In this document: positions 1 through 64,000 of the stretch, in pieces
Layout: each line of letters opens with the position of its first letter
Numbering within the stretch: the stretch's first letter is position 1
Assembly: GCA_934699525.1 (NCBI GenBank)
Contig: CAKUWP010000004.1
Location: forward strand, 42,724 to 106,723
DNA length: 64,000 bases
Source of the DNA: an uncultured Bacilli bacterium
GTDB taxonomy: Bacteria; Bacillota_I; Bacilli_A; RFN20; CAG-826
Direction of reading: 5' to 3'
Made by a program: the position numbers and the translations under genes
Notes under the pieces: model-generated
Databases searched by the model: none
What the model was told of the DNA's origin: nothing
What the model saw: only the letters and a program-made list of their open reading frames with translations

Positions 1-57
1 CCGCCATTCCCTCCTCCAATCACAATCACATCAAAATTTTCTGCCATGATTATCTCC

Positions 58-690
58 TTATTGGTACATCTTGATTAATGATTCTACGTATAGTTCGAGC
101 CGAATTTTGTTTTCAGCAAGACGGTTATCCTCTTCGCTTAGGGCCAATTTTTGCATAAAGCCCAAAAGCCCATCATAGGTATTTAAATAGATAAGGCCGA
201 TGTTCTTATTGGGCGGGATGGATCCATCTTCGATCCCTTCCTTGATGGCCTTGGCCAAGGGATCCGTGCTTTGATAAAAATCTACCGGCGGGCGATGGCT
301 TAATAAAACAAGGCGGTCACTCCGATTTAAATAGGTCTCCGCGCAATCGCAGAAAATTAGTTCCTTTTTGGACGATTCGTATAAACTCGCGTATTGATTC
401 AGAATAAAACGAACCTTGTCGATTCCATTTAAAGCGCCCTGGAGGTTCTTCTCCATTTGTGCGCGGATGTTTGCTTGGGCGTTTTCCCAAAAATAAAGGG
501 CAGAGGCTAAAACCAAATCGCTTTTGGTGGCAAAATAACGAAACACCGTTCTTTCGGTTAACCCGGCTTGGACGGCGATATCGTTGACTTTCGAATTCTC
601 GATTCCTTGATCGCAGAAAAATTCCAAGGCGATTTGAATCACCTTCTCCTTGTTTTGAAGTTTTCTTGTGGGTTTTAAGAAATCAGTCAT
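58..690 (-). CDS. TetR/AcrR family transcriptional regulator
   Basis: 210-aa ORF with N-terminal TetR-type HTH (IALEFFCDQGIENSKVNDIAVQAGLTERTVFRYFATK). Confidence 0.8.
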   Translation of the reverse strand: MTDFLKPTRKLQNKEKVIQIALEFFCDQGIENSKVNDIAVQAGLTERTVFRYFATKSDLVLASALYFWENAQANIRAQMEKNLQGALNGIDKVRFILNQYASLYESSKKELIFCDCAETYLNRSDRLVLLSHRPPVDFYQSTDPLAKAIKEGIEDGSIPPNKNIGLIYLNTYDGLLGFMQKLALSEEDNRLAENKIRLELYVESLIKMYQ

Positions 691-1047
691 GGGATATGTC
701 AGTCCGACTGACAGTTATTTAACGTTATCGAAACGGGGATGTCAACGGTTCTTCCCATAATTGCTATTTTTTTACCGATATCCCGAATAAAGTTCATTCC
801 TAGATTATCAACTCCAAAGTTGACAACTTTATTGTTGATAATCTTTTGTTTAGGATTATTCAATGCAATCCAAGCATTATTATACGGTGTATATTCGAAA
901 ATGGGCGGGATTTAGTGAGGATATCCTCGCTCTGAATGATCCTTCCGTTCATTTGGTGAGCCTCGAAGATATGGTTCGCGCTTCCCTTTGATTCACCCAA
1001 ACAAAAAAAGAAGGGGGACGTGGATGCGTTTTCCCTTCTTTTTCAGT

Positions 1048-1878
1048 TCATTTAGTTTCGGTGTTAGGGATGGGGTTCTTGGATTCGAGCTTCTTTTGCT
1101 TCTGCTTGGCGATGAGGTAATGGACATAATAAATGGAGCCAAGATAAAGGAGGATCACGGGGGCGACGAGGTACATATGCCAATAATTGAACGGGATGAT
1201 GCTGTGGAGAAAAATCACCAAAGGATTAATCTCGTTTTCCCCACAAATGGAGAACATGTAATTGACTTGAATGAGGTCGCCTTTATAGTCACGGATATCG
1301 TTTTGGACAAAATAACGGTTGAGCCCCACGTTGCAGAAATAGACGAGGGTATAAAGAACCAAAGTGATGCCCATCGTGGTGGCGATGTATTTGGCTTTTA
1401 ATTCGATATAGCCGAAGCGGATCAAAAGAATCGGAAGGCCAAATTCGATGACGTGGGGGAAATAATACCAAAAGAATGTCCAAGAAAAGATATCAAAATT
1501 AGCGGCCCCGTTATTGACGATTAGGGCGATTAAAGCACCCAAGGACCATAGCAATAAGCAGTTCCCCAGGACCTTGTTCTTGCTTAAAACAACAAAGGGC
1601 AAAATCATCGCGTTAAAAGAACAGAGTTCAAGGGGAAGGTATTCCAAAGGACTATGCCACATCACCAAATTGAAGATGATGGCCCCGTATCCTAGTAGCG
1701 AGAATCCAAAATAGACCCATTTCCGGTACGGATCCTTAAGGAGTCTTCCTAGGCCATATAAGCCCAAGATGAGAAGCAAGCCAATGGCTAAGGTTATAAA
1801 GTGTGTAAGTGTAAAGGTTCCCCAAAGCATAGAAAACCTTAAGACCATAGGCCATCTAGCGTCAAAAGGCAAGGGCAA
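1048..1878 (-). CDS. polytopic integral membrane protein of unknown function (YwaF/TIGR02206-like)
   Basis: 276-aa ORF, 6-8 hydrophobic segments. Family assignment is a guess from memory. Confidence 0.5.
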   Translation of the reverse strand: MPLPFDARWPMVLRFSMLWGTFTLTHFITLAIGLLLILGLYGLGRLLKDPYRKWVYFGFSLLGYGAIIFNLVMWHSPLEYLPLELCSFNAMILPFVVLSKNKVLGNCLLLWSLGALIALIVNNGAANFDIFSWTFFWYYFPHVIEFGLPILLIRFGYIELKAKYIATTMGITLVLYTLVYFCNVGLNRYFVQNDIRDYKGDLIQVNYMFSICGENEINPLVIFLHSIIPFNYWHMYLVAPVILLYLGSIYYVHYLIAKQKQKKLESKNPIPNTETK

Positions 1879-1950
1879 TCGAGTCGTTTATCGATACAGC
1901 TCTCGCTTCTTTTGCCATTGGAGCGAGGCGCAGTTATTGAAGAACCACTC

Positions 1951-2538
1951 CTACAAATAAATCTTAAATGGATTTTCGTCCAACAGTTCCATGCGCCACA
2001 AACGGTAGATTCTATCGCTTGCAATATTGGAATCCCACTCCGTCAGGAAAACCTGGCCGTTGTTAAGGTAAAACGCAAAGATAATGGAGCCGGAGCCCAC
2101 CTGGATTTGGGGTTTGCCGAGAATCGAGACGACCTCCCCAATCGTCATGTCCAATTTCACTTTTTCAGTGTCTTCCGCCGATGGGAGAATCATTCGAAAG
2201 GGGTTGAACCACGTGCCTTTGTCGGAGGGATCGAACACCTTGGAGCGGCCTATCGGGTTTTGCTTCAATAGGCGCGAGGCAAAGACGTTCCACTCCTCCT
2301 CCCCGAAATTTAGCGGAGGCGCGTCGCTCACGCCGAACATAGGCGGAAAAATCGGCTTGGTGGAAGCAGGCGTCACGACAACCGGCTGAGTTTTGTCCAC
2401 CGTCTTCGTTTGCGTCAAGGATTCGTTAAGTGGCTGTCCAAGCTGCGTTTGTGCATCGATTGGATTTTGGGTTTTGCCGACCGCGCTGAAAAAATGGATG
2501 TCGCGACAATGAATGCCTTTAGTCCTAATTGTTTCACT
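1951..2538 (-). pseudogene. frameshifted secreted-protein paralog, chimeric (leader and signal peptide copied from the 788-aa gene, body from the 211-aa paralog)
   Basis: The ORF body (1951..2418, TTG start) is about 75% identical to 2667..3254. The upstream 2473..2590 duplicates 5582..5700 but carries an A6 tract at 2489..2494 where the intact gene has A7 at 5596..5602. Restoring one A fuses a GTG-initiated signal peptide (VKQLGLKAFIVATSIFF...) in frame to the body. Confidence 0.55.
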
Positions 2539-2590
2539 TAATATCCCCTTTGTAGGCTCATTTTTTCATAAAATGTAAGCTCCTTCAATC
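2473..2590. repeat. duplicated promoter/leader plus signal-peptide segment (about 90% identical to 5582..5700)
   Basis: Direct alignment by eye of the two segments. Confidence 0.8.
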
Positions 2591-2666
2591 ACTATGATTA
2601 ATTTAAAAGTCCCGCGAACCAATAAAAATTAGTGTGAGTACGAAACCGACGGAATCGTTGGGGAAA

Positions 2667-3254
2667 TTATGCCTTTGGATGCCTCCTAAATGGATTTTGG
2701 TCAAACAAATCCATATCATACAAGCGATAAATTCTATCGCCTATGAAATGCGAATCCCACCACGTCAGGAAAACCTGGCCGTCGTTGAGGTAAAACGCAT
2801 AGATAATGGCACCGGAGCCCGCCTCAATTTGAGGCTTGCCAAGTATTGAGACGACCTCCCCAATCGTCATGTCCAATTTCACTTTTTCAGTGTCTTCCAC
2901 CGACGGAAGCATCATCCGAAAAGGATCGAACCACGTGCTTTCATCTGATGGATCGAACACCTTGGAGCGGCTTATCGGGTTTTGCTTCAATAGGCGCGAG
3001 GCAAAGACGTTCCACTCCTCCTCCCCGAAATTCAGCGGAGGGACGTCGCTTACGCCGAATAGGGGCGGGAAAATCGGTTTGGTGAAGGTGGGCGTCACGA
3101 CAACCGGCACATGACTGTTATCTATATTAATTTCTGCAAAATCGTCGTTTTCACTAATTGTCGGTTTATCTCCCGTTCCCAAACCTGTCGATGCACTCAA
3201 AAAGATAAACGGAAGAGTTAAAATCAAAGGTAGAAGTTTTTTGATAAATCGCAT
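2667..3254 (-). CDS. secreted protein of unknown function, member of a tandem paralog family
   Basis: The ORF 2667..3302 has a probable true start at MRFIKKLLPLILTLPFIFLSASTG (signal peptide). It is paralogous to 1951..2418. Confidence 0.6.
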   Translation of the reverse strand: MRFIKKLLPLILTLPFIFLSASTGLGTGDKPTISENDDFAEINIDNSHVPVVVTPTFTKPIFPPLFGVSDVPPLNFGEEEWNVFASRLLKQNPISRSKVFDPSDESTWFDPFRMMLPSVEDTEKVKLDMTIGEVVSILGKPQIEAGSGAIIYAFYLNDGQVFLTWWDSHFIGDRIYRLYDMDLFDQNPFRRHPKA

Positions 3255-3277
3255 ACGCCCTCCCTTCAAATCTATTT

Positions 3278-5644
3278 TTAATCGTAGAAAAGATGGTTCC
3301 ACGGAGTCAATGCATAGAAGCCGAGAAAATTAACATACGAGCCTCTATCGCAAAGTTCTGGATCAACAATCAAATTTCCCGATTCATCCGTTCTTCGCAC
3401 TTTGTCCCGGCCCGGCTTGTGAGACCAGTGGCCATTAGAATCTTGACGATACCAGTGATAATCGCGATCGCTAACAGCCAATGCAACTTTGTATGTCCCG
3501 GAGGGTGTTGTGGCATATTTGCCGACTTCTTGGAACATCAAACTCGTTCCAAACTCTTCATTATATTTAGAAAAATCTCGCATTACCGCTTTTTCCAAAA
3601 CGGTTTTAGTGCAAGAAACATATCTTTCTCCACTGTAATCACCAGGCTGCTGCATTTTCCAAAACTCGTTCGTCCCGGGCCACATTTGGTTGTTTAATAT
3701 ATAGGCGTAGCAATTGTTGTTTTCGATATTTCCCAATCGCCACACGCTTGGGTTATATTTCAATTCGTAACCAGAAAGCGGCAAAGGGTCAATTTCATAA
3801 TACGCCAAATCCCCAATGCATATTCTCCCTAAATTGCTATCGGCATTGACAGCAGTATCGTAAATTTCGGAATAAAACCGAACTTTATACGTAGGTCTAT
3901 CCAACCATACCTGATACAGGTTGGGACGGTTTCTATCTCGCGGAAGGCCAGTGGAATCCGCCAAAAGATCCAATTGGGTTACCCATTCCCCTTTATAAAA
4001 GAATTGAATTTCCGCCTTTCCGTTGGTTTTATCCAGCTTTTCTTTTGAAAATTCGCGCCAATGGGAAAGCTGCACGTCGATTCTATTAACGGTTTTTTCA
4101 AAACTATATTCGATGAACGCATGATCAAACCCCTTTCGTCTCGGCGAAAGCACAATATATTCATTGTGGATATATCCCGCGCGATATCTTCTTGTTTTGA
4201 AAGAACCCCCATTTCTCGTTTGGTGTTCCGTAAAAGTTGTGGCCGTCGCTTCATCGCTGGGGTAAGCGTCCTCATAGCCGTATTCAGCGGGCTTAATATA
4301 CGGCGTTCTTTCGTAATCGACGGGCTTATTGAATTCCCTTCTGCACCAATAACCGTCAAATCCTAGCGTATCCGACGAAGCCTGAATTTCTAAAAACACG
4401 TTATACGTTTTTCCTTTGGTTTCGAATCTAGCTGAATCCCACAATTCTTGCGTCAGCGTATATTCCGTGGAATTAATGCCATAGGCAAAGTTTTTGCGGA
4501 CTCTATCACAATCCAAAATAGAAAGTTTGGTACGAATAAAATAGTTTGAAAACCACTTTTCATTATATAAAGACATCCAACGGAACGTAGGCAAAGCATC
4601 ATTGAAATTCCCTTGCACCAGTTCAATTTCTCTGGGGTACACATAACTGCAAGCGCATAAATTATCACCAAGAGAAGAATGATAATGAAACGCATGGGAA
4701 TGAGAAAAACTAGGCTTAATATCGAGATAAGTTATATCCAGAAGATTATTGTAAGGGAGTTTGGATAACGCAACATGGGTCAACGCAACATTCCTTGTTT
4801 CATCTCGCCAACCGGTATGAACATAGATTTCGTCAGCGTTTTCATCGTAATCATAAGCAATCATGCTATGGCAGGTATTCGTTGTGGGTTCCTTAGCCCG
4901 TAGAATGACGGGCACCCCATCCTTAATTTGTCTAACGACGGCCTCGCGCATTAATTGCTCGTCTTCATTAAAATAGGATTGAACCGTCGCTTTTTGATCT
5001 GAAATATGTGCGTAAGAATTTAAATAAGTCGAGAGCACGTTAGACAATTCCGTTCGATTTAGACCGAGCGAATCACTACTTCCGTCAAATTTGTTGTCTC
5101 CAAAAAGCGATTTGGCAATTTCGATTAATTTAAACTGGAAATACGTGTCGGAATGCAGCGAAACAACTCCGTAATAGTCCTGAATGGAAAGTCCATCAAC
5201 CAACTGCCCGGATTCAAACAACACCCCCGGAGATTCGATGGCGGAGGGGATCAAATCGAAATCCGCCAGATATTGACGGTTCGATTGAAATTCTGAACCG
5301 GCATCATATCTATTATCGATAAAAGCATCATCCCAGTAAGAATCATAAAAAGATAAGAGCATCCCCATAGAAACATAGGAACATGTGCCATGAGAATTAT
5401 TCCCAAAATTAGAATTCAGGTTATCGAAATAATAGCTAGAGTAATGATTGGTTAAGTAGATGGGGGAAGGCGACTCGGTGGACAGCGTATCAAACAAATT
5501 GTCCACATCCGTTTCACCCCTATGGGCAAAGGATAAGCTTTCTATTTTATTCGTTTTTGCAACGATGTGATTCGGCACGTTGCCAACCGCGCCGAAAAAA
5601 ATGGATGTCGCGACAATGAACGCCTTTAGCCCTAATTGCTTCAT
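3278..5644 (-). CDS. large secreted protein with putative C-terminal papain-like cysteine peptidase-like domain
   Basis: 788 aa with a signal peptide MKQLGLKAFIVATSIFFGAVG. The C-terminus has a Cys...His...Asp arrangement (NNCYAY...DYHWYRQD...D) reminiscent of NlpC/P60 or CHAP-like folds. The domain call is inference. Confidence 0.5.
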   Translation of the reverse strand: MKQLGLKAFIVATSIFFGAVGNVPNHIVAKTNKIESLSFAHRGETDVDNLFDTLSTESPSPIYLTNHYSSYYFDNLNSNFGNNSHGTCSYVSMGMLLSFYDSYWDDAFIDNRYDAGSEFQSNRQYLADFDLIPSAIESPGVLFESGQLVDGLSIQDYYGVVSLHSDTYFQFKLIEIAKSLFGDNKFDGSSDSLGLNRTELSNVLSTYLNSYAHISDQKATVQSYFNEDEQLMREAVVRQIKDGVPVILRAKEPTTNTCHSMIAYDYDENADEIYVHTGWRDETRNVALTHVALSKLPYNNLLDITYLDIKPSFSHSHAFHYHSSLGDNLCACSYVYPREIELVQGNFNDALPTFRWMSLYNEKWFSNYFIRTKLSILDCDRVRKNFAYGINSTEYTLTQELWDSARFETKGKTYNVFLEIQASSDTLGFDGYWCRREFNKPVDYERTPYIKPAEYGYEDAYPSDEATATTFTEHQTRNGGSFKTRRYRAGYIHNEYIVLSPRRKGFDHAFIEYSFEKTVNRIDVQLSHWREFSKEKLDKTNGKAEIQFFYKGEWVTQLDLLADSTGLPRDRNRPNLYQVWLDRPTYKVRFYSEIYDTAVNADSNLGRICIGDLAYYEIDPLPLSGYELKYNPSVWRLGNIENNNCYAYILNNQMWPGTNEFWKMQQPGDYSGERYVSCTKTVLEKAVMRDFSKYNEEFGTSLMFQEVGKYATTPSGTYKVALAVSDRDYHWYRQDSNGHWSHKPGRDKVRRTDESGNLIVDPELCDRGSYVNFLGFYALTPWNHLFYD

Positions 5645-5748
5645 TTAATGTCCCCTTTTATAGGCTCATTTTTACATAAAATGTAAGCGCTTTCAACTTA
5701 AGAGTGAGCCACGAATGGGCATACGAATGATACTTGTGCAGTGCGTTT

Positions 5749-7050
5749 TTAATCTTTCAACGCCGTTACAGGAATAATATACACGCCCTCAGCATTTTTA
5801 TAAGCGGCGTTACCTACCCCATAGATAACGCATTTGATAATGGGCTCTTTGCCCCCGTTAGCAACAATTTCATTGCAGACTTTCACGAGATTTTTCGACC
5901 CTTCTTCTGCTTTTGCTAGACCCAGTTTGATTTCAATGGCGCACCAATTGCCATCAACCAGTTCAATCACGGCATCGATCTCATTGTTTTTATAGTCCTG
6001 GTAATGAAACAACTTGCCTCCCATGGCTTGTGCATAAATGGATAAATCCCGTTCCACCAATGCTTCGAACATAAACCCAAACGTGTTCAAATCCCCCATC
6101 ATTTTCTTTGGGGTAAGTCCAAGCATAGCACAAGCCATTGCCGGATCCGAAAAATGCCTCTTTTCCATTTGCTTCACGCGAAGTGAGGAACGCAAGTTCG
6201 TCGAAAAGGGTTCTTGGCTGTTTAACAGGAACATCCGTTCAAAAGCATTTAGATATTTTGTAAGCGTGTTTTTGCTGACGGAAGAGGCATCGTTTTCCTC
6301 GATGTCTTTTAAAATGCTTTGATTTGAGACAGTCGTAGATTCATTTCTAGCCAAAGATTTTAGAATTAATTTTGCTTTATGTTCGTCATACTCCTGCCCA
6401 TCTCCCAACCGTTTTAAGTCATTTTTAATAACGTTTTCCATATAGCCAAGAGAAAGTTCGTTACATTCCTCCGAGCCTACGGACAAATTGCCGGGCCATC
6501 CACCCCGAGCAATAAGATAGGCAAGACACTCCAAACTCGTTTGTTCATAAATTTTTGGGGTAAATTTATTTTCACATAAATCTTTTAGGGAGATATCACC
6601 GCTAGAATCCCCCGATTCATAGAGCGACATCGTATTCATCCGAATGCTTTTAATCCTGCCAACCCCACTATGCAAAACACCTTTAAGCACAGGCGTCGAT
6701 GAGCCCGTTAGGATGATCTGCCCTTTTTTACCGCTAGAATCTACGAATGCCCGTGTCGCATCCCAAAGAGAAGGAACTTCTTGCCATTCGTCAATCAGGC
6801 GAGGCGCATCGCCCTTCAAAACGATATAGGGTTCAATTTCGGCTAAAGTGCGATTGGAGAAATTCCCACTAGGATCCCCGACAAGGAATTCGCTGTTTGC
6901 GTGATAGGAAGATGTCCATGTTTTTCCACACCATTTGGGACCTTCGATGCAAACGGCTCCAAAAATTTTTAGGTCCCTATCAATAATGGAATCCACGACT
7001 CTTGCTTTGTAGTGGAGCTTATTCACGATTTTCCCCATAGAATCCCCCAT
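5749..7050 (-). CDS. AAA+ superfamily ATPase, DUF4143/COG1373 family
   Basis: 433 aa with a Walker A-like GPKWCGKTWT. It is a clear paralog of 32765..34039 and more distantly of 31387..32652. Confidence 0.8.
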   Translation of the reverse strand: MGDSMGKIVNKLHYKARVVDSIIDRDLKIFGAVCIEGPKWCGKTWTSSYHANSEFLVGDPSGNFSNRTLAEIEPYIVLKGDAPRLIDEWQEVPSLWDATRAFVDSSGKKGQIILTGSSTPVLKGVLHSGVGRIKSIRMNTMSLYESGDSSGDISLKDLCENKFTPKIYEQTSLECLAYLIARGGWPGNLSVGSEECNELSLGYMENVIKNDLKRLGDGQEYDEHKAKLILKSLARNESTTVSNQSILKDIEENDASSVSKNTLTKYLNAFERMFLLNSQEPFSTNLRSSLRVKQMEKRHFSDPAMACAMLGLTPKKMMGDLNTFGFMFEALVERDLSIYAQAMGGKLFHYQDYKNNEIDAVIELVDGNWCAIEIKLGLAKAEEGSKNLVKVCNEIVANGGKEPIIKCVIYGVGNAAYKNAEGVYIIPVTALKD

Positions 7051-7083
7051 TTTCGGTTAATAAATTCAAGGTTAATGTAGAGC

Positions 7084-7175
7084 ATTGACCCATATTTGTC
7101 AATTCTATTGACCCATATTTTTAGTTTTCATTGACCCGTTTTTTCGGTTTTGATTGACCAAGATTTTAGATTGAG
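7084..7175. repeat. 4 tandem 23-bp direct repeats (ATTGACCCATATTT...) in the divergent promoter region
   Basis: The ATTGACC box recurs at 7084, 7107, 7130 and 7153, an exact 23-bp period. Confidence 0.85.
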
Positions 7176-7330
7176 GGGATAGAAATTATGCCTTTTAGAT
7201 GTAGGAGGAGTTGAATTTGTACACTGTGCATATAAACTCGCCTAAATTCGGTATCTTATTATTGATTTCTTTGATAGAATCCCACTAGTTTTCTCAAATC
7301 GTTGGCTGAAAACAAAAAATAAGGAGATTT

Positions 7331-8335
7331 ATGGACAACGACAAAAAACAAGCAAGAGCCGCCAGGCTCAAGAAAATGTTCGCGCCCGGTCCTGAAGCGA
7401 TGGATTATCGCGTCACGCCGCTGCTCGACACGATCTTAAAATGGTTGATGTTCACGGTGACCATTCTAGGGGTATCCGTCATAACGTCGAAATTCCAAGC
7501 GTACGGCAACATTCCGTTCAACATCCTCTGCGGCATCGTCGTCTTAATCGCGATGAAGCCCGTCTTCTTCGAAGCACTGAAACTATCCACCTTACTCGTT
7601 GGCAGAATCATTGTATTGTTCGCATGCTTCGGCTTACTCCCCGGACCCGTGTTCGTCGTCATCGTCTTGGGTCTTTACATCATCAACATCCTAGAAGCGA
7701 CCATGACGGACTTTTTCAAGAACAAGCAATATTTCAACGGCGTTTCCGGTTTATTTATTGCTATCGGCGCGAGTGCCTTCTTCCTCGGCTCCACCTGGGG
7801 AAACACTGCTACCGCCAATTCGCCCATCTATTACATCGACGGCTTCTCCAAGCTTGGTTCCCAAGTGAACTTCACTTCTTCTTACATCACCAACCAAGCC
7901 AATATCTTCAATAGCAACATCACGAGCACCACGACCGTTGGCCTTGCCATCACCGTTGCCATGATCATTGCCTACACCATCTGGAACTGGCTCTTCGTCA
8001 TCGGCGAATTCTCTTCTTCCGTTGGTTTGATGCACGTCGGGTTCTTGCTCGCCCCGATTATCGGCGTCTTTGTCGGACCCCTCGTTGGTATGGGACGCTT
8101 CGGCATGCTCCCCGACCCGGGACTTTGGTTACTCTTCCGCGCGAGCACCCTCACCTTCGGCGGAATCCTCCAAATCGGCTGCAAGAGATGGTTCGAAGAG
8201 AACTTCATGTTCGAACCCTTTGACCGTAAAGTTCAGCACATCAAAAACAGCAAACCCATTCAAATCACCTGCATGATTATCTGCTGTTCCTTGATGATCT
8301 TCGCCGTCGTCGCTGGCTTCATGCCCGCGATGTAA
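7331..8335 (+). CDS. integral membrane protein, unknown function
   Basis: 334 aa with multiple TM segments. The start lies 8 nt after an AAGGAG Shine-Dalgarno motif (7319..7324). Confidence 0.65.
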   Translation: MDNDKKQARAARLKKMFAPGPEAMDYRVTPLLDTILKWLMFTVTILGVSVITSKFQAYGNIPFNILCGIVVLIAMKPVFFEALKLSTLLVGRIIVLFACFGLLPGPVFVVIVLGLYIINILEATMTDFFKNKQYFNGVSGLFIAIGASAFFLGSTWGNTATANSPIYYIDGFSKLGSQVNFTSSYITNQANIFNSNITSTTTVGLAITVAMIIAYTIWNWLFVIGEFSSSVGLMHVGFLLAPIIGVFVGPLVGMGRFGMLPDPGLWLLFRASTLTFGGILQIGCKRWFEENFMFEPFDRKVQHIKNSKPIQITCMIICCSLMIFAVVAGFMPAM

Positions 8336-8360
8336 TTAGCAAAAACCAATGCGGAAAACT

Positions 8361-8392
8361 GCCACGGCTCAGCTCGTGGCGGTTTTTATTTT
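8361..8392 (+). terminator. rho-independent terminator
   Basis: GCCACG/CGTGGC stem with an 8-nt loop, followed by TTTTTATTTT. Confidence 0.55.
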
Positions 8393-8461
8393 AAAATGCC
8401 AGTAATCATCGATATTATTGGTTGAGCATGGAACGTTAAAAACAAAGAACGCTCAGCTGCC

Positions 8462-8576
8462 GTTACAAACATTTGTGGTGTTTTGTTGCAATGATTTGCG
8501 GCATTTCGTTGCAAACATTTGCGGTGTTTTACTTCCAACTTTTGTGGTGGTTCATTTTACGTTTTCGTGGTACTGG
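8462..8576. repeat. 5 tandem 23-bp direct repeats (GTTGCAAACATTTGCGGTGTTTT), degenerating toward the 3' side
   Basis: Units at 8462, 8485, 8508, 8531 and 8554. They lie between two convergent genes. Confidence 0.8.
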
Positions 8577-8634
8577 AAAACGAGCTGCAAAGGCACTCGC
8601 CCACTCTTCTTGGTTGCAGTTATGGAATATAACC

Positions 8635-9486
8635 TTACTTCAAAAGCCCTTTTGAAGCATTTAATTTCACGATGGGTTCGACCTTGGCTTCGTCTAAGAA
8701 GTCACGCATGATGACGTTAATGTCGGAAAAATAGTCTTGCTGAGGCAAATTCTCAATAAAGGTGTTCATATTCGCTTCGTGGCCCCTTTCGCGATGATAA
8801 GGGCCGAATACGAGCTTTGAATCCGTGAGCTGGCATTGCCAAACAAAGATGCCTTTATGCCCTTCTTCTTCCTTCTTGGCTTGGATTTTATCCATGTAAT
8901 AGCCCAAGGCTTCATTGATAAATTGTTTCGATTTCATCGCGTGATACGAAGAAATATAGCAGGAATCCAAGGCCTGGCCTTTTTGGGTGCAGGCATCGTT
9001 ATTCCTGCTGAAGATATGGGCCTCTTTAACAAACGGGGAATCATCTCCAAAGAAAACAATGCATTTTCCTCTTGTGTCTTTAAGACGAAGTTCATCGACG
9101 AAGGCCAATTCGCTTTGATCATCGTTTTGAACAACGAGACGGTCTTTTAGTTTCTTCGAGACCGTGTGATAGACGTATTCATCGCTTCCGTTTTTAAAGT
9201 GCTGAAAATCCAAAAGGAGAGTTTCGCTGGGGTTTTCTACAATAAACGAAGCGATATCATCCAATATGGGATCGAACCGAATTCCGTTGATGATTGAATG
9301 GTAAATCACATAGTCATTTTTGACGTGATTGACCCGCAAATCAAAATAACGGACTCCCAAATTCAGTTGTTCCTTCACGCTTAAATGTTGAGTCTTGCCT
9401 AGCCAGCTCATTCCATTGGTTCCGGCATCGTGGCTACCGGGCAAAACAATTTCATTTAAGCGGGCTTCATCATCGATGGTACCCAT
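8635..9486 (-). CDS. phosphatidylinositol-specific phospholipase C X-domain (PI-PLC-like) phosphodiesterase
   Basis: 283 aa with LPGSHDAGT, matching the PI-PLC X-domain signature. Confidence 0.7.
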   Translation of the reverse strand: MGTIDDEARLNEIVLPGSHDAGTNGMSWLGKTQHLSVKEQLNLGVRYFDLRVNHVKNDYVIYHSIINGIRFDPILDDIASFIVENPSETLLLDFQHFKNGSDEYVYHTVSKKLKDRLVVQNDDQSELAFVDELRLKDTRGKCIVFFGDDSPFVKEAHIFSRNNDACTQKGQALDSCYISSYHAMKSKQFINEALGYYMDKIQAKKEEEGHKGIFVWQCQLTDSKLVFGPYHRERGHEANMNTFIENLPQQDYFSDINVIMRDFLDEAKVEPIVKLNASKGLLK

Positions 9487-9510
9487 CCATTTGGTTAAGG
9501 AGGTGTTGGT

Positions 9511-9621
9511 TTATTCGTATTTCCGAAAGCAGGTCATAGAGGCGATAAAGGCGCCCGAGCCTGCTCCTAATGTGAGCAAAACTGCTCCCGCAATAATAAA
9601 ACCCTTACACCACTTTTTCAT
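9511..9621 (-). other. in-frame upstream signal-peptide segment, separated from the PI-PLC-like gene by a TAA
   Basis: It translates to MKKWCKGFIIAGAVLLTLGAGSGAFIASMTCFRKYE, then a stop (plus-strand tta at 9511..9513), then TNTSLTKW and MGTIDD. All are in one frame. Confidence 0.6.
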
Positions 9622-9721
9622 CAAGGACCCTCTTAACGCTTTCTTTTTGGATTATATCAAGAAAAGGCAGGGCATTGAATCGCCCTGCGCCTAGCGATAT
9701 TAGAAATCAGCCCGATTCGTC

Positions 9722-10192
9722 TTAGCAATTTTTGGGATCAAAATCAAAATAGACTCTTCCTGTTTCTAGGCTGGCTCCTAGCCTTTTATAAAATTCGATG
9801 GAGTGGGTATTCCAATCCAAGCAACTCCATTCGAGTTTGGTATAGCCTTCGCCTTGAATCCATTCCACCAACCGAGTGAAAAATATCCTGCCATATCCTT
9901 GGTGACGATATTCCGGACGGATATACAAATCTTCCACATGGACGTTGGCTTTGGCAGAGAACGAACCAAAAGTCGGGTAATAGATCGCGTAACCGATGTT
10001 CTGCCCCTCTTGGTTTTCTGCAAGGAGAGCGGTGGCAACCTGCTTTTCAAAAAGCCAATCTTTCAATTGCCCTTTCGTGCCTGTCATATCCTGGGGACGT
10101 TTTTCATAAGCGGCGAGTCCGTTAATTAATTCATAGACAAGATCGATATCTTCTTCCATTGCTTTTCTTAATAACAATTGTTTTGTTCCCAT
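9722..10192 (-). CDS. GNAT family N-acetyltransferase
   Basis: 156 aa with an acetyl-CoA binding motif RPEYRHQGYGRIFF. Confidence 0.8.
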   Translation of the reverse strand: MGTKQLLLRKAMEEDIDLVYELINGLAAYEKRPQDMTGTKGQLKDWLFEKQVATALLAENQEGQNIGYAIYYPTFGSFSAKANVHVEDLYIRPEYRHQGYGRIFFTRLVEWIQGEGYTKLEWSCLDWNTHSIEFYKRLGASLETGRVYFDFDPKNC

Positions 10193-10317
10193 GACCGACT
10201 CCTCCGTTTTAGGCGGGGAGATTCTATCAAGAATTTATCTTTTATTCTCGCTTCTAGATAAAGCAAACGGCCCCGTTATTTACGGAGCCGTTAGCGCTTA
10301 TAAAAACGGAAGGATAT

Positions 10318-11634
10318 TTATTTCACGACGTAAGAAATCGTAATGGAAGCGTTCTTGGAGGCAAAATTCGTTTCATCAATGAGTTTGAAGAAAGAATTTC
10401 CCGATGGAATCGGATAGGCATAAACACCATCCGTATAAGTCGGGGTGACCGCGGTGCCCGGATTGGTATCCGAAATCACCGAGGAAGAAACATAGCAGCT
10501 AAGAACACCATAATACTGGTGTTTAGAAACATCCTTTTCCGTCACCGTGATGGAGGTCAACGTGCCAAGTGAATCCACGTTATAAAGATACCCCGATCCT
10601 TTTTGGGCGTTTCTAAATTGAATGTAGCCATTCGTAAACATGATCGAATCCAATTTGAAGAGAACGTTATTCTTCGTGATTTCGGCAGCCCCGTATTTTG
10701 CAGGGAAATCAGAAGGAGAGAATTCCACGTTATTGGCTCCGGGGATAATGGGGACATATTTGGAAATTTGAATGGAGAAATAGCCTTCTCTAGCCATGTA
10801 TTCGACTTTGAGGAGGTTGGTTTCGTGAATCGCGGTTCCGTTTTTCGAATCTACGGTATACCCGGCATTGGTCAAAGCAGTTTCGTAGTTTGCAACATAG
10901 GTCGCTTCTTCGATGCTAGTATCGTAATTCCCGCCGACGGCAAAATAGGTTTCTCCGGAAGCATAACCATCATACTTCTGTCCTGCTAACAAAGGGAAAG
11001 AAGGGAGGACCGATTCATCAAGTTTTTCGAGTTTAAAGAAGGCAGCAACCGCTTCATAGGGGAAGGTTTCATAGGTAGGAGCCCCTTCTTCATACCAAGC
11101 GAAGACTTCAAAGGCACCGAAATCGAGATTATAGTCGAACTGAACGTTGATTCGATCGTTCGAATCTTCTATCGCATAGGTGTAATAATAAACATCACCA
11201 TCTTCGTCGGTTTGTTTACTATCAAAAACAAAGGAAGCAGCGGCAAGTTGTTTCCCGTAGCTTTCCGACAAATCGCCGCATTCATAATCATAGGCGATGA
11301 AGCATTCTTCGTCTTGGTCCGTTCCGCTGGCGTTGACGTAGGCGTTAGTAAAGCCTCCGGGGAAAGGCAAACAGGTATATCCATGGAGATACTTGGACAT
11401 GTCCTTCAAATCGGATTCGGACCAGGCCGTCGGATTCGTTTCATCTGGTGTAGATTCGGTGGTATTTCCCGAAGTCGTGGAGGATTCCCCAACGTTTTCC
11501 GACGTCGTGGAGGAGGCGCTGTTTCCGTTATTGGAAGCATTTCCCGTATTGCTGGAAGCTCCGCCTTGGGAGCCACAGGAAACTAGACCCATGCACATCG
11601 ATGCAAGGGCTAAAGCAATCCATTTTTTAGTCAT
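10318..11634 (-). CDS. lipoprotein with a Ser/Thr/Asn-rich linker, unknown function
   Basis: 438 aa with a lipobox LVSCGS and a low-complexity S/T/N-rich region. Confidence 0.7.
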   Translation of the reverse strand: MTKKWIALALASMCMGLVSCGSQGGASSNTGNASNNGNSASSTTSENVGESSTTSGNTTESTPDETNPTAWSESDLKDMSKYLHGYTCLPFPGGFTNAYVNASGTDQDEECFIAYDYECGDLSESYGKQLAAASFVFDSKQTDEDGDVYYYTYAIEDSNDRINVQFDYNLDFGAFEVFAWYEEGAPTYETFPYEAVAAFFKLEKLDESVLPSFPLLAGQKYDGYASGETYFAVGGNYDTSIEEATYVANYETALTNAGYTVDSKNGTAIHETNLLKVEYMAREGYFSIQISKYVPIIPGANNVEFSPSDFPAKYGAAEITKNNVLFKLDSIMFTNGYIQFRNAQKGSGYLYNVDSLGTLTSITVTEKDVSKHQYYGVLSCYVSSSVISDTNPGTAVTPTYTDGVYAYPIPSGNSFFKLIDETNFASKNASITISYVVK

Positions 11635-11847
11635 TTTTTAACCTCTAAAATACTGGGTTATTCTAAAACAATTCCTAAAAGGAATAAATTTCTTTTTAAA
11701 GCCGCCGCAAGAGAACAGGGATCGAATTTATGACTACAAAGCCGAAATGGCCGCATGTTCGTTTTAATCAGGGGCAACATTATCGGCAATAAATCGAAAA
11801 CTTATATAAACTATTGCGTTTTTTGCCGATAGATAGATAATACCGTT

Positions 11848-12744
11848 ATGAGTGAATTCATAAGCGTCAAAGAAGCGTCCATTCAATGGAATCTATCGGA
11901 AAGAACCGTCCGGAACTATTGCTCTCTTGGGAGAGTACATGGGGCGATTTTAGTTGGCAAAACATGGAAAATTCCCGCGGGAGCAAAGAAACCGATCCGA
12001 ACCAACGAAAAAGAAGGGAAAAACTATCTTTTGGAGAGGCTGCGCTTAGAAAAGAAAAATCAAATCAAAGGCGGCATCTACCATAAACTGATGATTGACC
12101 TCACCTTCAACTCCAATCACATGGAAGGCAATGAACTCACTCACGATGAGACGAGGTACATCTTTGAAACGAAAACGATAGGAATCGAAAAGAATACCAG
12201 CAAAAAAGTAGACGATATCGTAGAAACGATGAATCATTTTGCCGCCATCGATCGCGTCATTGATTTTGCTAACTATCCATTAAGCGAAACTTTTATCAAA
12301 GAATTACACAAAATACTTAAATCGAATACTAGCGATTCTAGGCTCCCTTATTTCGCCGTTGGCGATTATAAGAAGATGCCCAATGAAGTTGGCGGTTTGG
12401 AAACGACTCACCCAAGGCTTGTGGGGTCCGAAATGAAGAAACTTCTTAGCCAATATAACAAAAAGGAAAGCCATTCTTTGGAAGAAATCGTGGAATTTCA
12501 TGTCCAATTTGAAAGGATTCACCCCTTTCAAGACGGAAACGGAAGGGTGGGCCGCTTAATCGCATTCAAAGAATGCCTAAAGAACAACCTGGTTCCCTTT
12601 ATTATTTTCGACGATAAGAAGGTTTTCTATTATCGGGGCTTAAAGAATTGGGATCAAGAACACGGTTGGCTTATGGACACCTGTTTGGAGGGACAAGATA
12701 TCGTTAAGACGTATTTGGATTATTTCAATATTGCCTATCGATAA
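11848..12744 (+). CDS. Fic family protein (HTH plus Fic domain)
   Basis: 298 aa with the canonical Fic motif HPFQDGNGRVGR and an N-terminal HTH. Confidence 0.85.
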   Translation: MSEFISVKEASIQWNLSERTVRNYCSLGRVHGAILVGKTWKIPAGAKKPIRTNEKEGKNYLLERLRLEKKNQIKGGIYHKLMIDLTFNSNHMEGNELTHDETRYIFETKTIGIEKNTSKKVDDIVETMNHFAAIDRVIDFANYPLSETFIKELHKILKSNTSDSRLPYFAVGDYKKMPNEVGGLETTHPRLVGSEMKKLLSQYNKKESHSLEEIVEFHVQFERIHPFQDGNGRVGRLIAFKECLKNNLVPFIIFDDKKVFYYRGLKNWDQEHGWLMDTCLEGQDIVKTYLDYFNIAYR

Positions 12745-12802
12745 AATCAAAGCCCATAAAAGAAAAAAGTACTGACTTTGGCATCAATACTTTCGTTTTT
12801 AT

Positions 12803-12835
12803 TGGCGCCGGGACGGATTCGAATCGGCGAGGCAC
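12803..12835 (-). repeat. degenerate partial copy of the tRNA-Arg 3' end (T-arm and acceptor), a candidate attachment-site direct repeat
   Basis: tggcgccgggacggattcgaatcggcgagg versus the tRNA 3' end tggcgcgccgggacggattcgaaccggcgacc at 14983. The copy has A in place of the G53:C61 T-stem pair of the tRNA. Confidence 0.6.
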
Positions 12836-13391
12836 GTATCGCGATGGGGACAATTCCCATTCGCTTTCGGTATCGGAGTTCGACTTGGAAAGCGAGAGGC
12901 CGCCTCCAGCGAGCATGGGAACAGGCGAAAGAGCAGGGGCGGGGAACGCAAAAAGAAAGGCTGAAAGCCCCTCGTGGAAGCTGGGGCGAAACCACCCATG
13001 AAAAAATGGTGATTTCAAACAAGAAATACCACGGGAAACAAATAACGTCATAGCGACGCGTAGAATGGTACGAAAACAAGGTTCCATGGATACCTAATTA
13101 CCGCCCAACGAAATGAACCAAAGACGACAAACAGTGAAGCTTGAATAGCAGCTACGGCCAAAACCTCTGCGATAACGAGATCATTTAATTCTTTTTAAAT
13201 GATTGTATCCAAGCGATGCCGAATTTTTGATATTGCGCCATGGGTGCCATGGTTTGTTCTTTCACGCCTTCGCCTATCGTTCATTATTCATTGGTTTCGC
13301 GCGGAGGGTTTGGATGCCAAATGTCATGGAAAGCATTCCCACCAATGTGACAATGAAATAATCCAGTCAAAACTACAGCATAAGTTCGGTA

Positions 13392-14726
13392 TTATTTTAG
13401 AACCTCCCAATGGCCGCCTTTATCGGGGCCAACACGTTTTATCAGTCCTTCTTCCTGCAATTTATTTAGATGATGTCTAACGCTACCCTCGGTCACATTT
13501 AGCAATAACATCAAATCCTTTCTAGAGAGCATTCCATTACTACTTAATAATTCCATAATCGATTCTCTAATTTTTTCTGGCAGTTTTCTGTCACTGGTTC
13601 TGGTTGTTTTATTAAATCCTTGTCTATTGAACGGTATTACAACATCAATGTAAAAATCTGTGAAAATATACGCATCATCCCCATAAGCCTTCACCACCGA
13701 CGGAACTCCATGTCCGCTTTCTTCCGCAAAATTGCACGCTCTAAAGATATCAAATAGCTGTTTGTTTACCGGCTCGCTTTTCCCTTTTAGAAATTGTTCT
13801 TTGGTTAAAGCCCTAGGAATACCTCCAAACGACTCTATTTCTAATCTGTCATTGAAAACATAAATACCCGGATGATTGCTCTCGCTCCATTTATTGTGGA
13901 CGCAGGCATTGATCCAGGCTTGTTCAAAAGCCTCGGTATCAAACATTTTAAGTTCTTTTCTCGGCGTCGTATCTAAATTAACAAAAGTCTGATTAATGGA
14001 ATTGATATAATTTTTGGCCTGTTCCATAGCAAGCAAAAGGCATTTGCCACCAAATTCTTCTCTTTTAAGATACTCCGTTTTATCGGAGGATGAGAAAGTT
14101 GCCACATTAATTACAATGTCATTGGTGTCAGCTAAAATTTCCGCCAAATAATTATATTCGCCGTCTTTCGTAAGCAAATGATAATTATCTAAAAATGTCT
14201 CATCGGAAATATGGTTGTTATTTGATAGCAAATAATTCTTAAGGATTTTAAATGTGAGATGTTTTTTTCTAGAAGGGATATCAATGATGTTGATATCTTT
14301 AATGGTCAAAGATTTGATGAAACGATCCTGTATTTCTTCAGGCAACAAGCTTCTGCATGAAGACCCTATTCTGATATAGCATCCATTCTCAGACAAACCA
14401 TATTTTTTAATGTAAAATAGTTGGTTCCCCTTCTTTATATCAATTCTAATAATGCTTTTTCCTTCTATAGTCTTTCTTTTAGGCGTAACAAAAGAAACAC
14501 ACCTAGGCGAAATTTGATCCGTTACTATATCCGATATCGCTCTGAGAGAATCGTCAATATTTTTAACGCCAATAACATTTCTATTTTTATCTATCCCAAT
14601 ATAAACGGATCCCCCCTCGGTATTCAAAAAGGCAACGATTTCTTTGGGCAATGTATTATTAACAATTTCTTTCAATTCAACCTTATTGTCTTCGTCATCA
14701 AACATAACAATATTCTCTCCAGACAA
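13392..14726 (-). CDS. AlbA_2/Schlafen-like domain ATP-binding protein (COG2865-type putative regulator)
   Basis: 444 aa. The N-terminus (FLNTEGGSVYIGIDKNRNVIGV) is typical of AlbA_2 and the C-terminus has a wHTH. Confidence 0.65.
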   Translation of the reverse strand: MSGENIVMFDDEDNKVELKEIVNNTLPKEIVAFLNTEGGSVYIGIDKNRNVIGVKNIDDSLRAISDIVTDQISPRCVSFVTPKRKTIEGKSIIRIDIKKGNQLFYIKKYGLSENGCYIRIGSSCRSLLPEEIQDRFIKSLTIKDINIIDIPSRKKHLTFKILKNYLLSNNNHISDETFLDNYHLLTKDGEYNYLAEILADTNDIVINVATFSSSDKTEYLKREEFGGKCLLLAMEQAKNYINSINQTFVNLDTTPRKELKMFDTEAFEQAWINACVHNKWSESNHPGIYVFNDRLEIESFGGIPRALTKEQFLKGKSEPVNKQLFDIFRACNFAEESGHGVPSVVKAYGDDAYIFTDFYIDVVIPFNRQGFNKTTRTSDRKLPEKIRESIMELLSSNGMLSRKDLMLLLNVTEGSVRHHLNKLQEEGLIKRVGPDKGGHWEVLK

Positions 14727-14738
14727 TTATATAATATC

Positions 14739-14779
14739 AAAAACAACCAGAAACAACCAGAAAACAACCAGAAAACAAG
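14739..14779. repeat. short tandem repeat (AAACAACCAG x about 3.5)
   Basis: Seen directly in sequence, upstream of the 13392..14726 start. Confidence 0.8.
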
Positions 14780-14982
14780 CAATAAAAATGCAATAACGTT
14801 CATAATAAGCCATACCATGCGTCGAATCGTGTCGACGGATGATTCCGTTTTTAAGACACTCGGCGAAAAATGAACTTCGTCACACTTCTTCCTTTCCAAA
14901 TCCCCCTTAGGGCAAAGCAAGGAAAAAAGACGATAAAACCAAAAAAACTCCGATATTTTACATATCGAAGTCTTTTTTCATT

Positions 14983-15059
14983 TGGCGCGCCGGGACGGAT
15001 TCGAACCGGCGACCGCGAGTTTCGAAGACTCGTGCTCTGTCCAGCTGAGCTACCGGCGC
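14983..15059 (-). tRNA. tRNA-Arg (anticodon TCG)
   Basis: Folded by hand into a 77-nt cloverleaf with a 7-bp acceptor stem GCGCCGG/CCGGCGC. It has an anticodon loop CTTCGAA, a TTCGAAT T-loop and an encoded CCA. Confidence 0.85.
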
Positions 15060-15110
15060 ACTCCAAGGATTATATCTCTATCATCCCGTTCTTGTCGAAT
15101 GAATCAGTCT

Positions 15111-16526
15111 TTATTGAGCGGTCTTTTCTTGGGGGATAGCATCGAATTTCTTGGTCTTTTTCTTGAAAACGATGACGGTGAAAATCAAAGCGTAGGCGGT
15201 TCCTGCGGCTTCGGAAAGGTAACTTGCCCACCAAATGCCATCGATGCCAAAGAAATAGCCAAATACGAAACCAAAGAGGAATAATCCCGCCAGCAAGCGG
15301 ATGATCGTGGCAATCATCGGATGGACGCCATTGCCAAGTCCTTGGAGGACGCCATTAGAAATGATGCAAAAAGAAGCAATGAGGAAGGTGGGGGGCACGA
15401 TGCACATAAGCTGGACTCCACAATCGATCCATTGTTCATCCAAGTTGAAGGCAAGAAGCAAGGGCTTAGGAATCGCTTCGAAGACGATAACGCCGATTCC
15501 TGCGATAATCAGGCCATAAATATAACCCCACTTCGCCGCGATGAAGGCACGCTCCTTGTTCTTGTTGCCATAATTGAAGGCCACAATCGGAAGCATCGCA
15601 TTCACTAACCCATAAAGTGCCATGAAGACGAAGTTCTGCAGTTTAAAGAAGACGCCATAAACGCCAACGAGCATATCTTGGGTCGGGCCCGCGCCTAACA
15701 AAACCATGAAAAGCAATTGATAGACGAGGGGCTGGAGGCTTTGAAGGGCCTGCAAAGCGATGCTAGGAAGACCAACGCGAAGGATTTTGCCCATCATGGG
15801 GAAATCAAAACGGATGTGTTCTTTCTCAATCCGGATTTCTTTGTTGACGAAGGCCACAAGCAAGAAACCAACAACCATGGATACCATTTGGCCGATGATC
15901 GTGGCGATCGCCGCTCCTTCTACTCCCATTCCCCACACGAGGATGAAAAGGGGATCCAGGGCGATATTCACGACGGCACCCGATAACTGCATGACCATGG
16001 CTAGATTGGTTTTGCCGGTCGCGGCAAGGGAACGTTCGCTAACGAGTTGCAGCAATTGGCCAAAGGAGAAAATGAAGCATAAACCCAAATATTTCGAGCC
16101 CATCTCGATGATGGTTTCATCGCTTGTCACGGAGCTAAAATAGAATTTGCCATAGAAAATCGCTAAGCCAAACGCCAAGAAGGCCACGAAGAAAAATAGC
16201 ATTAACGCATAGCCGTTGATGCAAGCTTTCGCAGCCTTGTCGTTTTTGCCTTGGCCCAAAGCTTTCGACAAAACGGCATTGACTCCAATTCCCGTGCCGA
16301 TTGCCACCGCAACAAGCAAAGTCTGAAGGGGGAAGGCATAGCCCAAAGCCACGATGGCTTGGCTATTGGAAGGGGCGGGCATCATGCCGATGAAGATGCT
16401 ATCGACGATGTTATAGAGGGCGCTCACGACCATCGAAAACATCATGGGGAGAGCCGTTTTCAGCAATAAAGAAGGGATGCGGTCGCTGCTCATGCGTTCG
16501 GCCGAGCTTTTTTTGATTTTCTTCAT
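15111..16526 (-). CDS. MATE family efflux transporter
   Basis: 471 aa with 12 TM segments and typical MATE composition. Confidence 0.85.
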   Translation of the reverse strand: MKKIKKSSAERMSSDRIPSLLLKTALPMMFSMVVSALYNIVDSIFIGMMPAPSNSQAIVALGYAFPLQTLLVAVAIGTGIGVNAVLSKALGQGKNDKAAKACINGYALMLFFFVAFLAFGLAIFYGKFYFSSVTSDETIIEMGSKYLGLCFIFSFGQLLQLVSERSLAATGKTNLAMVMQLSGAVVNIALDPLFILVWGMGVEGAAIATIIGQMVSMVVGFLLVAFVNKEIRIEKEHIRFDFPMMGKILRVGLPSIALQALQSLQPLVYQLLFMVLLGAGPTQDMLVGVYGVFFKLQNFVFMALYGLVNAMLPIVAFNYGNKNKERAFIAAKWGYIYGLIIAGIGVIVFEAIPKPLLLAFNLDEQWIDCGVQLMCIVPPTFLIASFCIISNGVLQGLGNGVHPMIATIIRLLAGLFLFGFVFGYFFGIDGIWWASYLSEAAGTAYALIFTVIVFKKKTKKFDAIPQEKTAQ

Positions 16527-16639
16527 AAAAAAATACCTCGTGGAATGTTCGTTTCACGGGGCGAAAAGTAAGCTATGCTTAGGAAAAGATCCACCGCTAT
16601 TTTCGGCCCTATTTTACGGGGCGAAATGGAAAAATGCAA

Positions 16640-16960
16640 CTAACGATTTTTGGGATGGAATGAAGGCAAATGGTTAGGATGAGTTTTGATTTTTGCCACT
16701 ACTTCTTCGAGTTTTTCTCGGGCTTTTCTTAAATCGATATCCGCTTGAAGGAAGAGGAAATAAGAATCGGAAACTCCAAAATAGGCGCCGAGGCGAATGG
16801 AGGTATCCGCGGTGATCCCGATATGGTTATCGAGGATTCCTCGAATTCGAGAATAGGGGACATCGATATCCTGGGCTAGGCGAAAGGCGGAGACGCCAAA
16901 AGGAACCATAAATTCTCGAAGGAGGATTTCCCCTATCTTTGGCGTCTGAATTTTACCCAT
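16640..16960 (-). CDS. HigA-family XRE-type antitoxin-like HTH protein (orphan)
   Basis: 106 aa with an XRE HTH. No HigB-like partner is visible nearby. Confidence 0.65.
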   Translation of the reverse strand: MGKIQTPKIGEILLREFMVPFGVSAFRLAQDIDVPYSRIRGILDNHIGITADTSIRLGAYFGVSDSYFLFLQADIDLRKAREKLEEVVAKIKTHPNHLPSFHPKNR

Positions 16961-17043
16961 TCCTTTTTTGCCTCCTAAGGCATTTTAGTCTTCTTTATAT
17001 AATAAGGAAAAAGGATTCCAGTACTCCCAGAATCCCTTTTTCG

Positions 17044-17229
17044 TTATTTTTGTTTTTTATAGGTGTCGTGATACATTTCAACCAAGCGATTGCCCTTCTT
17101 CTTTTTGGAAGAGGAGCAGGAACAGCTTTCTAGGCTTTCTCCCCGCTTGATTTTCCTTCCTAGATAAACGCCCATAAATAGAAGGAAGGAAACGATGAAG
17201 ATGATCGTAACGATTTCGGTCCAATGCAT
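17044..17229 (-). CDS. FeoB-associated Cys-rich membrane protein
   Basis: 61 aa with one TM segment and a CSCSSS motif, immediately downstream of feoB. Confidence 0.65.
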   Translation of the reverse strand: MHWTEIVTIIFIVSFLLFMGVYLGRKIKRGESLESCSCSSSKKKKGNRLVEMYHDTYKKQK

Positions 17230-17251
17230 AAGGTTTCCTCCTTTTTAAGAA

Positions 17252-19519
17252 TTAAGCCGCAGCCGCTTCTTTTTTCTTTTTGGCTTTGTCATAGAAATAA
17301 AGCCCAACGAATCCTCCAGCAAGGACCGGGAGAGTGATCGCCAAGGTCCAAACGTATTGGAGGGTGACGTAAGTCAAGCAGCCCATCGCATAGCTAAGGA
17401 TCAGCCAGAAGAGGACGGTGCCGACATAGGCTTTGCCTTTGCCAAGTTCTCCTTTTGCCGCGGCAACCGAAGCAAAGCAAGGAATCGTAAGCATGTTGAA
17501 GACGGCGAAGGCAGCTAGAGCAGCGGGGCTGATACCCATCGAGGCCACAAGGCCTTCGAAGCCGTCTTGGCCAAGGATTTCGGCCAAAGAGGCAACAACC
17601 GAGGTGACGTTTTCTTTGGCGACGATACCTTCTATGGATGCTACCGCCAAAGTCCAGCCATTGGCTCCGGCTTGAGTGCCGAATCCCATCGGGGTGAATA
17701 GGGGTTGGATGAGCATGCCGAGGCTTTGCAGGATCGACCCTTGTCCATCCGCTTCGACCATTTGCCAGTTCCAGGAGAAATTAGCGAGGAACCAGACGAC
17801 GATTGTCGAGGCAAGAATGATCGTGAAGGCTTTTTGGATGAAGTGTTTGCCTTTATCCCAAACGTGGAGAGAAAGGGCGCGGAATTGCGGGGCGTGATAG
17901 GCGGGAAGCTCCATGATGAAGGGAGGGACTTTCTCGCGTTGGGTCGTCTTGTTCATGACGATGACGGAGAAGATGGCAATCACAACGCCAAGGAGGTAGA
18001 GCAAGAAGGTGAATAGCCCAGCATCGAATCCTGCCGAAGCAGCCACGGCAGCGGCGATAACCGCCAAGAATTCGGCTTTGGCTCCGCAGGTGAAGAAGGG
18101 GATGACGCGAAGCGTTTTCACGCGTTCTTTGTCGCTAGCAAGGGTGCGGGTGTTGATCATCGCAGGGACGGCGCAACCAAATCCCATGATCATCGGGATG
18201 AAGGCGCGTCCCGAGACGCCGAAGCGGCGGAACAAACGGTCCAACATGAAGGCCACGCGAGCCATGTAGCCCGAATCCTCCATGAAGGCGAAGAAAGCGA
18301 ATAGCAACATGATTTGGGGAACGAATCCGAGGACGGCCGTAACGCCGGTGATGACACCGTCATAGAAGAATCCCATGACCCAATCCGGGGCGTTGCAGAC
18401 ATACATCAGTTGTTTGAATCCCAAGGCGATGCAGCCGAGGATTCCCGTTTCTTGGTCTCCGGCGAGACGGTGGAGGAATTCTCCGATCGAGACGATGCCC
18501 GCATCGTCATAGAAGAGCCCTTCGAAGGGGTGCACTTCTTCTCCAGCAATCATGAAGGAGATAAATCCGGGATAGGTGTCGAGCTTGAGCCCCATCGCAT
18601 TCATATAGAAGAGGTCACCCGCGAAGGTGAAATGGAACACTAAGAAGAGGAGAGCGACCATGATGAGGGGTCCAAAGACGCGGTGGGTGAGGACCCGGTC
18701 GATCTTATCCGACTTGGATAATTTGTCTTTCTCTTTCTTTTCCTTGCCCGAGACGATTTTCTCGCAGGCGGGGGTAAGAGCTTGGTAACGGAGATCGGCG
18801 ATATCCGCTTCATAGTCTTTTTCTTTGGCTTCGGGAAGCTCTTGGACTTTTTGGTAGCAGTCTTTGTTCTCGATTGCTTCGTGCTCATCCTTTTCAAAGG
18901 CTTTGATCGCGCGGAAGAGGGAATGAGAGATTTCACCCGCTTCATAAATGGCTTTGGCTTTCTCAATCGAGGCATCTTGAATCAAGGTGATTCCTTGTCG
19001 CGAATGCTCGCTTGCTTTTTTCGCTTCGACCATCAAGTCTTCTAGACCCGAATTGCGGAGAGCCGAAATCGGGCAGACAGGGATGCCAAGAAGGTCGCGG
19101 AGGGCTTTGTAATCAATGGAAACCCCATTTTCTTTCAAAGCATCGACCATGTTGACCGCGGCAACGACGGGGACATCCATCTCAAGAATTTGAGTGGTGA
19201 GGTAGAGGTTTCTCTCCAAGTTCGTTCCGTCGATGACGTTAATGATGACATCGGGCTTTTCTTTGAGGATATAGTCCCGAGAAATCACTTCTTCGGGGGT
19301 ATAGGGGGACAAAGAGTAAATGCCCGGAAGGTCGACGATTTCTACGCCTTCCTTCTTCTTTTTGTCTCCTTTGAAATAGAAGGTTCCGCTGCGCTTCTCC
19401 ACCGTGACTCCCGGCCAGTTTCCGACATAAGCCGTCGATCCGGTCAGCGAGTTGAACAACGTGGTTTTGCCGCAGTTAGGGTTGCCGGCTAAGGCAACGC
19501 GAAGGTGCTTATTTTCCAT
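17252..19519 (-). CDS. feoB: ferrous iron transporter FeoB
   Basis: 755 aa with an N-terminal G domain (GNPNCGKTTLFN) and a C-terminal permease. Confidence 0.95.
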   Translation of the reverse strand: MENKHLRVALAGNPNCGKTTLFNSLTGSTAYVGNWPGVTVEKRSGTFYFKGDKKKKEGVEIVDLPGIYSLSPYTPEEVISRDYILKEKPDVIINVIDGTNLERNLYLTTQILEMDVPVVAAVNMVDALKENGVSIDYKALRDLLGIPVCPISALRNSGLEDLMVEAKKASEHSRQGITLIQDASIEKAKAIYEAGEISHSLFRAIKAFEKDEHEAIENKDCYQKVQELPEAKEKDYEADIADLRYQALTPACEKIVSGKEKKEKDKLSKSDKIDRVLTHRVFGPLIMVALLFLVFHFTFAGDLFYMNAMGLKLDTYPGFISFMIAGEEVHPFEGLFYDDAGIVSIGEFLHRLAGDQETGILGCIALGFKQLMYVCNAPDWVMGFFYDGVITGVTAVLGFVPQIMLLFAFFAFMEDSGYMARVAFMLDRLFRRFGVSGRAFIPMIMGFGCAVPAMINTRTLASDKERVKTLRVIPFFTCGAKAEFLAVIAAAVAASAGFDAGLFTFLLYLLGVVIAIFSVIVMNKTTQREKVPPFIMELPAYHAPQFRALSLHVWDKGKHFIQKAFTIILASTIVVWFLANFSWNWQMVEADGQGSILQSLGMLIQPLFTPMGFGTQAGANGWTLAVASIEGIVAKENVTSVVASLAEILGQDGFEGLVASMGISPAALAAFAVFNMLTIPCFASVAAAKGELGKGKAYVGTVLFWLILSYAMGCLTYVTLQYVWTLAITLPVLAGGFVGLYFYDKAKKKKEAAAA

Positions 19520-19820
19520 CTGTTGCTCCTTTCTTTGGCAAATCGGTGATGATGATTTGCACGAATTCCGCTTCCGCGTGGCGAACAGTCAGTTCATAGC
19601 CACGCAAGGTGAGCTCAATGGGGTCTCCTAAAGGCGCCCGTTTGCGAACGAAGAGCTCCGCTCCGGGGGTAAGTCCCATGTCGAAGAGCCGACGACGGAT
19701 TCTTCCTTCTCCTTGGACCGCTTTGATCGTGCCGGAGGTGCCGACATCGACTTGGGCTAGGCTCACGATTTGTCCGACTTGGTAATTCACCACTTCGGAC
19801 CCGTTAAATTCCTTTTCCAT
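19509..19820 (-). CDS. feoA: FeoA family protein
   Basis: 103 aa with an SH3-like FeoA fold signature. Confidence 0.8.
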   Translation of the reverse strand: MEKEFNGSEVVNYQVGQIVSLAQVDVGTSGTIKAVQGEGRIRRRLFDMGLTPGAELFVRKRAPLGDPIELTLRGYELTVRHAEAEFVQIIITDLPKKGATDGK

Positions 19821-19855
19821 GCTTTTCCTTTCTTGTTGATGAATGAGGTGGGGGA

Positions 19856-20092
19856 TTAGGCAACGAGAATATGCCTGGCAACCTCGCGGTTCAAAGCAAG
19901 GCGCGATTCCTTCACAAGAATCACGGTTCCGCTATTTTCTTGGCTAAGAACCATGATTTTGGAATCGCTCACAATTCCAAGGCTTGCAAGGTGACGGGCG
20001 ATCGAAGATTCGCCGCCAACTTTCAGGACCTTGAGTTCTTTCCCACTGGGCGCAAAGCATAATGGCATAGGCAATCCCTCCTTTAACGGCAA
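19856..20092 (-). CDS. feoA: FeoA family protein (second copy)
   Basis: 78 aa, FeoA-like. Confidence 0.75.
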   Translation of the reverse strand: MPLKEGLPMPLCFAPSGKELKVLKVGGESSIARHLASLGIVSDSKIMVLSQENSGTVILVKESRLALNREVARHILVA

Positions 20093-20204
20093 TATGTTAA
20101 TCTACAATAACCTTTGAATACAAGAAAATTGTTAAGATTATTTAACTGAAAGCCTTTTCCTAAGAAAAGATGTCCTTTCTAGGAGGATTTGCTAGAATGG
20201 TTTC

Positions 20205-20618
20205 ATGGAAAAAATCTTACAAATCGCTTCTTTAGCCTCACAAAGCAAGCAGTCGGAAATCGTTTGCCGCATCTTAACCAAACACGGGTATCGCTTGCTT
20301 CCCGTCCATCAAGAAATGGATCCAAATCTAGTAACCTTGGTCTTCTTGACCCCGGGAGTCACTTTGGGCGAACTCTTCGATGCCTTCCCTTGGTTGAAGC
20401 AAGAACACGAACGTTCTTCTTCCCCTTACCTTCGTTTGTTCCCCTTCATTCCCTATCACCCTTCCAGGGAAGATATCGATGACCTTTTCGAAGAGGGGCT
20501 AGGAGAAGTTTACGAAGAACTCTTCTCCGGCGAATTCAAACCCTATGGCTGGGATTTGGATGATGAAAACACCATCCAAGAATTCGAACGGGTCTTGGAA
20601 GAAAATTATTCTTGTTAA
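20205..20618 (+). CDS. hypothetical protein
   Basis: 137-aa ORF with AGGAGG upstream. No recognisable motif. Confidence 0.5.
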   Translation: MEKILQIASLASQSKQSEIVCRILTKHGYRLLPVHQEMDPNLVTLVFLTPGVTLGELFDAFPWLKQEHERSSSPYLRLFPFIPYHPSREDIDDLFEEGLGEVYEELFSGEFKPYGWDLDDENTIQEFERVLEENYSC

Positions 20619-20619
20619 A

Positions 20620-20657
20620 GAAAAAGCGTTCCCTCAAGACGGAAGGAACGCTTTTTT
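20620..20657. terminator. bidirectional rho-independent terminator between convergent genes
   Basis: AGCGTTCC/GGAACGCT stem flanked by an A-run and a T-run. Confidence 0.7.
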
Positions 20658-20662
20658 CATGC

Positions 20663-21007
20663 TTATTTCCCGTGAATTTCGGTGATTTCGAATTCGTACC
20701 CGGTTTCGAAGTCGAAGTCTTCACAGCCGCATTTGGGGCAGCGGTTCTTGCTTTTTAAAATCGGGAATTCCGCTTCGCAATGATGGCAGCGGCCCATCGC
20801 TTCGACGGTGCGGACCTCCAACTCGCAATCTTTAAGACGGGGTTCGTCTTCGATCACGGCCGGCCAGCATTCGTACATGAAGCGCGGAACAATGCCCGTT
20901 GCTTCTCCAGCGGAGAGCACCACCTTGGAAATCATGGAGAGATGGTTCTCATCCATGAAATCCTGAAGGGTAGAGACTAATTCGCTGGCGTAGCCTAATT
21001 CGTGCAT
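20663..21007 (-). CDS. hypA: HypA-like zinc-finger nickel metallochaperone
   Basis: 114 aa starting MHE, with two CxxC pairs (CHHC...CPKC) as in HypA. Confidence 0.6.
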   Translation of the reverse strand: MHELGYASELVSTLQDFMDENHLSMISKVVLSAGEATGIVPRFMYECWPAVIEDEPRLKDCELEVRTVEAMGRCHHCEAEFPILKSKNRCPKCGCEDFDFETGYEFEITEIHGK

Positions 21008-21010
21008 CGA

Positions 21011-23758
21011 TTAATCCTTTTTGAAGGCGTTGGCCGCGATCTTAAGACCGCGTTTGAGGGTGTGGCCCATCGCCTTCGGCAAGAGGGTTTCGAACTTCGT
21101 CGCGTAGATGTTGGTCTTCTTGACGAGGTGGGCAGCGTCGAATTCGCATTGGAAGACGCATTGTCCGCAACCGATGCAGAGGTTCGGGTCGACGACGGCC
21201 TTGCCGCAGCTAAGGCAACGGGCGGCTTCTTTCTTGACCTGCTCTTCGGTGAAGGTGCCGCGCGGGTCCTTGTACGACTTGGTGTCAACAGGTCCAACGG
21301 CCGGGATTTGACGCGGAGCGCGGTCGAATCCTTCGAGGACGATGTTATCGACGTCGATTTGATGATATTCACGGCGGTCACGGCCAGCATCGAGGGTTTG
21401 GCCCGGCTGGACGTAACGATGGAGCGAGATTGCGGCTTGTTTGCCCGCGGCAATTGCATTGATGCAGAAATAAGGTCCGGTGACCACGTCGCCGCCGGCA
21501 AAGATGTCGGGGTCGTTGGTTTGATAGGTAAGCGGATCGGCAAGGATCGTGCCACGACGAGTGAGCTTGACCTGGGTGCCTTCGAGGAGTTTACCAAAAT
21601 CGAATCCTTGGCCGATGGCTTTTAAAACCTTGGTGCATTCGACGGTTTCGGTTTGGTCTTCATCATAGACCGGGGCGAAGTGTCCTGCCTCGTCTTTGAC
21701 GCGCAAGCACTTCTTGAAGGTGATGGAAGCGAATTTGCCATCCGTGACATTGATCGACTTCGGACCGAAGCCATTGTGGATGACGATGCCTTCTTCTTCC
21801 GCTTCAGCAAGTTCGTCTTTGGCGGCTGGCATTTCTTCGCGAGATTCCAAGCAATAGAGGTCGACTTTGGAAGCGCCTTGGCGGAGGGCCGTGCGGGCGA
21901 CGTCCATTGCGACGTTGCCACCGCCGACAACCACGACATTGCCGTTAAGTTCTAGTCCTTTGCCAAGGTTGACTTGACGGAGGAAGTCGATACCGCCGAC
22001 CACGTCGATGTTATCTTCGTTTTCTAAGCCGAGGTTACGGGAGAGTTGGGCACCGATTGCGATATAGAACCCGTTGAAGCCTTGCTCCTTGAGTTCGGCA
22101 ATCGTGACGTCTTTGCCGACTTCCACGCCGGTTTTGAACTTGACGCCAGGTTTTTCGATGATATCGATTTCAGCTTGGACCACGTCTTTTTGGAGGCGGA
22201 AGGCCGGGATGCCGAGGGTCATCATACCACCGAGTTTTTCTTCTTTTTCAAAGACGGTGACATCATATCCATCTTGAGCAAGGTAATAGGCGCAGCTTAA
22301 TCCAGCGGGGCCACCGCCGATGATGGCGATTTTCTTATCGTGGTAGTCATAACGCTTCCAAGGCAAGAATTGTCCTTCCGGAGTAAGTTCTTGTTCCGCG
22401 ATGAATTTCTTGATGTCATCGATCGCGACGGCTTGGTCAATGGAACCGCGGGTGCAGTGTTCTTCGCAAGCGTGGTTGCAGATACGTCCGCAGACCGCGG
22501 GGAAGGGGTTCTCATGCTTGATGAGGGCAAGGGCTTCTTTATAGCGTCCTTCCGAGGCCATCTTGATGTAGCCTTGGATACCGATATGAGCCGGGCACCA
22601 GGTTTTGCAAGGAGCCGTTCCGGTTTCGGGGACGACGTCTTCGCGATGGAAACGGTAATCCGGATCCACGACCGCTTTCTTGACGGTGTTGGAGGTAAGC
22701 GGAGCTTGGAAATGCACCTTGACGGGGCATTTTTCTTCGAGTTTCACGCCAAGGCGAATCGCGTTAACGGGGCAATTTTCGACGCATTTGCCGCAAGCGA
22801 CGCAATTGGCAGCCGTAACTTCGCAACGATAGTTCGAAGCGGCAGCTTCGCTGATTTTGAATTCTTGGACGGGGCGGAGGCCAAAGCAAGCGCAGCCACA
22901 GCAATTGCAGATGGCCGATGTTTTGCCATCTTCAATGCCTTCGATATTCGGGACCGAGTGCATGAGGCCTTGCTTTTCGCAACGGTGGATGATTTCCTCG
23001 GCTTCTTCGCGGGTGATTTTACGATCTTTGCCCGTGCGGACGAAGTATTCGGCGGCTTTGCCAAGCTTCACGCAACGATCGTCAGGCATGTGGCCGCAGC
23101 CTTCGCCCATTTCGGTGCGGCAAACGCGGCAAGAGCAGCGTCCGACGGAGAAATAATCGTATTTATCAAGATAATAGGAAATCGTATCTCGAGGATCGGG
23201 AGTCTCTCCCTTAGGAAGGGCGCTTTCGATAGGGATGACGCGCATCAAGCCATAGCCGTTGGGGAGCATCGGGCCCATGGTCTGCATGCGGTCGTGGGTA
23301 TAAGCATTGAAGGCGCGGCGGATTTCCGGATGGTGCTCGGCATTGGGCGAGACGACCATGATTTCAAGAAGTCCGGGAGCGAAAATCGGAAGGATGTATT
23401 CTTCGCGATCTTCATAGATATCGACGCGAATGATGCCTAAATAATCACCGAGGTGGTCGGCAACATTATGGACGCGTTCTTCCGTCCACTTGAGTTTCTT
23501 CGCCATTTCGTGATTCGTGCGAAGCTTGCGAAGGCCCATGGCGAGCAAGAAGTCGCATTCTTCGTCGGAAACCGAACCGGCGAGGGAATAATATTCCGGC
23601 GCGTTGGCGTCGATTTTATTCACGATGCCCGAGGGGCCGCCGATCATTTTGGCAACTTTGACGACTTTGGCGCGAAGGGGCTTCGTGCCGTCGGCAACGG
23701 GTTTGCCTTCCCACGTAATCTCTTGATCGAGTTCGAGTTGAATTGGTTGTTCTGCCAT
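21011..23758 (-). CDS. Fe-S flavoprotein oxidoreductase, a GltD-like pyridine nucleotide-disulfide oxidoreductase fused to 4Fe-4S ferredoxin domains
   Basis: 915 aa with multiple CxxCxxCxxxCP motifs. It has a GGGPAG FAD motif and a second Rossmann motif VVVVGGGNVAMD. Confidence 0.85.
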   Translation of the reverse strand: MAEQPIQLELDQEITWEGKPVADGTKPLRAKVVKVAKMIGGPSGIVNKIDANAPEYYSLAGSVSDEECDFLLAMGLRKLRTNHEMAKKLKWTEERVHNVADHLGDYLGIIRVDIYEDREEYILPIFAPGLLEIMVVSPNAEHHPEIRRAFNAYTHDRMQTMGPMLPNGYGLMRVIPIESALPKGETPDPRDTISYYLDKYDYFSVGRCSCRVCRTEMGEGCGHMPDDRCVKLGKAAEYFVRTGKDRKITREEAEEIIHRCEKQGLMHSVPNIEGIEDGKTSAICNCCGCACFGLRPVQEFKISEAAASNYRCEVTAANCVACGKCVENCPVNAIRLGVKLEEKCPVKVHFQAPLTSNTVKKAVVDPDYRFHREDVVPETGTAPCKTWCPAHIGIQGYIKMASEGRYKEALALIKHENPFPAVCGRICNHACEEHCTRGSIDQAVAIDDIKKFIAEQELTPEGQFLPWKRYDYHDKKIAIIGGGPAGLSCAYYLAQDGYDVTVFEKEEKLGGMMTLGIPAFRLQKDVVQAEIDIIEKPGVKFKTGVEVGKDVTIAELKEQGFNGFYIAIGAQLSRNLGLENEDNIDVVGGIDFLRQVNLGKGLELNGNVVVVGGGNVAMDVARTALRQGASKVDLYCLESREEMPAAKDELAEAEEEGIVIHNGFGPKSINVTDGKFASITFKKCLRVKDEAGHFAPVYDEDQTETVECTKVLKAIGQGFDFGKLLEGTQVKLTRRGTILADPLTYQTNDPDIFAGGDVVTGPYFCINAIAAGKQAAISLHRYVQPGQTLDAGRDRREYHQIDVDNIVLEGFDRAPRQIPAVGPVDTKSYKDPRGTFTEEQVKKEAARCLSCGKAVVDPNLCIGCGQCVFQCEFDAAHLVKKTNIYATKFETLLPKAMGHTLKRGLKIAANAFKKD

Positions 23759-23770
23759 TGTTGATATCCT

Positions 23771-24052
23771 TTACTTCTTTACGGGGGCGAGGTTGATTTT
23801 CGTCCCGGACATTTGGCAGGTGGCCACAATGTCTTTCTTGCTGTTTGTGAAAAGCACATTCGAGCGATAACGCTTTCCATCCACTCCTTTGATTTCAATC
23901 TGGATGGCGTTCTCGCCCTTGGTGATTTCGCTGCGGAAGCTTTCTTGATCCGCTTTCCATTCTCCCAGGGTTTTGGCGTTGCTGATGACGATGGCGTCAA
24001 CCGGGTCGCCAAGAGTACCGGGAAGACGTGTTAAAGATAATATTCTTGCCAT
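23771..24052 (-). CDS. hypothetical protein, probably cotranscribed with the oxidoreductase
   Basis: 93-aa ORF, 12 bp upstream of the next gene. Confidence 0.45.
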   Translation of the reverse strand: MARILSLTRLPGTLGDPVDAIVISNAKTLGEWKADQESFRSEITKGENAIQIEIKGVDGKRYRSNVLFTNSKKDIVATCQMSGTKINLAPVKK

Positions 24053-24057
24053 AGTAC

Positions 24058-24075
24058 TTACATTTATAAATGTAA
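24058..24075. promoter_or_regulatory. perfect 18-bp palindrome TTACATTTATAAATGTAA, a candidate operator
   Basis: Seen directly, immediately upstream of the 23771..24052 start. Confidence 0.4.
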
Positions 24076-24451
24076 TGGGGGGTCAATGCAAGAGGGGATG
24101 AAAGCGTTTTCTTCGGTATATCGGTAAATCGTTATCAATAGACGTTAATTCTTTGGAGACACCGCATTTTCCGATGGGCGAAATGGCGTGCTCTTCAAGA
24201 CGAGAAAACCAAATTATTTCCGAACCCTCCAACGACTGTCTTCGTTATTTCCGACCCGAGTAAAGTTTGATTCGCACATAGAAATTTTCGTCAATTCTAT
24301 ATCCTCTTTTGATAAAGGATTCGCGAAGAAATGAAAAGGGCAAGGAAGGAAGCAATAAAACTTCCGACGAAATCTAGCCTTCTCAAAAAATGAAGCAATA
24401 AACGAAACAATAAAAAAGCCCCGAGTTTGGGGCAATCGACATGGTGGGGAA

Positions 24452-25021
24452 TTATCGGGCGATTCCGTGCAATAACGTTTGGGCTAACGACTTCATCGCT
24501 TCATCGTAACCCATATTGTCTTGGTCCAAAATCGGGGTTTGGAGGAGATAAAGGATGGCGGAACGGAGGCAGCCAATCGTAAGGTCGACGTGAATAGAAG
24601 AGAGGAAGGCTCCTTCTTCGATTCCTTTTTCAAGTTCTTTCTTGATGTCGGAGCAAGCCGCGTCAACGATGGCGATCGCTTCTTCGAAAACAATTGGAGA
24701 ATCCAAGGCGAGTAAATGGGCTTTCTTGAAATCCAAACGTTCTTCCCATTGGGTTTTCGCCGTTAAGATGCCTTCGATTTTTTCGCCGCAAGAGAGCTGA
24801 TGGTTGGACAAGATCGCTTCTCTTTTGCCGGCGAATTCTTCTTTCATATCCGCGAGGATGAAGGAATAAATATCATCCTTGGAACGGAAAAAACGGTAAA
24901 TGGTCTTCTTGGAAATGTGGATGCGAGCACTCACGCTGTCTAAAGTTAATTTGGGTCCGTGAAGGTTATATTCCTCCACGAAGGAATCCACGATTTCAGG
25001 TCTCATGTCTTTGCGGTACAT
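24452..25021 (-). CDS. TetR/AcrR family transcriptional regulator
   Basis: 189 aa with a TetR HTH (SVSARIHISKKTIYRFF). Confidence 0.8.
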   Translation of the reverse strand: MYRKDMRPEIVDSFVEEYNLHGPKLTLDSVSARIHISKKTIYRFFRSKDDIYSFILADMKEEFAGKREAILSNHQLSCGEKIEGILTAKTQWEERLDFKKAHLLALDSPIVFEEAIAIVDAACSDIKKELEKGIEEGAFLSSIHVDLTIGCLRSAILYLLQTPILDQDNMGYDEAMKSLAQTLLHGIAR

Positions 25022-25127
25022 AACTAAAATCCTCTTTTCGCGGATTGACTATAGAAGAAGGAAAGGGAAAGTGCAATTCTTTTCTAAATGTTTTTGCGGG
25101 TTTCTATTTTTCTTTTGCCGTATCGGC

Positions 25128-25751
25128 TTATTTATTCTCTTCGCTTTCGTAGAGTTTTCGCGACTTGGCTAGGATTTTGCTTTTTAAAATAAGACGGCAA
25201 AGGAAGCCGGAAAATAAGCCCGTGGCCAGGGAGATTAAGGCCATGAATGGGAGATAATAAAGCACGGCGGTCGAGCCTAAATAAAGGATGCCGATTGCAA
25301 TTTGTCCAACATCGTGAAGCAAAGCCCCAAGGATGGAAACAAAAAACGGGGTCAGTTTTCGTTTGGAGGCCAAAACGCATAAAGCCATGCCTAAATAACT
25401 AAGAACCATGCCAGCAAACGACATCCACCCTCCCATGGAAAAAAGGGTGCCACGCAATAAGCTCACGGCGATAACACGCAATATATCGACCATCAAGGCT
25501 TCGCTCCAAGAGAATTCATAGAGCATGATCAAGATGATGACGTTAGCTAAGCCAAGTTTCATCCCCGGGACGAAAAGGTCGGGGAGCATGCTTTCGACCA
25601 TCCCGACGACAATCGCCATCGCGGTGAAAACCCCAATCATCGTGATTTTGCGGGTTCCCCACTTCTTGTGGTCGCTTGTGGCATAGCCAATTAAAAATAA
25701 ACCCAAAATCAAAAGGGGAACGACGATCTTAAACCGCAAATCAAAACGCAT
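25128..25751 (-). CDS. Gx transporter family membrane protein (heptaprenyl diphosphate synthase component I-like)
   Basis: 207 aa, polytopic. It sits adjacent to a NusG_II-like partner gene. Confidence 0.55.
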   Translation of the reverse strand: MRFDLRFKIVVPLLILGLFLIGYATSDHKKWGTRKITMIGVFTAMAIVVGMVESMLPDLFVPGMKLGLANVIILIMLYEFSWSEALMVDILRVIAVSLLRGTLFSMGGWMSFAGMVLSYLGMALCVLASKRKLTPFFVSILGALLHDVGQIAIGILYLGSTAVLYYLPFMALISLATGLFSGFLCRLILKSKILAKSRKLYESEENK

Positions 25752-26152
25752 TAGATTTCAATCTCCCCGGAAGATTCGCCCGAAAGCAAAATCGTGACTT
25801 GGTTATAAGCACAGACAATGGGCGTAGACGGGCTAGAAACGTAATGGAGGTTTACGCAATATTGACTCGGGCAGCCGCTTTTGGCGACGCAAATCGCATT
25901 ATGTTTCACTCTTATTGTCATCGGGGTTTTGACTCCTTCGATTTCAATATCGCGTTCCTTGGTTTCCTTGCTTAAATCCAAACGCAGAATCACTTCATTG
26001 GAGCGGGAAACGGTCGCGGAGAGGTTTTCCGGCGCCTTCTTTAACGTAAAATAGAGGATGCAGGAAAGGGACACGCAGAAAACAAGGCCGATAAGAACGA
26101 TTTCCGGCCAGTGTTTATGGAAGAATCCTGTCTTTTTCTTTTCCGTGCCCAT
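25751..26152 (-). CDS. NusG domain II-containing membrane-anchored protein
   Basis: 133 aa with an N-terminal TM segment. Its stop overlaps the start of the downstream gene. Confidence 0.5.
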   Translation of the reverse strand: MGTEKKKTGFFHKHWPEIVLIGLVFCVSLSCILYFTLKKAPENLSATVSRSNEVILRLDLSKETKERDIEIEGVKTPMTIRVKHNAICVAKSGCPSQYCVNLHYVSSPSTPIVCAYNQVTILLSGESSGEIEI

Positions 26153-26351
26153 AAAGCGTCGATATTCTAGTCAAATTGTTTCTAAAAGAAAAGCAAGCGC
26201 GCCTACCAATCCGAGGAATTCTCATTCGGCAAGAAATCGAGCAAGCTGACTCGCAGGAAGCCTTCTTCCGCGTAAAAGGGTTTGCCTTGCTCGCAACGCG
26301 TTTTAAAAGAGGCATGGTTTACCCTCCTGCACATGCCCCTTCTTCCATTGT

Positions 26352-28703
26352 CTATGCTTTGCTCAATCGTATGGTAATGGTGCAATCGGCCTCAATCGCT
26401 GATTTATCTATTTTTACCCATCGTTCATCGAAACAATCAATCGCCTTTCCGTCCATATCCGCGCTTGCGATTTCAGAGCCGTAGCCGACGTATTTTATCG
26501 TCATTTTATGCCCGTTAAACGGCGTTTGTATTTCGGCGTTTTCGTATTCTTTCGGAACGCATGGCGTAATTGCCAAGTCCTCAAGCGTGAAGTTTATGCC
26601 GAACATCCACGAATAAATGGCGCGCTCTATCATCGCGACGCTTCCCGTTAAAAACGAAAATCCCGCTCTGCCGTAAAACGACGGCACCAAATGATAGCAA
26701 TTTGTTATGGCATACGGCGCGGCGCAAACTTTTTCGGGCGAATGCTTATCCGCATAAAAGGGCATTGCATAGCCCAAAACGTCGAAAATCTCCTCGTATC
26801 TTCCCGCTTTTGCGAGCGCGCGAATCAAAAAGCACTGCGAACCGTGGTTATAAACGCTTGCGTTTTCGGCAAAATACGGCTGAAAATCTCCCGTACCCAT
26901 TTTGCCGATGCCGTCTATAAAGCTTCCGCCGAGCGGCTCGGAGAAAAGTTGGTATCCGTTCGTCGTTTTGAGTTTTTCTATTTCATCAAAAATCAAATTT
27001 TCTTTTCCTTTGGCGACTCCACTTATAACCGCATACGCGTTCGTCGGAACGTAAACGCGCTTTTTGCCGTCCTCATCCTTCTCCGAGAACAACCAATTGC
27101 CGTTATCCGTATAGACGGCATTATAGAATTTACCGTTGAAAGAGGCTTCGTTGATCGCTTTTTTAAGTTTTTCGGCGGCCGTCGTATACTTTTCGATTTC
27201 TTCGCACGAAACGAGTTTTTCAAGGATTTGCGTTAAATAATCGAGGCACATGACGAGTTGGCACGAAACCATGACGCTTTCGCCCTTGCCTTTTTTGCCC
27301 ACTCCGCTTAAACAGTCCAGCCAATCGCCGCCTCGCATCTTAACAAGCCCGTGAACGCCGAGCGAATCTTTCGCGATAAGGTAATCCATGCCCTTTTTAA
27401 GGTGCATCAATCCCGTTTCGGCGGTTTCGTCGTCATAATAAGGATATTTCTTTTCAAGGATAGAATAATCGCCCGCGTAGGCAAGGTAATCGTAAACGTA
27501 TTCGGTAAAGAAACACGCCGAATCGACGAATTCTCTCAAATCGAATTTCGTGCCGCTTCCAAATGGAACTTGGCGAGGATACCAGCCGTCGCTGCGCTGC
27601 TTTGAGAAAATGTTTTCGATAACGCCTTTGCACATTTCTTCGTCATAGCAAAGCATACCCTCGAAGTCGTTCGCGGCGTCGCGCACTCCGCGCATCCCCG
27701 TCGGCCAGCCTCTGTCGAGCGAGGAAACCCAATGCATTTCAAGCGGCAAAAATCCGTTTACGAATCGATCGAAATCGGCATTCCCCGTTTTTACCGTCCT
27801 CACCGAGAAGAGTTCGTTATATTTCTTTTCGAGTTTTTCAAGCTCGTCTTTTTGTGCTTTGCCGTCGAAATATTTCTTCGCCGCCGCTATATCCTCCGAA
27901 ACATCCTTTTCGTCGTCGGTTATGGAAAACACTTGCGTAAAAGAATAACTTTCGCCGCTTCTCACCGCAATTTCGGATAACCCCGAAACGCATTGCTTGA
28001 ACGCGTATAAAACGTCCTCGGTGTTTTTGCCTATAACTCTCGGAAGGACGGTAAAATTCTTAGTTGACGTGGCAAGTCTTTCGAGGCTTAATTCGCGATA
28101 TTTCGGCTCGTCGCTGTCCACTACTGTTAAATATCTTCTCTCTTCCTTTTTGCCCGCGACCGAAAATTTAGTCGTCAAAAAGGCGTTTTCGCCTTTTAAA
28201 TATTCCGTTCTCGTGTACCATTCGGGCTTATCCCACGGAGCCATCAAAAGTTCGTTAAGATACGGGAACGCACACTTTAAAATCCGATACTTTTTATCTT
28301 CCTTCCCATTGTTCGCTATCGTAACGTTTACAATCAATCTCTTGCCCTTTTCGGGAACCAGAACCTCGGTTTTGACGAGAGTTTCGCCGAAAGTGAGGCG
28401 ATAAGTCGATAAACTCGGCAAAAAGTCTATCGTCAACTTGTCCGCGGATAAAACGCCGAAGTTCTCATAAACCTTTTCTCCGTCCGATATTAGCACTTTT
28501 ACGGGCGAACCCATTTCTCTTTCTTCGCGCTTGAAAACGGCTTCGCCGACGGGCGGATTTATCTGCGCCGTCATGATTCCGTACTGATCGAGTTTTATAA
28601 GGATCTCGTCGTTTTTTAAGATATATTCGTAATTTCCCGCGTCAGGCAACTTGGTTATGGTATACCCGCCGAGTTCTTCTTTGAAATTTCCGCACTCTTC
28701 CAT
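26352..28703 (-). CDS. GH94-like glycoside phosphorylase/hydrolase ((alpha/alpha)6 barrel)
   Basis: 783 aa. GGDWLDCL resembles the catalytic RADWNDCLN region of cellobiose phosphorylase. Confidence 0.55.
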   Translation of the reverse strand: MEECGNFKEELGGYTITKLPDAGNYEYILKNDEILIKLDQYGIMTAQINPPVGEAVFKREEREMGSPVKVLISDGEKVYENFGVLSADKLTIDFLPSLSTYRLTFGETLVKTEVLVPEKGKRLIVNVTIANNGKEDKKYRILKCAFPYLNELLMAPWDKPEWYTRTEYLKGENAFLTTKFSVAGKKEERRYLTVVDSDEPKYRELSLERLATSTKNFTVLPRVIGKNTEDVLYAFKQCVSGLSEIAVRSGESYSFTQVFSITDDEKDVSEDIAAAKKYFDGKAQKDELEKLEKKYNELFSVRTVKTGNADFDRFVNGFLPLEMHWVSSLDRGWPTGMRGVRDAANDFEGMLCYDEEMCKGVIENIFSKQRSDGWYPRQVPFGSGTKFDLREFVDSACFFTEYVYDYLAYAGDYSILEKKYPYYDDETAETGLMHLKKGMDYLIAKDSLGVHGLVKMRGGDWLDCLSGVGKKGKGESVMVSCQLVMCLDYLTQILEKLVSCEEIEKYTTAAEKLKKAINEASFNGKFYNAVYTDNGNWLFSEKDEDGKKRVYVPTNAYAVISGVAKGKENLIFDEIEKLKTTNGYQLFSEPLGGSFIDGIGKMGTGDFQPYFAENASVYNHGSQCFLIRALAKAGRYEEIFDVLGYAMPFYADKHSPEKVCAAPYAITNCYHLVPSFYGRAGFSFLTGSVAMIERAIYSWMFGINFTLEDLAITPCVPKEYENAEIQTPFNGHKMTIKYVGYGSEIASADMDGKAIDCFDERWVKIDKSAIEADCTITIRLSKA

Positions 28704-28764
28704 CTTTTTAAAGTTCCTCTCCGTTGGATTCGATTATTTTTTATACCAATACGCGCTATTCGTT

Positions 28765-29079
28765 CTAACGCATCATCATCGACGTATGCAAGCCTGAATC
28801 GCTTGGAATATCGAGAGACCACTCGAAATTATCCATAAACGACCAGTAAAAATACCCTTTTATATGGCGTGCTTCTACAATTTCTTTCCTGTTTGCAATA
28901 TGGCGTTTCCTATAACCTATCCGCATATCGCCGGGGAATTTGCCCTTTATGAGCGCGTCCGTAAAAAAGCAGCAGTCGCAAAAATCTCCGCAAACATAGC
29001 ACCCTTCATTTCTCTCCATACTGAGGCTTTTTTCGAGGCTGATGGAAGAGATAAAAACCCCGAGGATTAGTCGGGGCAT
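28765..29079 (-). pseudogene. remnant of a GH1 beta-glucosidase (C-terminal fragment)
   Basis: KGYFYWSFMDNFEW is the conserved GH1 C-terminal motif. Only about 60 aa of homology remain. Confidence 0.55.
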
Positions 29080-29088
29080 GGAATAGGG

Positions 29089-29511
29089 CTATTTCACCAC
29101 GCCTTTTTTCAGGATGATGTTCGCGTAGATCGCCGTTTCACCGCTTTGGATGATGCAATAGGCTTTCCTGGCCCGTTCATAGAAAGCGAAGCGTTCAATC
29201 ATCCCTTTGCGGGTATTGGGTTCTTTTTTAGATGCGATTGCATCGTAACGAGCCCAGATTTCAGGAGTGGAGTCGCCGTTAGTGGTTTCCATCAAGAAGA
29301 AATTCTCGGGGCTATAGGTATCCAAAGGGAGAAGGGTCAAGATGGCATCGAGGAGCTCTTCTCCTCCGATTCCATCCGCGCGGATGACTTTGGGGCCGAG
29401 GCTTGAGCCGGGGAAATTCCCGTCTCCGATGACGATTTCATCCCCGTGGCCCATTTCATCGAGGGCCTTTAATAATTCAGGGCTGAGGCAAGGCGGAATA
29501 TTTTTTAGCAT
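29089..29511 (-). CDS. RbsD/FucU family sugar mutarotase
   Basis: 140 aa matching FucU (ISPELLKALDEMGHGDEIV...FAFYERA). Confidence 0.8.
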   Translation of the reverse strand: MLKNIPPCLSPELLKALDEMGHGDEIVIGDGNFPGSSLGPKVIRADGIGGEELLDAILTLLPLDTYSPENFFLMETTNGDSTPEIWARYDAIASKKEPNTRKGMIERFAFYERARKAYCIIQSGETAIYANIILKKGVVK

Positions 29512-29588
29512 GGTGTTGCTCCTACTAGTATCTATATTCTATATCTTAAACGTTCTCTCTTTTTGCGGTGTTTTTATTATCAAGGGCT

Positions 29589-30554
29589 TTAACGTTTCAG
29601 CTCCTGGCGATTTTTATCACATTTCCAAAGGGCCATGGGGTGATGCGCGATGCGAGAAAGAATCGATTCGTCTTGGAAGAGCAATTCAGGATGATAATTC
29701 TTGTGATTAAATTCCGACCAGAACATCAATTCCTGATCATCGGGCTTCATCGTCTCTTTCAAATAATTCAAAACATATTCGCAAGCATTTTCCGCGTCAA
29801 ATTGCACTCCATGGCGCAATACAGGAACCAAATCTGTCTTTATCCTACGCTGAGATATCAATTTGAGGGCGTCAAAGCAAAACGTCTCAGGCGCATTTTG
29901 CGAGCCGATGGCAAAATAGAACATTACGCACTTCTTGAGCATCGTCTTTTGCGAATCCGTAAATAGCCCCTGATGAACCATGGTTTCTACGTCAAAAAGA
30001 TCCCGTGGTGCCGCTCGATTGAGCAACGCCACAATTTTAGATGCGTAGATTTCTAAAGGATCAACAATCAATACGCTCAATTGCTGATTCGGCCACGGCA
30101 AAACGACATCTTTTCTAACGGGGCTCAAAACATGACATCGAAGCATGTAGTTAATTTCGATCTTTAAATTGTCTTTTACCCCACCGGCGTTCGTATATTC
30201 ATAAACAAAAGAGTCAAGCGCATGATACATTTTCGATTTTGGGCTCAACCGATAGGAAAGTGTCTCCATCTGCTTTTGGATTCGCTTTGTGATTTCTTGT
30301 CTACTTATTAGCATCTCATCCCGTGCGACATCTTCACAAAAATCCATGTCAATATCGACGGATAAACGAGGCAAATCAAAAATCGTTAAATTGATGGCAG
30401 TGCCGCCTTTCAAAGCCAGGCGTCCCGCCAAAAAGGAGTCATTTTGAATAAATTCCAAAACCTCAGAAAGACGAAACACCTTTTCGAAGGTATCACGAAC
30501 AAACCCCAAATCTTTCGCCATTCGGCTAAAGGTAGCCTTATCCCATTGCATCAT
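29589..30554 (-). CDS. AbiEii/AbiGii-family nucleotidyltransferase toxin (type IV TA)
   Basis: 321 aa with KGGTAINL...DIDMD nucleotidyltransferase motifs. It overlaps its upstream partner by 17 bp. Confidence 0.75.
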   Translation of the reverse strand: MMQWDKATFSRMAKDLGFVRDTFEKVFRLSEVLEFIQNDSFLAGRLALKGGTAINLTIFDLPRLSVDIDMDFCEDVARDEMLISRQEITKRIQKQMETLSYRLSPKSKMYHALDSFVYEYTNAGGVKDNLKIEINYMLRCHVLSPVRKDVVLPWPNQQLSVLIVDPLEIYASKIVALLNRAAPRDLFDVETMVHQGLFTDSQKTMLKKCVMFYFAIGSQNAPETFCFDALKLISQRRIKTDLVPVLRHGVQFDAENACEYVLNYLKETMKPDDQELMFWSEFNHKNYHPELLFQDESILSRIAHHPMALWKCDKNRQELKR

Positions 30555-31302
30555 AGTCCAAGACCCCCTTATTGACTATTTCCATCAAATCGAACGGAGC
30601 ATAAAGTCTCCATTCCTTGTTCCAAACTAATTTTAACCCTTTTTTAATTAAATAGGGTTTAGCCTGAGGAAGATGAGAACGGCAAAAGGAGAAAAAGCTT
30701 TGCGATAAACCAAGTTCTTTGGAAAAGAAGGATAGAATGTACCCTGTCTTTTGATACAAATAGCCGTTTTGGTATTCTTCGAGAATTTCTACCAATTTCT
30801 TTTCGTCTAAAGAGGGGACTAAAGCAAGGCATCGCAACAGTTCTTCTAATCCGCCTACTTTTTCATAAAGATGAATGCAATCGATCACCGTGCGTTCCAG
30901 GGTCGTTACGCGTACCCCATTCATTTCCATAACGCCCCCATGCACACAGGGGTTCATCCGTCGATAATAAATATCGCCATATTCAAAGTCGCGAAAGCGA
31001 GTTTTGCTGGTAACCTGAACTTCATAAAAAACTTGGTTAGCAATTCCGTGAAACTCGAAGGCGCTGTGATAAGAAACAACGGCATCCTCGCAAATACGAG
31101 TAGCAATGGCGTAGCGATTCAAAACAGGCTGACGGGATTCCAAACTAATCGCGACATATAAGTCTTTTTTTACACGCTCTATCAAGCCGTCTTTCAAATA
31201 TTTAGCGACAACCCAATCGGCTAGAGGCGAACTGCCCGTTATATGGATTAAGTCTTTTTTGCTAAAAGAGCCTAGCTCCAATAGTTTTCCGTAGTACTTC
31301 AT
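30538..31302 (-). CDS. AbiEi-family antitoxin/transcriptional regulator
   Basis: 254 aa with an N-terminal wHTH, sitting directly upstream of the AbiEii gene. Confidence 0.65.
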   Translation of the reverse strand: MKYYGKLLELGSFSKKDLIHITGSSPLADWVVAKYLKDGLIERVKKDLYVAISLESRQPVLNRYAIATRICEDAVVSYHSAFEFHGIANQVFYEVQVTSKTRFRDFEYGDIYYRRMNPCVHGGVMEMNGVRVTTLERTVIDCIHLYEKVGGLEELLRCLALVPSLDEKKLVEILEEYQNGYLYQKTGYILSFFSKELGLSQSFFSFCRSHLPQAKPYLIKKGLKLVWNKEWRLYAPFDLMEIVNKGVLDYDAMG

Positions 31303-31386
31303 CCTTTGCCCCTTTCCGTATTAAATTTAACACATAAACATAGTTTTTACTATGGTTTCGTGTAATTTTTAATACAACTCAAGACA

Positions 31387-32652
31387 TTAGATATATTCGA
31401 TGGGCAGGGAATACAAATTATCCCTTAGTTGGATTTTTTCCTTGCCGGTGCAAAGGATGACCCCAACACCGCGTTTCTTGTCGACGGCTTTATCCAAGAC
31501 GGGGAAAGCTTCCGCGTCCATGGCCGTGGGATTCCCCCGCTTTTTGATTTCAATGGGATAAAGCACGCCATTTTGCTCGATCACCAAATCAATTTCTCTT
31601 TCTAAGGACACTTCTTCTCCACCTTGTTTTCTTTTGACTTTATCTTTGCCACGATAATAGAAAAGGTATTTGGAGAAATCCTTTCCAGCATTGGCATACG
31701 ACTTGGCGATTTCATTAACAACAAACGTTTCAAAAAACGCGCCGGAAACCGCTCCGCGTTCTAAAGCCTCTTTGCTAAGCCATGACGTTAAATAAGCGGC
31801 AAGGCCCGTATCTCTAAAATAGATTTTAGGGGTGCGTATCGCCCGAGACAAATGGGAGGAGGCATAGGGATATAAAAGGAAAGCGATATCCGTTTTCACC
31901 AAAACACCCACCCAGGATTTAACGGTATCGTTGGATACGCCGACTTCGCTAGCAATACTGACGTAATCGAGCATATTGCCCGTTCTAGCGGCTACCGCCA
32001 CTAAGAAACGATAAAACGTCATATAGTCCCGAACACGGGTAATCCGATAAACATCCCGTTCGATATAGGTTTTAACGTAGTCCCCATAAAATTCTTCCCA
32101 ATCTTTCTCGGGATTTTGGGTTAATTCGGGATAGGAACCCCGATGAATCACCGACCAAATATCTTCATAGGGAACAAGGGCTTTTTCGCGTTGCTTGATA
32201 TACTCTTCGCTAGGCAAAAAAGGCGCCGTAAAAGGGACGTTATAAATTTCACGTAAGGACAGTCCAGGCAACTCCAAGATGCCAACCATCCCCGACAAGG
32301 AATCCGATAGTCCTTCCATAACCGCCCATTTTTGGGACCCGGAAAAAAGATAATTTCCGTTATCTTCCTTTTCATCGAGAATGACTTTGGCACTATTAAG
32401 TAACGCGGGGCATTCCTGAACTTCATCGACGAACAGGGGAGTTCCGAATCCCCCTAAAAAAGAATCGGGATCGCTTTGAGCGGTTTCTAATAAAGTGGGC
32501 GACTTCAAATTGATGCGTTTCACTTTGGGAAACGTGTGCTTGATTAAAGTGGATTTGCCAACTTGCCTTGCTCCTGTGATCGCGACGCATTTATAGGAGG
32601 CGTACTTACGCTTCAGCAGTTCTTCCATTGCTCTTGGGATGTAGGCCATCAT
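31387..32652 (-). CDS. AAA+ superfamily ATPase, DUF4143/COG1373 family
   Basis: 421 aa with Walker A GARQVGKST. Confidence 0.8.
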   Translation of the reverse strand: MMAYIPRAMEELLKRKYASYKCVAITGARQVGKSTLIKHTFPKVKRINLKSPTLLETAQSDPDSFLGGFGTPLFVDEVQECPALLNSAKVILDEKEDNGNYLFSGSQKWAVMEGLSDSLSGMVGILELPGLSLREIYNVPFTAPFLPSEEYIKQREKALVPYEDIWSVIHRGSYPELTQNPEKDWEEFYGDYVKTYIERDVYRITRVRDYMTFYRFLVAVAARTGNMLDYVSIASEVGVSNDTVKSWVGVLVKTDIAFLLYPYASSHLSRAIRTPKIYFRDTGLAAYLTSWLSKEALERGAVSGAFFETFVVNEIAKSYANAGKDFSKYLFYYRGKDKVKRKQGGEEVSLEREIDLVIEQNGVLYPIEIKKRGNPTAMDAEAFPVLDKAVDKKRGVGVILCTGKEKIQLRDNLYSLPIEYI

Positions 32653-32660
32653 TTTCCTCC

Positions 32661-32762
32661 GTTGCGACTATTTTCTAATCGAATTAGATTTTAGCCAACA
32701 TTCCGAAGAATGGCAATGGACGTTATGCGACTATTTTCTAACTGAATTAGAATTTAGCCACA
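32661..32762. repeat. two 40-bp direct repeats (GCGACTATTTTCTAA.GAATTAGA.TTTAGCCA) with a 62-bp period
   Basis: Seen directly, between the two ATPase genes. Confidence 0.8.
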
Positions 32763-32764
32763 CT

Positions 32765-34039
32765 TTAGTTTTTCAAAGCCGTGGCGGGGACGACGTAGAC
32801 GCCGTCAGGGCGCCGATAAGCCGCATTCGTCAAGCCACATATCACGCATAGAGCCTGGGCCGTTTTCCCGTCGGACGCCTTGATGGCATCTTGAATGCGA
32901 AGCAAGTTTTCCGCCGCTTCATCGATTTTATTCGCGCCAAGTTTAATCTCCACGCCGCACCAAGCGCCGTCCGGCAACTCAATTACCGCATCCATTTCGT
33001 TGTTTTTATAATCCTGATAATGGAATAGTTTCGCCCCGAAGGATTCGGTGTAAGTCCATAGGTCTCGTTCTACCATCGATTCAAAAAGGAATCCGAGCAA
33101 TTCTAAATCGCCGAGCAATTTCCTTTCCGTTAACCCGAGCAAAGCGCAAGGCAAAGACGGATCAACAAAATGGCGTTTTTCGCTTTGTTTGACTCGGATT
33201 CCAGAACGGAATTTGCTTGAATAAGGCGGAATATTTTCAATTAAATGCAAGCTTTTCAGCAAATCCATGTAATTGGCAAGCGTGTCGACGTTGACGTCGT
33301 CGAAGTCCTTGTCCTTGATGTCTTTAACTAGAATAGCATTGCTTGCCGTAGTGGCTTCGTTACGAGCCAGGGAACGGAGCAACAATTCCACTTTATGGGA
33401 ATCTCTCTCTACGTCATCTATTTTATAGATATCCTCGTTTAAAACGGACTTCACATATTCTTTGGCGATAAGGGTACCTTTTTCGATGCTCGAATCCGTG
33501 ACCAAAGGCCAGCCGCCAAGCAAAATATATCGAATCAAGTCCTTTAATTGCACTTCGCCGGTCATGACGTTAGGGGCGGTGTTATTACAAATGTCCTTCA
33601 AAGAAACAAGGCCGCTGGAATAGCCGCTTTCATAAAGAGACATCGTCCTCATTTTTAGTCGAGCGATTCGACCGGTTCCCGTATGGATATACCGATGCTT
33701 ATTGATTGTGGCGGAGCCCGTTAACAAAAACTGGGCAGAGGCAGGATGGGTATCTACCCATCCCCTTACGGCATCCCAGAGGGCGGGCACTTCTTGCCAT
33801 TCGTCGATTAAACGGGGCGTTGCGCCTTCTAGGACGAAACTAGGATCCATCAAGGCAAGACGTTTGTTGTTGAAGTTGCCTTTAGGGTCAGCGAGGAGGA
33901 ATTCGCTATTAGAATGTTTCTTAGCCGTCCAGGTTTTTCCACACCACTTGGGGCCTTCAATCAACACAGCGCCAAAAGTATCAAGATAAGTATCTACTTG
34001 CTCATCGATGATCCGTTTTTTGTAATTTAGTAGATCCAT
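32765..34039 (-). CDS. AAA+ superfamily ATPase, DUF4143/COG1373 family
   Basis: 424 aa with GPKWCGKTWT. It is a close paralog of 5749..7050. Confidence 0.8.
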   Translation of the reverse strand: MDLLNYKKRIIDEQVDTYLDTFGAVLIEGPKWCGKTWTAKKHSNSEFLLADPKGNFNNKRLALMDPSFVLEGATPRLIDEWQEVPALWDAVRGWVDTHPASAQFLLTGSATINKHRYIHTGTGRIARLKMRTMSLYESGYSSGLVSLKDICNNTAPNVMTGEVQLKDLIRYILLGGWPLVTDSSIEKGTLIAKEYVKSVLNEDIYKIDDVERDSHKVELLLRSLARNEATTASNAILVKDIKDKDFDDVNVDTLANYMDLLKSLHLIENIPPYSSKFRSGIRVKQSEKRHFVDPSLPCALLGLTERKLLGDLELLGFLFESMVERDLWTYTESFGAKLFHYQDYKNNEMDAVIELPDGAWCGVEIKLGANKIDEAAENLLRIQDAIKASDGKTAQALCVICGLTNAAYRRPDGVYVVPATALKN

Positions 34040-34071
34040 AGGAATGCCCCCGATGGCTCAATCATATATTA

Positions 34072-34163
34072 TTCCGTTATATTTTCAAGTTTTGTTCCGT
34101 GATATTTTCAGTTTTCATTCCGTGACTTTTTCTATTTTCATTCCGTGATATTTTCGGTTTTAA
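34072..34163. repeat. 4 tandem 23-bp direct repeats (TTCCGTGATATTTTCAGTTTTCA)
   Basis: The TTCCGT box recurs at 34072, 34095, 34118 and 34141, immediately upstream of the 32765..34039 start. Confidence 0.85.
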
Positions 34164-34229
34164 GGCCAGCCGCTTCATTTATATATTTAAATTGAGGCGG
34201 GTAGGTCTAAGCGGTAATTCTTACCGCAT

Positions 34230-35528
34230 TCATCGTTTTTCATTCGCCTTCGATTCTACTTCCGGCTCGGAATATTCCAAACAAGGAGTAATGGAATAAG
34301 AGGCGCGAATCCGTTGGACATCGCTATAAAGAAGGGTTTCCTTCTTATTGAGCTCATCCGCCAAAGCAAGGACGAAGTCGCGGTTTTTGATCAGGATATC
34401 GCGGCACAAATAGAGGTAACGTTCTAGTTCACAGGCAACAACGGTTTCTACCCGCGCTTTAAGGGATTCAGAGGTTTCATCTTTTGCCTTCGGTGACAAT
34501 ACCCCAACCCCATTGATGGCATTATCTTCCGCGCCACTTTGAAGAAGGGAGAAAGCCTTGTATAAATCGGATTGGCATCCGCTAGCGACGCGTCCCGATT
34601 CATAAAGCTCACACGCTACCTTCCCACCAAGGGAAAGTAAAACGCATTGACCGCGACGGGTAAAAGGAGTATCTAGTTGGGTGAATCCTTCATCCGCATG
34701 AATGGAAACTAATCCCACCACTCCTTTCCGAAGCACCTCGGCAACCGCGCAATGCCCCGCTTCGTGGATGGAAACCATCCTTTGGTTTTCGGGGGTACGT
34801 TTCTTGCAACCGTAATCACGATAATGATCTTTTAGATATGCCTCCACGACATCTTCGGTTCCTACGACTTTCTTTCGTTTCCTGGCGGCGATGACGGCGC
34901 TTTCGTTAATGATCTTATCCAAATTCGCGCAGGAAGAATAACTGACCATCTTCGTGATATCCTCATAATTCGCATTAGGATCTACCTTCCGCTTACGAAG
35001 GTAATATTCCACGATCGCCGCGGCGTCTTCTTTCTCTGGAATTTCGATTGGGAATTGATGGTCTAAACGGCCGCTGCGAAGCAAAGAATTCGGCAATTTG
35101 CTCCTTTTATTGGCCGTAGCAACAACAAGGACCCCTTTGTCTTTACAAGCATCCATATTCGATTGGATAGTCACAAAGCAAGGGGCATCGGCATCTTTTC
35201 GATCTTCCGAGCAAAGTTTATCGATGTCATCAAAGAAAACGATGGCCTGTTTGTTTTTCACCACTTCTTCGAAGGCGGCGTTGATGTCTTTCATAATGCC
35301 TTGATCGTCTTTATTTTTCGTAATGGTATAAACGGGCAACCTCGAGGCTTCGATAAACGAAGTGGCAAGAAGCGTTTTGCCCATGCCGGGTTCGCCATAA
35401 AAGAGGATGCCGTGAGGGAGATTAGCCCCCATTTCTTCGTAAATGGTGGGGTTTTGAATCATGTCGAGGATTTGGTTTAATTCGTCTTTTACTTTTTGGT
35501 ATCCAATGACTTTGTCGAAAGGTTTCAT
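34230..35528 (-). CDS. soluble FtsH-like AAA+ ATPase fused to an M41 zinc metallopeptidase (no TM segment)
   Basis: 432 aa with Walker A GEPGMGKT. Walker B reads VFFDDID (DD, not DE). It has an SRH with an Arg finger (RSGRLD) and a HEAGH zinc motif. Confidence 0.7.
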   Translation of the reverse strand: MKPFDKVIGYQKVKDELNQILDMIQNPTIYEEMGANLPHGILFYGEPGMGKTLLATSFIEASRLPVYTITKNKDDQGIMKDINAAFEEVVKNKQAIVFFDDIDKLCSEDRKDADAPCFVTIQSNMDACKDKGVLVVATANKRSKLPNSLLRSGRLDHQFPIEIPEKEDAAAIVEYYLRKRKVDPNANYEDITKMVSYSSCANLDKIINESAVIAARKRKKVVGTEDVVEAYLKDHYRDYGCKKRTPENQRMVSIHEAGHCAVAEVLRKGVVGLVSIHADEGFTQLDTPFTRRGQCVLLSLGGKVACELYESGRVASGCQSDLYKAFSLLQSGAEDNAINGVGVLSPKAKDETSESLKARVETVVACELERYLYLCRDILIKNRDFVLALADELNKKETLLYSDVQRIRASYSITPCLEYSEPEVESKANEKR

Positions 35529-35706
35529 GTTAATTTTCTCCTTTTTGTTATGTTTTAAATGGAAAGAATAGGAAAGTGCCGGGCGGTAATGAAAATACCG
35601 ATTGGGATAATCGTTTGTCGTTTGAAAGGCTCGGGTCGCCTTAACGGCTAAATCACCACAAGCTAAAAAACACTAAAATGGCCGGAAAACAGCTTTTTGG
35701 GTTTCT

Positions 35707-36432
35707 TTATTTTTGGGTATACCAAATCACTTGATCGAGTTCTGCTCTAGTAAGAGTATAGCCGTGAAAATTTTGAACTCCCTTTTGCAGCTCGCCTAAG
35801 CAATCGTTGTAATGCGTATAAAAATCCCAAAAATTAGCGAACTTTTTGTGACGCTTGTCGGTAAACCACGTTTTGTAATACCTTTTGCCGCTAGGAAGTA
35901 TGTCATAAACGTCTATGTACTTCGCTAAACACGCCGCAACCTTCGAATCGTATTTCGAATAATGAACGTGTGCATTGCATGGGTAGCCAAGTTTGTTAAG
36001 CTCATCCGATAGGTAAAAAATCACCTTGGAAGCAAACGATACGGCAGCATTACCAACGCTTTTAACAATTCCTTCAAACAGGCTCTTAGTACCTGCGACA
36101 CTTCCGTCCAACGCCGAAACGAGAGAGTTAAGATCGGGCCATTTTTTTGGCATAACTATATCTTTGGCAACTTGATTCATCGCTTTGGCGGAAAGTCTTG
36201 TGCTATTTACCCTATTTATCTCTTTGATAGCAGCTAGAATCGTGGTGTAGTTGTAATTAGCCACCATGTCTTTAACAAAATTTGTGATGGTATTTTTATA
36301 GTTTGAGTCTATGCGAATACAGCCTTCGATAAAGTCCCTGTTCTTCTTCGTCACGGGGACAAGGTCTTTAAACGCCTTAGTGTCAAACTCGTCCAGATAA
36401 TAAGTTTCTTTTGTAGTAATTGTTGATTTCAT
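35707..36432 (-). CDS. hypothetical protein
   Basis: 241 aa with no recognisable motif, 21 bp downstream of a P-loop protein gene. Confidence 0.5.
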   Translation of the reverse strand: MKSTITTKETYYLDEFDTKAFKDLVPVTKKNRDFIEGCIRIDSNYKNTITNFVKDMVANYNYTTILAAIKEINRVNSTRLSAKAMNQVAKDIVMPKKWPDLNSLVSALDGSVAGTKSLFEGIVKSVGNAAVSFASKVIFYLSDELNKLGYPCNAHVHYSKYDSKVAACLAKYIDVYDILPSGKRYYKTWFTDKRHKKFANFWDFYTHYNDCLGELQKGVQNFHGYTLTRAELDQVIWYTQK

Positions 36433-36452
36433 ATTTTTTCTCCATTCGTTTC

Positions 36453-36908
36453 CTATTCAATTGTTTTTATAGCGCAAACAAATGCCATTCCTGGGATTTG
36501 CCTGTAATGGCCCTCTTCCCTTTCGTCCACGACATACCCGTCGCACAGAAGCAAGAAATGATATTTTTGGTACTGATTCAGTTTCTGATAATTATCAACG
36601 ACAACAACGATGTTTTTCGATGCGAGCAATTTGTCGATAAAATCCGACGTAAAGAATTGCCCCTTTAGGACCAAATCTCCTCTAAACCGGATTTCTCCGT
36701 TGCATTTTGGTTGGACTGCACCATCGAGAAATATTCCGTGGATATCCTCTTTGTGATGGTTCATCCATTGCCTAACCATTGCCGTCTTTCCAGTTCCGGA
36801 GTATCCATCAAAACGGACGCTTTGACGCATTTCTAGTGCGTAATCCAGTTCTTTGGATACCTGACAATTCGGATCGTAATATTCTTCCATTATCGTTCCC
36901 CTATTCAT
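36453..36908 (-). CDS. small P-loop NTPase
   Basis: 151 aa with Walker A GYSGTGKT and a hydrophobic strand-Asp VVVVD. Its start overlaps the upstream gene by 4 bp. Confidence 0.55.
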   Translation of the reverse strand: MNRGTIMEEYYDPNCQVSKELDYALEMRQSVRFDGYSGTGKTAMVRQWMNHHKEDIHGIFLDGAVQPKCNGEIRFRGDLVLKGQFFTSDFIDKLLASKNIVVVVDNYQKLNQYQKYHFLLLCDGYVVDEREEGHYRQIPGMAFVCAIKTIE

Positions 36909-38377
36909 TCCTTTTCATCTTTGCTTAATTTTCCAAACCCCATCCTGCCGTCATAGATTTCAGTTCCGCAGTGAGAACATACGCAGGCTTTATTCCCGTC
37001 ATCAACAGGCTCTTCCCCGTCGCATTTAGGACAACGGACAAAGAGATCAAGGGGTTCGTCTTCGGGGCATAAATTGGAAACTCGTTTCCGCACCTCTACT
37101 TGATCGAGAACCAAATTGACATCGAATAGATGATCCTTTTGCCGTGGGGTTAGATAGTTATAGTAAGCGGATAGCCTCGTTAGATAGTAATTCGCGAATT
37201 CGACGTTAATGCTCGCGGGTTTCATCACTTCTACGTAATCGGCGATGCAGGATTCCCCGTTGCCGATAGGGTCGGATAGTAACCAGGATTTAAAAAAGCC
37301 GATGTCCGCGAAATAATTGACGAGTCTTTGATTCAAAGGGCGATTCTTCCCGGCAACGCGAACAATCTTAAACGTATCTAAGTCATAGCCTCGTCCAGTA
37401 AATAGATTTGTGCAGTCCTTCATGTTATCAACGTTTTGCCAATGGAGTTTTTCGTGAAAAAAGGATTCAAAGGATTTGGAAATCATCTTCTCATCTTTGT
37501 CCTTGAAATAGAACGAAATAATGCAGGACCTCCCCCCAAGCGGAGCAATCGTCTTTTGCATCATGCGGTCCAAATGACCGTACCTTTTGGCCAATTTGGG
37601 GTTCGACAGGCGGAACATCTCGTTGTTATCCGCGAATTCTTTCTTTCGTTTCTCATCTTGTAAGAATAATTTCGTTAGGCACAGGGTGGGGAACACGATA
37701 TTTTCGATTTTTTCGAAAAGGTAATGGTCTTTGCCATCTTGGTTAAGCAACGTGCAAGCCGGCAAAAGGAAAGCATAGGGGTCATGATTGACCTCTTTTA
37801 GGTAGCAAACCTTGGTCCATTGGGGGCTAGATTCTCCGGGCCACTGGATTTGAATGGGGCAGTTTTCACGGTACGCTTTTTCTAGAATCTGAATTTTTTG
37901 GATGACTTCTTGCGACTGTTTGGTTCCTCCTTGAAGATAGCGGGAACTTAGTTCTTGAATGGATTTTTTTGAATTTTCGGTAGTGGCAAAGGCATCGAGA
38001 ATCCGCTCTTCGTAAAATTCCGTGTCGCTTTTCCCGATATACGGATCATTGTGGATAGCAGCCAAAACGCGGGCAGTTTGCTCCTCGTTCAGACCATTTC
38101 TTTGTTCGATGTAAAATTTACTGCCTTTCTTACATTCCAAAACAAAAGGAAATTCATACTTATCCGATAACTCTTTTAGATATTTCAGACAATCCGAAAT
38201 CCGTTGACGCTTAATCTGATTTCCTGACACCCCTTCTCCTTGATAGGTGATGCCGTATTCTTCATCCGCGTAACGACAAATGTCCGCTTGTTTAACGGGA
38301 TGGTCTTTATCGGTATGATGCAAAAGATAATTCAAAGTAATTAGGATTTCTCGCTGATGGATGCGTGTGTCTTTCAT
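36905..38377 (-). CDS. HTH-containing protein with a C-terminal zinc ribbon
   Basis: 490 aa with an N-terminal DeoR/wHTH-like segment and a C-terminal CPKC...CSHC. Confidence 0.5.
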   Translation of the reverse strand: MKDTRIHQREILITLNYLLHHTDKDHPVKQADICRYADEEYGITYQGEGVSGNQIKRQRISDCLKYLKELSDKYEFPFVLECKKGSKFYIEQRNGLNEEQTARVLAAIHNDPYIGKSDTEFYEERILDAFATTENSKKSIQELSSRYLQGGTKQSQEVIQKIQILEKAYRENCPIQIQWPGESSPQWTKVCYLKEVNHDPYAFLLPACTLLNQDGKDHYLFEKIENIVFPTLCLTKLFLQDEKRKKEFADNNEMFRLSNPKLAKRYGHLDRMMQKTIAPLGGRSCIISFYFKDKDEKMISKSFESFFHEKLHWQNVDNMKDCTNLFTGRGYDLDTFKIVRVAGKNRPLNQRLVNYFADIGFFKSWLLSDPIGNGESCIADYVEVMKPASINVEFANYYLTRLSAYYNYLTPRQKDHLFDVNLVLDQVEVRKRVSNLCPEDEPLDLFVRCPKCDGEEPVDDGNKACVCSHCGTEIYDGRMGFGKLSKDEKE

Positions 38378-38706
38378 GTTTCCCCTCCTTCATCCGCGAA
38401 AAGAATAACGTCAAAATTTCAGTATGCAGAACAAAATGAAAAAATGGACGCATATAGGGACAAAAATATTTCCGCTTATCCTCATCTGCGCACCCCCCGT
38501 GCATTTTGGATATCGATAGGGAGCCGAATAGGCACCCTTTCCAATCGTTATCCCAACTATGCCACGAATAAGGACGGGTTACCATGATTTTTCGAAGATA
38601 TTTTTATTCCCTCCCAAAATGTGCCTACATCGGCCCAAATCTATGTTTGGCCTTTTTCTTTCGCTATTTGCCGATAAAATAAAAGGCATAAACGGGGGTT
38701 TAATCT

Positions 38707-39354
38707 ATGGACGAAAATTACAAAAAGAATGTCGTATTAGTCGGAAAAGAATTTAACGGCATCGAACTAGGGAAAGATTTTTACTTGGATTTCAACCAAG
38801 TCAAAAATCTGTTGGTCTCTGGGATTACAGCCGCCGGAAAATCTATTTTCCTTCATGTTTTGTACGATCAAATCAGCGAGCAAAACAAGGAAGCGGAGTT
38901 CTATTTGTTTGATCCCAAAAGAATCGAATTTTGGAAAGAATCCAAAAAGGATAACGCCACTGGGGTCCGCACTCCCGAGGAGGTGGAGAAAGCCTTTGCG
39001 GAATTAAAGGTAAAACTGGATTCCTTAGATCACGATCTTTATCTCATCGTTGATGAATTGTTCTGTTATAGGGGTGAACTGGACGAAGAGTTCATAGGGC
39101 TCATCCAAAGAAAGAACCCCTTCTTCCATTTCATCGCTTCTTGTCAAGCTGCTTCGTGGCGGAAGCTACAAGGGCTCTTCCCTTATATTCCTAATCGTAT
39201 GGCGTTTGTCGAATCGTCCGTCGCTGATAGCAAGGTCATCATTGGACGAAGCGGATGCGAACTTCTAAAAGGGTGTGGCGATGGTCTTGCCATCATCAAC
39301 GGGGAAACCAAGCGCGTACAGATCATTTGGAAACACTTGAAAGGGCGAAAATAA
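38707..39354 (+). CDS. mini FtsK/SpoIIIE-family ATPase
   Basis: 215 aa. LLVSGITAAGKS, DPK, LIVDEL and SSVADSKVIIGRSGCELLKGCGDGL map onto the FtsK motor Walker A, Walker B and C-terminal motifs. Confidence 0.6.
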   Translation: MDENYKKNVVLVGKEFNGIELGKDFYLDFNQVKNLLVSGITAAGKSIFLHVLYDQISEQNKEAEFYLFDPKRIEFWKESKKDNATGVRTPEEVEKAFAELKVKLDSLDHDLYLIVDELFCYRGELDEEFIGLIQRKNPFFHFIASCQAASWRKLQGLFPYIPNRMAFVESSVADSKVIIGRSGCELLKGCGDGLAIINGETKRVQIIWKHLKGRK

Positions 39355-39385
39355 ACGCCAAGAAGGGTGATTTTGAAACGCGGGG

Positions 39386-40138
39386 CTATATTCTATCCAA
39401 GCCCACTTTGATTTTTTCGTAGCCCCACAAAATATGATCCATTTCCGTCCTACTGAGCCCTGGGCTCTTTGCCTTTAATTCATCCAATGATTTGCAGAGA
39501 TTCTCGTACCATTGCGCGGTTACTTTGACGTCGATTGTTGTTTTCACGGTCCTCTTAAGACCATAGTACTTTCTATAATCATTCAATTTACCAACAACAT
39601 TATTGTCGTAAATGTAGTAAGAATCGCCGTCAAACAAATATTCCTGAAGATATTTGCACACCTTGCTGCACCAACTACATTCGTGTCTTGATTTTAGCGA
39701 AACAAATTTCTCCATTTCCTCCACCAAGGTCCACTCGCCATCTTTTAATCTCCTATAAAACGTAGCGTCTTGATTCAATATGAAATCAGTAATCGCATCT
39801 TTGGATTGTTTGGATTTGCCTTGAATACGATTTGAAATCGCTACCTGCCATACAAATTTTTCAAGGTTGGCTCTTGTAAGGGCCTTTTGTATATTTTGAA
39901 CACTGCTTCTATTTTGGAAAACACCCAATACCTTCAAAATTTTAACCTGAGAATTTAGTTGGTTCTGGGTTTCCTTTTCGATTATTTGTGCGTCGCTCTT
40001 CGTCAAAGGGCAAATGTAATGCCGTAATTCATCTCGAATATCCCTTATAGAAAATTTGGCACTCAGATGACCGTCAATCATTCCCAACAATGATGTTTTA
40101 TTCACGTGATGCCCCTCCACCAATTTGGCATTTACCAA
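39386..40138 (-). CDS. hypothetical protein
   Basis: 250-aa ORF, 9 bp downstream of 40148..40711. Confidence 0.45.
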   Translation of the reverse strand: MVNAKLVEGHHVNKTSLLGMIDGHLSAKFSIRDIRDELRHYICPLTKSDAQIIEKETQNQLNSQVKILKVLGVFQNRSSVQNIQKALTRANLEKFVWQVAISNRIQGKSKQSKDAITDFILNQDATFYRRLKDGEWTLVEEMEKFVSLKSRHECSWCSKVCKYLQEYLFDGDSYYIYDNNVVGKLNDYRKYYGLKRTVKTTIDVKVTAQWYENLCKSLDELKAKSPGLSRTEMDHILWGYEKIKVGLDRI

Positions 40139-40147
40139 AAATGTTAA

Positions 40148-40711
40148 TCAAATTTTAACGCCCTTCTCTTGCTTGGCAAATTGATTCAAATACGTCATTA
40201 GCGATGTTCCAAATTTTGCTATATCATCAATATTGTCGACAATGATTAGCATACTCGTTTCAGACGGCCACGCTTTTTTAATACTTTTTGACGAACCCTT
40301 CCCGGCATAAGCCGCGAAAAAAATAAATTTCCCTTGGTAGAACACTATATTTTTATGCGCAACGGAATTTCGTATCGCTTCATAAAATTTCAATACCGTC
40401 ATACCGTCAGGGATAACAAAACAATTGCTCGAGATAAGGCTTTTATAATCCGTTTCCGAATCGCCAACTATATATGGCAAAGCCGTTTGTTCACTGAGCC
40501 ACGTAAAGTATTTTTTGCAATCAGTTGAGTTCCTGAAGCATTTGCTAATGCATATAGGATTTCCCAACGCTTCTTTTGAAACTCCGTATACAATTAGCGT
40601 GTTTAAAACATTTACATCGCTAAAAGGCACATTATTAACAATACAGTCCTCGGGAATGCCCAATAAACCCATGGATACATCTAACGTTTTTTCGTTTTTA
40701 TCATTTGGCAT
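40148..40711 (-). CDS. hypothetical protein with a possible HEPN motif
   Basis: 187 aa. RNSVAH fits the HEPN Rx4-6H signature. This is inference only. Confidence 0.4.
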   Translation of the reverse strand: MPNDKNEKTLDVSMGLLGIPEDCIVNNVPFSDVNVLNTLIVYGVSKEALGNPICISKCFRNSTDCKKYFTWLSEQTALPYIVGDSETDYKSLISSNCFVIPDGMTVLKFYEAIRNSVAHKNIVFYQGKFIFFAAYAGKGSSKSIKKAWPSETSMLIIVDNIDDIAKFGTSLMTYLNQFAKQEKGVKI

Positions 40712-40869
40712 CGCTTATCCTCCACACAAACTCCTTAAATGGCGTCCTTCTTCCCTTCCGTTTCCGTCCTGAATTTCAAATATATATCGATATAACGGAA
40801 TATAACTAAAAACCTCATCTTGTCTTTATCGTCAAGAACGTGCTCCACTAACTTATACTACAGCACTCC

Positions 40870-43800
40870 CTAGAAATCGAAATCCTCATCGGGATAAACA
40901 ACACCCTCATCCCCGGACAAGCAAAGAATAATGCAAGGAATGATATCGTTTATCACGTCGAACTTCCCACTTTGGAATTGATTGCCGTGCGGATTGGCTT
41001 CCCCCATATAGCAAATATTATAGCCCGTCGAAGCGTCCACATCAGGCGACCGAAGAAGAGAGCGACCCGACTGAGTGTCGGTCCAGCCTTTGGCCTTCGC
41101 TACCCGAAGAAAATAATCCGAATAATAATCCGATGAGGTGAGGCCGCATGCATCCTCATACAAATGCCCCTCCAATTTATAGGGGTCAAGTAATACATCC
41201 GAGGCATTCAAACCTAAAGATGGGCTCAGTACTTGATCCACGAATTCATTCACCTTTTCAACCCAAGGTCCCCCCTTTCCAAGAATGTATTCTTTGCCCT
41301 GTGAAGCTCCTGGCTTGAAGAAAGATTCGTTTCCAATAGGTGTTTTCATAGCCGCGCGATACGACAATAAAAACACTTTATCTTCCGTATCGTCGGAATA
41401 AAATGCGGTTGCCTCATCAGAAGTTGAACTCGCGGAATTGTCAAGATGAGCGGTGCAAATAACCCTTTGTTCGTTTTCGTTAAACACAAAGGGGTAGAAC
41501 TCATCCGTCAGCCACTTTCGAATATCCGAATATTTATACATCCAAACTGGATGAAACCCACCCTTGGTTACGAATTGTACCTGCCCATTCTCATTTGTCA
41601 CCTGAACAACATTTCCCGGATTCATCGGCCCTTTTGCTTCCAAAACATCCCTTGATGTCATCAAATAGAAGCAAGTTCCATTGCGGTGGGAAAACTTAAC
41701 AAATTTCCAAAAAAGCGGTTCGATAAAATAAAAATCATTTTCAACCTTGAAGAATTCGAGCCCCTTTAAATGGTACACGTTCTTTTCGTCCGGTTTTGTT
41801 TCATTCAATTCATCAATAAGTTTTGGAGTCATCACCTTGCTTTGTGGGTATTTCCCCAATTTAAAACGTAGTATTTTGTGTCCACAATAGTCATATTCCC
41901 CACTGACATTATTGGGGTTCCACAAACGGGTCAATGAAAGTGTCTCTTTCTTGTCGATTCTTACAATTGCGAGTTCTTCGCGAGCCGAAACCAGTTCCTC
42001 ATCTATCGTTTTAATTTCGCTCGAAGTGGCAATAATTTCTTGTATCTTCTTTTCATAAGAGGAAATAGTTTCTTTGCAAAGTTTCTTGTTTTCTTCCGTT
42101 TCTCTATCCAAACGATTCCTTAAATCATTAATTCTATTTCTATTTTCCCTTTTTTGATTTGAAATCTGATTTTCCAAAAGGCTTATTTGTTCCCGAAGCG
42201 CCTTCTTTTCTCCGATTGCAAAAATGCCACATTTCGAAAGTCGGCTAACCGCTTCATTATATTTTGATCGAAGGTCTTTGGATTTCTCTTCCAGAAGCAA
42301 CTCTTCCTTTTCAAATTCCGAATTAGATTTTTGGATTTCTTCTTCGAGTTTTTCTTTTAGACCACAGACGAAATCTTTAATTTCGATAATTTCCGTATTG
42401 CAGGATATCAGCGTTTGCTTCTTTTCTTCCAAATCACGAATGTTCTTCTCTAATTTCGCAGGGTCCTTTTCCTCAAATGAACGAATATAATCGTCGACAT
42501 TTTTATAGCCAGCAATCTCTTGAAATCCCTTAAATATTTCCTCTTTTTCCGCCTTGGTATTGAATCTAGAAATTCTAGCAATTAACTTCTCGTAAATAAG
42601 TTCCGTTAACGAGCCATTGAGAATCGAGTCCGCTTTGGTTTGATAAAATTTTGCTTGTCTTTTAGAGTCTTTAAAATCTCCAAGTTCTCGGAACATTTGC
42701 GATAATTCTATAAATTCTTTCGGCTTTGACGCTTCCTTTTTAAACGCAAAGGCTTCTTCGTATTTCTGAAGTTTTTCTAGATATTCTTTGTGTGGGGCAT
42801 ACTGTTTCAAAAAATTCTGAATTTCTCGGCATAATTCAGGTTCGTTTTTTTTAAGTTTTTGGAAATCGATATCCTCAATGTCCCACATGTCGTCAAATGC
42901 TTTTTCAGGGGTAGAATATTGGAAACTCGGCAATTTATTAACGTACAGAAAATTGCAAGAGGACGCCAATGGCGAATGTTTGGGATCGTAATCCTCTATG
43001 CTAGATGGATCTTCTAAAGCAAAAAGGACGCTCCATTTATCGTCGAATTCTTTTTCATCAAAATGACTAGGGTCTTTGACAAAAAGCAGCATGTGTCTTA
43101 GTTCTTTAAACGTGGAATGAATTAAATCATCCTCATTTTTCTGTTCCCGTTTGTCAGTTTGCTTGCGGGTTGTTTTTTCGAAAAGCTTATCAATTCCCTT
43201 TGTTAAATCTTGCAAATAGCCTAACTTGCCGACATCTTGTGCTTGAAGATTCGTAAACTCGTCTGGCATATCATAAGGGGAAATTCCTTTATAACAAGGA
43301 ATCAAATATTTGTTTTTTGCGCCACTACTTAGTTTCAAAAAACGAGCCCACTCATTCTTGACCCAAGGTGCATCAAAATATTCTTTTTTCGTGCCTATAA
43401 CAAGCATAATTTTAGAACTTGTCAAAGCAGAGAAAATATAAGGTTCATATTCTTGACCAATCTTATCCTCAAGAGATATTTTTGAGAAAAATACCTTATA
43501 GCCTCTATCGACCAAAGCATCGTAAATTTCCTCAGCCAAGACACTATCTGCAGTGCGCTGCCCCATTTCATCTGTTTCTTTATAACAAATGAAAATATCA
43601 TAAGGCGATTCGGAATTCGAAATTTCCAAGATTTTCTTTTGAACATTATCGATATATTGAGCTTCCGCTTCATAGATTTTTTTGGAAACGGAGTCCGCGT
43701 TTTCCAGCGCTTTTAAATAATCGGAGTCGTTCAAGATGGAGTCAACAACAGTTCGATGACAAGTCGGTATTTTCTTCCCCGTTTTGGGGTCATCAACGTA

Positions 43801-44097
43801 TTCCACGCCATACTTACACAAGCATAAGCCCCAATATGCCTCCGCCTGTCTTTCTTGGTCTAAAATAATCCGCTCGTAAATACAGCTCGCTCTATCGTAT
43901 TCATTTTTGGATAGCAGGTATGTTGCCCTATTATAAAGTTGCACGGTTTTTTCTTCATCCGTATTCGGTAACGTTTGTTTCGTACCGCAAAACGGACACG
44001 TTGCCGTTTTTTCTTGTCCGGAGATTTCTAAATCTCCACCGCACATTTTGCATTTATAAAACATACCCCATCCTTTCGGAATGCACCGTAACTCCAA
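40870..44097 (-). CDS. zinc-ribbon / TIR domain / coiled-coil protein with an unknown C-terminal domain
   Basis: 1075 aa with an N-terminal CKMCGG...CPFCG zinc ribbon. The TIR core is YDIFICYKETDE...KVFF...SKIMLVIGTKKEYFDAPWVKNEW. A long E/K-rich coiled coil follows. The likely true start is the MFYKCK Met at 44064. Confidence 0.75.
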   Translation of the reverse strand: MELRCIPKGWGMFYKCKMCGGDLEISGQEKTATCPFCGTKQTLPNTDEEKTVQLYNRATYLLSKNEYDRASCIYERIILDQERQAEAYWGLCLCKYGVEYVDDPKTGKKIPTCHRTVVDSILNDSDYLKALENADSVSKKIYEAEAQYIDNVQKKILEISNSESPYDIFICYKETDEMGQRTADSVLAEEIYDALVDRGYKVFFSKISLEDKIGQEYEPYIFSALTSSKIMLVIGTKKEYFDAPWVKNEWARFLKLSSGAKNKYLIPCYKGISPYDMPDEFTNLQAQDVGKLGYLQDLTKGIDKLFEKTTRKQTDKREQKNEDDLIHSTFKELRHMLLFVKDPSHFDEKEFDDKWSVLFALEDPSSIEDYDPKHSPLASSCNFLYVNKLPSFQYSTPEKAFDDMWDIEDIDFQKLKKNEPELCREIQNFLKQYAPHKEYLEKLQKYEEAFAFKKEASKPKEFIELSQMFRELGDFKDSKRQAKFYQTKADSILNGSLTELIYEKLIARISRFNTKAEKEEIFKGFQEIAGYKNVDDYIRSFEEKDPAKLEKNIRDLEEKKQTLISCNTEIIEIKDFVCGLKEKLEEEIQKSNSEFEKEELLLEEKSKDLRSKYNEAVSRLSKCGIFAIGEKKALREQISLLENQISNQKRENRNRINDLRNRLDRETEENKKLCKETISSYEKKIQEIIATSSEIKTIDEELVSAREELAIVRIDKKETLSLTRLWNPNNVSGEYDYCGHKILRFKLGKYPQSKVMTPKLIDELNETKPDEKNVYHLKGLEFFKVENDFYFIEPLFWKFVKFSHRNGTCFYLMTSRDVLEAKGPMNPGNVVQVTNENGQVQFVTKGGFHPVWMYKYSDIRKWLTDEFYPFVFNENEQRVICTAHLDNSASSTSDEATAFYSDDTEDKVFLLSYRAAMKTPIGNESFFKPGASQGKEYILGKGGPWVEKVNEFVDQVLSPSLGLNASDVLLDPYKLEGHLYEDACGLTSSDYYSDYFLRVAKAKGWTDTQSGRSLLRSPDVDASTGYNICYMGEANPHGNQFQSGKFDVINDIIPCIILCLSGDEGVVYPDEDFDF

Positions 44098-44182
44098 CTA
44101 TTTCGCTGCACGTCCTCGATTATGCGATTGTTTCGCATTTTCATTTATCATTACAGAGAAACGAAAACACGGTGAAAGTTAG

Positions 44183-45421
44183 TTAGGGCCTGTCGGCCTT
44201 GAATTCGCTATCGATTTTTTCAATTCGTGTTTGAACGGAGTCGATTTCCGTTTGAATTTCTTTTTTGATTTTTTCTACCCGTTCTTTTTGCAGATAAATC
44301 TCCCTAGTAAGCTGTTCAATTTGTTGTTTTTTTGCCTTCTTTTCTTTCATGGCGAAAAATCCAAGCGATGACAACGTCATATTGGCGATCTGGATTTCTT
44401 CTTTTAAATCCGCAATTTCTTTATCCGCGTTGGTTTTATCTTTTTTTGCTTCTAATTCGCTTACCCGAGATAAAAGTTCCTCTTTTTCTGAAAGTAGCGA
44501 CTTCTTAAGTTCTTGATTATTTTCCCAATATTTTTGGATTCTAACCCTCTTTTCCGCCTCTAGCCGAGCCTCCTCTTCTTTTCGGTGTCTTTCTTCCAGT
44601 TCGTTTTTTCTATTTTCAAATGCCTGCAGTTTTCTTTTGTGCTCTTCCAATTCTTTTTTCCATATTTCTTTAGCCTCATAGGACAAGCCTATGTTTTGCG
44701 TAGCCAAACGATCGTAAAGATCCCAATAACGATGCGGATAAGTCAAATTGAGGCCCGTTTTGTCCATTTCTATTAGTTGTTGGTAGGCCGAATCCAAGCA
44801 AACGTCCCCATACTCATCAAGCGAGTCAAGAATCGTTCGGCAATTAATCAAAGCCGCGATGTATTCGTGCCAGCCTGAGCTGTCATCTTCATGATCGTAT
44901 TTCTTCCATTTATCGGAGATTTCATTAATGGCCTGCATAACTATTGACGTTATATAGTTGCCGAAATACCCCATAAGCCATCTATAACTTATAAACGATT
45001 CATTCTTCTTAGACACGGAATAAAATGCGTCTCGGCACTTTACTACAACATCCGCAAAGCCAACCGCAACATTCGTTTCTTCAGGATAACTAATAAAACT
45101 TTCCTTGACCTCGTCAACGCGATACATGCCCCAGCAGCCAAGAATCATTTCAACCTCATAGCCTATATAAAATTTCTCATCCTCGTCACATGAAGAATAT
45201 GGTTCTAAATAATTCGAAACTGCCGTCGAGGCTTCGCCCGTCTTGTTATCGTCAAGCAACTTTCGAACCTCGTGAAAGCACCGGGTGACGAAATCACCAC
45301 GCTCCTTGTACGATTCAGCATAGTCGGATTCATATTCTTTTCCGCAGGTCCTGCAAGCATATTTTAGCGGGCCCTTTTTAAATATAACTCCGCCACATTC
45401 CTTGCATTTTTGTAAAACCAT
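44183..45421 (-). CDS. zinc-ribbon coiled-coil protein
   Basis: 412 aa with an N-terminal CKECGG...CRTCGK. Its C-terminal coiled coil shares the motif GFFAMKEKKAKKQQI with the TIR protein (GIFAIGEKKALREQI). Confidence 0.6.
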   Translation of the reverse strand: MVLQKCKECGGVIFKKGPLKYACRTCGKEYESDYAESYKERGDFVTRCFHEVRKLLDDNKTGEASTAVSNYLEPYSSCDEDEKFYIGYEVEMILGCWGMYRVDEVKESFISYPEETNVAVGFADVVVKCRDAFYSVSKKNESFISYRWLMGYFGNYITSIVMQAINEISDKWKKYDHEDDSSGWHEYIAALINCRTILDSLDEYGDVCLDSAYQQLIEMDKTGLNLTYPHRYWDLYDRLATQNIGLSYEAKEIWKKELEEHKRKLQAFENRKNELEERHRKEEEARLEAEKRVRIQKYWENNQELKKSLLSEKEELLSRVSELEAKKDKTNADKEIADLKEEIQIANMTLSSLGFFAMKEKKAKKQQIEQLTREIYLQKERVEKIKKEIQTEIDSVQTRIEKIDSEFKADRP

Positions 45422-45433
45422 ATCAAACCTCCA

Positions 45434-45724
45434 TTAATATTGGGACTTTGTCCCATCTGCATAGCATATTAAAAATGAAACAACATCAGTTAACGTGCCG
45501 AGAACGCCTGTAGAAGTCGCGCCTCCACCCAACTTGCAGGGAATCCACAAGCCGTTCCTGCGAACGTTGACTTCCCCAAATAACGCTTTATATCCACTCG
45601 CCCCTTCGTGGTATGTCGTGTTTCTTACCGTCGGAAACGCGAACAAAGCAAAACAGAGTACCAAAAAAGCAAGAAGTATACCGCAACCTACGGCATCCTT
45701 TTTCACGATCTCTTCCTTCCGCAA
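45434..45724 (-). CDS. small single-pass membrane protein
   Basis: 96 aa with one hydrophobic helix. Its start overlaps the end of the SPFH gene by 22 bp. Confidence 0.5.
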   Translation of the reverse strand: MRKEEIVKKDAVGCGILLAFLVLCFALFAFPTVRNTTYHEGASGYKALFGEVNVRRNGLWIPCKLGGGATSTGVLGTLTDVVSFLICYADGTKSQY

Positions 45725-47349
45725 TTGGGGCAGAAATTGGTCGTTATACCCGTTGTACCGCAGTTAGGGCAATCCCAATCTTCAGCAGGCTTTTTTTGTC
45801 CACAATTTGGGCAAAAATTGGAAGAGATTCCCGAGGTTTTGCAATTAGGGCAGTTCCAAAGAACGGGGGTTTTATTTTCGACCACAGGGGCACCATTCAT
45901 CGCGCCAACCACTTCTTTTGAGAGTTCCTTGCCGACCTCTTTGACAATGGAAATCTTAACAGCATCCGTGGCCAAACCGGTGATTCCATCGGCGCTTGAC
46001 CCTACACCATCGATATGTTGAACAGCGCCAGTCGCAACCTGCCTCGTCGTTTCGTCACGGTACGAATAGCCTTTCATCCTCATTTCATCCGCTTCCGCAC
46101 TAGCTTTGGCCCTATAAGCATCGGCGCTTCCTTCAGCTTTTATCCTTTCGACTTCCGCCGCAGCCTTCGCACGCGCAATTTCAACGCTGGATTCTGTTTC
46201 GACTTCTGTCATTAGTCTATCGTGAGCGGCTTGTGCAATCGTTTGCTTAATTCTCTCGTCTTGAACTCTCAGATACTTCTCCGCGTATTGCTCTTTCATT
46301 TTTCTAAAATTCGGGTCGTCATCGGGAGTGAGAATATTGGATATGATAAAGTCGGTCAATTCGATACCGAATTTAGCAATCTGTTTATTGATTTCGGCCA
46401 GCATCGCTTCGCTTATTTCTTGAATGTGCAAATCCACTTCCAGTATGTTGACGTCATTTTCTTTAATGATCTTCCCCAGGAAGTTTTTGACGACACTTAC
46501 AACATTGGGTCTGAATTTCAATGAAATCTCGTCCGATTTCACCCCTTCTTCTAACGATGTTCCGAGTCCAACAACATAGAATAGGAATTTCTCATAATCA
46601 CAAATACGATAGTTATATGTCCCGCATGCGCCTAGTTCAACGTGGAGCCCGGAGAGCGGATCGAACATTCTGATTTTGCTGTCAGTTCCCCAACGCTGAT
46701 TCGTTTGAAACGTCTTCGAAACAAAGAACAATTGTGAATGGAATGAAACGTTTTCTTCATCAAAATTGTCTTTTGAAAGAAGCAAATTACCCAAAGTGAC
46801 AGAATGACGGCCAGCTTCAAACTTACCCGCCAATTTCCCATCCCTTATGAAAATCGCAACCTGAGATTCATTCACTACGATTTGCGATCCGAAGGCAAAA
46901 TCTTCAGATGGGTGTTTCCAAACACAAACATCGTCTTTCTTTTCGCATTTCAAAAGAGTCGGCTGAACTTTTTCCAGATAATCTTGTTCGACGAGTCTTT
47001 CCTGAACATTGATGTGCGTATCGCAGAGTGGGCATACCGCTATTTGAGCGTCCTTCTCTGTCGTAATATGGCAAAAGCACTCCGGACAAATAACATCAAC
47101 GTACTTATATTCATCTTTTGGCTGTATTAAATGTTCTTTGCAAACCGGGCAAATGGGATCATCAGTTTTGCCCCTATTGTAAACAATCAAATTGCCACAA
47201 TGCGGACATTGTTTCGTCCTCATTTTTTCGGTTTTTACCGCCATAACATACCCGCATTGGCACGTAATCTTCCGTTTTGCAAAGAAAGATGTGGACGCTT
47301 CATTGATTCGTCCGCAAACCGGGCATTCAATCAAAAATTTTCTTGCCAT
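45703..47349 (-). CDS. SPFH/Band 7 domain protein with N-terminal (x4) and C-terminal (x2) zinc ribbons (YdjI-like)
   Basis: 548 aa with repeated CPxCG motifs, an SPFH-like core and an A/E/R-rich flotillin-type coiled coil. Confidence 0.65.
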   Translation of the reverse strand: MARKFLIECPVCGRINEASTSFFAKRKITCQCGYVMAVKTEKMRTKQCPHCGNLIVYNRGKTDDPICPVCKEHLIQPKDEYKYVDVICPECFCHITTEKDAQIAVCPLCDTHINVQERLVEQDYLEKVQPTLLKCEKKDDVCVWKHPSEDFAFGSQIVVNESQVAIFIRDGKLAGKFEAGRHSVTLGNLLLSKDNFDEENVSFHSQLFFVSKTFQTNQRWGTDSKIRMFDPLSGLHVELGACGTYNYRICDYEKFLFYVVGLGTSLEEGVKSDEISLKFRPNVVSVVKNFLGKIIKENDVNILEVDLHIQEISEAMLAEINKQIAKFGIELTDFIISNILTPDDDPNFRKMKEQYAEKYLRVQDERIKQTIAQAAHDRLMTEVETESSVEIARAKAAAEVERIKAEGSADAYRAKASAEADEMRMKGYSYRDETTRQVATGAVQHIDGVGSSADGITGLATDAVKISIVKEVGKELSKEVVGAMNGAPVVENKTPVLWNCPNCKTSGISSNFCPNCGQKKPAEDWDCPNCGTTGITTNFCPNCGRKRS

Positions 47350-47810
47350 TCTTGCTTACCCCCTTTTACAATCGCCCAGATTAAGCGTGGCTTTTGGCCT
47401 AATGGCTCCCCATTTTCGCCTTTTTTATAGCGAAAATGTCAATGCCACATAGAAAGCCTCAAGTACGTCACCGCTAAAACCTGGGAGATGTTTAATCGCA
47501 ATGATTAGACATATCTTTTCTAGCATTTCCGAAAATATTTTGCAACTTGGATTCCATGATTTTTTCGGTATTTTGTCTTAATGGTACTCAAATTTCCGAA
47601 AAAGACCAACGCGCCTTTGTCCAATTCGGAATAATTGGCATCACGTATCGATCAGGATCCCCCACTTCCTTGGCCATAGAACCCCATTATTTGCGTTGCC
47701 CAAGCAAAATATAGAAGCCTTGGTTTTTTCTTACATTTCATTTTTCAAACAAACCTGTTGTCTCTCGCGTTATTTACAAAAACTATGCACGTATTAAAAT
47801 CATTGAAGAC

Positions 47811-48116
47811 ATGCAATCATGCATCTCGATAGAATGCCCCGATAATGAACTTGGAGCGCAAAATAGAATGGCGCATTTGAAGACGGAATTCGTTAGATTT
47901 ATCGGCAAGGCGGTATTGAGTGCCGCCACTCTTTTAAGGCTTGTATTTTCCAATGTTTCAATGCAGGATTTTTCAGCTAAATCTAGTATCGGCTGGAGCA
48001 GGTTTGCAAGTGCAGCCGATAAGCAACTATATGCTAAATATGGCTTGCCCGATAAAGGAACTTGCTTGATCGAAAATACGATAAACCAATGGATGAATTT
48101 GGAGGCAGTGGCATGA
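47811..48116 (+). CDS. small ORF translationally coupled (ATGA overlap) to the downstream gene
   Basis: 101 aa. Its stop overlaps the ATG at 48113. Confidence 0.3.
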   Translation: MQSCISIECPDNELGAQNRMAHLKTEFVRFIGKAVLSAATLLRLVFSNVSMQDFSAKSSIGWSRFASAADKQLYAKYGLPDKGTCLIENTINQWMNLEAVA

Positions 48117-49915
48117 ATATAGTACACGATTTGCTCCCTGCTCAAAAAACAAGAAAACGCAATCTTAAAGTAACGATTGATTTATATCCAATTACCACAG
48201 AACTCTATAATGAATTGGAGCGAATTGGAATTATTGATCGTATAAAAGATATTCCTCAACTTGGTCTAATAAAGGTAAAGAAAGAACTCAAAAAATCTAG
48301 GTATGATTACGCAATGCTTCAACTTTACTTTCACCAGTTGATAAGGCAGAAAATTCAGCCCAATTTAAGACTATCTTACGGTAACCATATAAAAAATGCG
48401 CCTATTGCAAATAAGGAAACTAATGAATATGCAGACTTTGGCATAGATGTCGGAATTATCAATAAGAGTTTCGCACCATCAATAGCAGACGCGATGCAAA
48501 CGCTATCGATTGTCTATAACATAGGGCATTTCTATAATACATTTACTTCATCTAGAGCCGTAGTTTTGCTTGCTGCAGAAGATATAAAATTTAGAAATCT
48601 GCTATTGGAGGCTTCTCGTGAGCCTAGATATAAAGAAACGGTTACTAAGCTACTTGAAGCAAAAAATTATCAGAAATTCCATTTAGTTAATTCATTGTTA
48701 ATATTGGAACACTGCAACCAAAGATTGCCATCTGTACTATTTGCAAAAGAACTTCTGTATGCATATATAAACGAACAGAATCTCCCGGAAAACAGCAAGC
48801 TAAAATACGTATTTGATGTCTTTAGAAAGGTCAGAACGTTATCGTATATGGCCTATGACCTTCAAATCGCCAAAACACCGTTCACCATTGATATTGCAAA
48901 TGGAGAAGCTCTACTTATTTTGATGACGGAATGGTTGTCTGAATACAATAATACGATGTCGCCCAATCATCTTGTTAATTCAATGAGCAAATTGTTAGAC
49001 GATACTGTTTACAATGAAAACTCAAACGCAATTTGTTACTACAGAATTTCAAAAAGAATTGTCGGTAAGCTGAAAGAATCGCCATCGCATAACGCCACTA
49101 GTTATTACAACGATTTGTTCTTAAATAAAGAAAGTGTTTTAAATGTCGCTTATTCGCAGAGTAGAAACTATATAGAAAAACAAATTCTCAAATTAACGTT
49201 TTCTAAGGATGATAGAAATTTGTCATTTGGTTTAATTGGTGATCTTGAAAGTTTAAATAATACTCGTGTTGGATATTATGATAGGCGTACCGGCGAGCAA
49301 ACAATAGTCGCGTCGATAAAGTCATCGTGCAATTATGAAAAAAAGACGTTAGCGGCATTAAAGATAATTAGAAAGGCTATCTCCGCATTGAGAAAAATAG
49401 GCGATATTTCAACTTCGGACACGAGATATATACTTTGCGTAAAATTTTTCTTATTTTACTTATTTAGAGAAAATCCAGCCGTTATTGTTCCAACTATTAG
49501 CAAAGAAAAATGTGTTTTTTGCACGAGGGGCAAAAAGAGCAGAATCAACGAAGTTAAGCGGTTATTGAATGACAATAATGGTTCCGAAGACCAAGCACAT
49601 GAATGCAAATTTTTAGTTAGCGTTCTTAATGAGGATAAAACGAATGATACAACATTAACCGTCCCGGCAAGCATTCAAGTATATGATAAAAATACACCCG
49701 GGAAAAAATTGTGCGAATTCGATGGAATAATCATTCACCCATTGAGAGAAAGGGATCAAGTTATCTTTTTAGAAGCCAAAAATATATCCCACACTCCTTC
49801 GGAAGGAAAGAACTGCCTATTAGATAAATTTAAAAAATTATCGATCCCGTATAGTGAAGAGGACATCAAAATTAGAAATTATGACGCATTTATGAAATAT
49901 TGCATAAGAAGGTGA
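48113..49915 (+). CDS. large AT-rich protein with a possible C-terminal PD-(D/E)xK nuclease motif
   Basis: A GGAGG Shine-Dalgarno motif lies 7 nt before the ATG. The C-terminus reads EFDGIIIHP...VIFLEAKN (D...ExK). Confidence 0.55.
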   Translation: MNIVHDLLPAQKTRKRNLKVTIDLYPITTELYNELERIGIIDRIKDIPQLGLIKVKKELKKSRYDYAMLQLYFHQLIRQKIQPNLRLSYGNHIKNAPIANKETNEYADFGIDVGIINKSFAPSIADAMQTLSIVYNIGHFYNTFTSSRAVVLLAAEDIKFRNLLLEASREPRYKETVTKLLEAKNYQKFHLVNSLLILEHCNQRLPSVLFAKELLYAYINEQNLPENSKLKYVFDVFRKVRTLSYMAYDLQIAKTPFTIDIANGEALLILMTEWLSEYNNTMSPNHLVNSMSKLLDDTVYNENSNAICYYRISKRIVGKLKESPSHNATSYYNDLFLNKESVLNVAYSQSRNYIEKQILKLTFSKDDRNLSFGLIGDLESLNNTRVGYYDRRTGEQTIVASIKSSCNYEKKTLAALKIIRKAISALRKIGDISTSDTRYILCVKFFLFYLFRENPAVIVPTISKEKCVFCTRGKKSRINEVKRLLNDNNGSEDQAHECKFLVSVLNEDKTNDTTLTVPASIQVYDKNTPGKKLCEFDGIIIHPLRERDQVIFLEAKNISHTPSEGKNCLLDKFKKLSIPYSEEDIKIRNYDAFMKYCIRR

Positions 49916-50004
49916 CCACGCTGGAACAATCCGTACTCTAGTGTGTTCACTTTAATTCGTTTCAAAACCTTATTTGCAAACAAAGGATGAATAGATTCGA
50001 AAGA

Positions 50005-50390
50005 CCTCATTTGCAAACGAGGGATGAATAAATCCGATTATTTCTCGATTTTCCCGAATCTATCGCGGTATTTTATGCGGATTTGCTTCGAAAACCCTCT
50101 CTTCATGAACCGTTTCGCCTTGTTCATTTTGCTCCTTGGACCACTGTCAGCGACTAAAGCAAACCGATCAAATCTTGAGCGCCGAGCGACGTGGCCAAAA
50201 TGCGGGCGCACGATTTTCCCCCTCCTGTCGTAGGGAGTCATTTATCTCGACCAGATCGGCTTTTCCGCGGCGATATATTGTAAGACTGCTGCTTCAAATC
50301 TGCGGTGTCGCCACGGAGAGGCATTGATTGCGGATGCGACCACGTCAATTATAACGCCTCAGAAAATCATCCCTCGTTTGCAAATGAGGT
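50005..50390. mobile_element. MITE-like element with perfect 23-bp terminal inverted repeats CCTCATTTGCAAACGAGGGATGA
   Basis: Left TIR 50005..50027, right TIR 50368..50390 as an exact reverse complement. A second copy of the left end sits at 51014. Confidence 0.7.
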
Positions 50391-50486
50391 TTTAATTCTT
50401 TTAGATCTTTGCGCGAAGAATTTTATGGCATTCTCTCATTCGTTGACATAAAGCGCGCTTCACCCAAACGAGAAGAGGTAAAAGGA

Positions 50487-50918
50487 TTATTTTGAGTTAT
50501 CCGTAAAGAAATCTAAGGTCTTTTGGCACATTTCTCCACCGAAAAATTTCTCCAGTGCATTCTTATATTTATTGTTCGTCGTAGCCAAATATGCCATCGT
50601 AAGAGAGGACTGCAACTTTAAGGCGTCTACTACGCCGAATATTTCAAACGCAGTGAATGATTGGCTCATAATGGCTTCTACGCATTCATCATAACGATTG
50701 CGTAAAATGGGATTAGCCATGTATGCCTTTGCTTCTTCGGTGCTTTTTATGGCAAAAAACTCACTTGTTTCGCTTCTGCCAAGTCCTGAAGCTTGAGGAA
50801 AGACATACCACATCCAATGGGTTACCTTTCTCCCGTTTTTGAGTTCTTTTATAGCGTCCAGGTAGTTGGATTTCTGCGCATCCAAGAATCTTTTAAGATT
50901 GTATTTATCTTCGTTCAT
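50487..50918 (-). CDS. DUF1810 family protein
   Basis: GRKVTHWMWYVFPQ is the DUF1810 signature. The annotated ORF N-terminus (to 51122) runs into the repeat element, so the start is more likely the MNEDKY Met. Confidence 0.65.
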   Translation of the reverse strand: MNEDKYNLKRFLDAQKSNYLDAIKELKNGRKVTHWMWYVFPQASGLGRSETSEFFAIKSTEEAKAYMANPILRNRYDECVEAIMSQSFTAFEIFGVVDALKLQSSLTMAYLATTNNKYKNALEKFFGGEMCQKTLDFFTDNSK

Positions 50919-51013
50919 TTTGTCATTCCCTAATAACTTTATGCGTTTCCAATCGATGTGGTAAACATTTTCTACACTAACAAGTTTTCTATCAGAGACT
51001 ATCGTGATTAAAA

Positions 51014-51480
51014 CCTCATTTGCAAACGAGGGATGAATAAATCCGATTATTTCTCGATTTTCCCGAATCTGTCGTGGTATTTTATTCGGATTATCTTGGA
51101 AAACGCCATCTCCAGAAACCATTTCACCTTATCCATTTTGTCGTGGAGGTCGTATATCTCATCCAAAGGATTGTCTTCGTCCTTCATTCCGTGGGTTTCG
51201 GCGCTTGTGTGGATCTCGCTTTTGATGGCGAGCGCGTCGATGACGGCGTTGTGGCCCTTTTCACCGTCGTGGACCAACGTCGAGCATTCGGCGATTCGCT
51301 TTCCGTATGCCTTGAGCATGGCTTTGTCACCCGGCTTGTTTTTGCCGGTGACGACGTAGAAACTCCATTCGCCGTCGGTCCCGCACGCGACGTAGTATTG
51401 GCAGCCCCTGGTCAAGCCGCCTTTGGCGTGGGGGCGGAGGAAAAAGCAGGGGCTGGAAGACCGACGGTGAGACCGTGAAA
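51014..51480 (-). mobile_element. truncated second copy of the TIR element carrying a degenerate transposase remnant (possibly IS1595-like)
   Basis: A 31-bp match to the right TIR at 51006..51036. A GC-rich block (51150..51480) encodes YYVACGTDGEWSFYVV...ECSTLVHDGEKGH, weakly like the ISXO2 domain, with a frameshift. No right end was found. Confidence 0.35.
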
Positions 51481-51616
51481 AGGGTAATCGAGTTCTATTC
51501 TGGAAAATACGCCGAGTTCAACCTCGCGCGTTTCGACGAGAAGCCAAGCAAGGGTGTGAGGCGCGATTAACCTCGAAGTCTCACTTTTAGTTAGTGTCCA
51601 ATGCCTCGGCCGAATT

Positions 51617-52339
51617 TCAATAGAAGATCCTTTTGTAAGGGTACATCCAATGGTAGCTTGGATGGTAGCCTTCAAAGAAATCGATACCTGATTTTCTTAA
51701 TTCTTCGTTTACCATGAAATGGAGACCTTTTCTTCCAAAAGTGCAAAGATTAACAATGTGGCATTCTTTAGAAGAGTGAATAAGGGCGTTTAACCTGTTC
51801 GACAAATCGTCTTGGAACCCAGCACTCCAGAAATTAATCCAGTTTTCATCTCTCGCATTCACGTCAATTGGGCTTTGCCCCTGGCTTGCCTGGTATTGAA
51901 CAGCATTAACCAAAACCAATTTGTAGGAATTTTGATGCAAAGTATTGATAAAAAGCGGGGATTGTAAGAAAACATCATTCAAGTACTTCAAAATATTGTT
52001 ACCAGCGCCACCGCTATTAAAATCGTTAGCTGGGCCAATGGGATCCCCGTTTTGATCATACTCACAGCAGTGCGGACTTTCCAAAATTAACACGATGTAA
52101 CTGCCTGAAGGCACTTTCGAATAATCGACGCAATAACCAGGAGCATTGTTCGAAATCGATTGTCTCCCTCTAAAATTCACACTTTGAAATCGAAATTGTT
52201 GTCCGCAGCCTCCGATAACGTTCCCAACAATTTGATCAGGGCACAGCTGAGTGGAAAAATTAATGGCTCCTTGACCAGGTTTAGTTAAATTATTAGGTAT
52301 GTTGGCAGCTAAATTTACCGTAATGTTGAATCTTTGCAT
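51617..52339 (-). CDS. unknown-function protein (ILESPH-motif family), last gene of the toxin/ABC operon
   Basis: Probable start at MQRFNITV. Paralogous to 59429..60091 (shared IxILESPH...E(Y/F)...G.P.GPAN...QYQ.S). Confidence 0.55.
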   Translation of the reverse strand: MQRFNITVNLAANIPNNLTKPGQGAINFSTQLCPDQIVGNVIGGCGQQFRFQSVNFRGRQSISNNAPGYCVDYSKVPSGSYIVLILESPHCCEYDQNGDPIGPANDFNSGGAGNNILKYLNDVFLQSPLFINTLHQNSYKLVLVNAVQYQASQGQSPIDVNARDENWINFWSAGFQDDLSNRLNALIHSSKECHIVNLCTFGRKGLHFMVNEELRKSGIDFFEGYHPSYHWMYPYKRIFY

Positions 52340-52359
52340 ATTTTTACCTTCTTGAATGA

Positions 52360-53094
52360 TTAAAACCGATAAAAACCATTTTCGTCCACTGGCCCAAAAC
52401 AGTTGAAGCACTTATATTCGTCGACTATAGGCTCAATCTTTTTTTGTGCGATTTGATATTGTTTATTGATTCGCGGTAGGGCGTGGCAATGGGTGACAAT
52501 CAGAACGCCTGCTTTCGGGTTATTCTCGTGAATCGAATTAATCATATTCGAAATGGTCCTAACATTTTTTGCGTCAAGGTTATTCAAGGGTTCGTCAATT
52601 AAGAATAAATCGGAATTTTTTCGGCATAAAGTAGCAATAAGAGCCGCCATTTTCTTTTCCCCTCCGCTTAATTGGGGCCCGCGTTTTGAAAATAGTTTCT
52701 TATTTTTCAAATATGGAATTCCGAATTTATCGAACAAACTATTGATATAATCTTCGTCTCTTGTCCCGCAATGAAGTTCATAGGAATAACACGCTTCTTT
52801 GAAGGGCGTTTCCTCGCAAAAAGAATCTTCTTGAGGAACATAGCCAATTCGTTTTCTATAATTTTGAAGATCGAAATCACGAGAAGCAATTTCATTGCCT
52901 CGATATCGAATGTCCCCCTTGATGTTTAAACCGCTTCTTTCTCCAAAAATCGCCTTGAGCAAAGTCGATTTTCCCGAGCCGTTGTCGCCTGACAAAATCA
53001 CAGTTTGTCCTTCTTCAATCGAAAGATTAGCGTGATCCAAAATTACGTTTTCTCCAACGGAGATAGATAAGTCCACAACATCAATCAACGCCAT
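52360..53094 (-). CDS. ABC transporter ATP-binding protein
   Basis: Walker A GDNGSGKST, signature LSGGEKK, Walker B LFLIDEP. Confidence 0.85.
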   Translation of the reverse strand: MALIDVVDLSISVGENVILDHANLSIEEGQTVILSGDNGSGKSTLLKAIFGERSGLNIKGDIRYRGNEIASRDFDLQNYRKRIGYVPQEDSFCEETPFKEACYSYELHCGTRDEDYINSLFDKFGIPYLKNKKLFSKRGPQLSGGEKKMAALIATLCRKNSDLFLIDEPLNNLDAKNVRTISNMINSIHENNPKAGVLIVTHCHALPRINKQYQIAQKKIEPIVDEYKCFNCFGPVDENGFYRF

Positions 53095-53095
53095 G

Positions 53096-54049
53096 CTAAA
53101 TCCTCCTCATTTTTGCCATATAGATCAATTGCGATAGCAATATACCGAGCGCCGACAGCAAGCCAAGGCAAAGAACAGTTGCCAAGTAATGGGCACCACC
53201 CGAAATTGGAATCCACACCACATCAACAAGCAAGGTGAATATGACAAGCGAGAAAACAGGTGAGGTAATGACAAGAGTGTCTTTGCTAATCGTCTTGATG
53301 TTTTCTCCGTATTTCTTTCGGTTCTTTTCTACGCTTTGAAAATCCGAAAACAGCAATAAGAACAGAGATAAAGTCAATATTGAGAAGCCCAAAAAATACA
53401 GAATTGGCAGTCCAACTACAAAACCTAAAATACCATGTTTTGCCGACTCAATTGGATACACCTTAGTATTTATGGGTAGATTGATCTTCCCCTTTTCGGA
53501 GTCCTTTACAAAACTTAAATATTTCCGAGACGGCTGCGCCAATTGTTCGTCGTAGCCAATAACTAATAATCCTGAGGCGTTCGAATAATCAATATCGTCT
53601 AGCCCATAACATGAATCCGAAATCTCCTTAACTATAAGCGCTTTACTTTTAGAGAACACGGAAGCGGATAGATAGATATAATCGCCAACTTTAATTTTGT
53701 TTTTATCAGCAAGATTTTTGGAAACGGACGCCTCATTGGAAAGAAGTTTGGTATTCGTTTTTTGTAGCATTAGTTTTTCCGTTTTCACCATGCAATCGCA
53801 CGATTCAAATTCCCCGTGATTTTTGAGGTGAACGTTGCACAATCCTTCGACGTCGTAAAAAGAATTATCGTCAATCTTTTCGGACGTTTCATAAATATTT
53901 TGAACTTCGTTATAAAAATGGAATTGTTCCAATCTCATATTGGCCTGTCGGCATATGGCAACAGAACTAAAAACGCCAACAAAGAAAATTGCCAGCATCG
54001 AAAGTAAAATCCTTTTATCCGAATATGTTCTCTTAAAAATTTCTTTCAT
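53096..54049 (-). CDS. FtsX-like ABC transporter permease
   Basis: N-terminal TM segment, extracytoplasmic domain and a C-terminal TM cluster. Start taken at MKEIFK. Confidence 0.55.
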   Translation of the reverse strand: MKEIFKRTYSDKRILLSMLAIFFVGVFSSVAICRQANMRLEQFHFYNEVQNIYETSEKIDDNSFYDVEGLCNVHLKNHGEFESCDCMVKTEKLMLQKTNTKLLSNEASVSKNLADKNKIKVGDYIYLSASVFSKSKALIVKEISDSCYGLDDIDYSNASGLLVIGYDEQLAQPSRKYLSFVKDSEKGKINLPINTKVYPIESAKHGILGFVVGLPILYFLGFSILTLSLFLLLFSDFQSVEKNRKKYGENIKTISKDTLVITSPVFSLVIFTLLVDVVWIPISGGAHYLATVLCLGLLSALGILLSQLIYMAKMRRI

Positions 54050-54057
54050 GACTTCTT

Positions 54058-55221
54058 CTACCGTTTTTTGCCAAAAAAGGAATTGGCTTTTTTCAGGGAA
54101 AGAAGAATGTTGACACCGAAACACAGCAAAACTACCGCAGCCTCAATTGTAACCAAGGCTGCAAAAGGAAATGTCCTTATGTACGACGAGGAACAAAGCC
54201 TGTTTGCAACTATTATCCCTGAGGAAACCGCCAAACTTAGTCCAAAAGAAACAACGTGTGGAACAGCGTAGTATTTGACAATGAACTTTTTATCCTCGCC
54301 ATTTTTAACAAATTGTTTCACCTTGGCCGATTCATTTTTCCGCGCGTCCATTATTAACGTAGCGACAATGGAAAAAAGGAAGGGAATCACATATCCGATG
54401 ATGGCCATGGTATAACCATTTTTACGCAGACTATCCGATTTCAAATAATGATCGGCTGAATCTAAATGAGCCGTGACGATTTCGCTGGAATAGTCTGTAT
54501 TGTTAAAACCAGCAAGATAAATGTTGTAGGCTTCATCGCTATCAAATTCACTCCGTTCTCTCAAAAGGCCCATGGGCTTGTAATTTGCGTACAAGTAATT
54601 TTTGCATTCCTCCTTGTTTGGAGAGGATAAATAAGCTCCGCTATAAGGCAGGGCCTTTGTCCTATTTTTCATAACGGCATTCTCTACCGTCTTGTTATAT
54701 TGGACGGCAATGGCACCACCGTCAAAAAGCGTATTTTCTTCAAAAATACCAGCGATAACGAATTTCAATGTTTGCCCATTAAGAGCCAGCGTCGCTTCAT
54801 CGCCGAGTTTGCACTTCGTCTGCGCAAAAAAGGCATAGTCAACATACACGGAATGCTCGTCAAACGCGCTAGAATCGATGCATCGCTTTTCGTTATAAGG
54901 CGACAACCCCATGTTGGAAAATGTATCGAAAAAGAGAATGTTGTTGGTTTGTTCTTTCTCGTTACAAGTCGCATTAGCCTTCGTGTAATAATATGGAAGA
55001 ATGCTTGAAACAAACGGCTCATTTTTAAAATTTTCAACCTGCTCCTTTGAGGGGCTAGGAATCATAAAATCAATCTGAGTATTTTCGTAAACGCTTGTTT
55101 CATTGTAGGCATCGCGAAAATTCGAAATCCCCACGCACAACAAAGAAGAAGACAATGAACTTAGCAAAATAGAGACTATAGATAGTGGCAATACCCTGTG
55201 CTTAAATAACCCCATTTTCAT
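54058..55221 (-). CDS. FtsX-like ABC transporter permease
   Basis: 387 aa with the same architecture. Confidence 0.6.
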   Translation of the reverse strand: MKMGLFKHRVLPLSIVSILLSSLSSSLLCVGISNFRDAYNETSVYENTQIDFMIPSPSKEQVENFKNEPFVSSILPYYYTKANATCNEKEQTNNILFFDTFSNMGLSPYNEKRCIDSSAFDEHSVYVDYAFFAQTKCKLGDEATLALNGQTLKFVIAGIFEENTLFDGGAIAVQYNKTVENAVMKNRTKALPYSGAYLSSPNKEECKNYLYANYKPMGLLRERSEFDSDEAYNIYLAGFNNTDYSSEIVTAHLDSADHYLKSDSLRKNGYTMAIIGYVIPFLFSIVATLIMDARKNESAKVKQFVKNGEDKKFIVKYYAVPHVVSFGLSLAVSSGIIVANRLCSSSYIRTFPFAALVTIEAAVVLLCFGVNILLSLKKANSFFGKKR

Positions 55222-55224
55222 TCA

Positions 55225-55776
55225 CTACTCTCCAGAAGGCGTAACAAATGAGATGGTGCTTTCGAAATTAAAACTGCTCTTGATGGGTGCATCAAACATA
55301 AACGTCACTTTGATTGTTCCAACATCGTTGGGCAAATACTGGAAAACACAACCAAATTCGGGCTTATCCGAAATATCTTTGTAAGCGACTGCAGTCATTT
55401 TATACGTCGTGACATTATGAATTTCATCATGTTCAGGCAAAACCGGTTGTCCATCAAATTTCGTCGCCTGCACGCTGGTAATTTTTGGAATGGAAACCAT
55501 CAAGCCTATTTCCTTTCCGTTTCCCTTCATGTTGCTGGAGCGGATGGCCAATTTGTATTTCATGAAGCACGGTTCGCCGACATTAAATTCTTTTCGATTT
55601 TGTGCATACGCCCAATCCGCATCCACGCCAGCGCTATAAAGAACGCTAAGCGATGGATAATACTCCGGTTCGGCCAGATACTCTTTAGAAAGTTTGACCC
55701 CAAAATATGCAGTTGTGGCAATCAACGCCAATCCAGCTGCGCATCCGGCAATGATGCCGATTGTTTTACCGCCCAT
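55225..55776 (-). CDS. membrane-anchored protein, unknown function
   Basis: 183 aa with one N-terminal TM segment. Confidence 0.5.
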   Translation of the reverse strand: MGGKTIGIIAGCAAGLALIATTAYFGVKLSKEYLAEPEYYPSLSVLYSAGVDADWAYAQNRKEFNVGEPCFMKYKLAIRSSNMKGNGKEIGLMVSIPKITSVQATKFDGQPVLPEHDEIHNVTTYKMTAVAYKDISDKPEFGCVFQYLPNDVGTIKVTFMFDAPIKSSFNFESTISFVTPSGE

Positions 55777-55793
55777 AATGATTAACCCCTTTT

Positions 55794-56435
55794 CTATTCG
55801 ATGTATGTTTTATTTCTGATCATAGCAGGCTTTCGAATATCAAAATCTATTTTATACCCATTCGAGTCGTATTTGCCATTTAATTTTCGAATGCAACAAT
55901 GGAGCATTTCCTCAATGGAGTCCCATCGTTTAACTACTTCTATTTCGTTGTTTGTCACAATTGCCGAAAAACAGTTTTCTTTTGATGCTTTCGCGTCTAA
56001 GAGAAGCAAGGCGTTTGTACTCGAATTCTTTGAATAATATCCAAAAGTAATCCAATTTGGCATCACGTGCTTCGGCAACAAAGTGTTGTTTTTTCCAATG
56101 GAATTCGGCTCACTAAGGTAGCGATAATCCACTTTGTCCGTTACCCCGTATAAAATTAAAGAATTACTAAACAATTGCATTCCATTATGCATTTTTAAAA
56201 TGGCGAATAGTTCATCAATGGCCTTTGACGATGATACTCCCGCCTTGTTTAACAATAGACTTTTGGCGTTTAACAACTCTTGGGGATCGGCTTTATGAAA
56301 TAAGGTAAACAGCCAAAATTGTTCACCGAGTCTTGCCAAGTGTTTATAAAAGCATGTGCCTTTACCCAATTCGTCCGTTTTGAAATCCCCTTTATCAACG
56401 ATTGAGGACAAGCCCAATTCTTTTTCCAAATCCAT
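55794..56435 (-). CDS. SMI1/KNR4 (SUKH-1) family immunity protein
   Basis: 213 aa. ELFAILKMHNGMQLFSNSLILYG and NWITFG...LLLLD resemble SUKH-1 motifs. It sits directly downstream of the toxin gene. Confidence 0.55.
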   Translation of the reverse strand: MDLEKELGLSSIVDKGDFKTDELGKGTCFYKHLARLGEQFWLFTLFHKADPQELLNAKSLLLNKAGVSSSKAIDELFAILKMHNGMQLFSNSLILYGVTDKVDYRYLSEPNSIGKNNTLLPKHVMPNWITFGYYSKNSSTNALLLLDAKASKENCFSAIVTNNEIEVVKRWDSIEEMLHCCIRKLNGKYDSNGYKIDFDIRKPAMIRNKTYIE

Positions 56436-56438
56436 CTA

Positions 56439-58067
56439 TCACAAACCTCCAAATATTGACGTGAAAACTTCGGTTAGGTTTTTCAATTCTCCCGATGTTG
56501 GGCGACTCCATTTTCCACCGTGCGCAGCCAAATGACCGGCGAAAGAATAAAACTGAATATTGTCTGGATTATTCGCAATCCAAGGGAAATTTGCGACATT
56601 ATTAATATGATGACCTTGGAACCCATCCGGAAATTTGCCATATTGTTGCACGTAAACGATAACATCGTCTGTGAAAGAAGGCCCGTAATCGTAAGGAATG
56701 TCATTTTGAATCATCCGAATAATCATTTCCTTGTTTGTTTTCACCCCTTGGTTAGCAAGGTTTGCGACAACTTTGTTCCATCCCGTTTGAATGTTTAACG
56801 CATCGTCCAGCATTCCAGCAATCTTATTGGAGGCATCCATTAAATAATAATTCGTGCCATCAAACACCACGCTTATATTTTTCCCGTCATTCAATACATA
56901 AGACCCAAACGTTTGGGCGCCGCCAATTAGCGTCGGCGGGTCGGTCGACGGGACAAACGTGTTGGTAATATTGCCATAACAATCTAATTTCAGTCCGCTA
57001 TTAATCGCCCTCATATAATTTGCCGTCGATTTTCCATTCGCGTCGATGCTGCATAACAACATACCCCTGTATTCATTTACGCCGATAACATCGCCGACCT
57101 CGTTTAATTCTCCAACCAGTTTTCCGCCTTTATACACCTTATTGCCTTGAACTGTAAAATCTCCGCCAGAATAGCGACCTTGGGGCGCTCGGATGGTCGA
57201 TAAATTCGATGGGTACGACTCAACAATATGCGTGGAAAGGCCGTTTTCTCCAAACATGTATGTGACCTTCCCGTGTGAGTCGACGACATAAGTATTGCCG
57301 TTCGTTCCGATTTTAGCCTTGCCCAGCAATTTGCCCTTGGAATCATAAAAATTTCCGGACGCGTCCGTTTTGCCCAACAGTTGAGTGCCATCAGCACTGA
57401 AATAGTTGTTTGGATCGCTTACGACTTTGGCGCCTTTGACTAAACCCGTTACCGTGCCAGAGATGGCCCCCCACATGAAACCATCCGCAAGACCTTCCAC
57501 AAAATACTTTTTGGCAGCCTGCGAGTTAAATTCGCCCGCCTGAATAGATTTAACTGCAACGTTGATGATTCCGCCAATTGTGCCACCAATCAGCGCTTGT
57601 TTAACCCCTTCCGTGAATGCAGTGGCAAAAATATATGCCACAGGCGTATTAAGCGTTGCAATTGTCGCAATTCCCGTAAAAACAATCACGGCTGCTCCGA
57701 TATCGAATCTAGTCAACACTCCTTCCCAATCAATGTCATAGTTTTCGAATCCTTCAGGAAGCGTAGCGTAAAAACTTTCCGAAAAATCTTCGGTGAGAAC
57801 TTCTTCGCTTACGAAAAATTCGTGTTCGACCAAATCGTCGATCGTTTTCTCCGCACCCACCATTTGCTCTTCGAGATTGTCATAAAACAAAACTTCATCC
57901 TCGAATTTTTCAAAATAGAAGTGTTCATATTCATATACTTCGGACTCGACAGCATCCGGGTCATATAAATTAATGCTTTTTGGTTTTTCCGACGAACACG
58001 CCGAAACGCTTATAGCTATAAACGGCAACAAAATACGTTGAAACAAGCGTTTAAAATTATTTTTCAT
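56439..58067 (-). CDS. lipoprotein polymorphic toxin with a C-terminal GHH-signature HNH/EndoVII nuclease domain
   Basis: 542 aa with a lipobox ISVSACSS. The C-terminus reads GFQGHHINNVANFPW...HLAAHGGKW. Confidence 0.55.
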   Translation of the reverse strand: MKNNFKRLFQRILLPFIAISVSACSSEKPKSINLYDPDAVESEVYEYEHFYFEKFEDEVLFYDNLEEQMVGAEKTIDDLVEHEFFVSEEVLTEDFSESFYATLPEGFENYDIDWEGVLTRFDIGAAVIVFTGIATIATLNTPVAYIFATAFTEGVKQALIGGTIGGIINVAVKSIQAGEFNSQAAKKYFVEGLADGFMWGAISGTVTGLVKGAKVVSDPNNYFSADGTQLLGKTDASGNFYDSKGKLLGKAKIGTNGNTYVVDSHGKVTYMFGENGLSTHIVESYPSNLSTIRAPQGRYSGGDFTVQGNKVYKGGKLVGELNEVGDVIGVNEYRGMLLCSIDANGKSTANYMRAINSGLKLDCYGNITNTFVPSTDPPTLIGGAQTFGSYVLNDGKNISVVFDGTNYYLMDASNKIAGMLDDALNIQTGWNKVVANLANQGVKTNKEMIIRMIQNDIPYDYGPSFTDDVIVYVQQYGKFPDGFQGHHINNVANFPWIANNPDNIQFYSFAGHLAAHGGKWSRPTSGELKNLTEVFTSIFGGL

Positions 58068-59041
58068 TTTTGATACTTCTCGACAAGTTTCTTCCCTTGC
58101 TCCGCTAAATCATCTTTCAGCCATTGCGGTTCTAGCACCGTTGCATTCTCGCCAAAGCCAAGAATAAACACCCGTATGCTCTCCTTATTTTGCATATCAA
58201 CGGAGACCTTGGTGCTTTTATCGTCTATGGGTTCCACCACTTGATTCTTGCCATAGGTTCTTTCTTTGACAAGACTTGCATAATTGCCGTGGGCAATGAA
58301 TTCGACATGGAACCATTCCCCATTCTTTTTGAATCCATATTCGTCTACAAAATCATTCTTGTTATAAAGGGAATAAACGCAGAACTTTTGGTCAGTCATT
58401 TCAATGTTTTGGATACGATTTAATTTGTACGGGAATATACCACTATGATCACCGGAATGTAGCCACCCGATGACGAACCATGCATTGTTATACATGATTA
58501 AATCGTAAGGGTCGAATATTCTTTCTTTCGTAACGTTCTTCTGGGTCAAATACGTGAACTTGACCGTCTTTTTGCGGCAGATGGCCGCCTTTAGCATGTC
58601 ATAGCGGAATTGAATTTCTTCTTGGGACATCGCAAGAGGGAACCGGTTAATCACGGAGGCATCTTCTTCCTGTTTGATTTCATTCATAACCAAAGTGGAG
58701 AACACTTTTCCCATTGCTAGTTGGAAGTCCTTCTTCCGCATGAAATCGTTTCTCGAGGATAAATATCGATCCGCTTCTATTAACGCCTCTTTTTCGGATT
58801 CGCTAAACCGTAACGGTGGGATAACGGCGTTGCCGTTTAACCGGTAACCGCCATATCGGCCAGAGGTTGCTTCCACCAAAAAGTCGCAATTGCTTTCATA
58901 GGCCACTTCGTCCAGCTCTTTTTTGTATTCAAGGATGTTTCTTTCCTTAGTCCCCAAAAGATCTGCTAATTCAGATTTACTATAAATTCGCCCCGTGCTC
59001 AGAACCTGAAGCATCCGGATGCACATTGCTGCTTTCCCCAT
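58064..59041 (-). CDS. HTH-WYL domain transcriptional regulator (BrxR/CapW-like architecture)
   Basis: 325 aa with an N-terminal HTH and a WYL motif DPYDLIMYNNAWFVIGW. It overlaps the toxin gene by 4 bp. Confidence 0.7.
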   Translation of the reverse strand: MGKAAMCIRMLQVLSTGRIYSKSELADLLGTKERNILEYKKELDEVAYESNCDFLVEATSGRYGGYRLNGNAVIPPLRFSESEKEALIEADRYLSSRNDFMRKKDFQLAMGKVFSTLVMNEIKQEEDASVINRFPLAMSQEEIQFRYDMLKAAICRKKTVKFTYLTQKNVTKERIFDPYDLIMYNNAWFVIGWLHSGDHSGIFPYKLNRIQNIEMTDQKFCVYSLYNKNDFVDEYGFKKNGEWFHVEFIAHGNYASLVKERTYGKNQVVEPIDDKSTKVSVDMQNKESIRVFILGFGENATVLEPQWLKDDLAEQGKKLVEKYQK

Positions 59042-59428
59042 GATTATTGCCTCATATAATGTTATATTAAAAGCGTATTAATGGCACGAGCCTTTCAAGC
59101 GGCAAAGCCTCTTGACATCGATATTGAAATCTTGCTTAAAACGCAAATAGTATCGGAGATGGGTGTATGACATTAAGAGAAGTAAAACAACGATGCTTGA
59201 AAATTTACAGCGACCCCCTCTTGTCTCCCAAAGACAAGCAAATGGAATTAATCGGTTTCCTTTTGGAACCAGAACGCAACTTCAAACGTCGTAGCATCAA
59301 TAAGTTGCTTAATAGCCTTGTTGCTTCAGGCATACCAGTGGACGATCTCGCCGGCATTCAATTAATTGCCGAGACAAAACACTAACGCAGGATTTCCGCA
59401 ATTGCTCTTTTTGTTCCCCCGCATATGA

Positions 59429-60091
59429 TTATCGCCACGCACTTGGATGAGGGTGTAAATCATTTGAATTGATAACTAATTCCACGAGCGACCGCAAACT
59501 GCCTTTGGCATTCCCTCCCGTTACACAATTCATCATAACGGATGGGTGGATTAGATTAATTCTTTTTTTCAAATCTTGTTGAAGGCCGAGTTCACCATGG
59601 TTCCAAAGCGCTTTAAAGACATAATTTCGAATGGTGTGCCAGTTCGTGTGATAATCGTGGTAATTATGTAAGGCTTGATAACATGACGTTTGATACTGAA
59701 TCGAGTTAATCAAGTATACCTTATATATTCTTGCTTTATTCATTTTCTTTGGCTGGCGTTTGCTCATTTCCTTAACTAATAAAAGATTTATTTTGTATCC
59801 CGTAATTCCATTTGCGGGTCTAAGCGGTATGCCCGTTGAAGAGAATTCATCTTTATGCGGTGATTCCAAAATTATAGCCATGTTTTCAGTCTTTTTAGGC
59901 ACGATTTGGGATAAGCCATAAAATACCCATTGGCCATTAACGCATTTCAGAAAGCCTCTCGGCTCATCCATCACTTTATCGTTGCCGGAAAAACTCACAG
60001 TGGCATTTTGAATTCCTGATTTAGATTTGAAAATATTTGTTTTTGAAGAAAACGTAATCTGAATATTTTGATTATCGATATGTATATTCAT
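59429..60091 (-). CDS. unknown-function protein (ILESPH-motif family), paralog of 51617..52339
   Basis: 220 aa, adjacent to the restriction-modification genes. Confidence 0.55.
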   Translation of the reverse strand: MNIHIDNQNIQITFSSKTNIFKSKSGIQNATVSFSGNDKVMDEPRGFLKCVNGQWVFYGLSQIVPKKTENMAIILESPHKDEFSSTGIPLRPANGITGYKINLLLVKEMSKRQPKKMNKARIYKVYLINSIQYQTSCYQALHNYHDYHTNWHTIRNYVFKALWNHGELGLQQDLKKRINLIHPSVMMNCVTGGNAKGSLRSLVELVINSNDLHPHPSAWR

Positions 60092-60207
60092 TTATTTTTT
60101 CCTGAAAAAATAGTGGAGACCCCCGAACTTTTTAGCCATCACACAAAAATGTGTTAATCCTCCCTCTTCACCGCCAATTATGCTTTCGCAATCGAGAACA
60201 TGGGAGG

Positions 60208-61464
60208 TCAGTCCTCTTGTTCTACCAAATTTTCGATGTTTTTGGCTATTGTTTTAATGAGTCCACAGACTAACGCGTTGCCCATCATAAAATAACGTCT
60301 TTTTTCTGGCATTCCAGTATTTGTCCAGTTATCAGGAAATTCATCAATTCTTTCACATTCAACTGGAGTCAAAATTCGATATTTGTTAGTAATCGGATCA
60401 AGAATAATGTGGGACGAACGATTGACCGTGCCTTCACTCGTTAGCATAGTTCTAGCTGGGACGTCTAATTTATCCGGGAATGGTATTGGCCCTTCCGAGT
60501 ATATGTATTTGTGCCCATTAGCGGCTATTCTTTCAATTTTTTTCGAGCCTTTTAAGTATTCGAATTTCTTAACGTTCGTTTTATAACAAAATTCGGGAAC
60601 GTTATGGCAATCTAAGCAATCCCTAAGAGTTTTACTTGTTCCGTCATAAACTGCATTGAGTTTTGCAGTTATTATCTTGTAATTCAGCATAAAGCCAGCG
60701 TTATTAAAATCGAATTTAAACTTATCTGAAACCTCAACAACCGTTTTAAATTTTTTCTTCGATATATCGGTTATTTTATTTTCCTCCGAACAAACTAGCG
60801 ACGCCGGGAAACAAGAAAAAAGCATTTCTTTTTGAACGTCCTTCTGAGAGAAGTCGCTATTATTTTCGAACTTCTGATAGTATTTAGTGGTGTTGTGGAA
60901 CGCGAAAATAAAAGTTCTTCTTCTTTTTTGCGGATGTCCATAATCCGCGGCGTTAATAACTCTCCATTGAACGCCGTAGCCTAAATCAGCAAAACAGCGA
61001 AGAATAATCCCAAATGCTTGGCCCCTTTGCTTGGCTGGCGCTTTTAATAGTCTGTCTACATTTTCTAATAAAACGAATGGCGGTTTCTTCGCTTTTAAAA
61101 TGTCGTTAATATCCCACCAAAGAACACCTTTTTTGCCTTCAATTCCTTTTTCGCCTTTCAACGAATGGGCAACGGAATAATCTTGGCAGGGGAATCCGCC
61201 GCATAACACTGAGTGAGCAGGAATAGCGGTTCTGTCAACTTTTGAAATATTGATATTAGAATTTTTTTCTGCATCTGGAAATCTAGTATTGTAGCAATCG
61301 AAAGCATGCTGGGTTTTCGTCGATGGTTCCCATTGATTCGCCCACACGAAATCCCATGGTCCGTTTTCAATGGCTTTTCCATTTTTATCAAATCCTTCGA
61401 TATCGTTAAATCCCACACGGAATCCTCCAACACCTGCAAATAATTCAACAACTGTCTTGTCCAT
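60208..61464 (-). CDS. DNA (cytosine-5)-methyltransferase
   Basis: Motif I FAGVGGF, motif IV GFPCQDYS, motif VI ENV, motif VIII QRRRTF. Confidence 0.9.
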   Translation of the reverse strand: MDKTVVELFAGVGGFRVGFNDIEGFDKNGKAIENGPWDFVWANQWEPSTKTQHAFDCYNTRFPDAEKNSNINISKVDRTAIPAHSVLCGGFPCQDYSVAHSLKGEKGIEGKKGVLWWDINDILKAKKPPFVLLENVDRLLKAPAKQRGQAFGIILRCFADLGYGVQWRVINAADYGHPQKRRRTFIFAFHNTTKYYQKFENNSDFSQKDVQKEMLFSCFPASLVCSEENKITDISKKKFKTVVEVSDKFKFDFNNAGFMLNYKIITAKLNAVYDGTSKTLRDCLDCHNVPEFCYKTNVKKFEYLKGSKKIERIAANGHKYIYSEGPIPFPDKLDVPARTMLTSEGTVNRSSHIILDPITNKYRILTPVECERIDEFPDNWTNTGMPEKRRYFMMGNALVCGLIKTIAKNIENLVEQED

Positions 61465-61795
61465 ATTAACACTCTTTCATTTTCCTAATCGGCAAAGCAT
61501 ATGCCGTTCTTTTGTGGTTCTTTCTCGTAACACCACCTCTCACCACCTAGAACGCGGTGTTATCTTTCGGTTTCTAAGCAATTGAGATATTCCAGGATTT
61601 CTTGATTTAGGACGTCTAGCAAAGTTCCTTGCCTTTTTATCGCACTGTTATTCGCAATCCCGAATTATTTTACTTGGCCTATTTGAAAATGTAAAGATCG
61701 TTTTCCGCCCTAATAAATATCTTAAGATAATTTATTTGAATTGACTCTCCAAACAATATCTTGCCATCGAATTTCATTTTTGATAAAAAAGGGAC

Positions 61796-63268
61796 ATGGG
61801 AAAAGATAGGAAATTTACCAGTCGTGAGCTTTATGAATTATTAGACTCAGCCATGGGAAAAACCTTGGGCGAAGTTGACATCAACCATGTTTTTAAGAAA
61901 ACAAATGAGCACCCTAAAGTAACCGGAATTGCTGGCGATGTAGTAGAACAATCCGTTTTAGGATTCCCCGCAGACAACAAAGCCGAACCCGATATTGATG
62001 TTGACGGGCAATTAATTGAGGTTAAAACAACCGGTATTCGCGTATCAAAAACAAAAAAAGGCGAATTTGAAGCAAAGGAACCGGTTTCAGTTACGGGTGT
62101 TTCGCCAGAAACAATCGTTAACGAAACGTTTTACGATTCAAAATTTTGGCACAAACTCAAAAAGATTTTGTTTGTATATTACGAATATTCATCCGACAAA
62201 CCGGTAACCGCCGCCGAATATGCCAAATTCCTTTTAAGAGGCTATGATTTTTATAAGTTCAGCAACCGAGATGAAAAAATTCTTAAGAATGACTGGCAAT
62301 TGGTCAGGGATTTCATAGATGATTTGCATTCTCAGCCAGGTTTTAACGACGAAGAATATGCAAGGCTATCTCACGAATTAAGAGACAAATTGATGTACAT
62401 CGATACCGCTCCAAAGTGGCCCAATTCCCCAAGATTTAGATTGAAGCGTTCCCTGGTAACAACTATTGTTCAGGAACATTTTAGCAAAAAGCGGCTCGAA
62501 CAAGACGTTGAGGAAATTTGTAACATTTCAGAGCTTAATGCAACGTGCCACGAACTAACATCAAAATACAAAGGAAAAACAGTTAAATATTTAGCCAAGG
62601 AATTTAAGATTCCTCCTACCAGCAAAAATGGAACGGTAAACAAATCCATCGTCGAAAAGGTGATAGTAAGAATGTTTGGTGGCAAATCGGCGACAATTAA
62701 TTCTTTAGATGTTTTTAGAAAATCGGGAATTTATGGCAAAACGATCATTCTTTCAAACAAAGATGGTAGAACCGAGGATACAAAATTATTCACAATTAAT
62801 TTCGATGAGTGGCTGGACAAAGAGGTTTCATTTGAGGAGTCCCAAATTTTTGAATATTTTTCCAACAACAAACTTCTATGTATCCAATTCAAAGAAACTA
62901 AACCAGGAGATTTGCTGGAAAGCGAATTTGTCGGATTTAAACTTTTAAGTTTCGACGATAAATTCATCAACGAATACGCGCAAAAATATATTTGGGATAC
63001 GGTTCGAAAGACAATCTTTAATGGCGAACTTAAAGAAAGCTTTTGTAATGGGAAAGATGGGCAACCAATCATTAATCCTTGTGGCACAAAGAAAACGGAA
63101 ATTAATTTCCCTAAATCCAGAGACAATAAAAAGCTCTTCCTAAGAGGCACCGGCCAAGATTCAAAGCACAAGACATTACAGTTATGTGGAATTCAAATGT
63201 ATCAGCAGCAGGTATGGATTAAAGGCAAAGATATTGTAGAGTTGCTAAAAGAAAAGGAATATTTATAA
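61796..63268 (+). CDS. Sau3AI-family (MutH-like) type II restriction endonuclease
   Basis: 490 aa. PDIDVDGQLIEVKTT...FVYYEY aligns with the Sau3AI PDMAEAGVELKATP...LAFYEY region (recalled from memory). Sau3AI is 489 aa. Confidence 0.7.
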   Translation: MGKDRKFTSRELYELLDSAMGKTLGEVDINHVFKKTNEHPKVTGIAGDVVEQSVLGFPADNKAEPDIDVDGQLIEVKTTGIRVSKTKKGEFEAKEPVSVTGVSPETIVNETFYDSKFWHKLKKILFVYYEYSSDKPVTAAEYAKFLLRGYDFYKFSNRDEKILKNDWQLVRDFIDDLHSQPGFNDEEYARLSHELRDKLMYIDTAPKWPNSPRFRLKRSLVTTIVQEHFSKKRLEQDVEEICNISELNATCHELTSKYKGKTVKYLAKEFKIPPTSKNGTVNKSIVEKVIVRMFGGKSATINSLDVFRKSGIYGKTIILSNKDGRTEDTKLFTINFDEWLDKEVSFEESQIFEYFSNNKLLCIQFKETKPGDLLESEFVGFKLLSFDDKFINEYAQKYIWDTVRKTIFNGELKESFCNGKDGQPIINPCGTKKTEINFPKSRDNKKLFLRGTGQDSKHKTLQLCGIQMYQQQVWIKGKDIVELLKEKEYL

Positions 63269-63339
63269 GCTCATCGGCGAACAAGATTTTTTCTCAGCTT
63301 TCAAGCAAATGGAACGGGATAAAACATTTTTCCTTTTGG

Positions 63340-64000
63340 TCAATTCACCCTCACATTCCCCGACATCACGGATATCCCGCCTCTCATCGTGTATTCGCCA
63401 TATCCAGAGCAAATGGAGGAACCCCCGTTCATCACGGCGCAGGCAATCGATGCACGGGCATTATGTAACTTAATATTCACGTCCCCTTTCATCGTACTGA
63501 TATTCATCGCCCCATCTTGTTCTGGGGTTAATTCCAAATTTACGTTTCCGGATTGAGAAGCGATATTGATGTTATCCGCTGGAGCAATGGCCTCGATATT
63601 CCCGGATTGGGTTGTAATGTCAATTCTAGAGGAAGACGTATTGAGGGATACGTTCCCCTTTGAAGAGGAAACAGAAATTTCATCTACATAGCAATCCACG
63701 GAGGTGTTCCCTTTGGTTACATAGACCTTCATGCGGTTCAAAGGCTTGCTCGGCACAAAAACATGGATCTCTTTTGCCGGTTCATCAAAACGAAACTGAC
63801 ACGTTTTCCCTGTCTCTTGGTGTTGAGCCAAACTGACAGAATGCGTCTTGAAACTGACGATCCCATACCCAAAGCTACCAGCATCGGAATTTTGAATATC
63901 GACATTAGCATCCCTTACCACAATTGCACTGCTAATCTCTAAGTAGACAACCGCCTGCCAAAAAGTGTACAAAGAGGGCGGTTGCCGAAAGGAGATTTTT
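63340..64000 (-). CDS. DUF4097-like beta-strand repeat protein (putative adhesin), 5' end probably beyond the window
   Basis: Repeated SGNV/SGNI beta-strand units. The annotated Met at 63972 looks implausible and the frame stays open upstream. Confidence 0.45.
   Translation of the reverse strand, partial: KISFRQPPSLYTFWQAVVYLEISSAIVVRDANVDIQNSDAGSFGYGIVSFKTHSVSLAQHQETGKTCQFRFDEPAKEIHVFVPSKPLNRMKVYVTKGNTSVDCYVDEISVSSSKGNVSLNTSSSRIDITTQSGNIEAIAPADNINIASQSGNVNLELTPEQDGAMNISTMKGDVNIKLHNARASIACAVMNGGSSICSGYGEYTMRGGISVMSGNVRVN

Follow-up and report, generated by a model that had tools for sequence, protein, structure and literature searches.

Polymorphic toxins of the Tox-GHH class end in an HNH/EndoVII nuclease domain with the motifs G[HQ]H and NIxF and a downstream His, and a SUKH immunity gene follows directly (Zhang et al. 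2012, PMC3482391). The survey lists no ABC transporter partner for GHH toxins. A conserved N-terminal domain also marks the Sec-dependent polymorphic toxins of the MafB/MafA system of Neisseria, in which MafB is partnered by a conserved lipoprotein, and the SitA proteins of Myxococcus, lipoprotein toxins whose nuclease ends can be exchanged and whose immunity genes lie next to them. They are delivered by routes other than an ABC transporter, e.g., by TraAB outer-membrane exchange in the case of SitA (PMC3482391, PMC5562445). ABC systems of type VII have substrates in or at the outer leaflet (PMC5985334, PMC12646458, PMC9595528), and the MacB-type pumps MacAB-TolC and Aat export enterotoxin STII or the lipoprotein Aap/CexE (PMC5985334, PMC7943197). 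Regulators of the WYL family sense single-stranded DNA or DNA damage (PMC11662680, PMC10853764, PMC11804915) and are associated with defence islands (PMC9122601).

Here, we analysed a stretch of 64,000 nt from an uncultured Bacilli bacterium (the window), in which a toxin of the GHH clade is encoded together with an ABC machine of the MacB/Lol type. We found no paper that describes this module, and the accompaniment of this toxin family by such a machine is previously undescribed. No sequence similarity to MafB/MafA or SitA was detected. In a sequence-only reading of the same DNA, the locus had been described as an operon under a WYL regulator that encodes a toxin and a Lol-like lipoprotein-release machine; this observation was partly confirmed and its interpretation partly supported. 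The source of the module is a human-gut bacterium.

Extent of the module

Eight co-directional ORFs are located exactly at window positions 51617-59041 on the minus strand, on which all features described below also lie. The genes for the WYL regulator and the toxin overlap by 4 bp, and the remaining intergenic gaps are 1-20 nt. A blastn comparison to the relative L069 aligned positions 59088-52318 (95.5% over 6771 nt), while nothing adjacent aligned. The same seven genes were found in three further genomic contexts with differing flanks; in these more distant copies, genes other than ILESPH come after the module. The gene for the ILESPH-family protein, previously counted as the eighth gene of the operon, was rejected as a member because the block shared with L069 stops at 52318 and the distant copies have other followers; it adjoins the module. 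The comparison of these sequences points to a functional unit of seven genes, not eight (52318-59088, 6.8 kb). We consider this unit a putative self-contained, horizontally mobile polymorphic-toxin module, and give this explanation as a whole, including the release step discussed below, an even chance of being correct.

The toxin and its immunity protein

The toxin gene encodes a lipoprotein of 542 aa, a predicted 57-kDa nuclease. Residues 1-24 (57996..58067) read as a lipoprotein signal peptide with the lipobox V-S-A-C; the hydrophobic segment comprises residues 7-26. An acidic linker rich in Tyr/Phe follows (residues 25-112, 57732..57995; 22% Glu, 9% Asp), at the position of which relatives from Spirochaete and Fibrobacter have Y-x-E type repeats. 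Residues 113-225 (57393..57731) form a hydrophobic Gly-zipper with the invariant columns DIDW...IG.A.IV..G... and EG.ADGFMWGA and with hydrophobic segments at residues 115-151 and 154-177. This conserved N-terminal module, with a putative role in trafficking or membrane association, occurs in 49 short secreted toxins and also in 7 giant RHS-type proteins. It matches no Pfam family, a difference from the described GHH cassettes. The Gly-rich beta-hairpin repeat region (residues 226-430, 56778..57392) gave only weak, sub-threshold matches, to DUF3659 and Bflower_2, in three of the six family members.

Residues 431-542 together with the stop codon (56439..56777) comprise a divergent Tox-GHH (HNH/EndoVII) nuclease domain. 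The earlier description as a lipoprotein toxin with a C-terminal GHH nuclease stood with regard to the lipobox, Cys24 of which is invariant in 6/6 orthologues, and to the GHH / NIxF / H catalytic residues (G485-H486-H487, N503-I504, H512, and H516), which are likewise invariant among orthologues and agree with the published motifs (PMC3482391). In Pfam, the window copy remained below the Tox-GHH cut-off (E 0.0037, 17.6 bits; cut-off 25), whereas five of the six family members matched (best 3.3e-16), and the assignment to GHH is made at the family level. As in the described cassettes, the nuclease is C-terminal and the SUKH gene follows directly, but the domain diverges in its front half, in which the WxxE and W motifs have been replaced. 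Homologues of the N-terminal module end in Endonuclea_NS_2, Colicin-DNase/WHH, AHH, LHH, or GHH, and thus carry at least five different nuclease ends.

The next gene (55794..56435) encodes a cytoplasmic protein of 213 aa without a hydrophobic segment, which belongs to the SUKH-1 (SMI1/KNR4) superfamily. This assignment had also been made previously and holds at the family level: the window protein had no match in Pfam, but 10/16 homologues matched SMI1_KNR4 (best 3.3e-15). Homologues are encoded directly after GHH domains in 12 of 17 unrelated toxin genes, at a distance of ≤93 nt, and the GHH/SUKH pair also terminates RHS-type toxins in other phyla. Since the protein is found together with the GHH domains of many unrelated toxins and its gene lies directly after the toxin gene, we predict that it is the cognate immunity protein.

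The Ig-like protein and the ABC transporter

The transmembrane protein noted previously after the immunity gene proved to be a membrane-anchored Ig-like beta-sandwich protein of 183 aa (55225..55776) and has no enzymatic fold. In Firmicutes relatives it is a lipoprotein, and no other protein accompanies the N-terminal module of the toxins as constantly.

Permease A (54058..55221, 387 aa) is predicted to have the type VII (MacB/FtsX/LolC-E) fold, in which an extracytoplasmic domain of about 230 aa separates TM1 from three further TM helices. A Foldseek search with the AF2 model (pLDDT 79.4, pTM 0.69) retrieved LolE (3.8e-12) and MacB (4e-12), and also LolC, HrtB, YtrF, BceB, YbbP, and YknZ; the alignments used for AF2 were shallow (9 and 19 sequences). 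Permease B (53096..54049) has 317 aa when counted from an ATG, while its longest ORF begins at GTG 54124. It has the same 1+3 TM topology (hydrophobic segments 9-38, 202-241, and 253-315). Alignment of both profiles by hhalign gave only a weak match in the extracytoplasmic domain (E 5e-4), and the permease A HMM matched the second permease in loci of Treponema, Elusimicrobiales, and L072 (2e-21 to 7e-9). Topology and weak profile similarity suggest that permease B is a paralog of permease A. Both permeases are assigned to the MacB/FtsX fold by predicted fold only. Their earlier designation as FtsX-like agrees with this fold but not with Pfam, since no family member matched FtsX; MacB_PCD was present in two relatives.

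The last gene of the module (52360..53094) encodes the ABC ATPase (244 aa, ABC_tran 3.3e-26), as had been recognized before, with intact Walker A, LSGG, Walker B-Glu, and H-loop motifs. The protein scored below all NCBIfam equivalog cut-offs, including those for LolD (64.9 bits; cut-off 307.75), FtsE, and the Lcn972-type ATPase, although the lactococcin-972-type "bacteriocin export" model was among the better matches (1.9e-23).

The LolC/LolE/LolD architecture proposed previously was found in the subunit arrangement: as in LolCDE, two paralogous permeases, each with four helices and a large extracytoplasmic domain, are combined with one ATPase gene, LolE and LolC are the best structural matches, and the presumed substrate in the window is a lipoprotein. 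Identity as a Lol system was rejected, since the proteins fail the LolC, LolD, and LolE sequence models and the module contains an Ig-like sandwich protein instead of a LolA/LolB-like carrier. Moreover, the transporter is accessory and mobile, not housekeeping, and relatives serve toxins with no lipobox cysteine: in Treponema and Elusimicrobiales, the ABC-linked toxins carry ordinary signal peptides. Lipoprotein release, the function suggested earlier, can therefore not be the general mechanism.

The proposed function resembles that of MacAB-TolC and Aat, in which a MacB-fold ABC protein takes over a protein or lipoprotein that Sec has exported to the outer face of the cytoplasmic membrane and moves it outward. 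The module differs in lacking genes for an adaptor (MacA/AatB), a TolC-like protein, and an acyltransferase, in its heterodimeric permeases that are separate from the ATPase, and in that its closest relatives, in Ruminococcus and other Firmicutes, have one membrane. The BceAB, YknWXYZ, and lactococcin-972 transporters belong to the same permease superfamily and are genetically linked to toxin or bacteriocin loci. However, they have a 10-TM BceB or a single permease gene, the protection they give is against small peptides and not a 57-kDa nuclease, and the sequence-model scores of the module were all below cut-off.

Association of transporter and toxin across phyla

The order of a toxin with the N-terminal module, Ig-like protein, two permeases, and ATPase was also present in Ruminococcus, Treponema, Elusimicrobia/Elusimicrobiales, and metagenomic loci. 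The dedicated link between toxin and transporter that had been assumed before is thus not accidental. Among the 49 short proteins with the N-terminal module, the Ig-like gene follows in at least 31 and permease A in 21; the giant RHS-type proteins with the same Gly-zipper have neither (0/7 for each). A metagenome scan seeded with permease A yielded four independent loci, all with the Ig-like gene directly upstream of the permease (4/4), and in the three that were long enough a toxin with the N-terminal module was present (3/3). For many such toxins from Lachnospiraceae, Oscillospiraceae, and Fibrobacter, the Ig-like gene was the sole partner and ABC genes were absent within about 10 kb, which means that the transporter is dispensable there or encoded elsewhere. 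The association tracks the N-terminal module and not the nuclease type: the ABC genes accompany the short toxin architecture across phyla regardless of the nuclease carried.

Possible functions of the transporter

Gene neighbourhood and analogy suggest that the ABC machine removes the toxin, once exported by Sec, from the membrane of the producer. This is the most likely reading, in which our confidence is evenly divided. The toxin carries a Sec/lipoprotein signal, a membrane-associating N-terminal module made up of the acidic linker and the Gly-zipper, and a nuclease end; after export it would stay at the producer membrane by its hydrophobic module and, in the organism of the window, by a lipid anchor. 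As in other type VII ABC systems, the transporter would act on the outer side of the cytoplasmic membrane, and ATP-driven mechanotransmission would pull the toxin out of the membrane, with the Ig-like protein as a docking or hand-off partner. Once freed, the toxin could arrive at the surface or in the medium and go on to neighbouring cells. The module may thus represent a new route for releasing bacterial weapons.

FtsX/MacB-type ABC systems of Firmicutes are often immunity or resistance devices, which counts against release, as do the many toxin loci with the Ig-like gene but no ABC genes nearby. As the main rival, the Ig-like protein and the transporter could provide a second, envelope-level immunity, comparable to BceAB, LanFEG, YknWXYZ, or the lactococcin-972 transporter, by clearing the producer membrane of incoming toxin, or of the Gly-zipper entry module of that toxin, before translocation, while SUKH would handle nuclease that has entered. 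We consider this possible but rather unlikely. It is in line with the fold matches to BceAB, HrtBA, and the YknZ extracytoplasmic domain, with the sub-cut-off lactococcin-972-type match of the ATPase, and with the position of the genes downstream of the immunity gene, and a defence against the entry module would also track that module and not the nuclease. However, the seven RHS-type toxins share the Gly-zipper without having these partners, so that the link is to the short Sec-signal architecture, i.e., the export route, and not to the membrane-active segment itself. The permease-seeded scan, with its sample of four loci, also revealed no transporter cluster without a toxin.

It is improbable that the transporter moves no substrate and, like FtsEX, mechanically activates an extracytoplasmic partner, for example an enzyme that remodels the wall or the Ig-like protein, or that it induces the toxin to change conformation or be cleaved for crossing the wall. 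In favour of this reading, FtsEX is a member of the type VII superfamily (PMC5985334) to which the fold matches belong. An apparent HINT-like self-cleaving segment, C[LF]TGDTLV, recognized by eye directly after the N-terminal module in L070 and L071, suggests surface processing in the pathway, but the module has no conserved gene for a hydrolase or protease, and the Ig-like protein has no fold of an enzyme. The window is a dense defence/conflict island (type II RM, AbiEii, three AAA_14/DUF4143 ATPases, SLFN/AlbA_2, Fic, and a TIR protein), and defence systems are typically headed by BrxR/CapW-type WYL regulators (PMC9122601, PMC11662680). An intracellular anti-phage (abortive-infection) system, with toxin and immunity protein as a WYL-controlled toxin-antitoxin-like pair instead of an interbacterial weapon, is nevertheless very improbable: the signal peptide and lipobox are conserved, the toxin family is polymorphic with interchangeable C-terminal nucleases, RHS-type toxins also end in the GHH/SUKH pair, and the partners are envelope proteins. 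PADLOC models matched no gene of the module except for generic WYL and ATPase models.

The WYL regulator

The first gene of the module (58064..59041) encodes a wHTH-WYL-WCX transcription regulator of 325 aa. The previous assignment as an HTH-WYL regulator overlapping the toxin gene was borne out by Pfam (WYL 3.9e-13, WCX 1.5e-11), and two PADLOC WYL profiles covered residues 7-319 (2e-26 and 2e-24). Solved WYL regulators gave no significant sequence match. That the module is under this regulator agrees with the position of the gene at the head of the operon and, in the clade of the window, next to the toxin gene in 5/5 contexts, but this adjacency is limited to that clade and one Oscillospiraceae locus. 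Judged from adjacency, the protein may auto-regulate the operon, and by analogy to CapW, BrxR, DriD, and PafBC it would probably turn the operon on upon the appearance of single-stranded DNA or DNA damage. Colicins, which are induced under SOS control, provide a parallel to such an induction. The regulator shares the WYL and WCX domains and the place at the head of an accessory, probably auto-regulated conflict operon with BrxR, CapW, DriD, and PafBC (PMC9122601, PMC11662680, PMC10853764, PMC11804915); it differs from them in heading the operon of an exported interbacterial toxin and not a phage-defence or DNA-repair regulon.

Directly before the start codon of the regulator gene lies an A/T-rich leader with partial dyad symmetry (59042..59088), a candidate promoter/operator, the first position of which, 59088, is also the start of the homology block with L069. 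A promoter-like match was found at 59070-59043, although such matches are no more frequent than expected by chance. The leader aligns across five genomic contexts, and TACAT..ATGTA-like dyads are present in L064 and L067.

Extent of the gene unit

Eight co-directional open reading frames lie head-to-tail on the minus strand from 59041 down to 51617, as stated in the sequence-only reading, and its 4-bp overlap between the regulator gene and the toxin gene was found again. The remaining intergenic gaps are, in gene order, 3, 17, 3, 8, 1, and 20 nt. At least seven human-gut metagenome contigs carry identical copies of the locus, the longest of them, ERZ27287477 k141_524162, being 106.8 kb, so the observation is real and not an assembly artefact. 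Five of the eight genes had no match when the window proteins were searched with Pfam, NCBIfam, and PADLOC.

The last of the eight genes, which encodes an ILESPH protein downstream of the ATPase (51617-52339, minus strand), had been counted as part of the operon, but comparison with related loci did not bear this out. L069, a relative with a 96% identical permease, aligned to 59088-52318 with 95.5% identity over 6771 nt. No flanking similarity was seen on either side, except at a DUF4097 gene some 4 kb away in the upstream direction. Three versions of the module are more distant, with toxins 59%-66% identical to the window toxin; they retain its seven genes in unchanged order, each in another genomic context. 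They are flanked upstream by a Pkinase/VWA/PP2C cluster or an unannotated gene and downstream by a Schlafen-like helicase or an IS21 element. The ILESPH gene is outside the block shared with L069 and is missing from all three distant versions. From the shared block and the distant contexts we therefore concluded that the unit comprises seven genes, beginning with the WYL regulator and ending with the ABC ATPase. It acts as a mobile cassette within a hypervariable conflict island.

In L064 (3037-8977) and L067 (2375-7880), two other genomic contexts of the module, it is located directly 3' of genes for a Ser/Thr kinase, two VWA proteins, a PP2C phosphatase, and unknown proteins, and is followed by a Schlafen-group-3-like helicase; these flanks may be further conflict systems. 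An Rfam search of the region from 47 to 64 kb gave no match. Terminator-like sites numbered 17 against 8.3 expected, most of them inside coding sequence.

The toxin and its immunity protein

The toxin gene (56439-58067, minus strand) encodes a protein of 542 aa. Its proposed lipoprotein nature was confirmed by a signal peptide with the lipobox VSAC, in which Cys24 is invariant in all six orthologues. The signal peptide is followed by an acidic linker rich in Tyr and Phe, a hydrophobic Gly-zipper region with the motif EG.ADGFMWGA (residues 113-225), and a Gly-rich beta-repeat region. The last approximately 110 residues contain the pattern QGHHIN...NPDNIQFY...H...H, of which G485-H486-H487, N503-I504-x-F/Y, H512, and H516 are invariant in 6/6 orthologues. 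The published motifs of Tox-GHH (PF15636; HNH/EndoVII nuclease toxins) are G[HQ]H, NIxF, and a downstream [DE]H (PMC3482391). The conserved residues of the toxin correspond to these catalytic motifs; the residue preceding H512 is Gly in the window toxin and D/E in four of five relatives.

The assignment as a GHH nuclease was thus upheld by the catalytic motifs. The Tox-GHH Pfam model matched five of six family members (best E-value 3.3e-16), but the window copy itself stayed below the threshold (E 0.0037; 17.6 bits versus a cut-off of 25) and aligned to profile positions 51-76 only. This weak score is due to the replacement of two upstream Trp motifs: the window clade lacks Trp at both the WxxE and the W positions, while the Glu of WxxE is kept. 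The profile of the toxin alignment gave nothing significant against PDB sequences, and a scan of one genome per GTDB species yielded no match to the window toxin with more than 33% identity. The word-index homology search was very shallow for these families (six toxin and eight permease matches).

The gene for the 213 aa protein (55794-56435, minus strand) starts 3 nt after the toxin gene. Its proposed affiliation to SUKH-1 was seen in its homologues, ten of 16 of which matched SMI1_KNR4 (SUKH-1, PF09346; best 3.3e-15), but the window copy had no Pfam match at E ≤ 0.1. Five of the 16 matched SUKH_5 and five SUKH_6. The window protein is tied to these homologues by tblastn (3.6e-12), and its profile reached only E 0.26 against PDB, to the SUKH structure 3D5P. 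In 12 of 17 unrelated toxin genes, a member of the family is encoded directly 3' of the GHH domain. Such GHH-linked homologues were found beside RHS-type toxins and in orphan cassettes of Acidobacteriota, Verrucomicrobia, Flavobacteriales, Proteobacteria, Treponema, and others. Since it follows GHH domains, has SUKH-1 relatives, and contains no hydrophobic segment, we read the protein as the putative cytoplasmic immunity protein cognate to the toxin.

Permeases, ATPase, and Ig-like protein

The product of the next gene (55225-55776, minus strand) is a membrane-anchored Ig-like protein of 183 aa. In its AF2 model (pLDDT 77.8; shallow alignment), a membrane helix at the N-terminus leads into a beta-sandwich with about ten strands. 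Its Firmicutes relatives are lipoproteins.

In the AF2 model of permease A (54058-55221, minus strand; pLDDT 79.4; shallow alignment), a single TM helix precedes an extracytoplasmic domain of about 230 residues with mixed alpha/beta structure, after which come three more TM helices. Foldseek matched this model to LolE (3.8e-12) and MacB (4e-12), the values for LolE, MacB, LolC, HrtB, and BceB ranging from 3.8e-12 to 1e-8; the pneumococcal Spr0694-5 transporter, YtrF, YbbP, and YknZ were also matched. Permease B (53096-54049, minus strand) has the same topology. The 1+3 TM topology of both permeases, together with the predicted fold of permease A, places them with the type VII ABC transporters (MacB/FtsX/LolCE superfamily). 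The earlier designation as FtsX-like agreed with the predicted MacB/FtsX fold of permease A. In Pfam, none of 17 permease A/B sequences matched FtsX (PF02687) even at E ≤ 1. MacB_PCD (PF12704) matched two permease relatives (best 2.7e-07) and not the window copies, and the profiles of both permease alignments gave nothing significant against PDB sequences. The permease A HMM recognised the second permease in the Treponema and Elusimicrobiales loci and in L072; direct profile-profile comparison of permeases A and B was weak (E 5e-4). The ABC ATPase (52360-53094, minus strand) is complete as judged by Pfam and its motifs. It remained below the cut-offs of all NCBIfam equivalog models, including LolD, FtsE, and the lactococcin-972 type.

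A LolC/LolE/LolD architecture had been proposed for these genes. The module indeed resembles LolCDE in its subunit arrangement, with two different permeases and one ATPase, and in its best structural matches, but it is not a Lol system. The ATPase scored 64.9 bits on the LolD model TIGR02211, which has a cut-off of 307.75, the permeases matched no LolC or LolE NCBIfam model, and no LolA/LolB-like lipoprotein carrier is encoded among the module genes. Unlike LolCDE, the module is accessory and mobile. Furthermore, the toxins of L023, L032, and L072, which belong to the Treponema and Elusimicrobiales group of ABC-linked relatives, have predicted signal peptides without a lipobox cysteine. Recognition of a lipid anchor, as by LolCDE, would not apply to the module family judging from these sequences. 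The failed models, the absent carrier, the mobility, and the lipobox-less relatives all speak against a Lol system. The transporter forms an unnamed branch of its own within the type VII ABC superfamily and may work like an extractor.

Distribution of the toxin family and its partner genes

The N-module, the conserved N-terminal part of the toxin, was found in at least 40 loci in a pattern-seeded scan of one genome per GTDB species, which is not a census. The carriers were Lachnospiraceae, Roseburia, Oscillospiraceae, Erysipelotrichaceae, Ruminococcus, Brachyspira, Treponema, Fibrobacter, Synergistales, and Elusimicrobiales; the module itself has its closest relatives in Ruminococcus and other Firmicutes. 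No Pfam model exists for the shared N-module. The proteins end in Endonuclea_NS_2, Colicin-DNase/WHH, AHH, LHH, or GHH domains, and each type of toxin end is flanked by different small genes. By its sequences, this is a true polymorphic toxin family in the sense of Zhang and Aravind.

We collected 49 short members (<700 aa), of which 30 have a lipobox. An Ig-like homologue followed the toxin in at least 31/49, permease A in 21/49, and the ATPase in 19/49. The full order of toxin, immunity protein, Ig-like protein, permease A, permease B, and ATPase was present in five Ruminococcus loci (L051-53, L061, and L058, the last from R. flavefaciens ND2009), and in the Treponema loci L017 and L023 and the Elusimicrobiales locus L032 a gene for a secreted protein or lipoprotein of 241-314 aa replaces the Ig-like gene. 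The reverse search, a metagenome scan seeded with a narrower permease A alignment, returned five loci, four of them independent. In all four, the Ig-like gene was directly upstream of the permease gene, and all three loci that reached far enough upstream contained an N-module toxin. Seven giant RHS-type proteins carry the Gly-zipper segment as an internal pre-toxin region, and neither Ig-like nor permease genes were found beside any of them.

In two metagenomic toxins (L070, 777-2300; L071, 3-1475), a segment C[LF]TGDTLV directly follows the Gly-zipper module. By eye, it looks like the beginning of a self-cleaving, intein-like (HINT) pre-toxin domain. If HINT-like cleavage occurs in these proteins, the N-module would stay behind and the toxin end would be released.

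Regulation of the operon

The WYL regulator proposed for the head of the operon was confirmed as its first gene (58064-59041, minus strand). Pfam recognised WYL (3.9e-13, residues 148-215) followed by WCX (1.5e-11, residues 255-319). The alignment to the PADLOC WYL profile starts at residue 7 of the putative wHTH-WYL-WCX protein, and no Pfam HTH model matched. Its profile found no significant match among PDB sequences. The WYL gene adjoins the toxin gene only in the five contexts of the window clade and at a single Oscillospiraceae locus, L047; in Treponema L016 and L023, a WYL gene is nearby on the opposite strand.

An A/T-rich leader just 5' of the WYL start codon (59042-59100) is conserved in L069 and in L064, L066, and L067, and a TACAT...ATGTA-type dyad symmetry was seen in L064 and L067. 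This leader is a candidate operator for the WYL regulator. The promoter scan gave 18 matches versus 18.4 expected and thus no excess over chance. The overlap of the regulator and toxin genes and the conserved, partly palindromic leader suggest that the operon may be auto-regulated. Colicins are SOS-controlled, and in a similar manner this operon might be induced by DNA damage. This is a reasonable guess because CapW, DriD, and PafBC sense single-stranded DNA (PMC11662680, PMC10853764, PMC11804915). The regulator shares its WYL-WCX architecture with these three proteins and with BrxR.

A 72-aa gene (59167-59385, plus strand) is divergent from the WYL gene and is kept on the identical contigs. 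It is located beyond the block shared with L069 and has no family match.

A possible export route for Sec-dependent toxins

The analysis showed a polymorphic nuclease toxin that is exported and has its cognate immunity protein in the cytoplasm, and a conserved genetic link of this toxin architecture to an Ig-like envelope protein and a heterodimeric MacB-fold ABC transporter. To our knowledge, the exit of Sec-exported polymorphic toxins ("T2SS-type" in the Zhang/Aravind tables) and their path to the targets are largely unknown, and the gap in what we know of exit routes is greatest in anaerobic Firmicutes and spirochaetes. These bacteria dominate gut and rumen communities. The toxin-trafficking module, its partner, and the transporter co-recur across phyla and are a concrete, genetically tractable candidate for the missing export step.

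No characterised type VII ABC system transports its substrates across the membrane. In LolCDE, MacB, HrtBA, BceAB, and YbbAP, ATP-driven movements of the extracytoplasmic domains extract or expel molecules at the outer face, whereas FtsEX, also type VII, activates partners instead (PMC5985334, PMC9595528, PMC12646458). After Sec export, the hydrophobic module, and here also the lipid anchor, would retain the toxin in the membrane of the producer. The ABC transporter would extract the membrane-held toxin and hand it on, with the Ig-like protein as the docking partner for this hand-off. This is the most economical reading, to which we give an even chance, the argument being one from gene neighbourhood only. 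Its main rival is a pump of the BceAB, YknWXYZ, or lactococcin-972 kind, acting in immunity at the level of the envelope, by which the producer would protect itself. Against self-protection stand the seven RHS proteins, which have the Gly-zipper without either partner gene. Because of these proteins, the partner genes appear to track the short Sec-signal architecture and not the Gly-zipper, and this linkage favours export; we consider the pump rather unlikely. For a type VII transporter an activator role like that of FtsEX is also conceivable, and we regard it as improbable. An intracellular role of the module in abortive infection, with a toxin that has a signal peptide, appeared very improbable.

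Extending the extraction reading, the Ig-like protein and the heterodimeric MacB-fold ABC transporter could be an unrecognised, dedicated export or release route for Sec-dependent polymorphic nuclease toxins of gut and rumen Firmicutes, spirochaetes, and Elusimicrobia, which in this lineage would be switched on by a WYL DNA-damage sensor. We propose this tentatively, with the chances somewhat against it. If true, toxins would be secreted by a new route with a type VII ABC "extractor" at its core, the superfamily would gain a job beside lipoprotein sorting, efflux, cell division, and peptide resistance, and WYL-type regulation would govern interbacterial weapons in addition to phage defence and DNA repair. 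If the immunity pump is right, the module would be a new, unreported kind of immunity to protein toxins at the envelope level. Taken singly, GHH toxins with SUKH immunity, WYL regulators, and MacB-fold transporters have been described before. No family in Pfam, NCBIfam, or PADLOC recognises the toxin-trafficking module, the Ig-like partner, or the MacB-fold transporter, and a full-text literature search did not return the N-module, the Ig-like partner, or their coupling to a heterodimeric type VII ABC, although absence there is no proof. The ABP toxins (Colautti et al., PMC12582261) belong to another, protease-activated system.

Genes surrounding the module

The toxin module is bracketed by two ILESPH paralogues that are 30%-34% identical, the second one (59429-60091, minus strand) being directly downstream of an m5C DNA methyltransferase gene. 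This large, uncharacterised family comprises 1029 clusters at E ≤ 1e-3 and 268 at E ≤ 1e-10 and has the invariant motifs ESPHxxE, QYQxS, and HPSxW. Even a profile of 71 sequences matched nothing in Pfam, PDB sequences, or PHROGs, and NCBIfam and PADLOC gave no match either. A uracil-DNA-glycosylase-like nature, considered because of a resemblance to UDG motifs A and B seen by eye, found no support in hhalign, which gave 0.2% probability against E. coli Ung in a weak single-sequence test. Among 14 viral loci, the family had no consistent methyltransferase neighbour. In two prophage-like viral contigs (L075, 3231-3905; L076, 3929-4603), a family gene lies between the large terminase and portal genes, a typical "moron" position.

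The m5C DNA methyltransferase (60208-61464, minus strand; Pfam 2e-64) forms a divergent type II restriction-modification pair with a 490-aa REase (61796-63268, plus strand; PADLOC REase_II 1.4e-131), which is annotated as MutH on identical contigs. Other DNA replaces this pair in L069.

Much of the window from 5749 to 47349 is a conflict/defence island. It encodes three AAA_14/DUF4143 ATPases (5749-7050, 31387-32652, and 32765-34039), a Fic protein (11848-12744), an SLFN/AlbA_2-HTH protein (13392-14726), AbiEii (29589-30554), an FtsH-like AAA protein without an equivalog match (34230-35528), a 1075-aa TIR-domain protein (40870-44097), and a Band_7/SPFH protein (45703-47349). A 617-aa open reading frame (48062-49915, plus strand), called as a 608-aa gene on identical contigs, lies in a stretch of low GC content (~34%). 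Pfam, NCBIfam, and PHROGs left it unmatched, and the exact protein was absent from a collection of 15 billion proteins. Repeated sequence lies at 49964-50131, 50367-50396, and 51007-51140: a hairpin-containing element of about 37 nt, AAAACCTCATTTGCAAACGAGGGATGAATAAATCCGA, is present in four copies, one of them inverted, and two 131-nt direct repeats, 87% identical, lie on either side of a DUF1810 gene (50487-51122). Together, the hairpin element and the direct repeats give the picture of a small element, mobile or prone to recombination, at the island edge.
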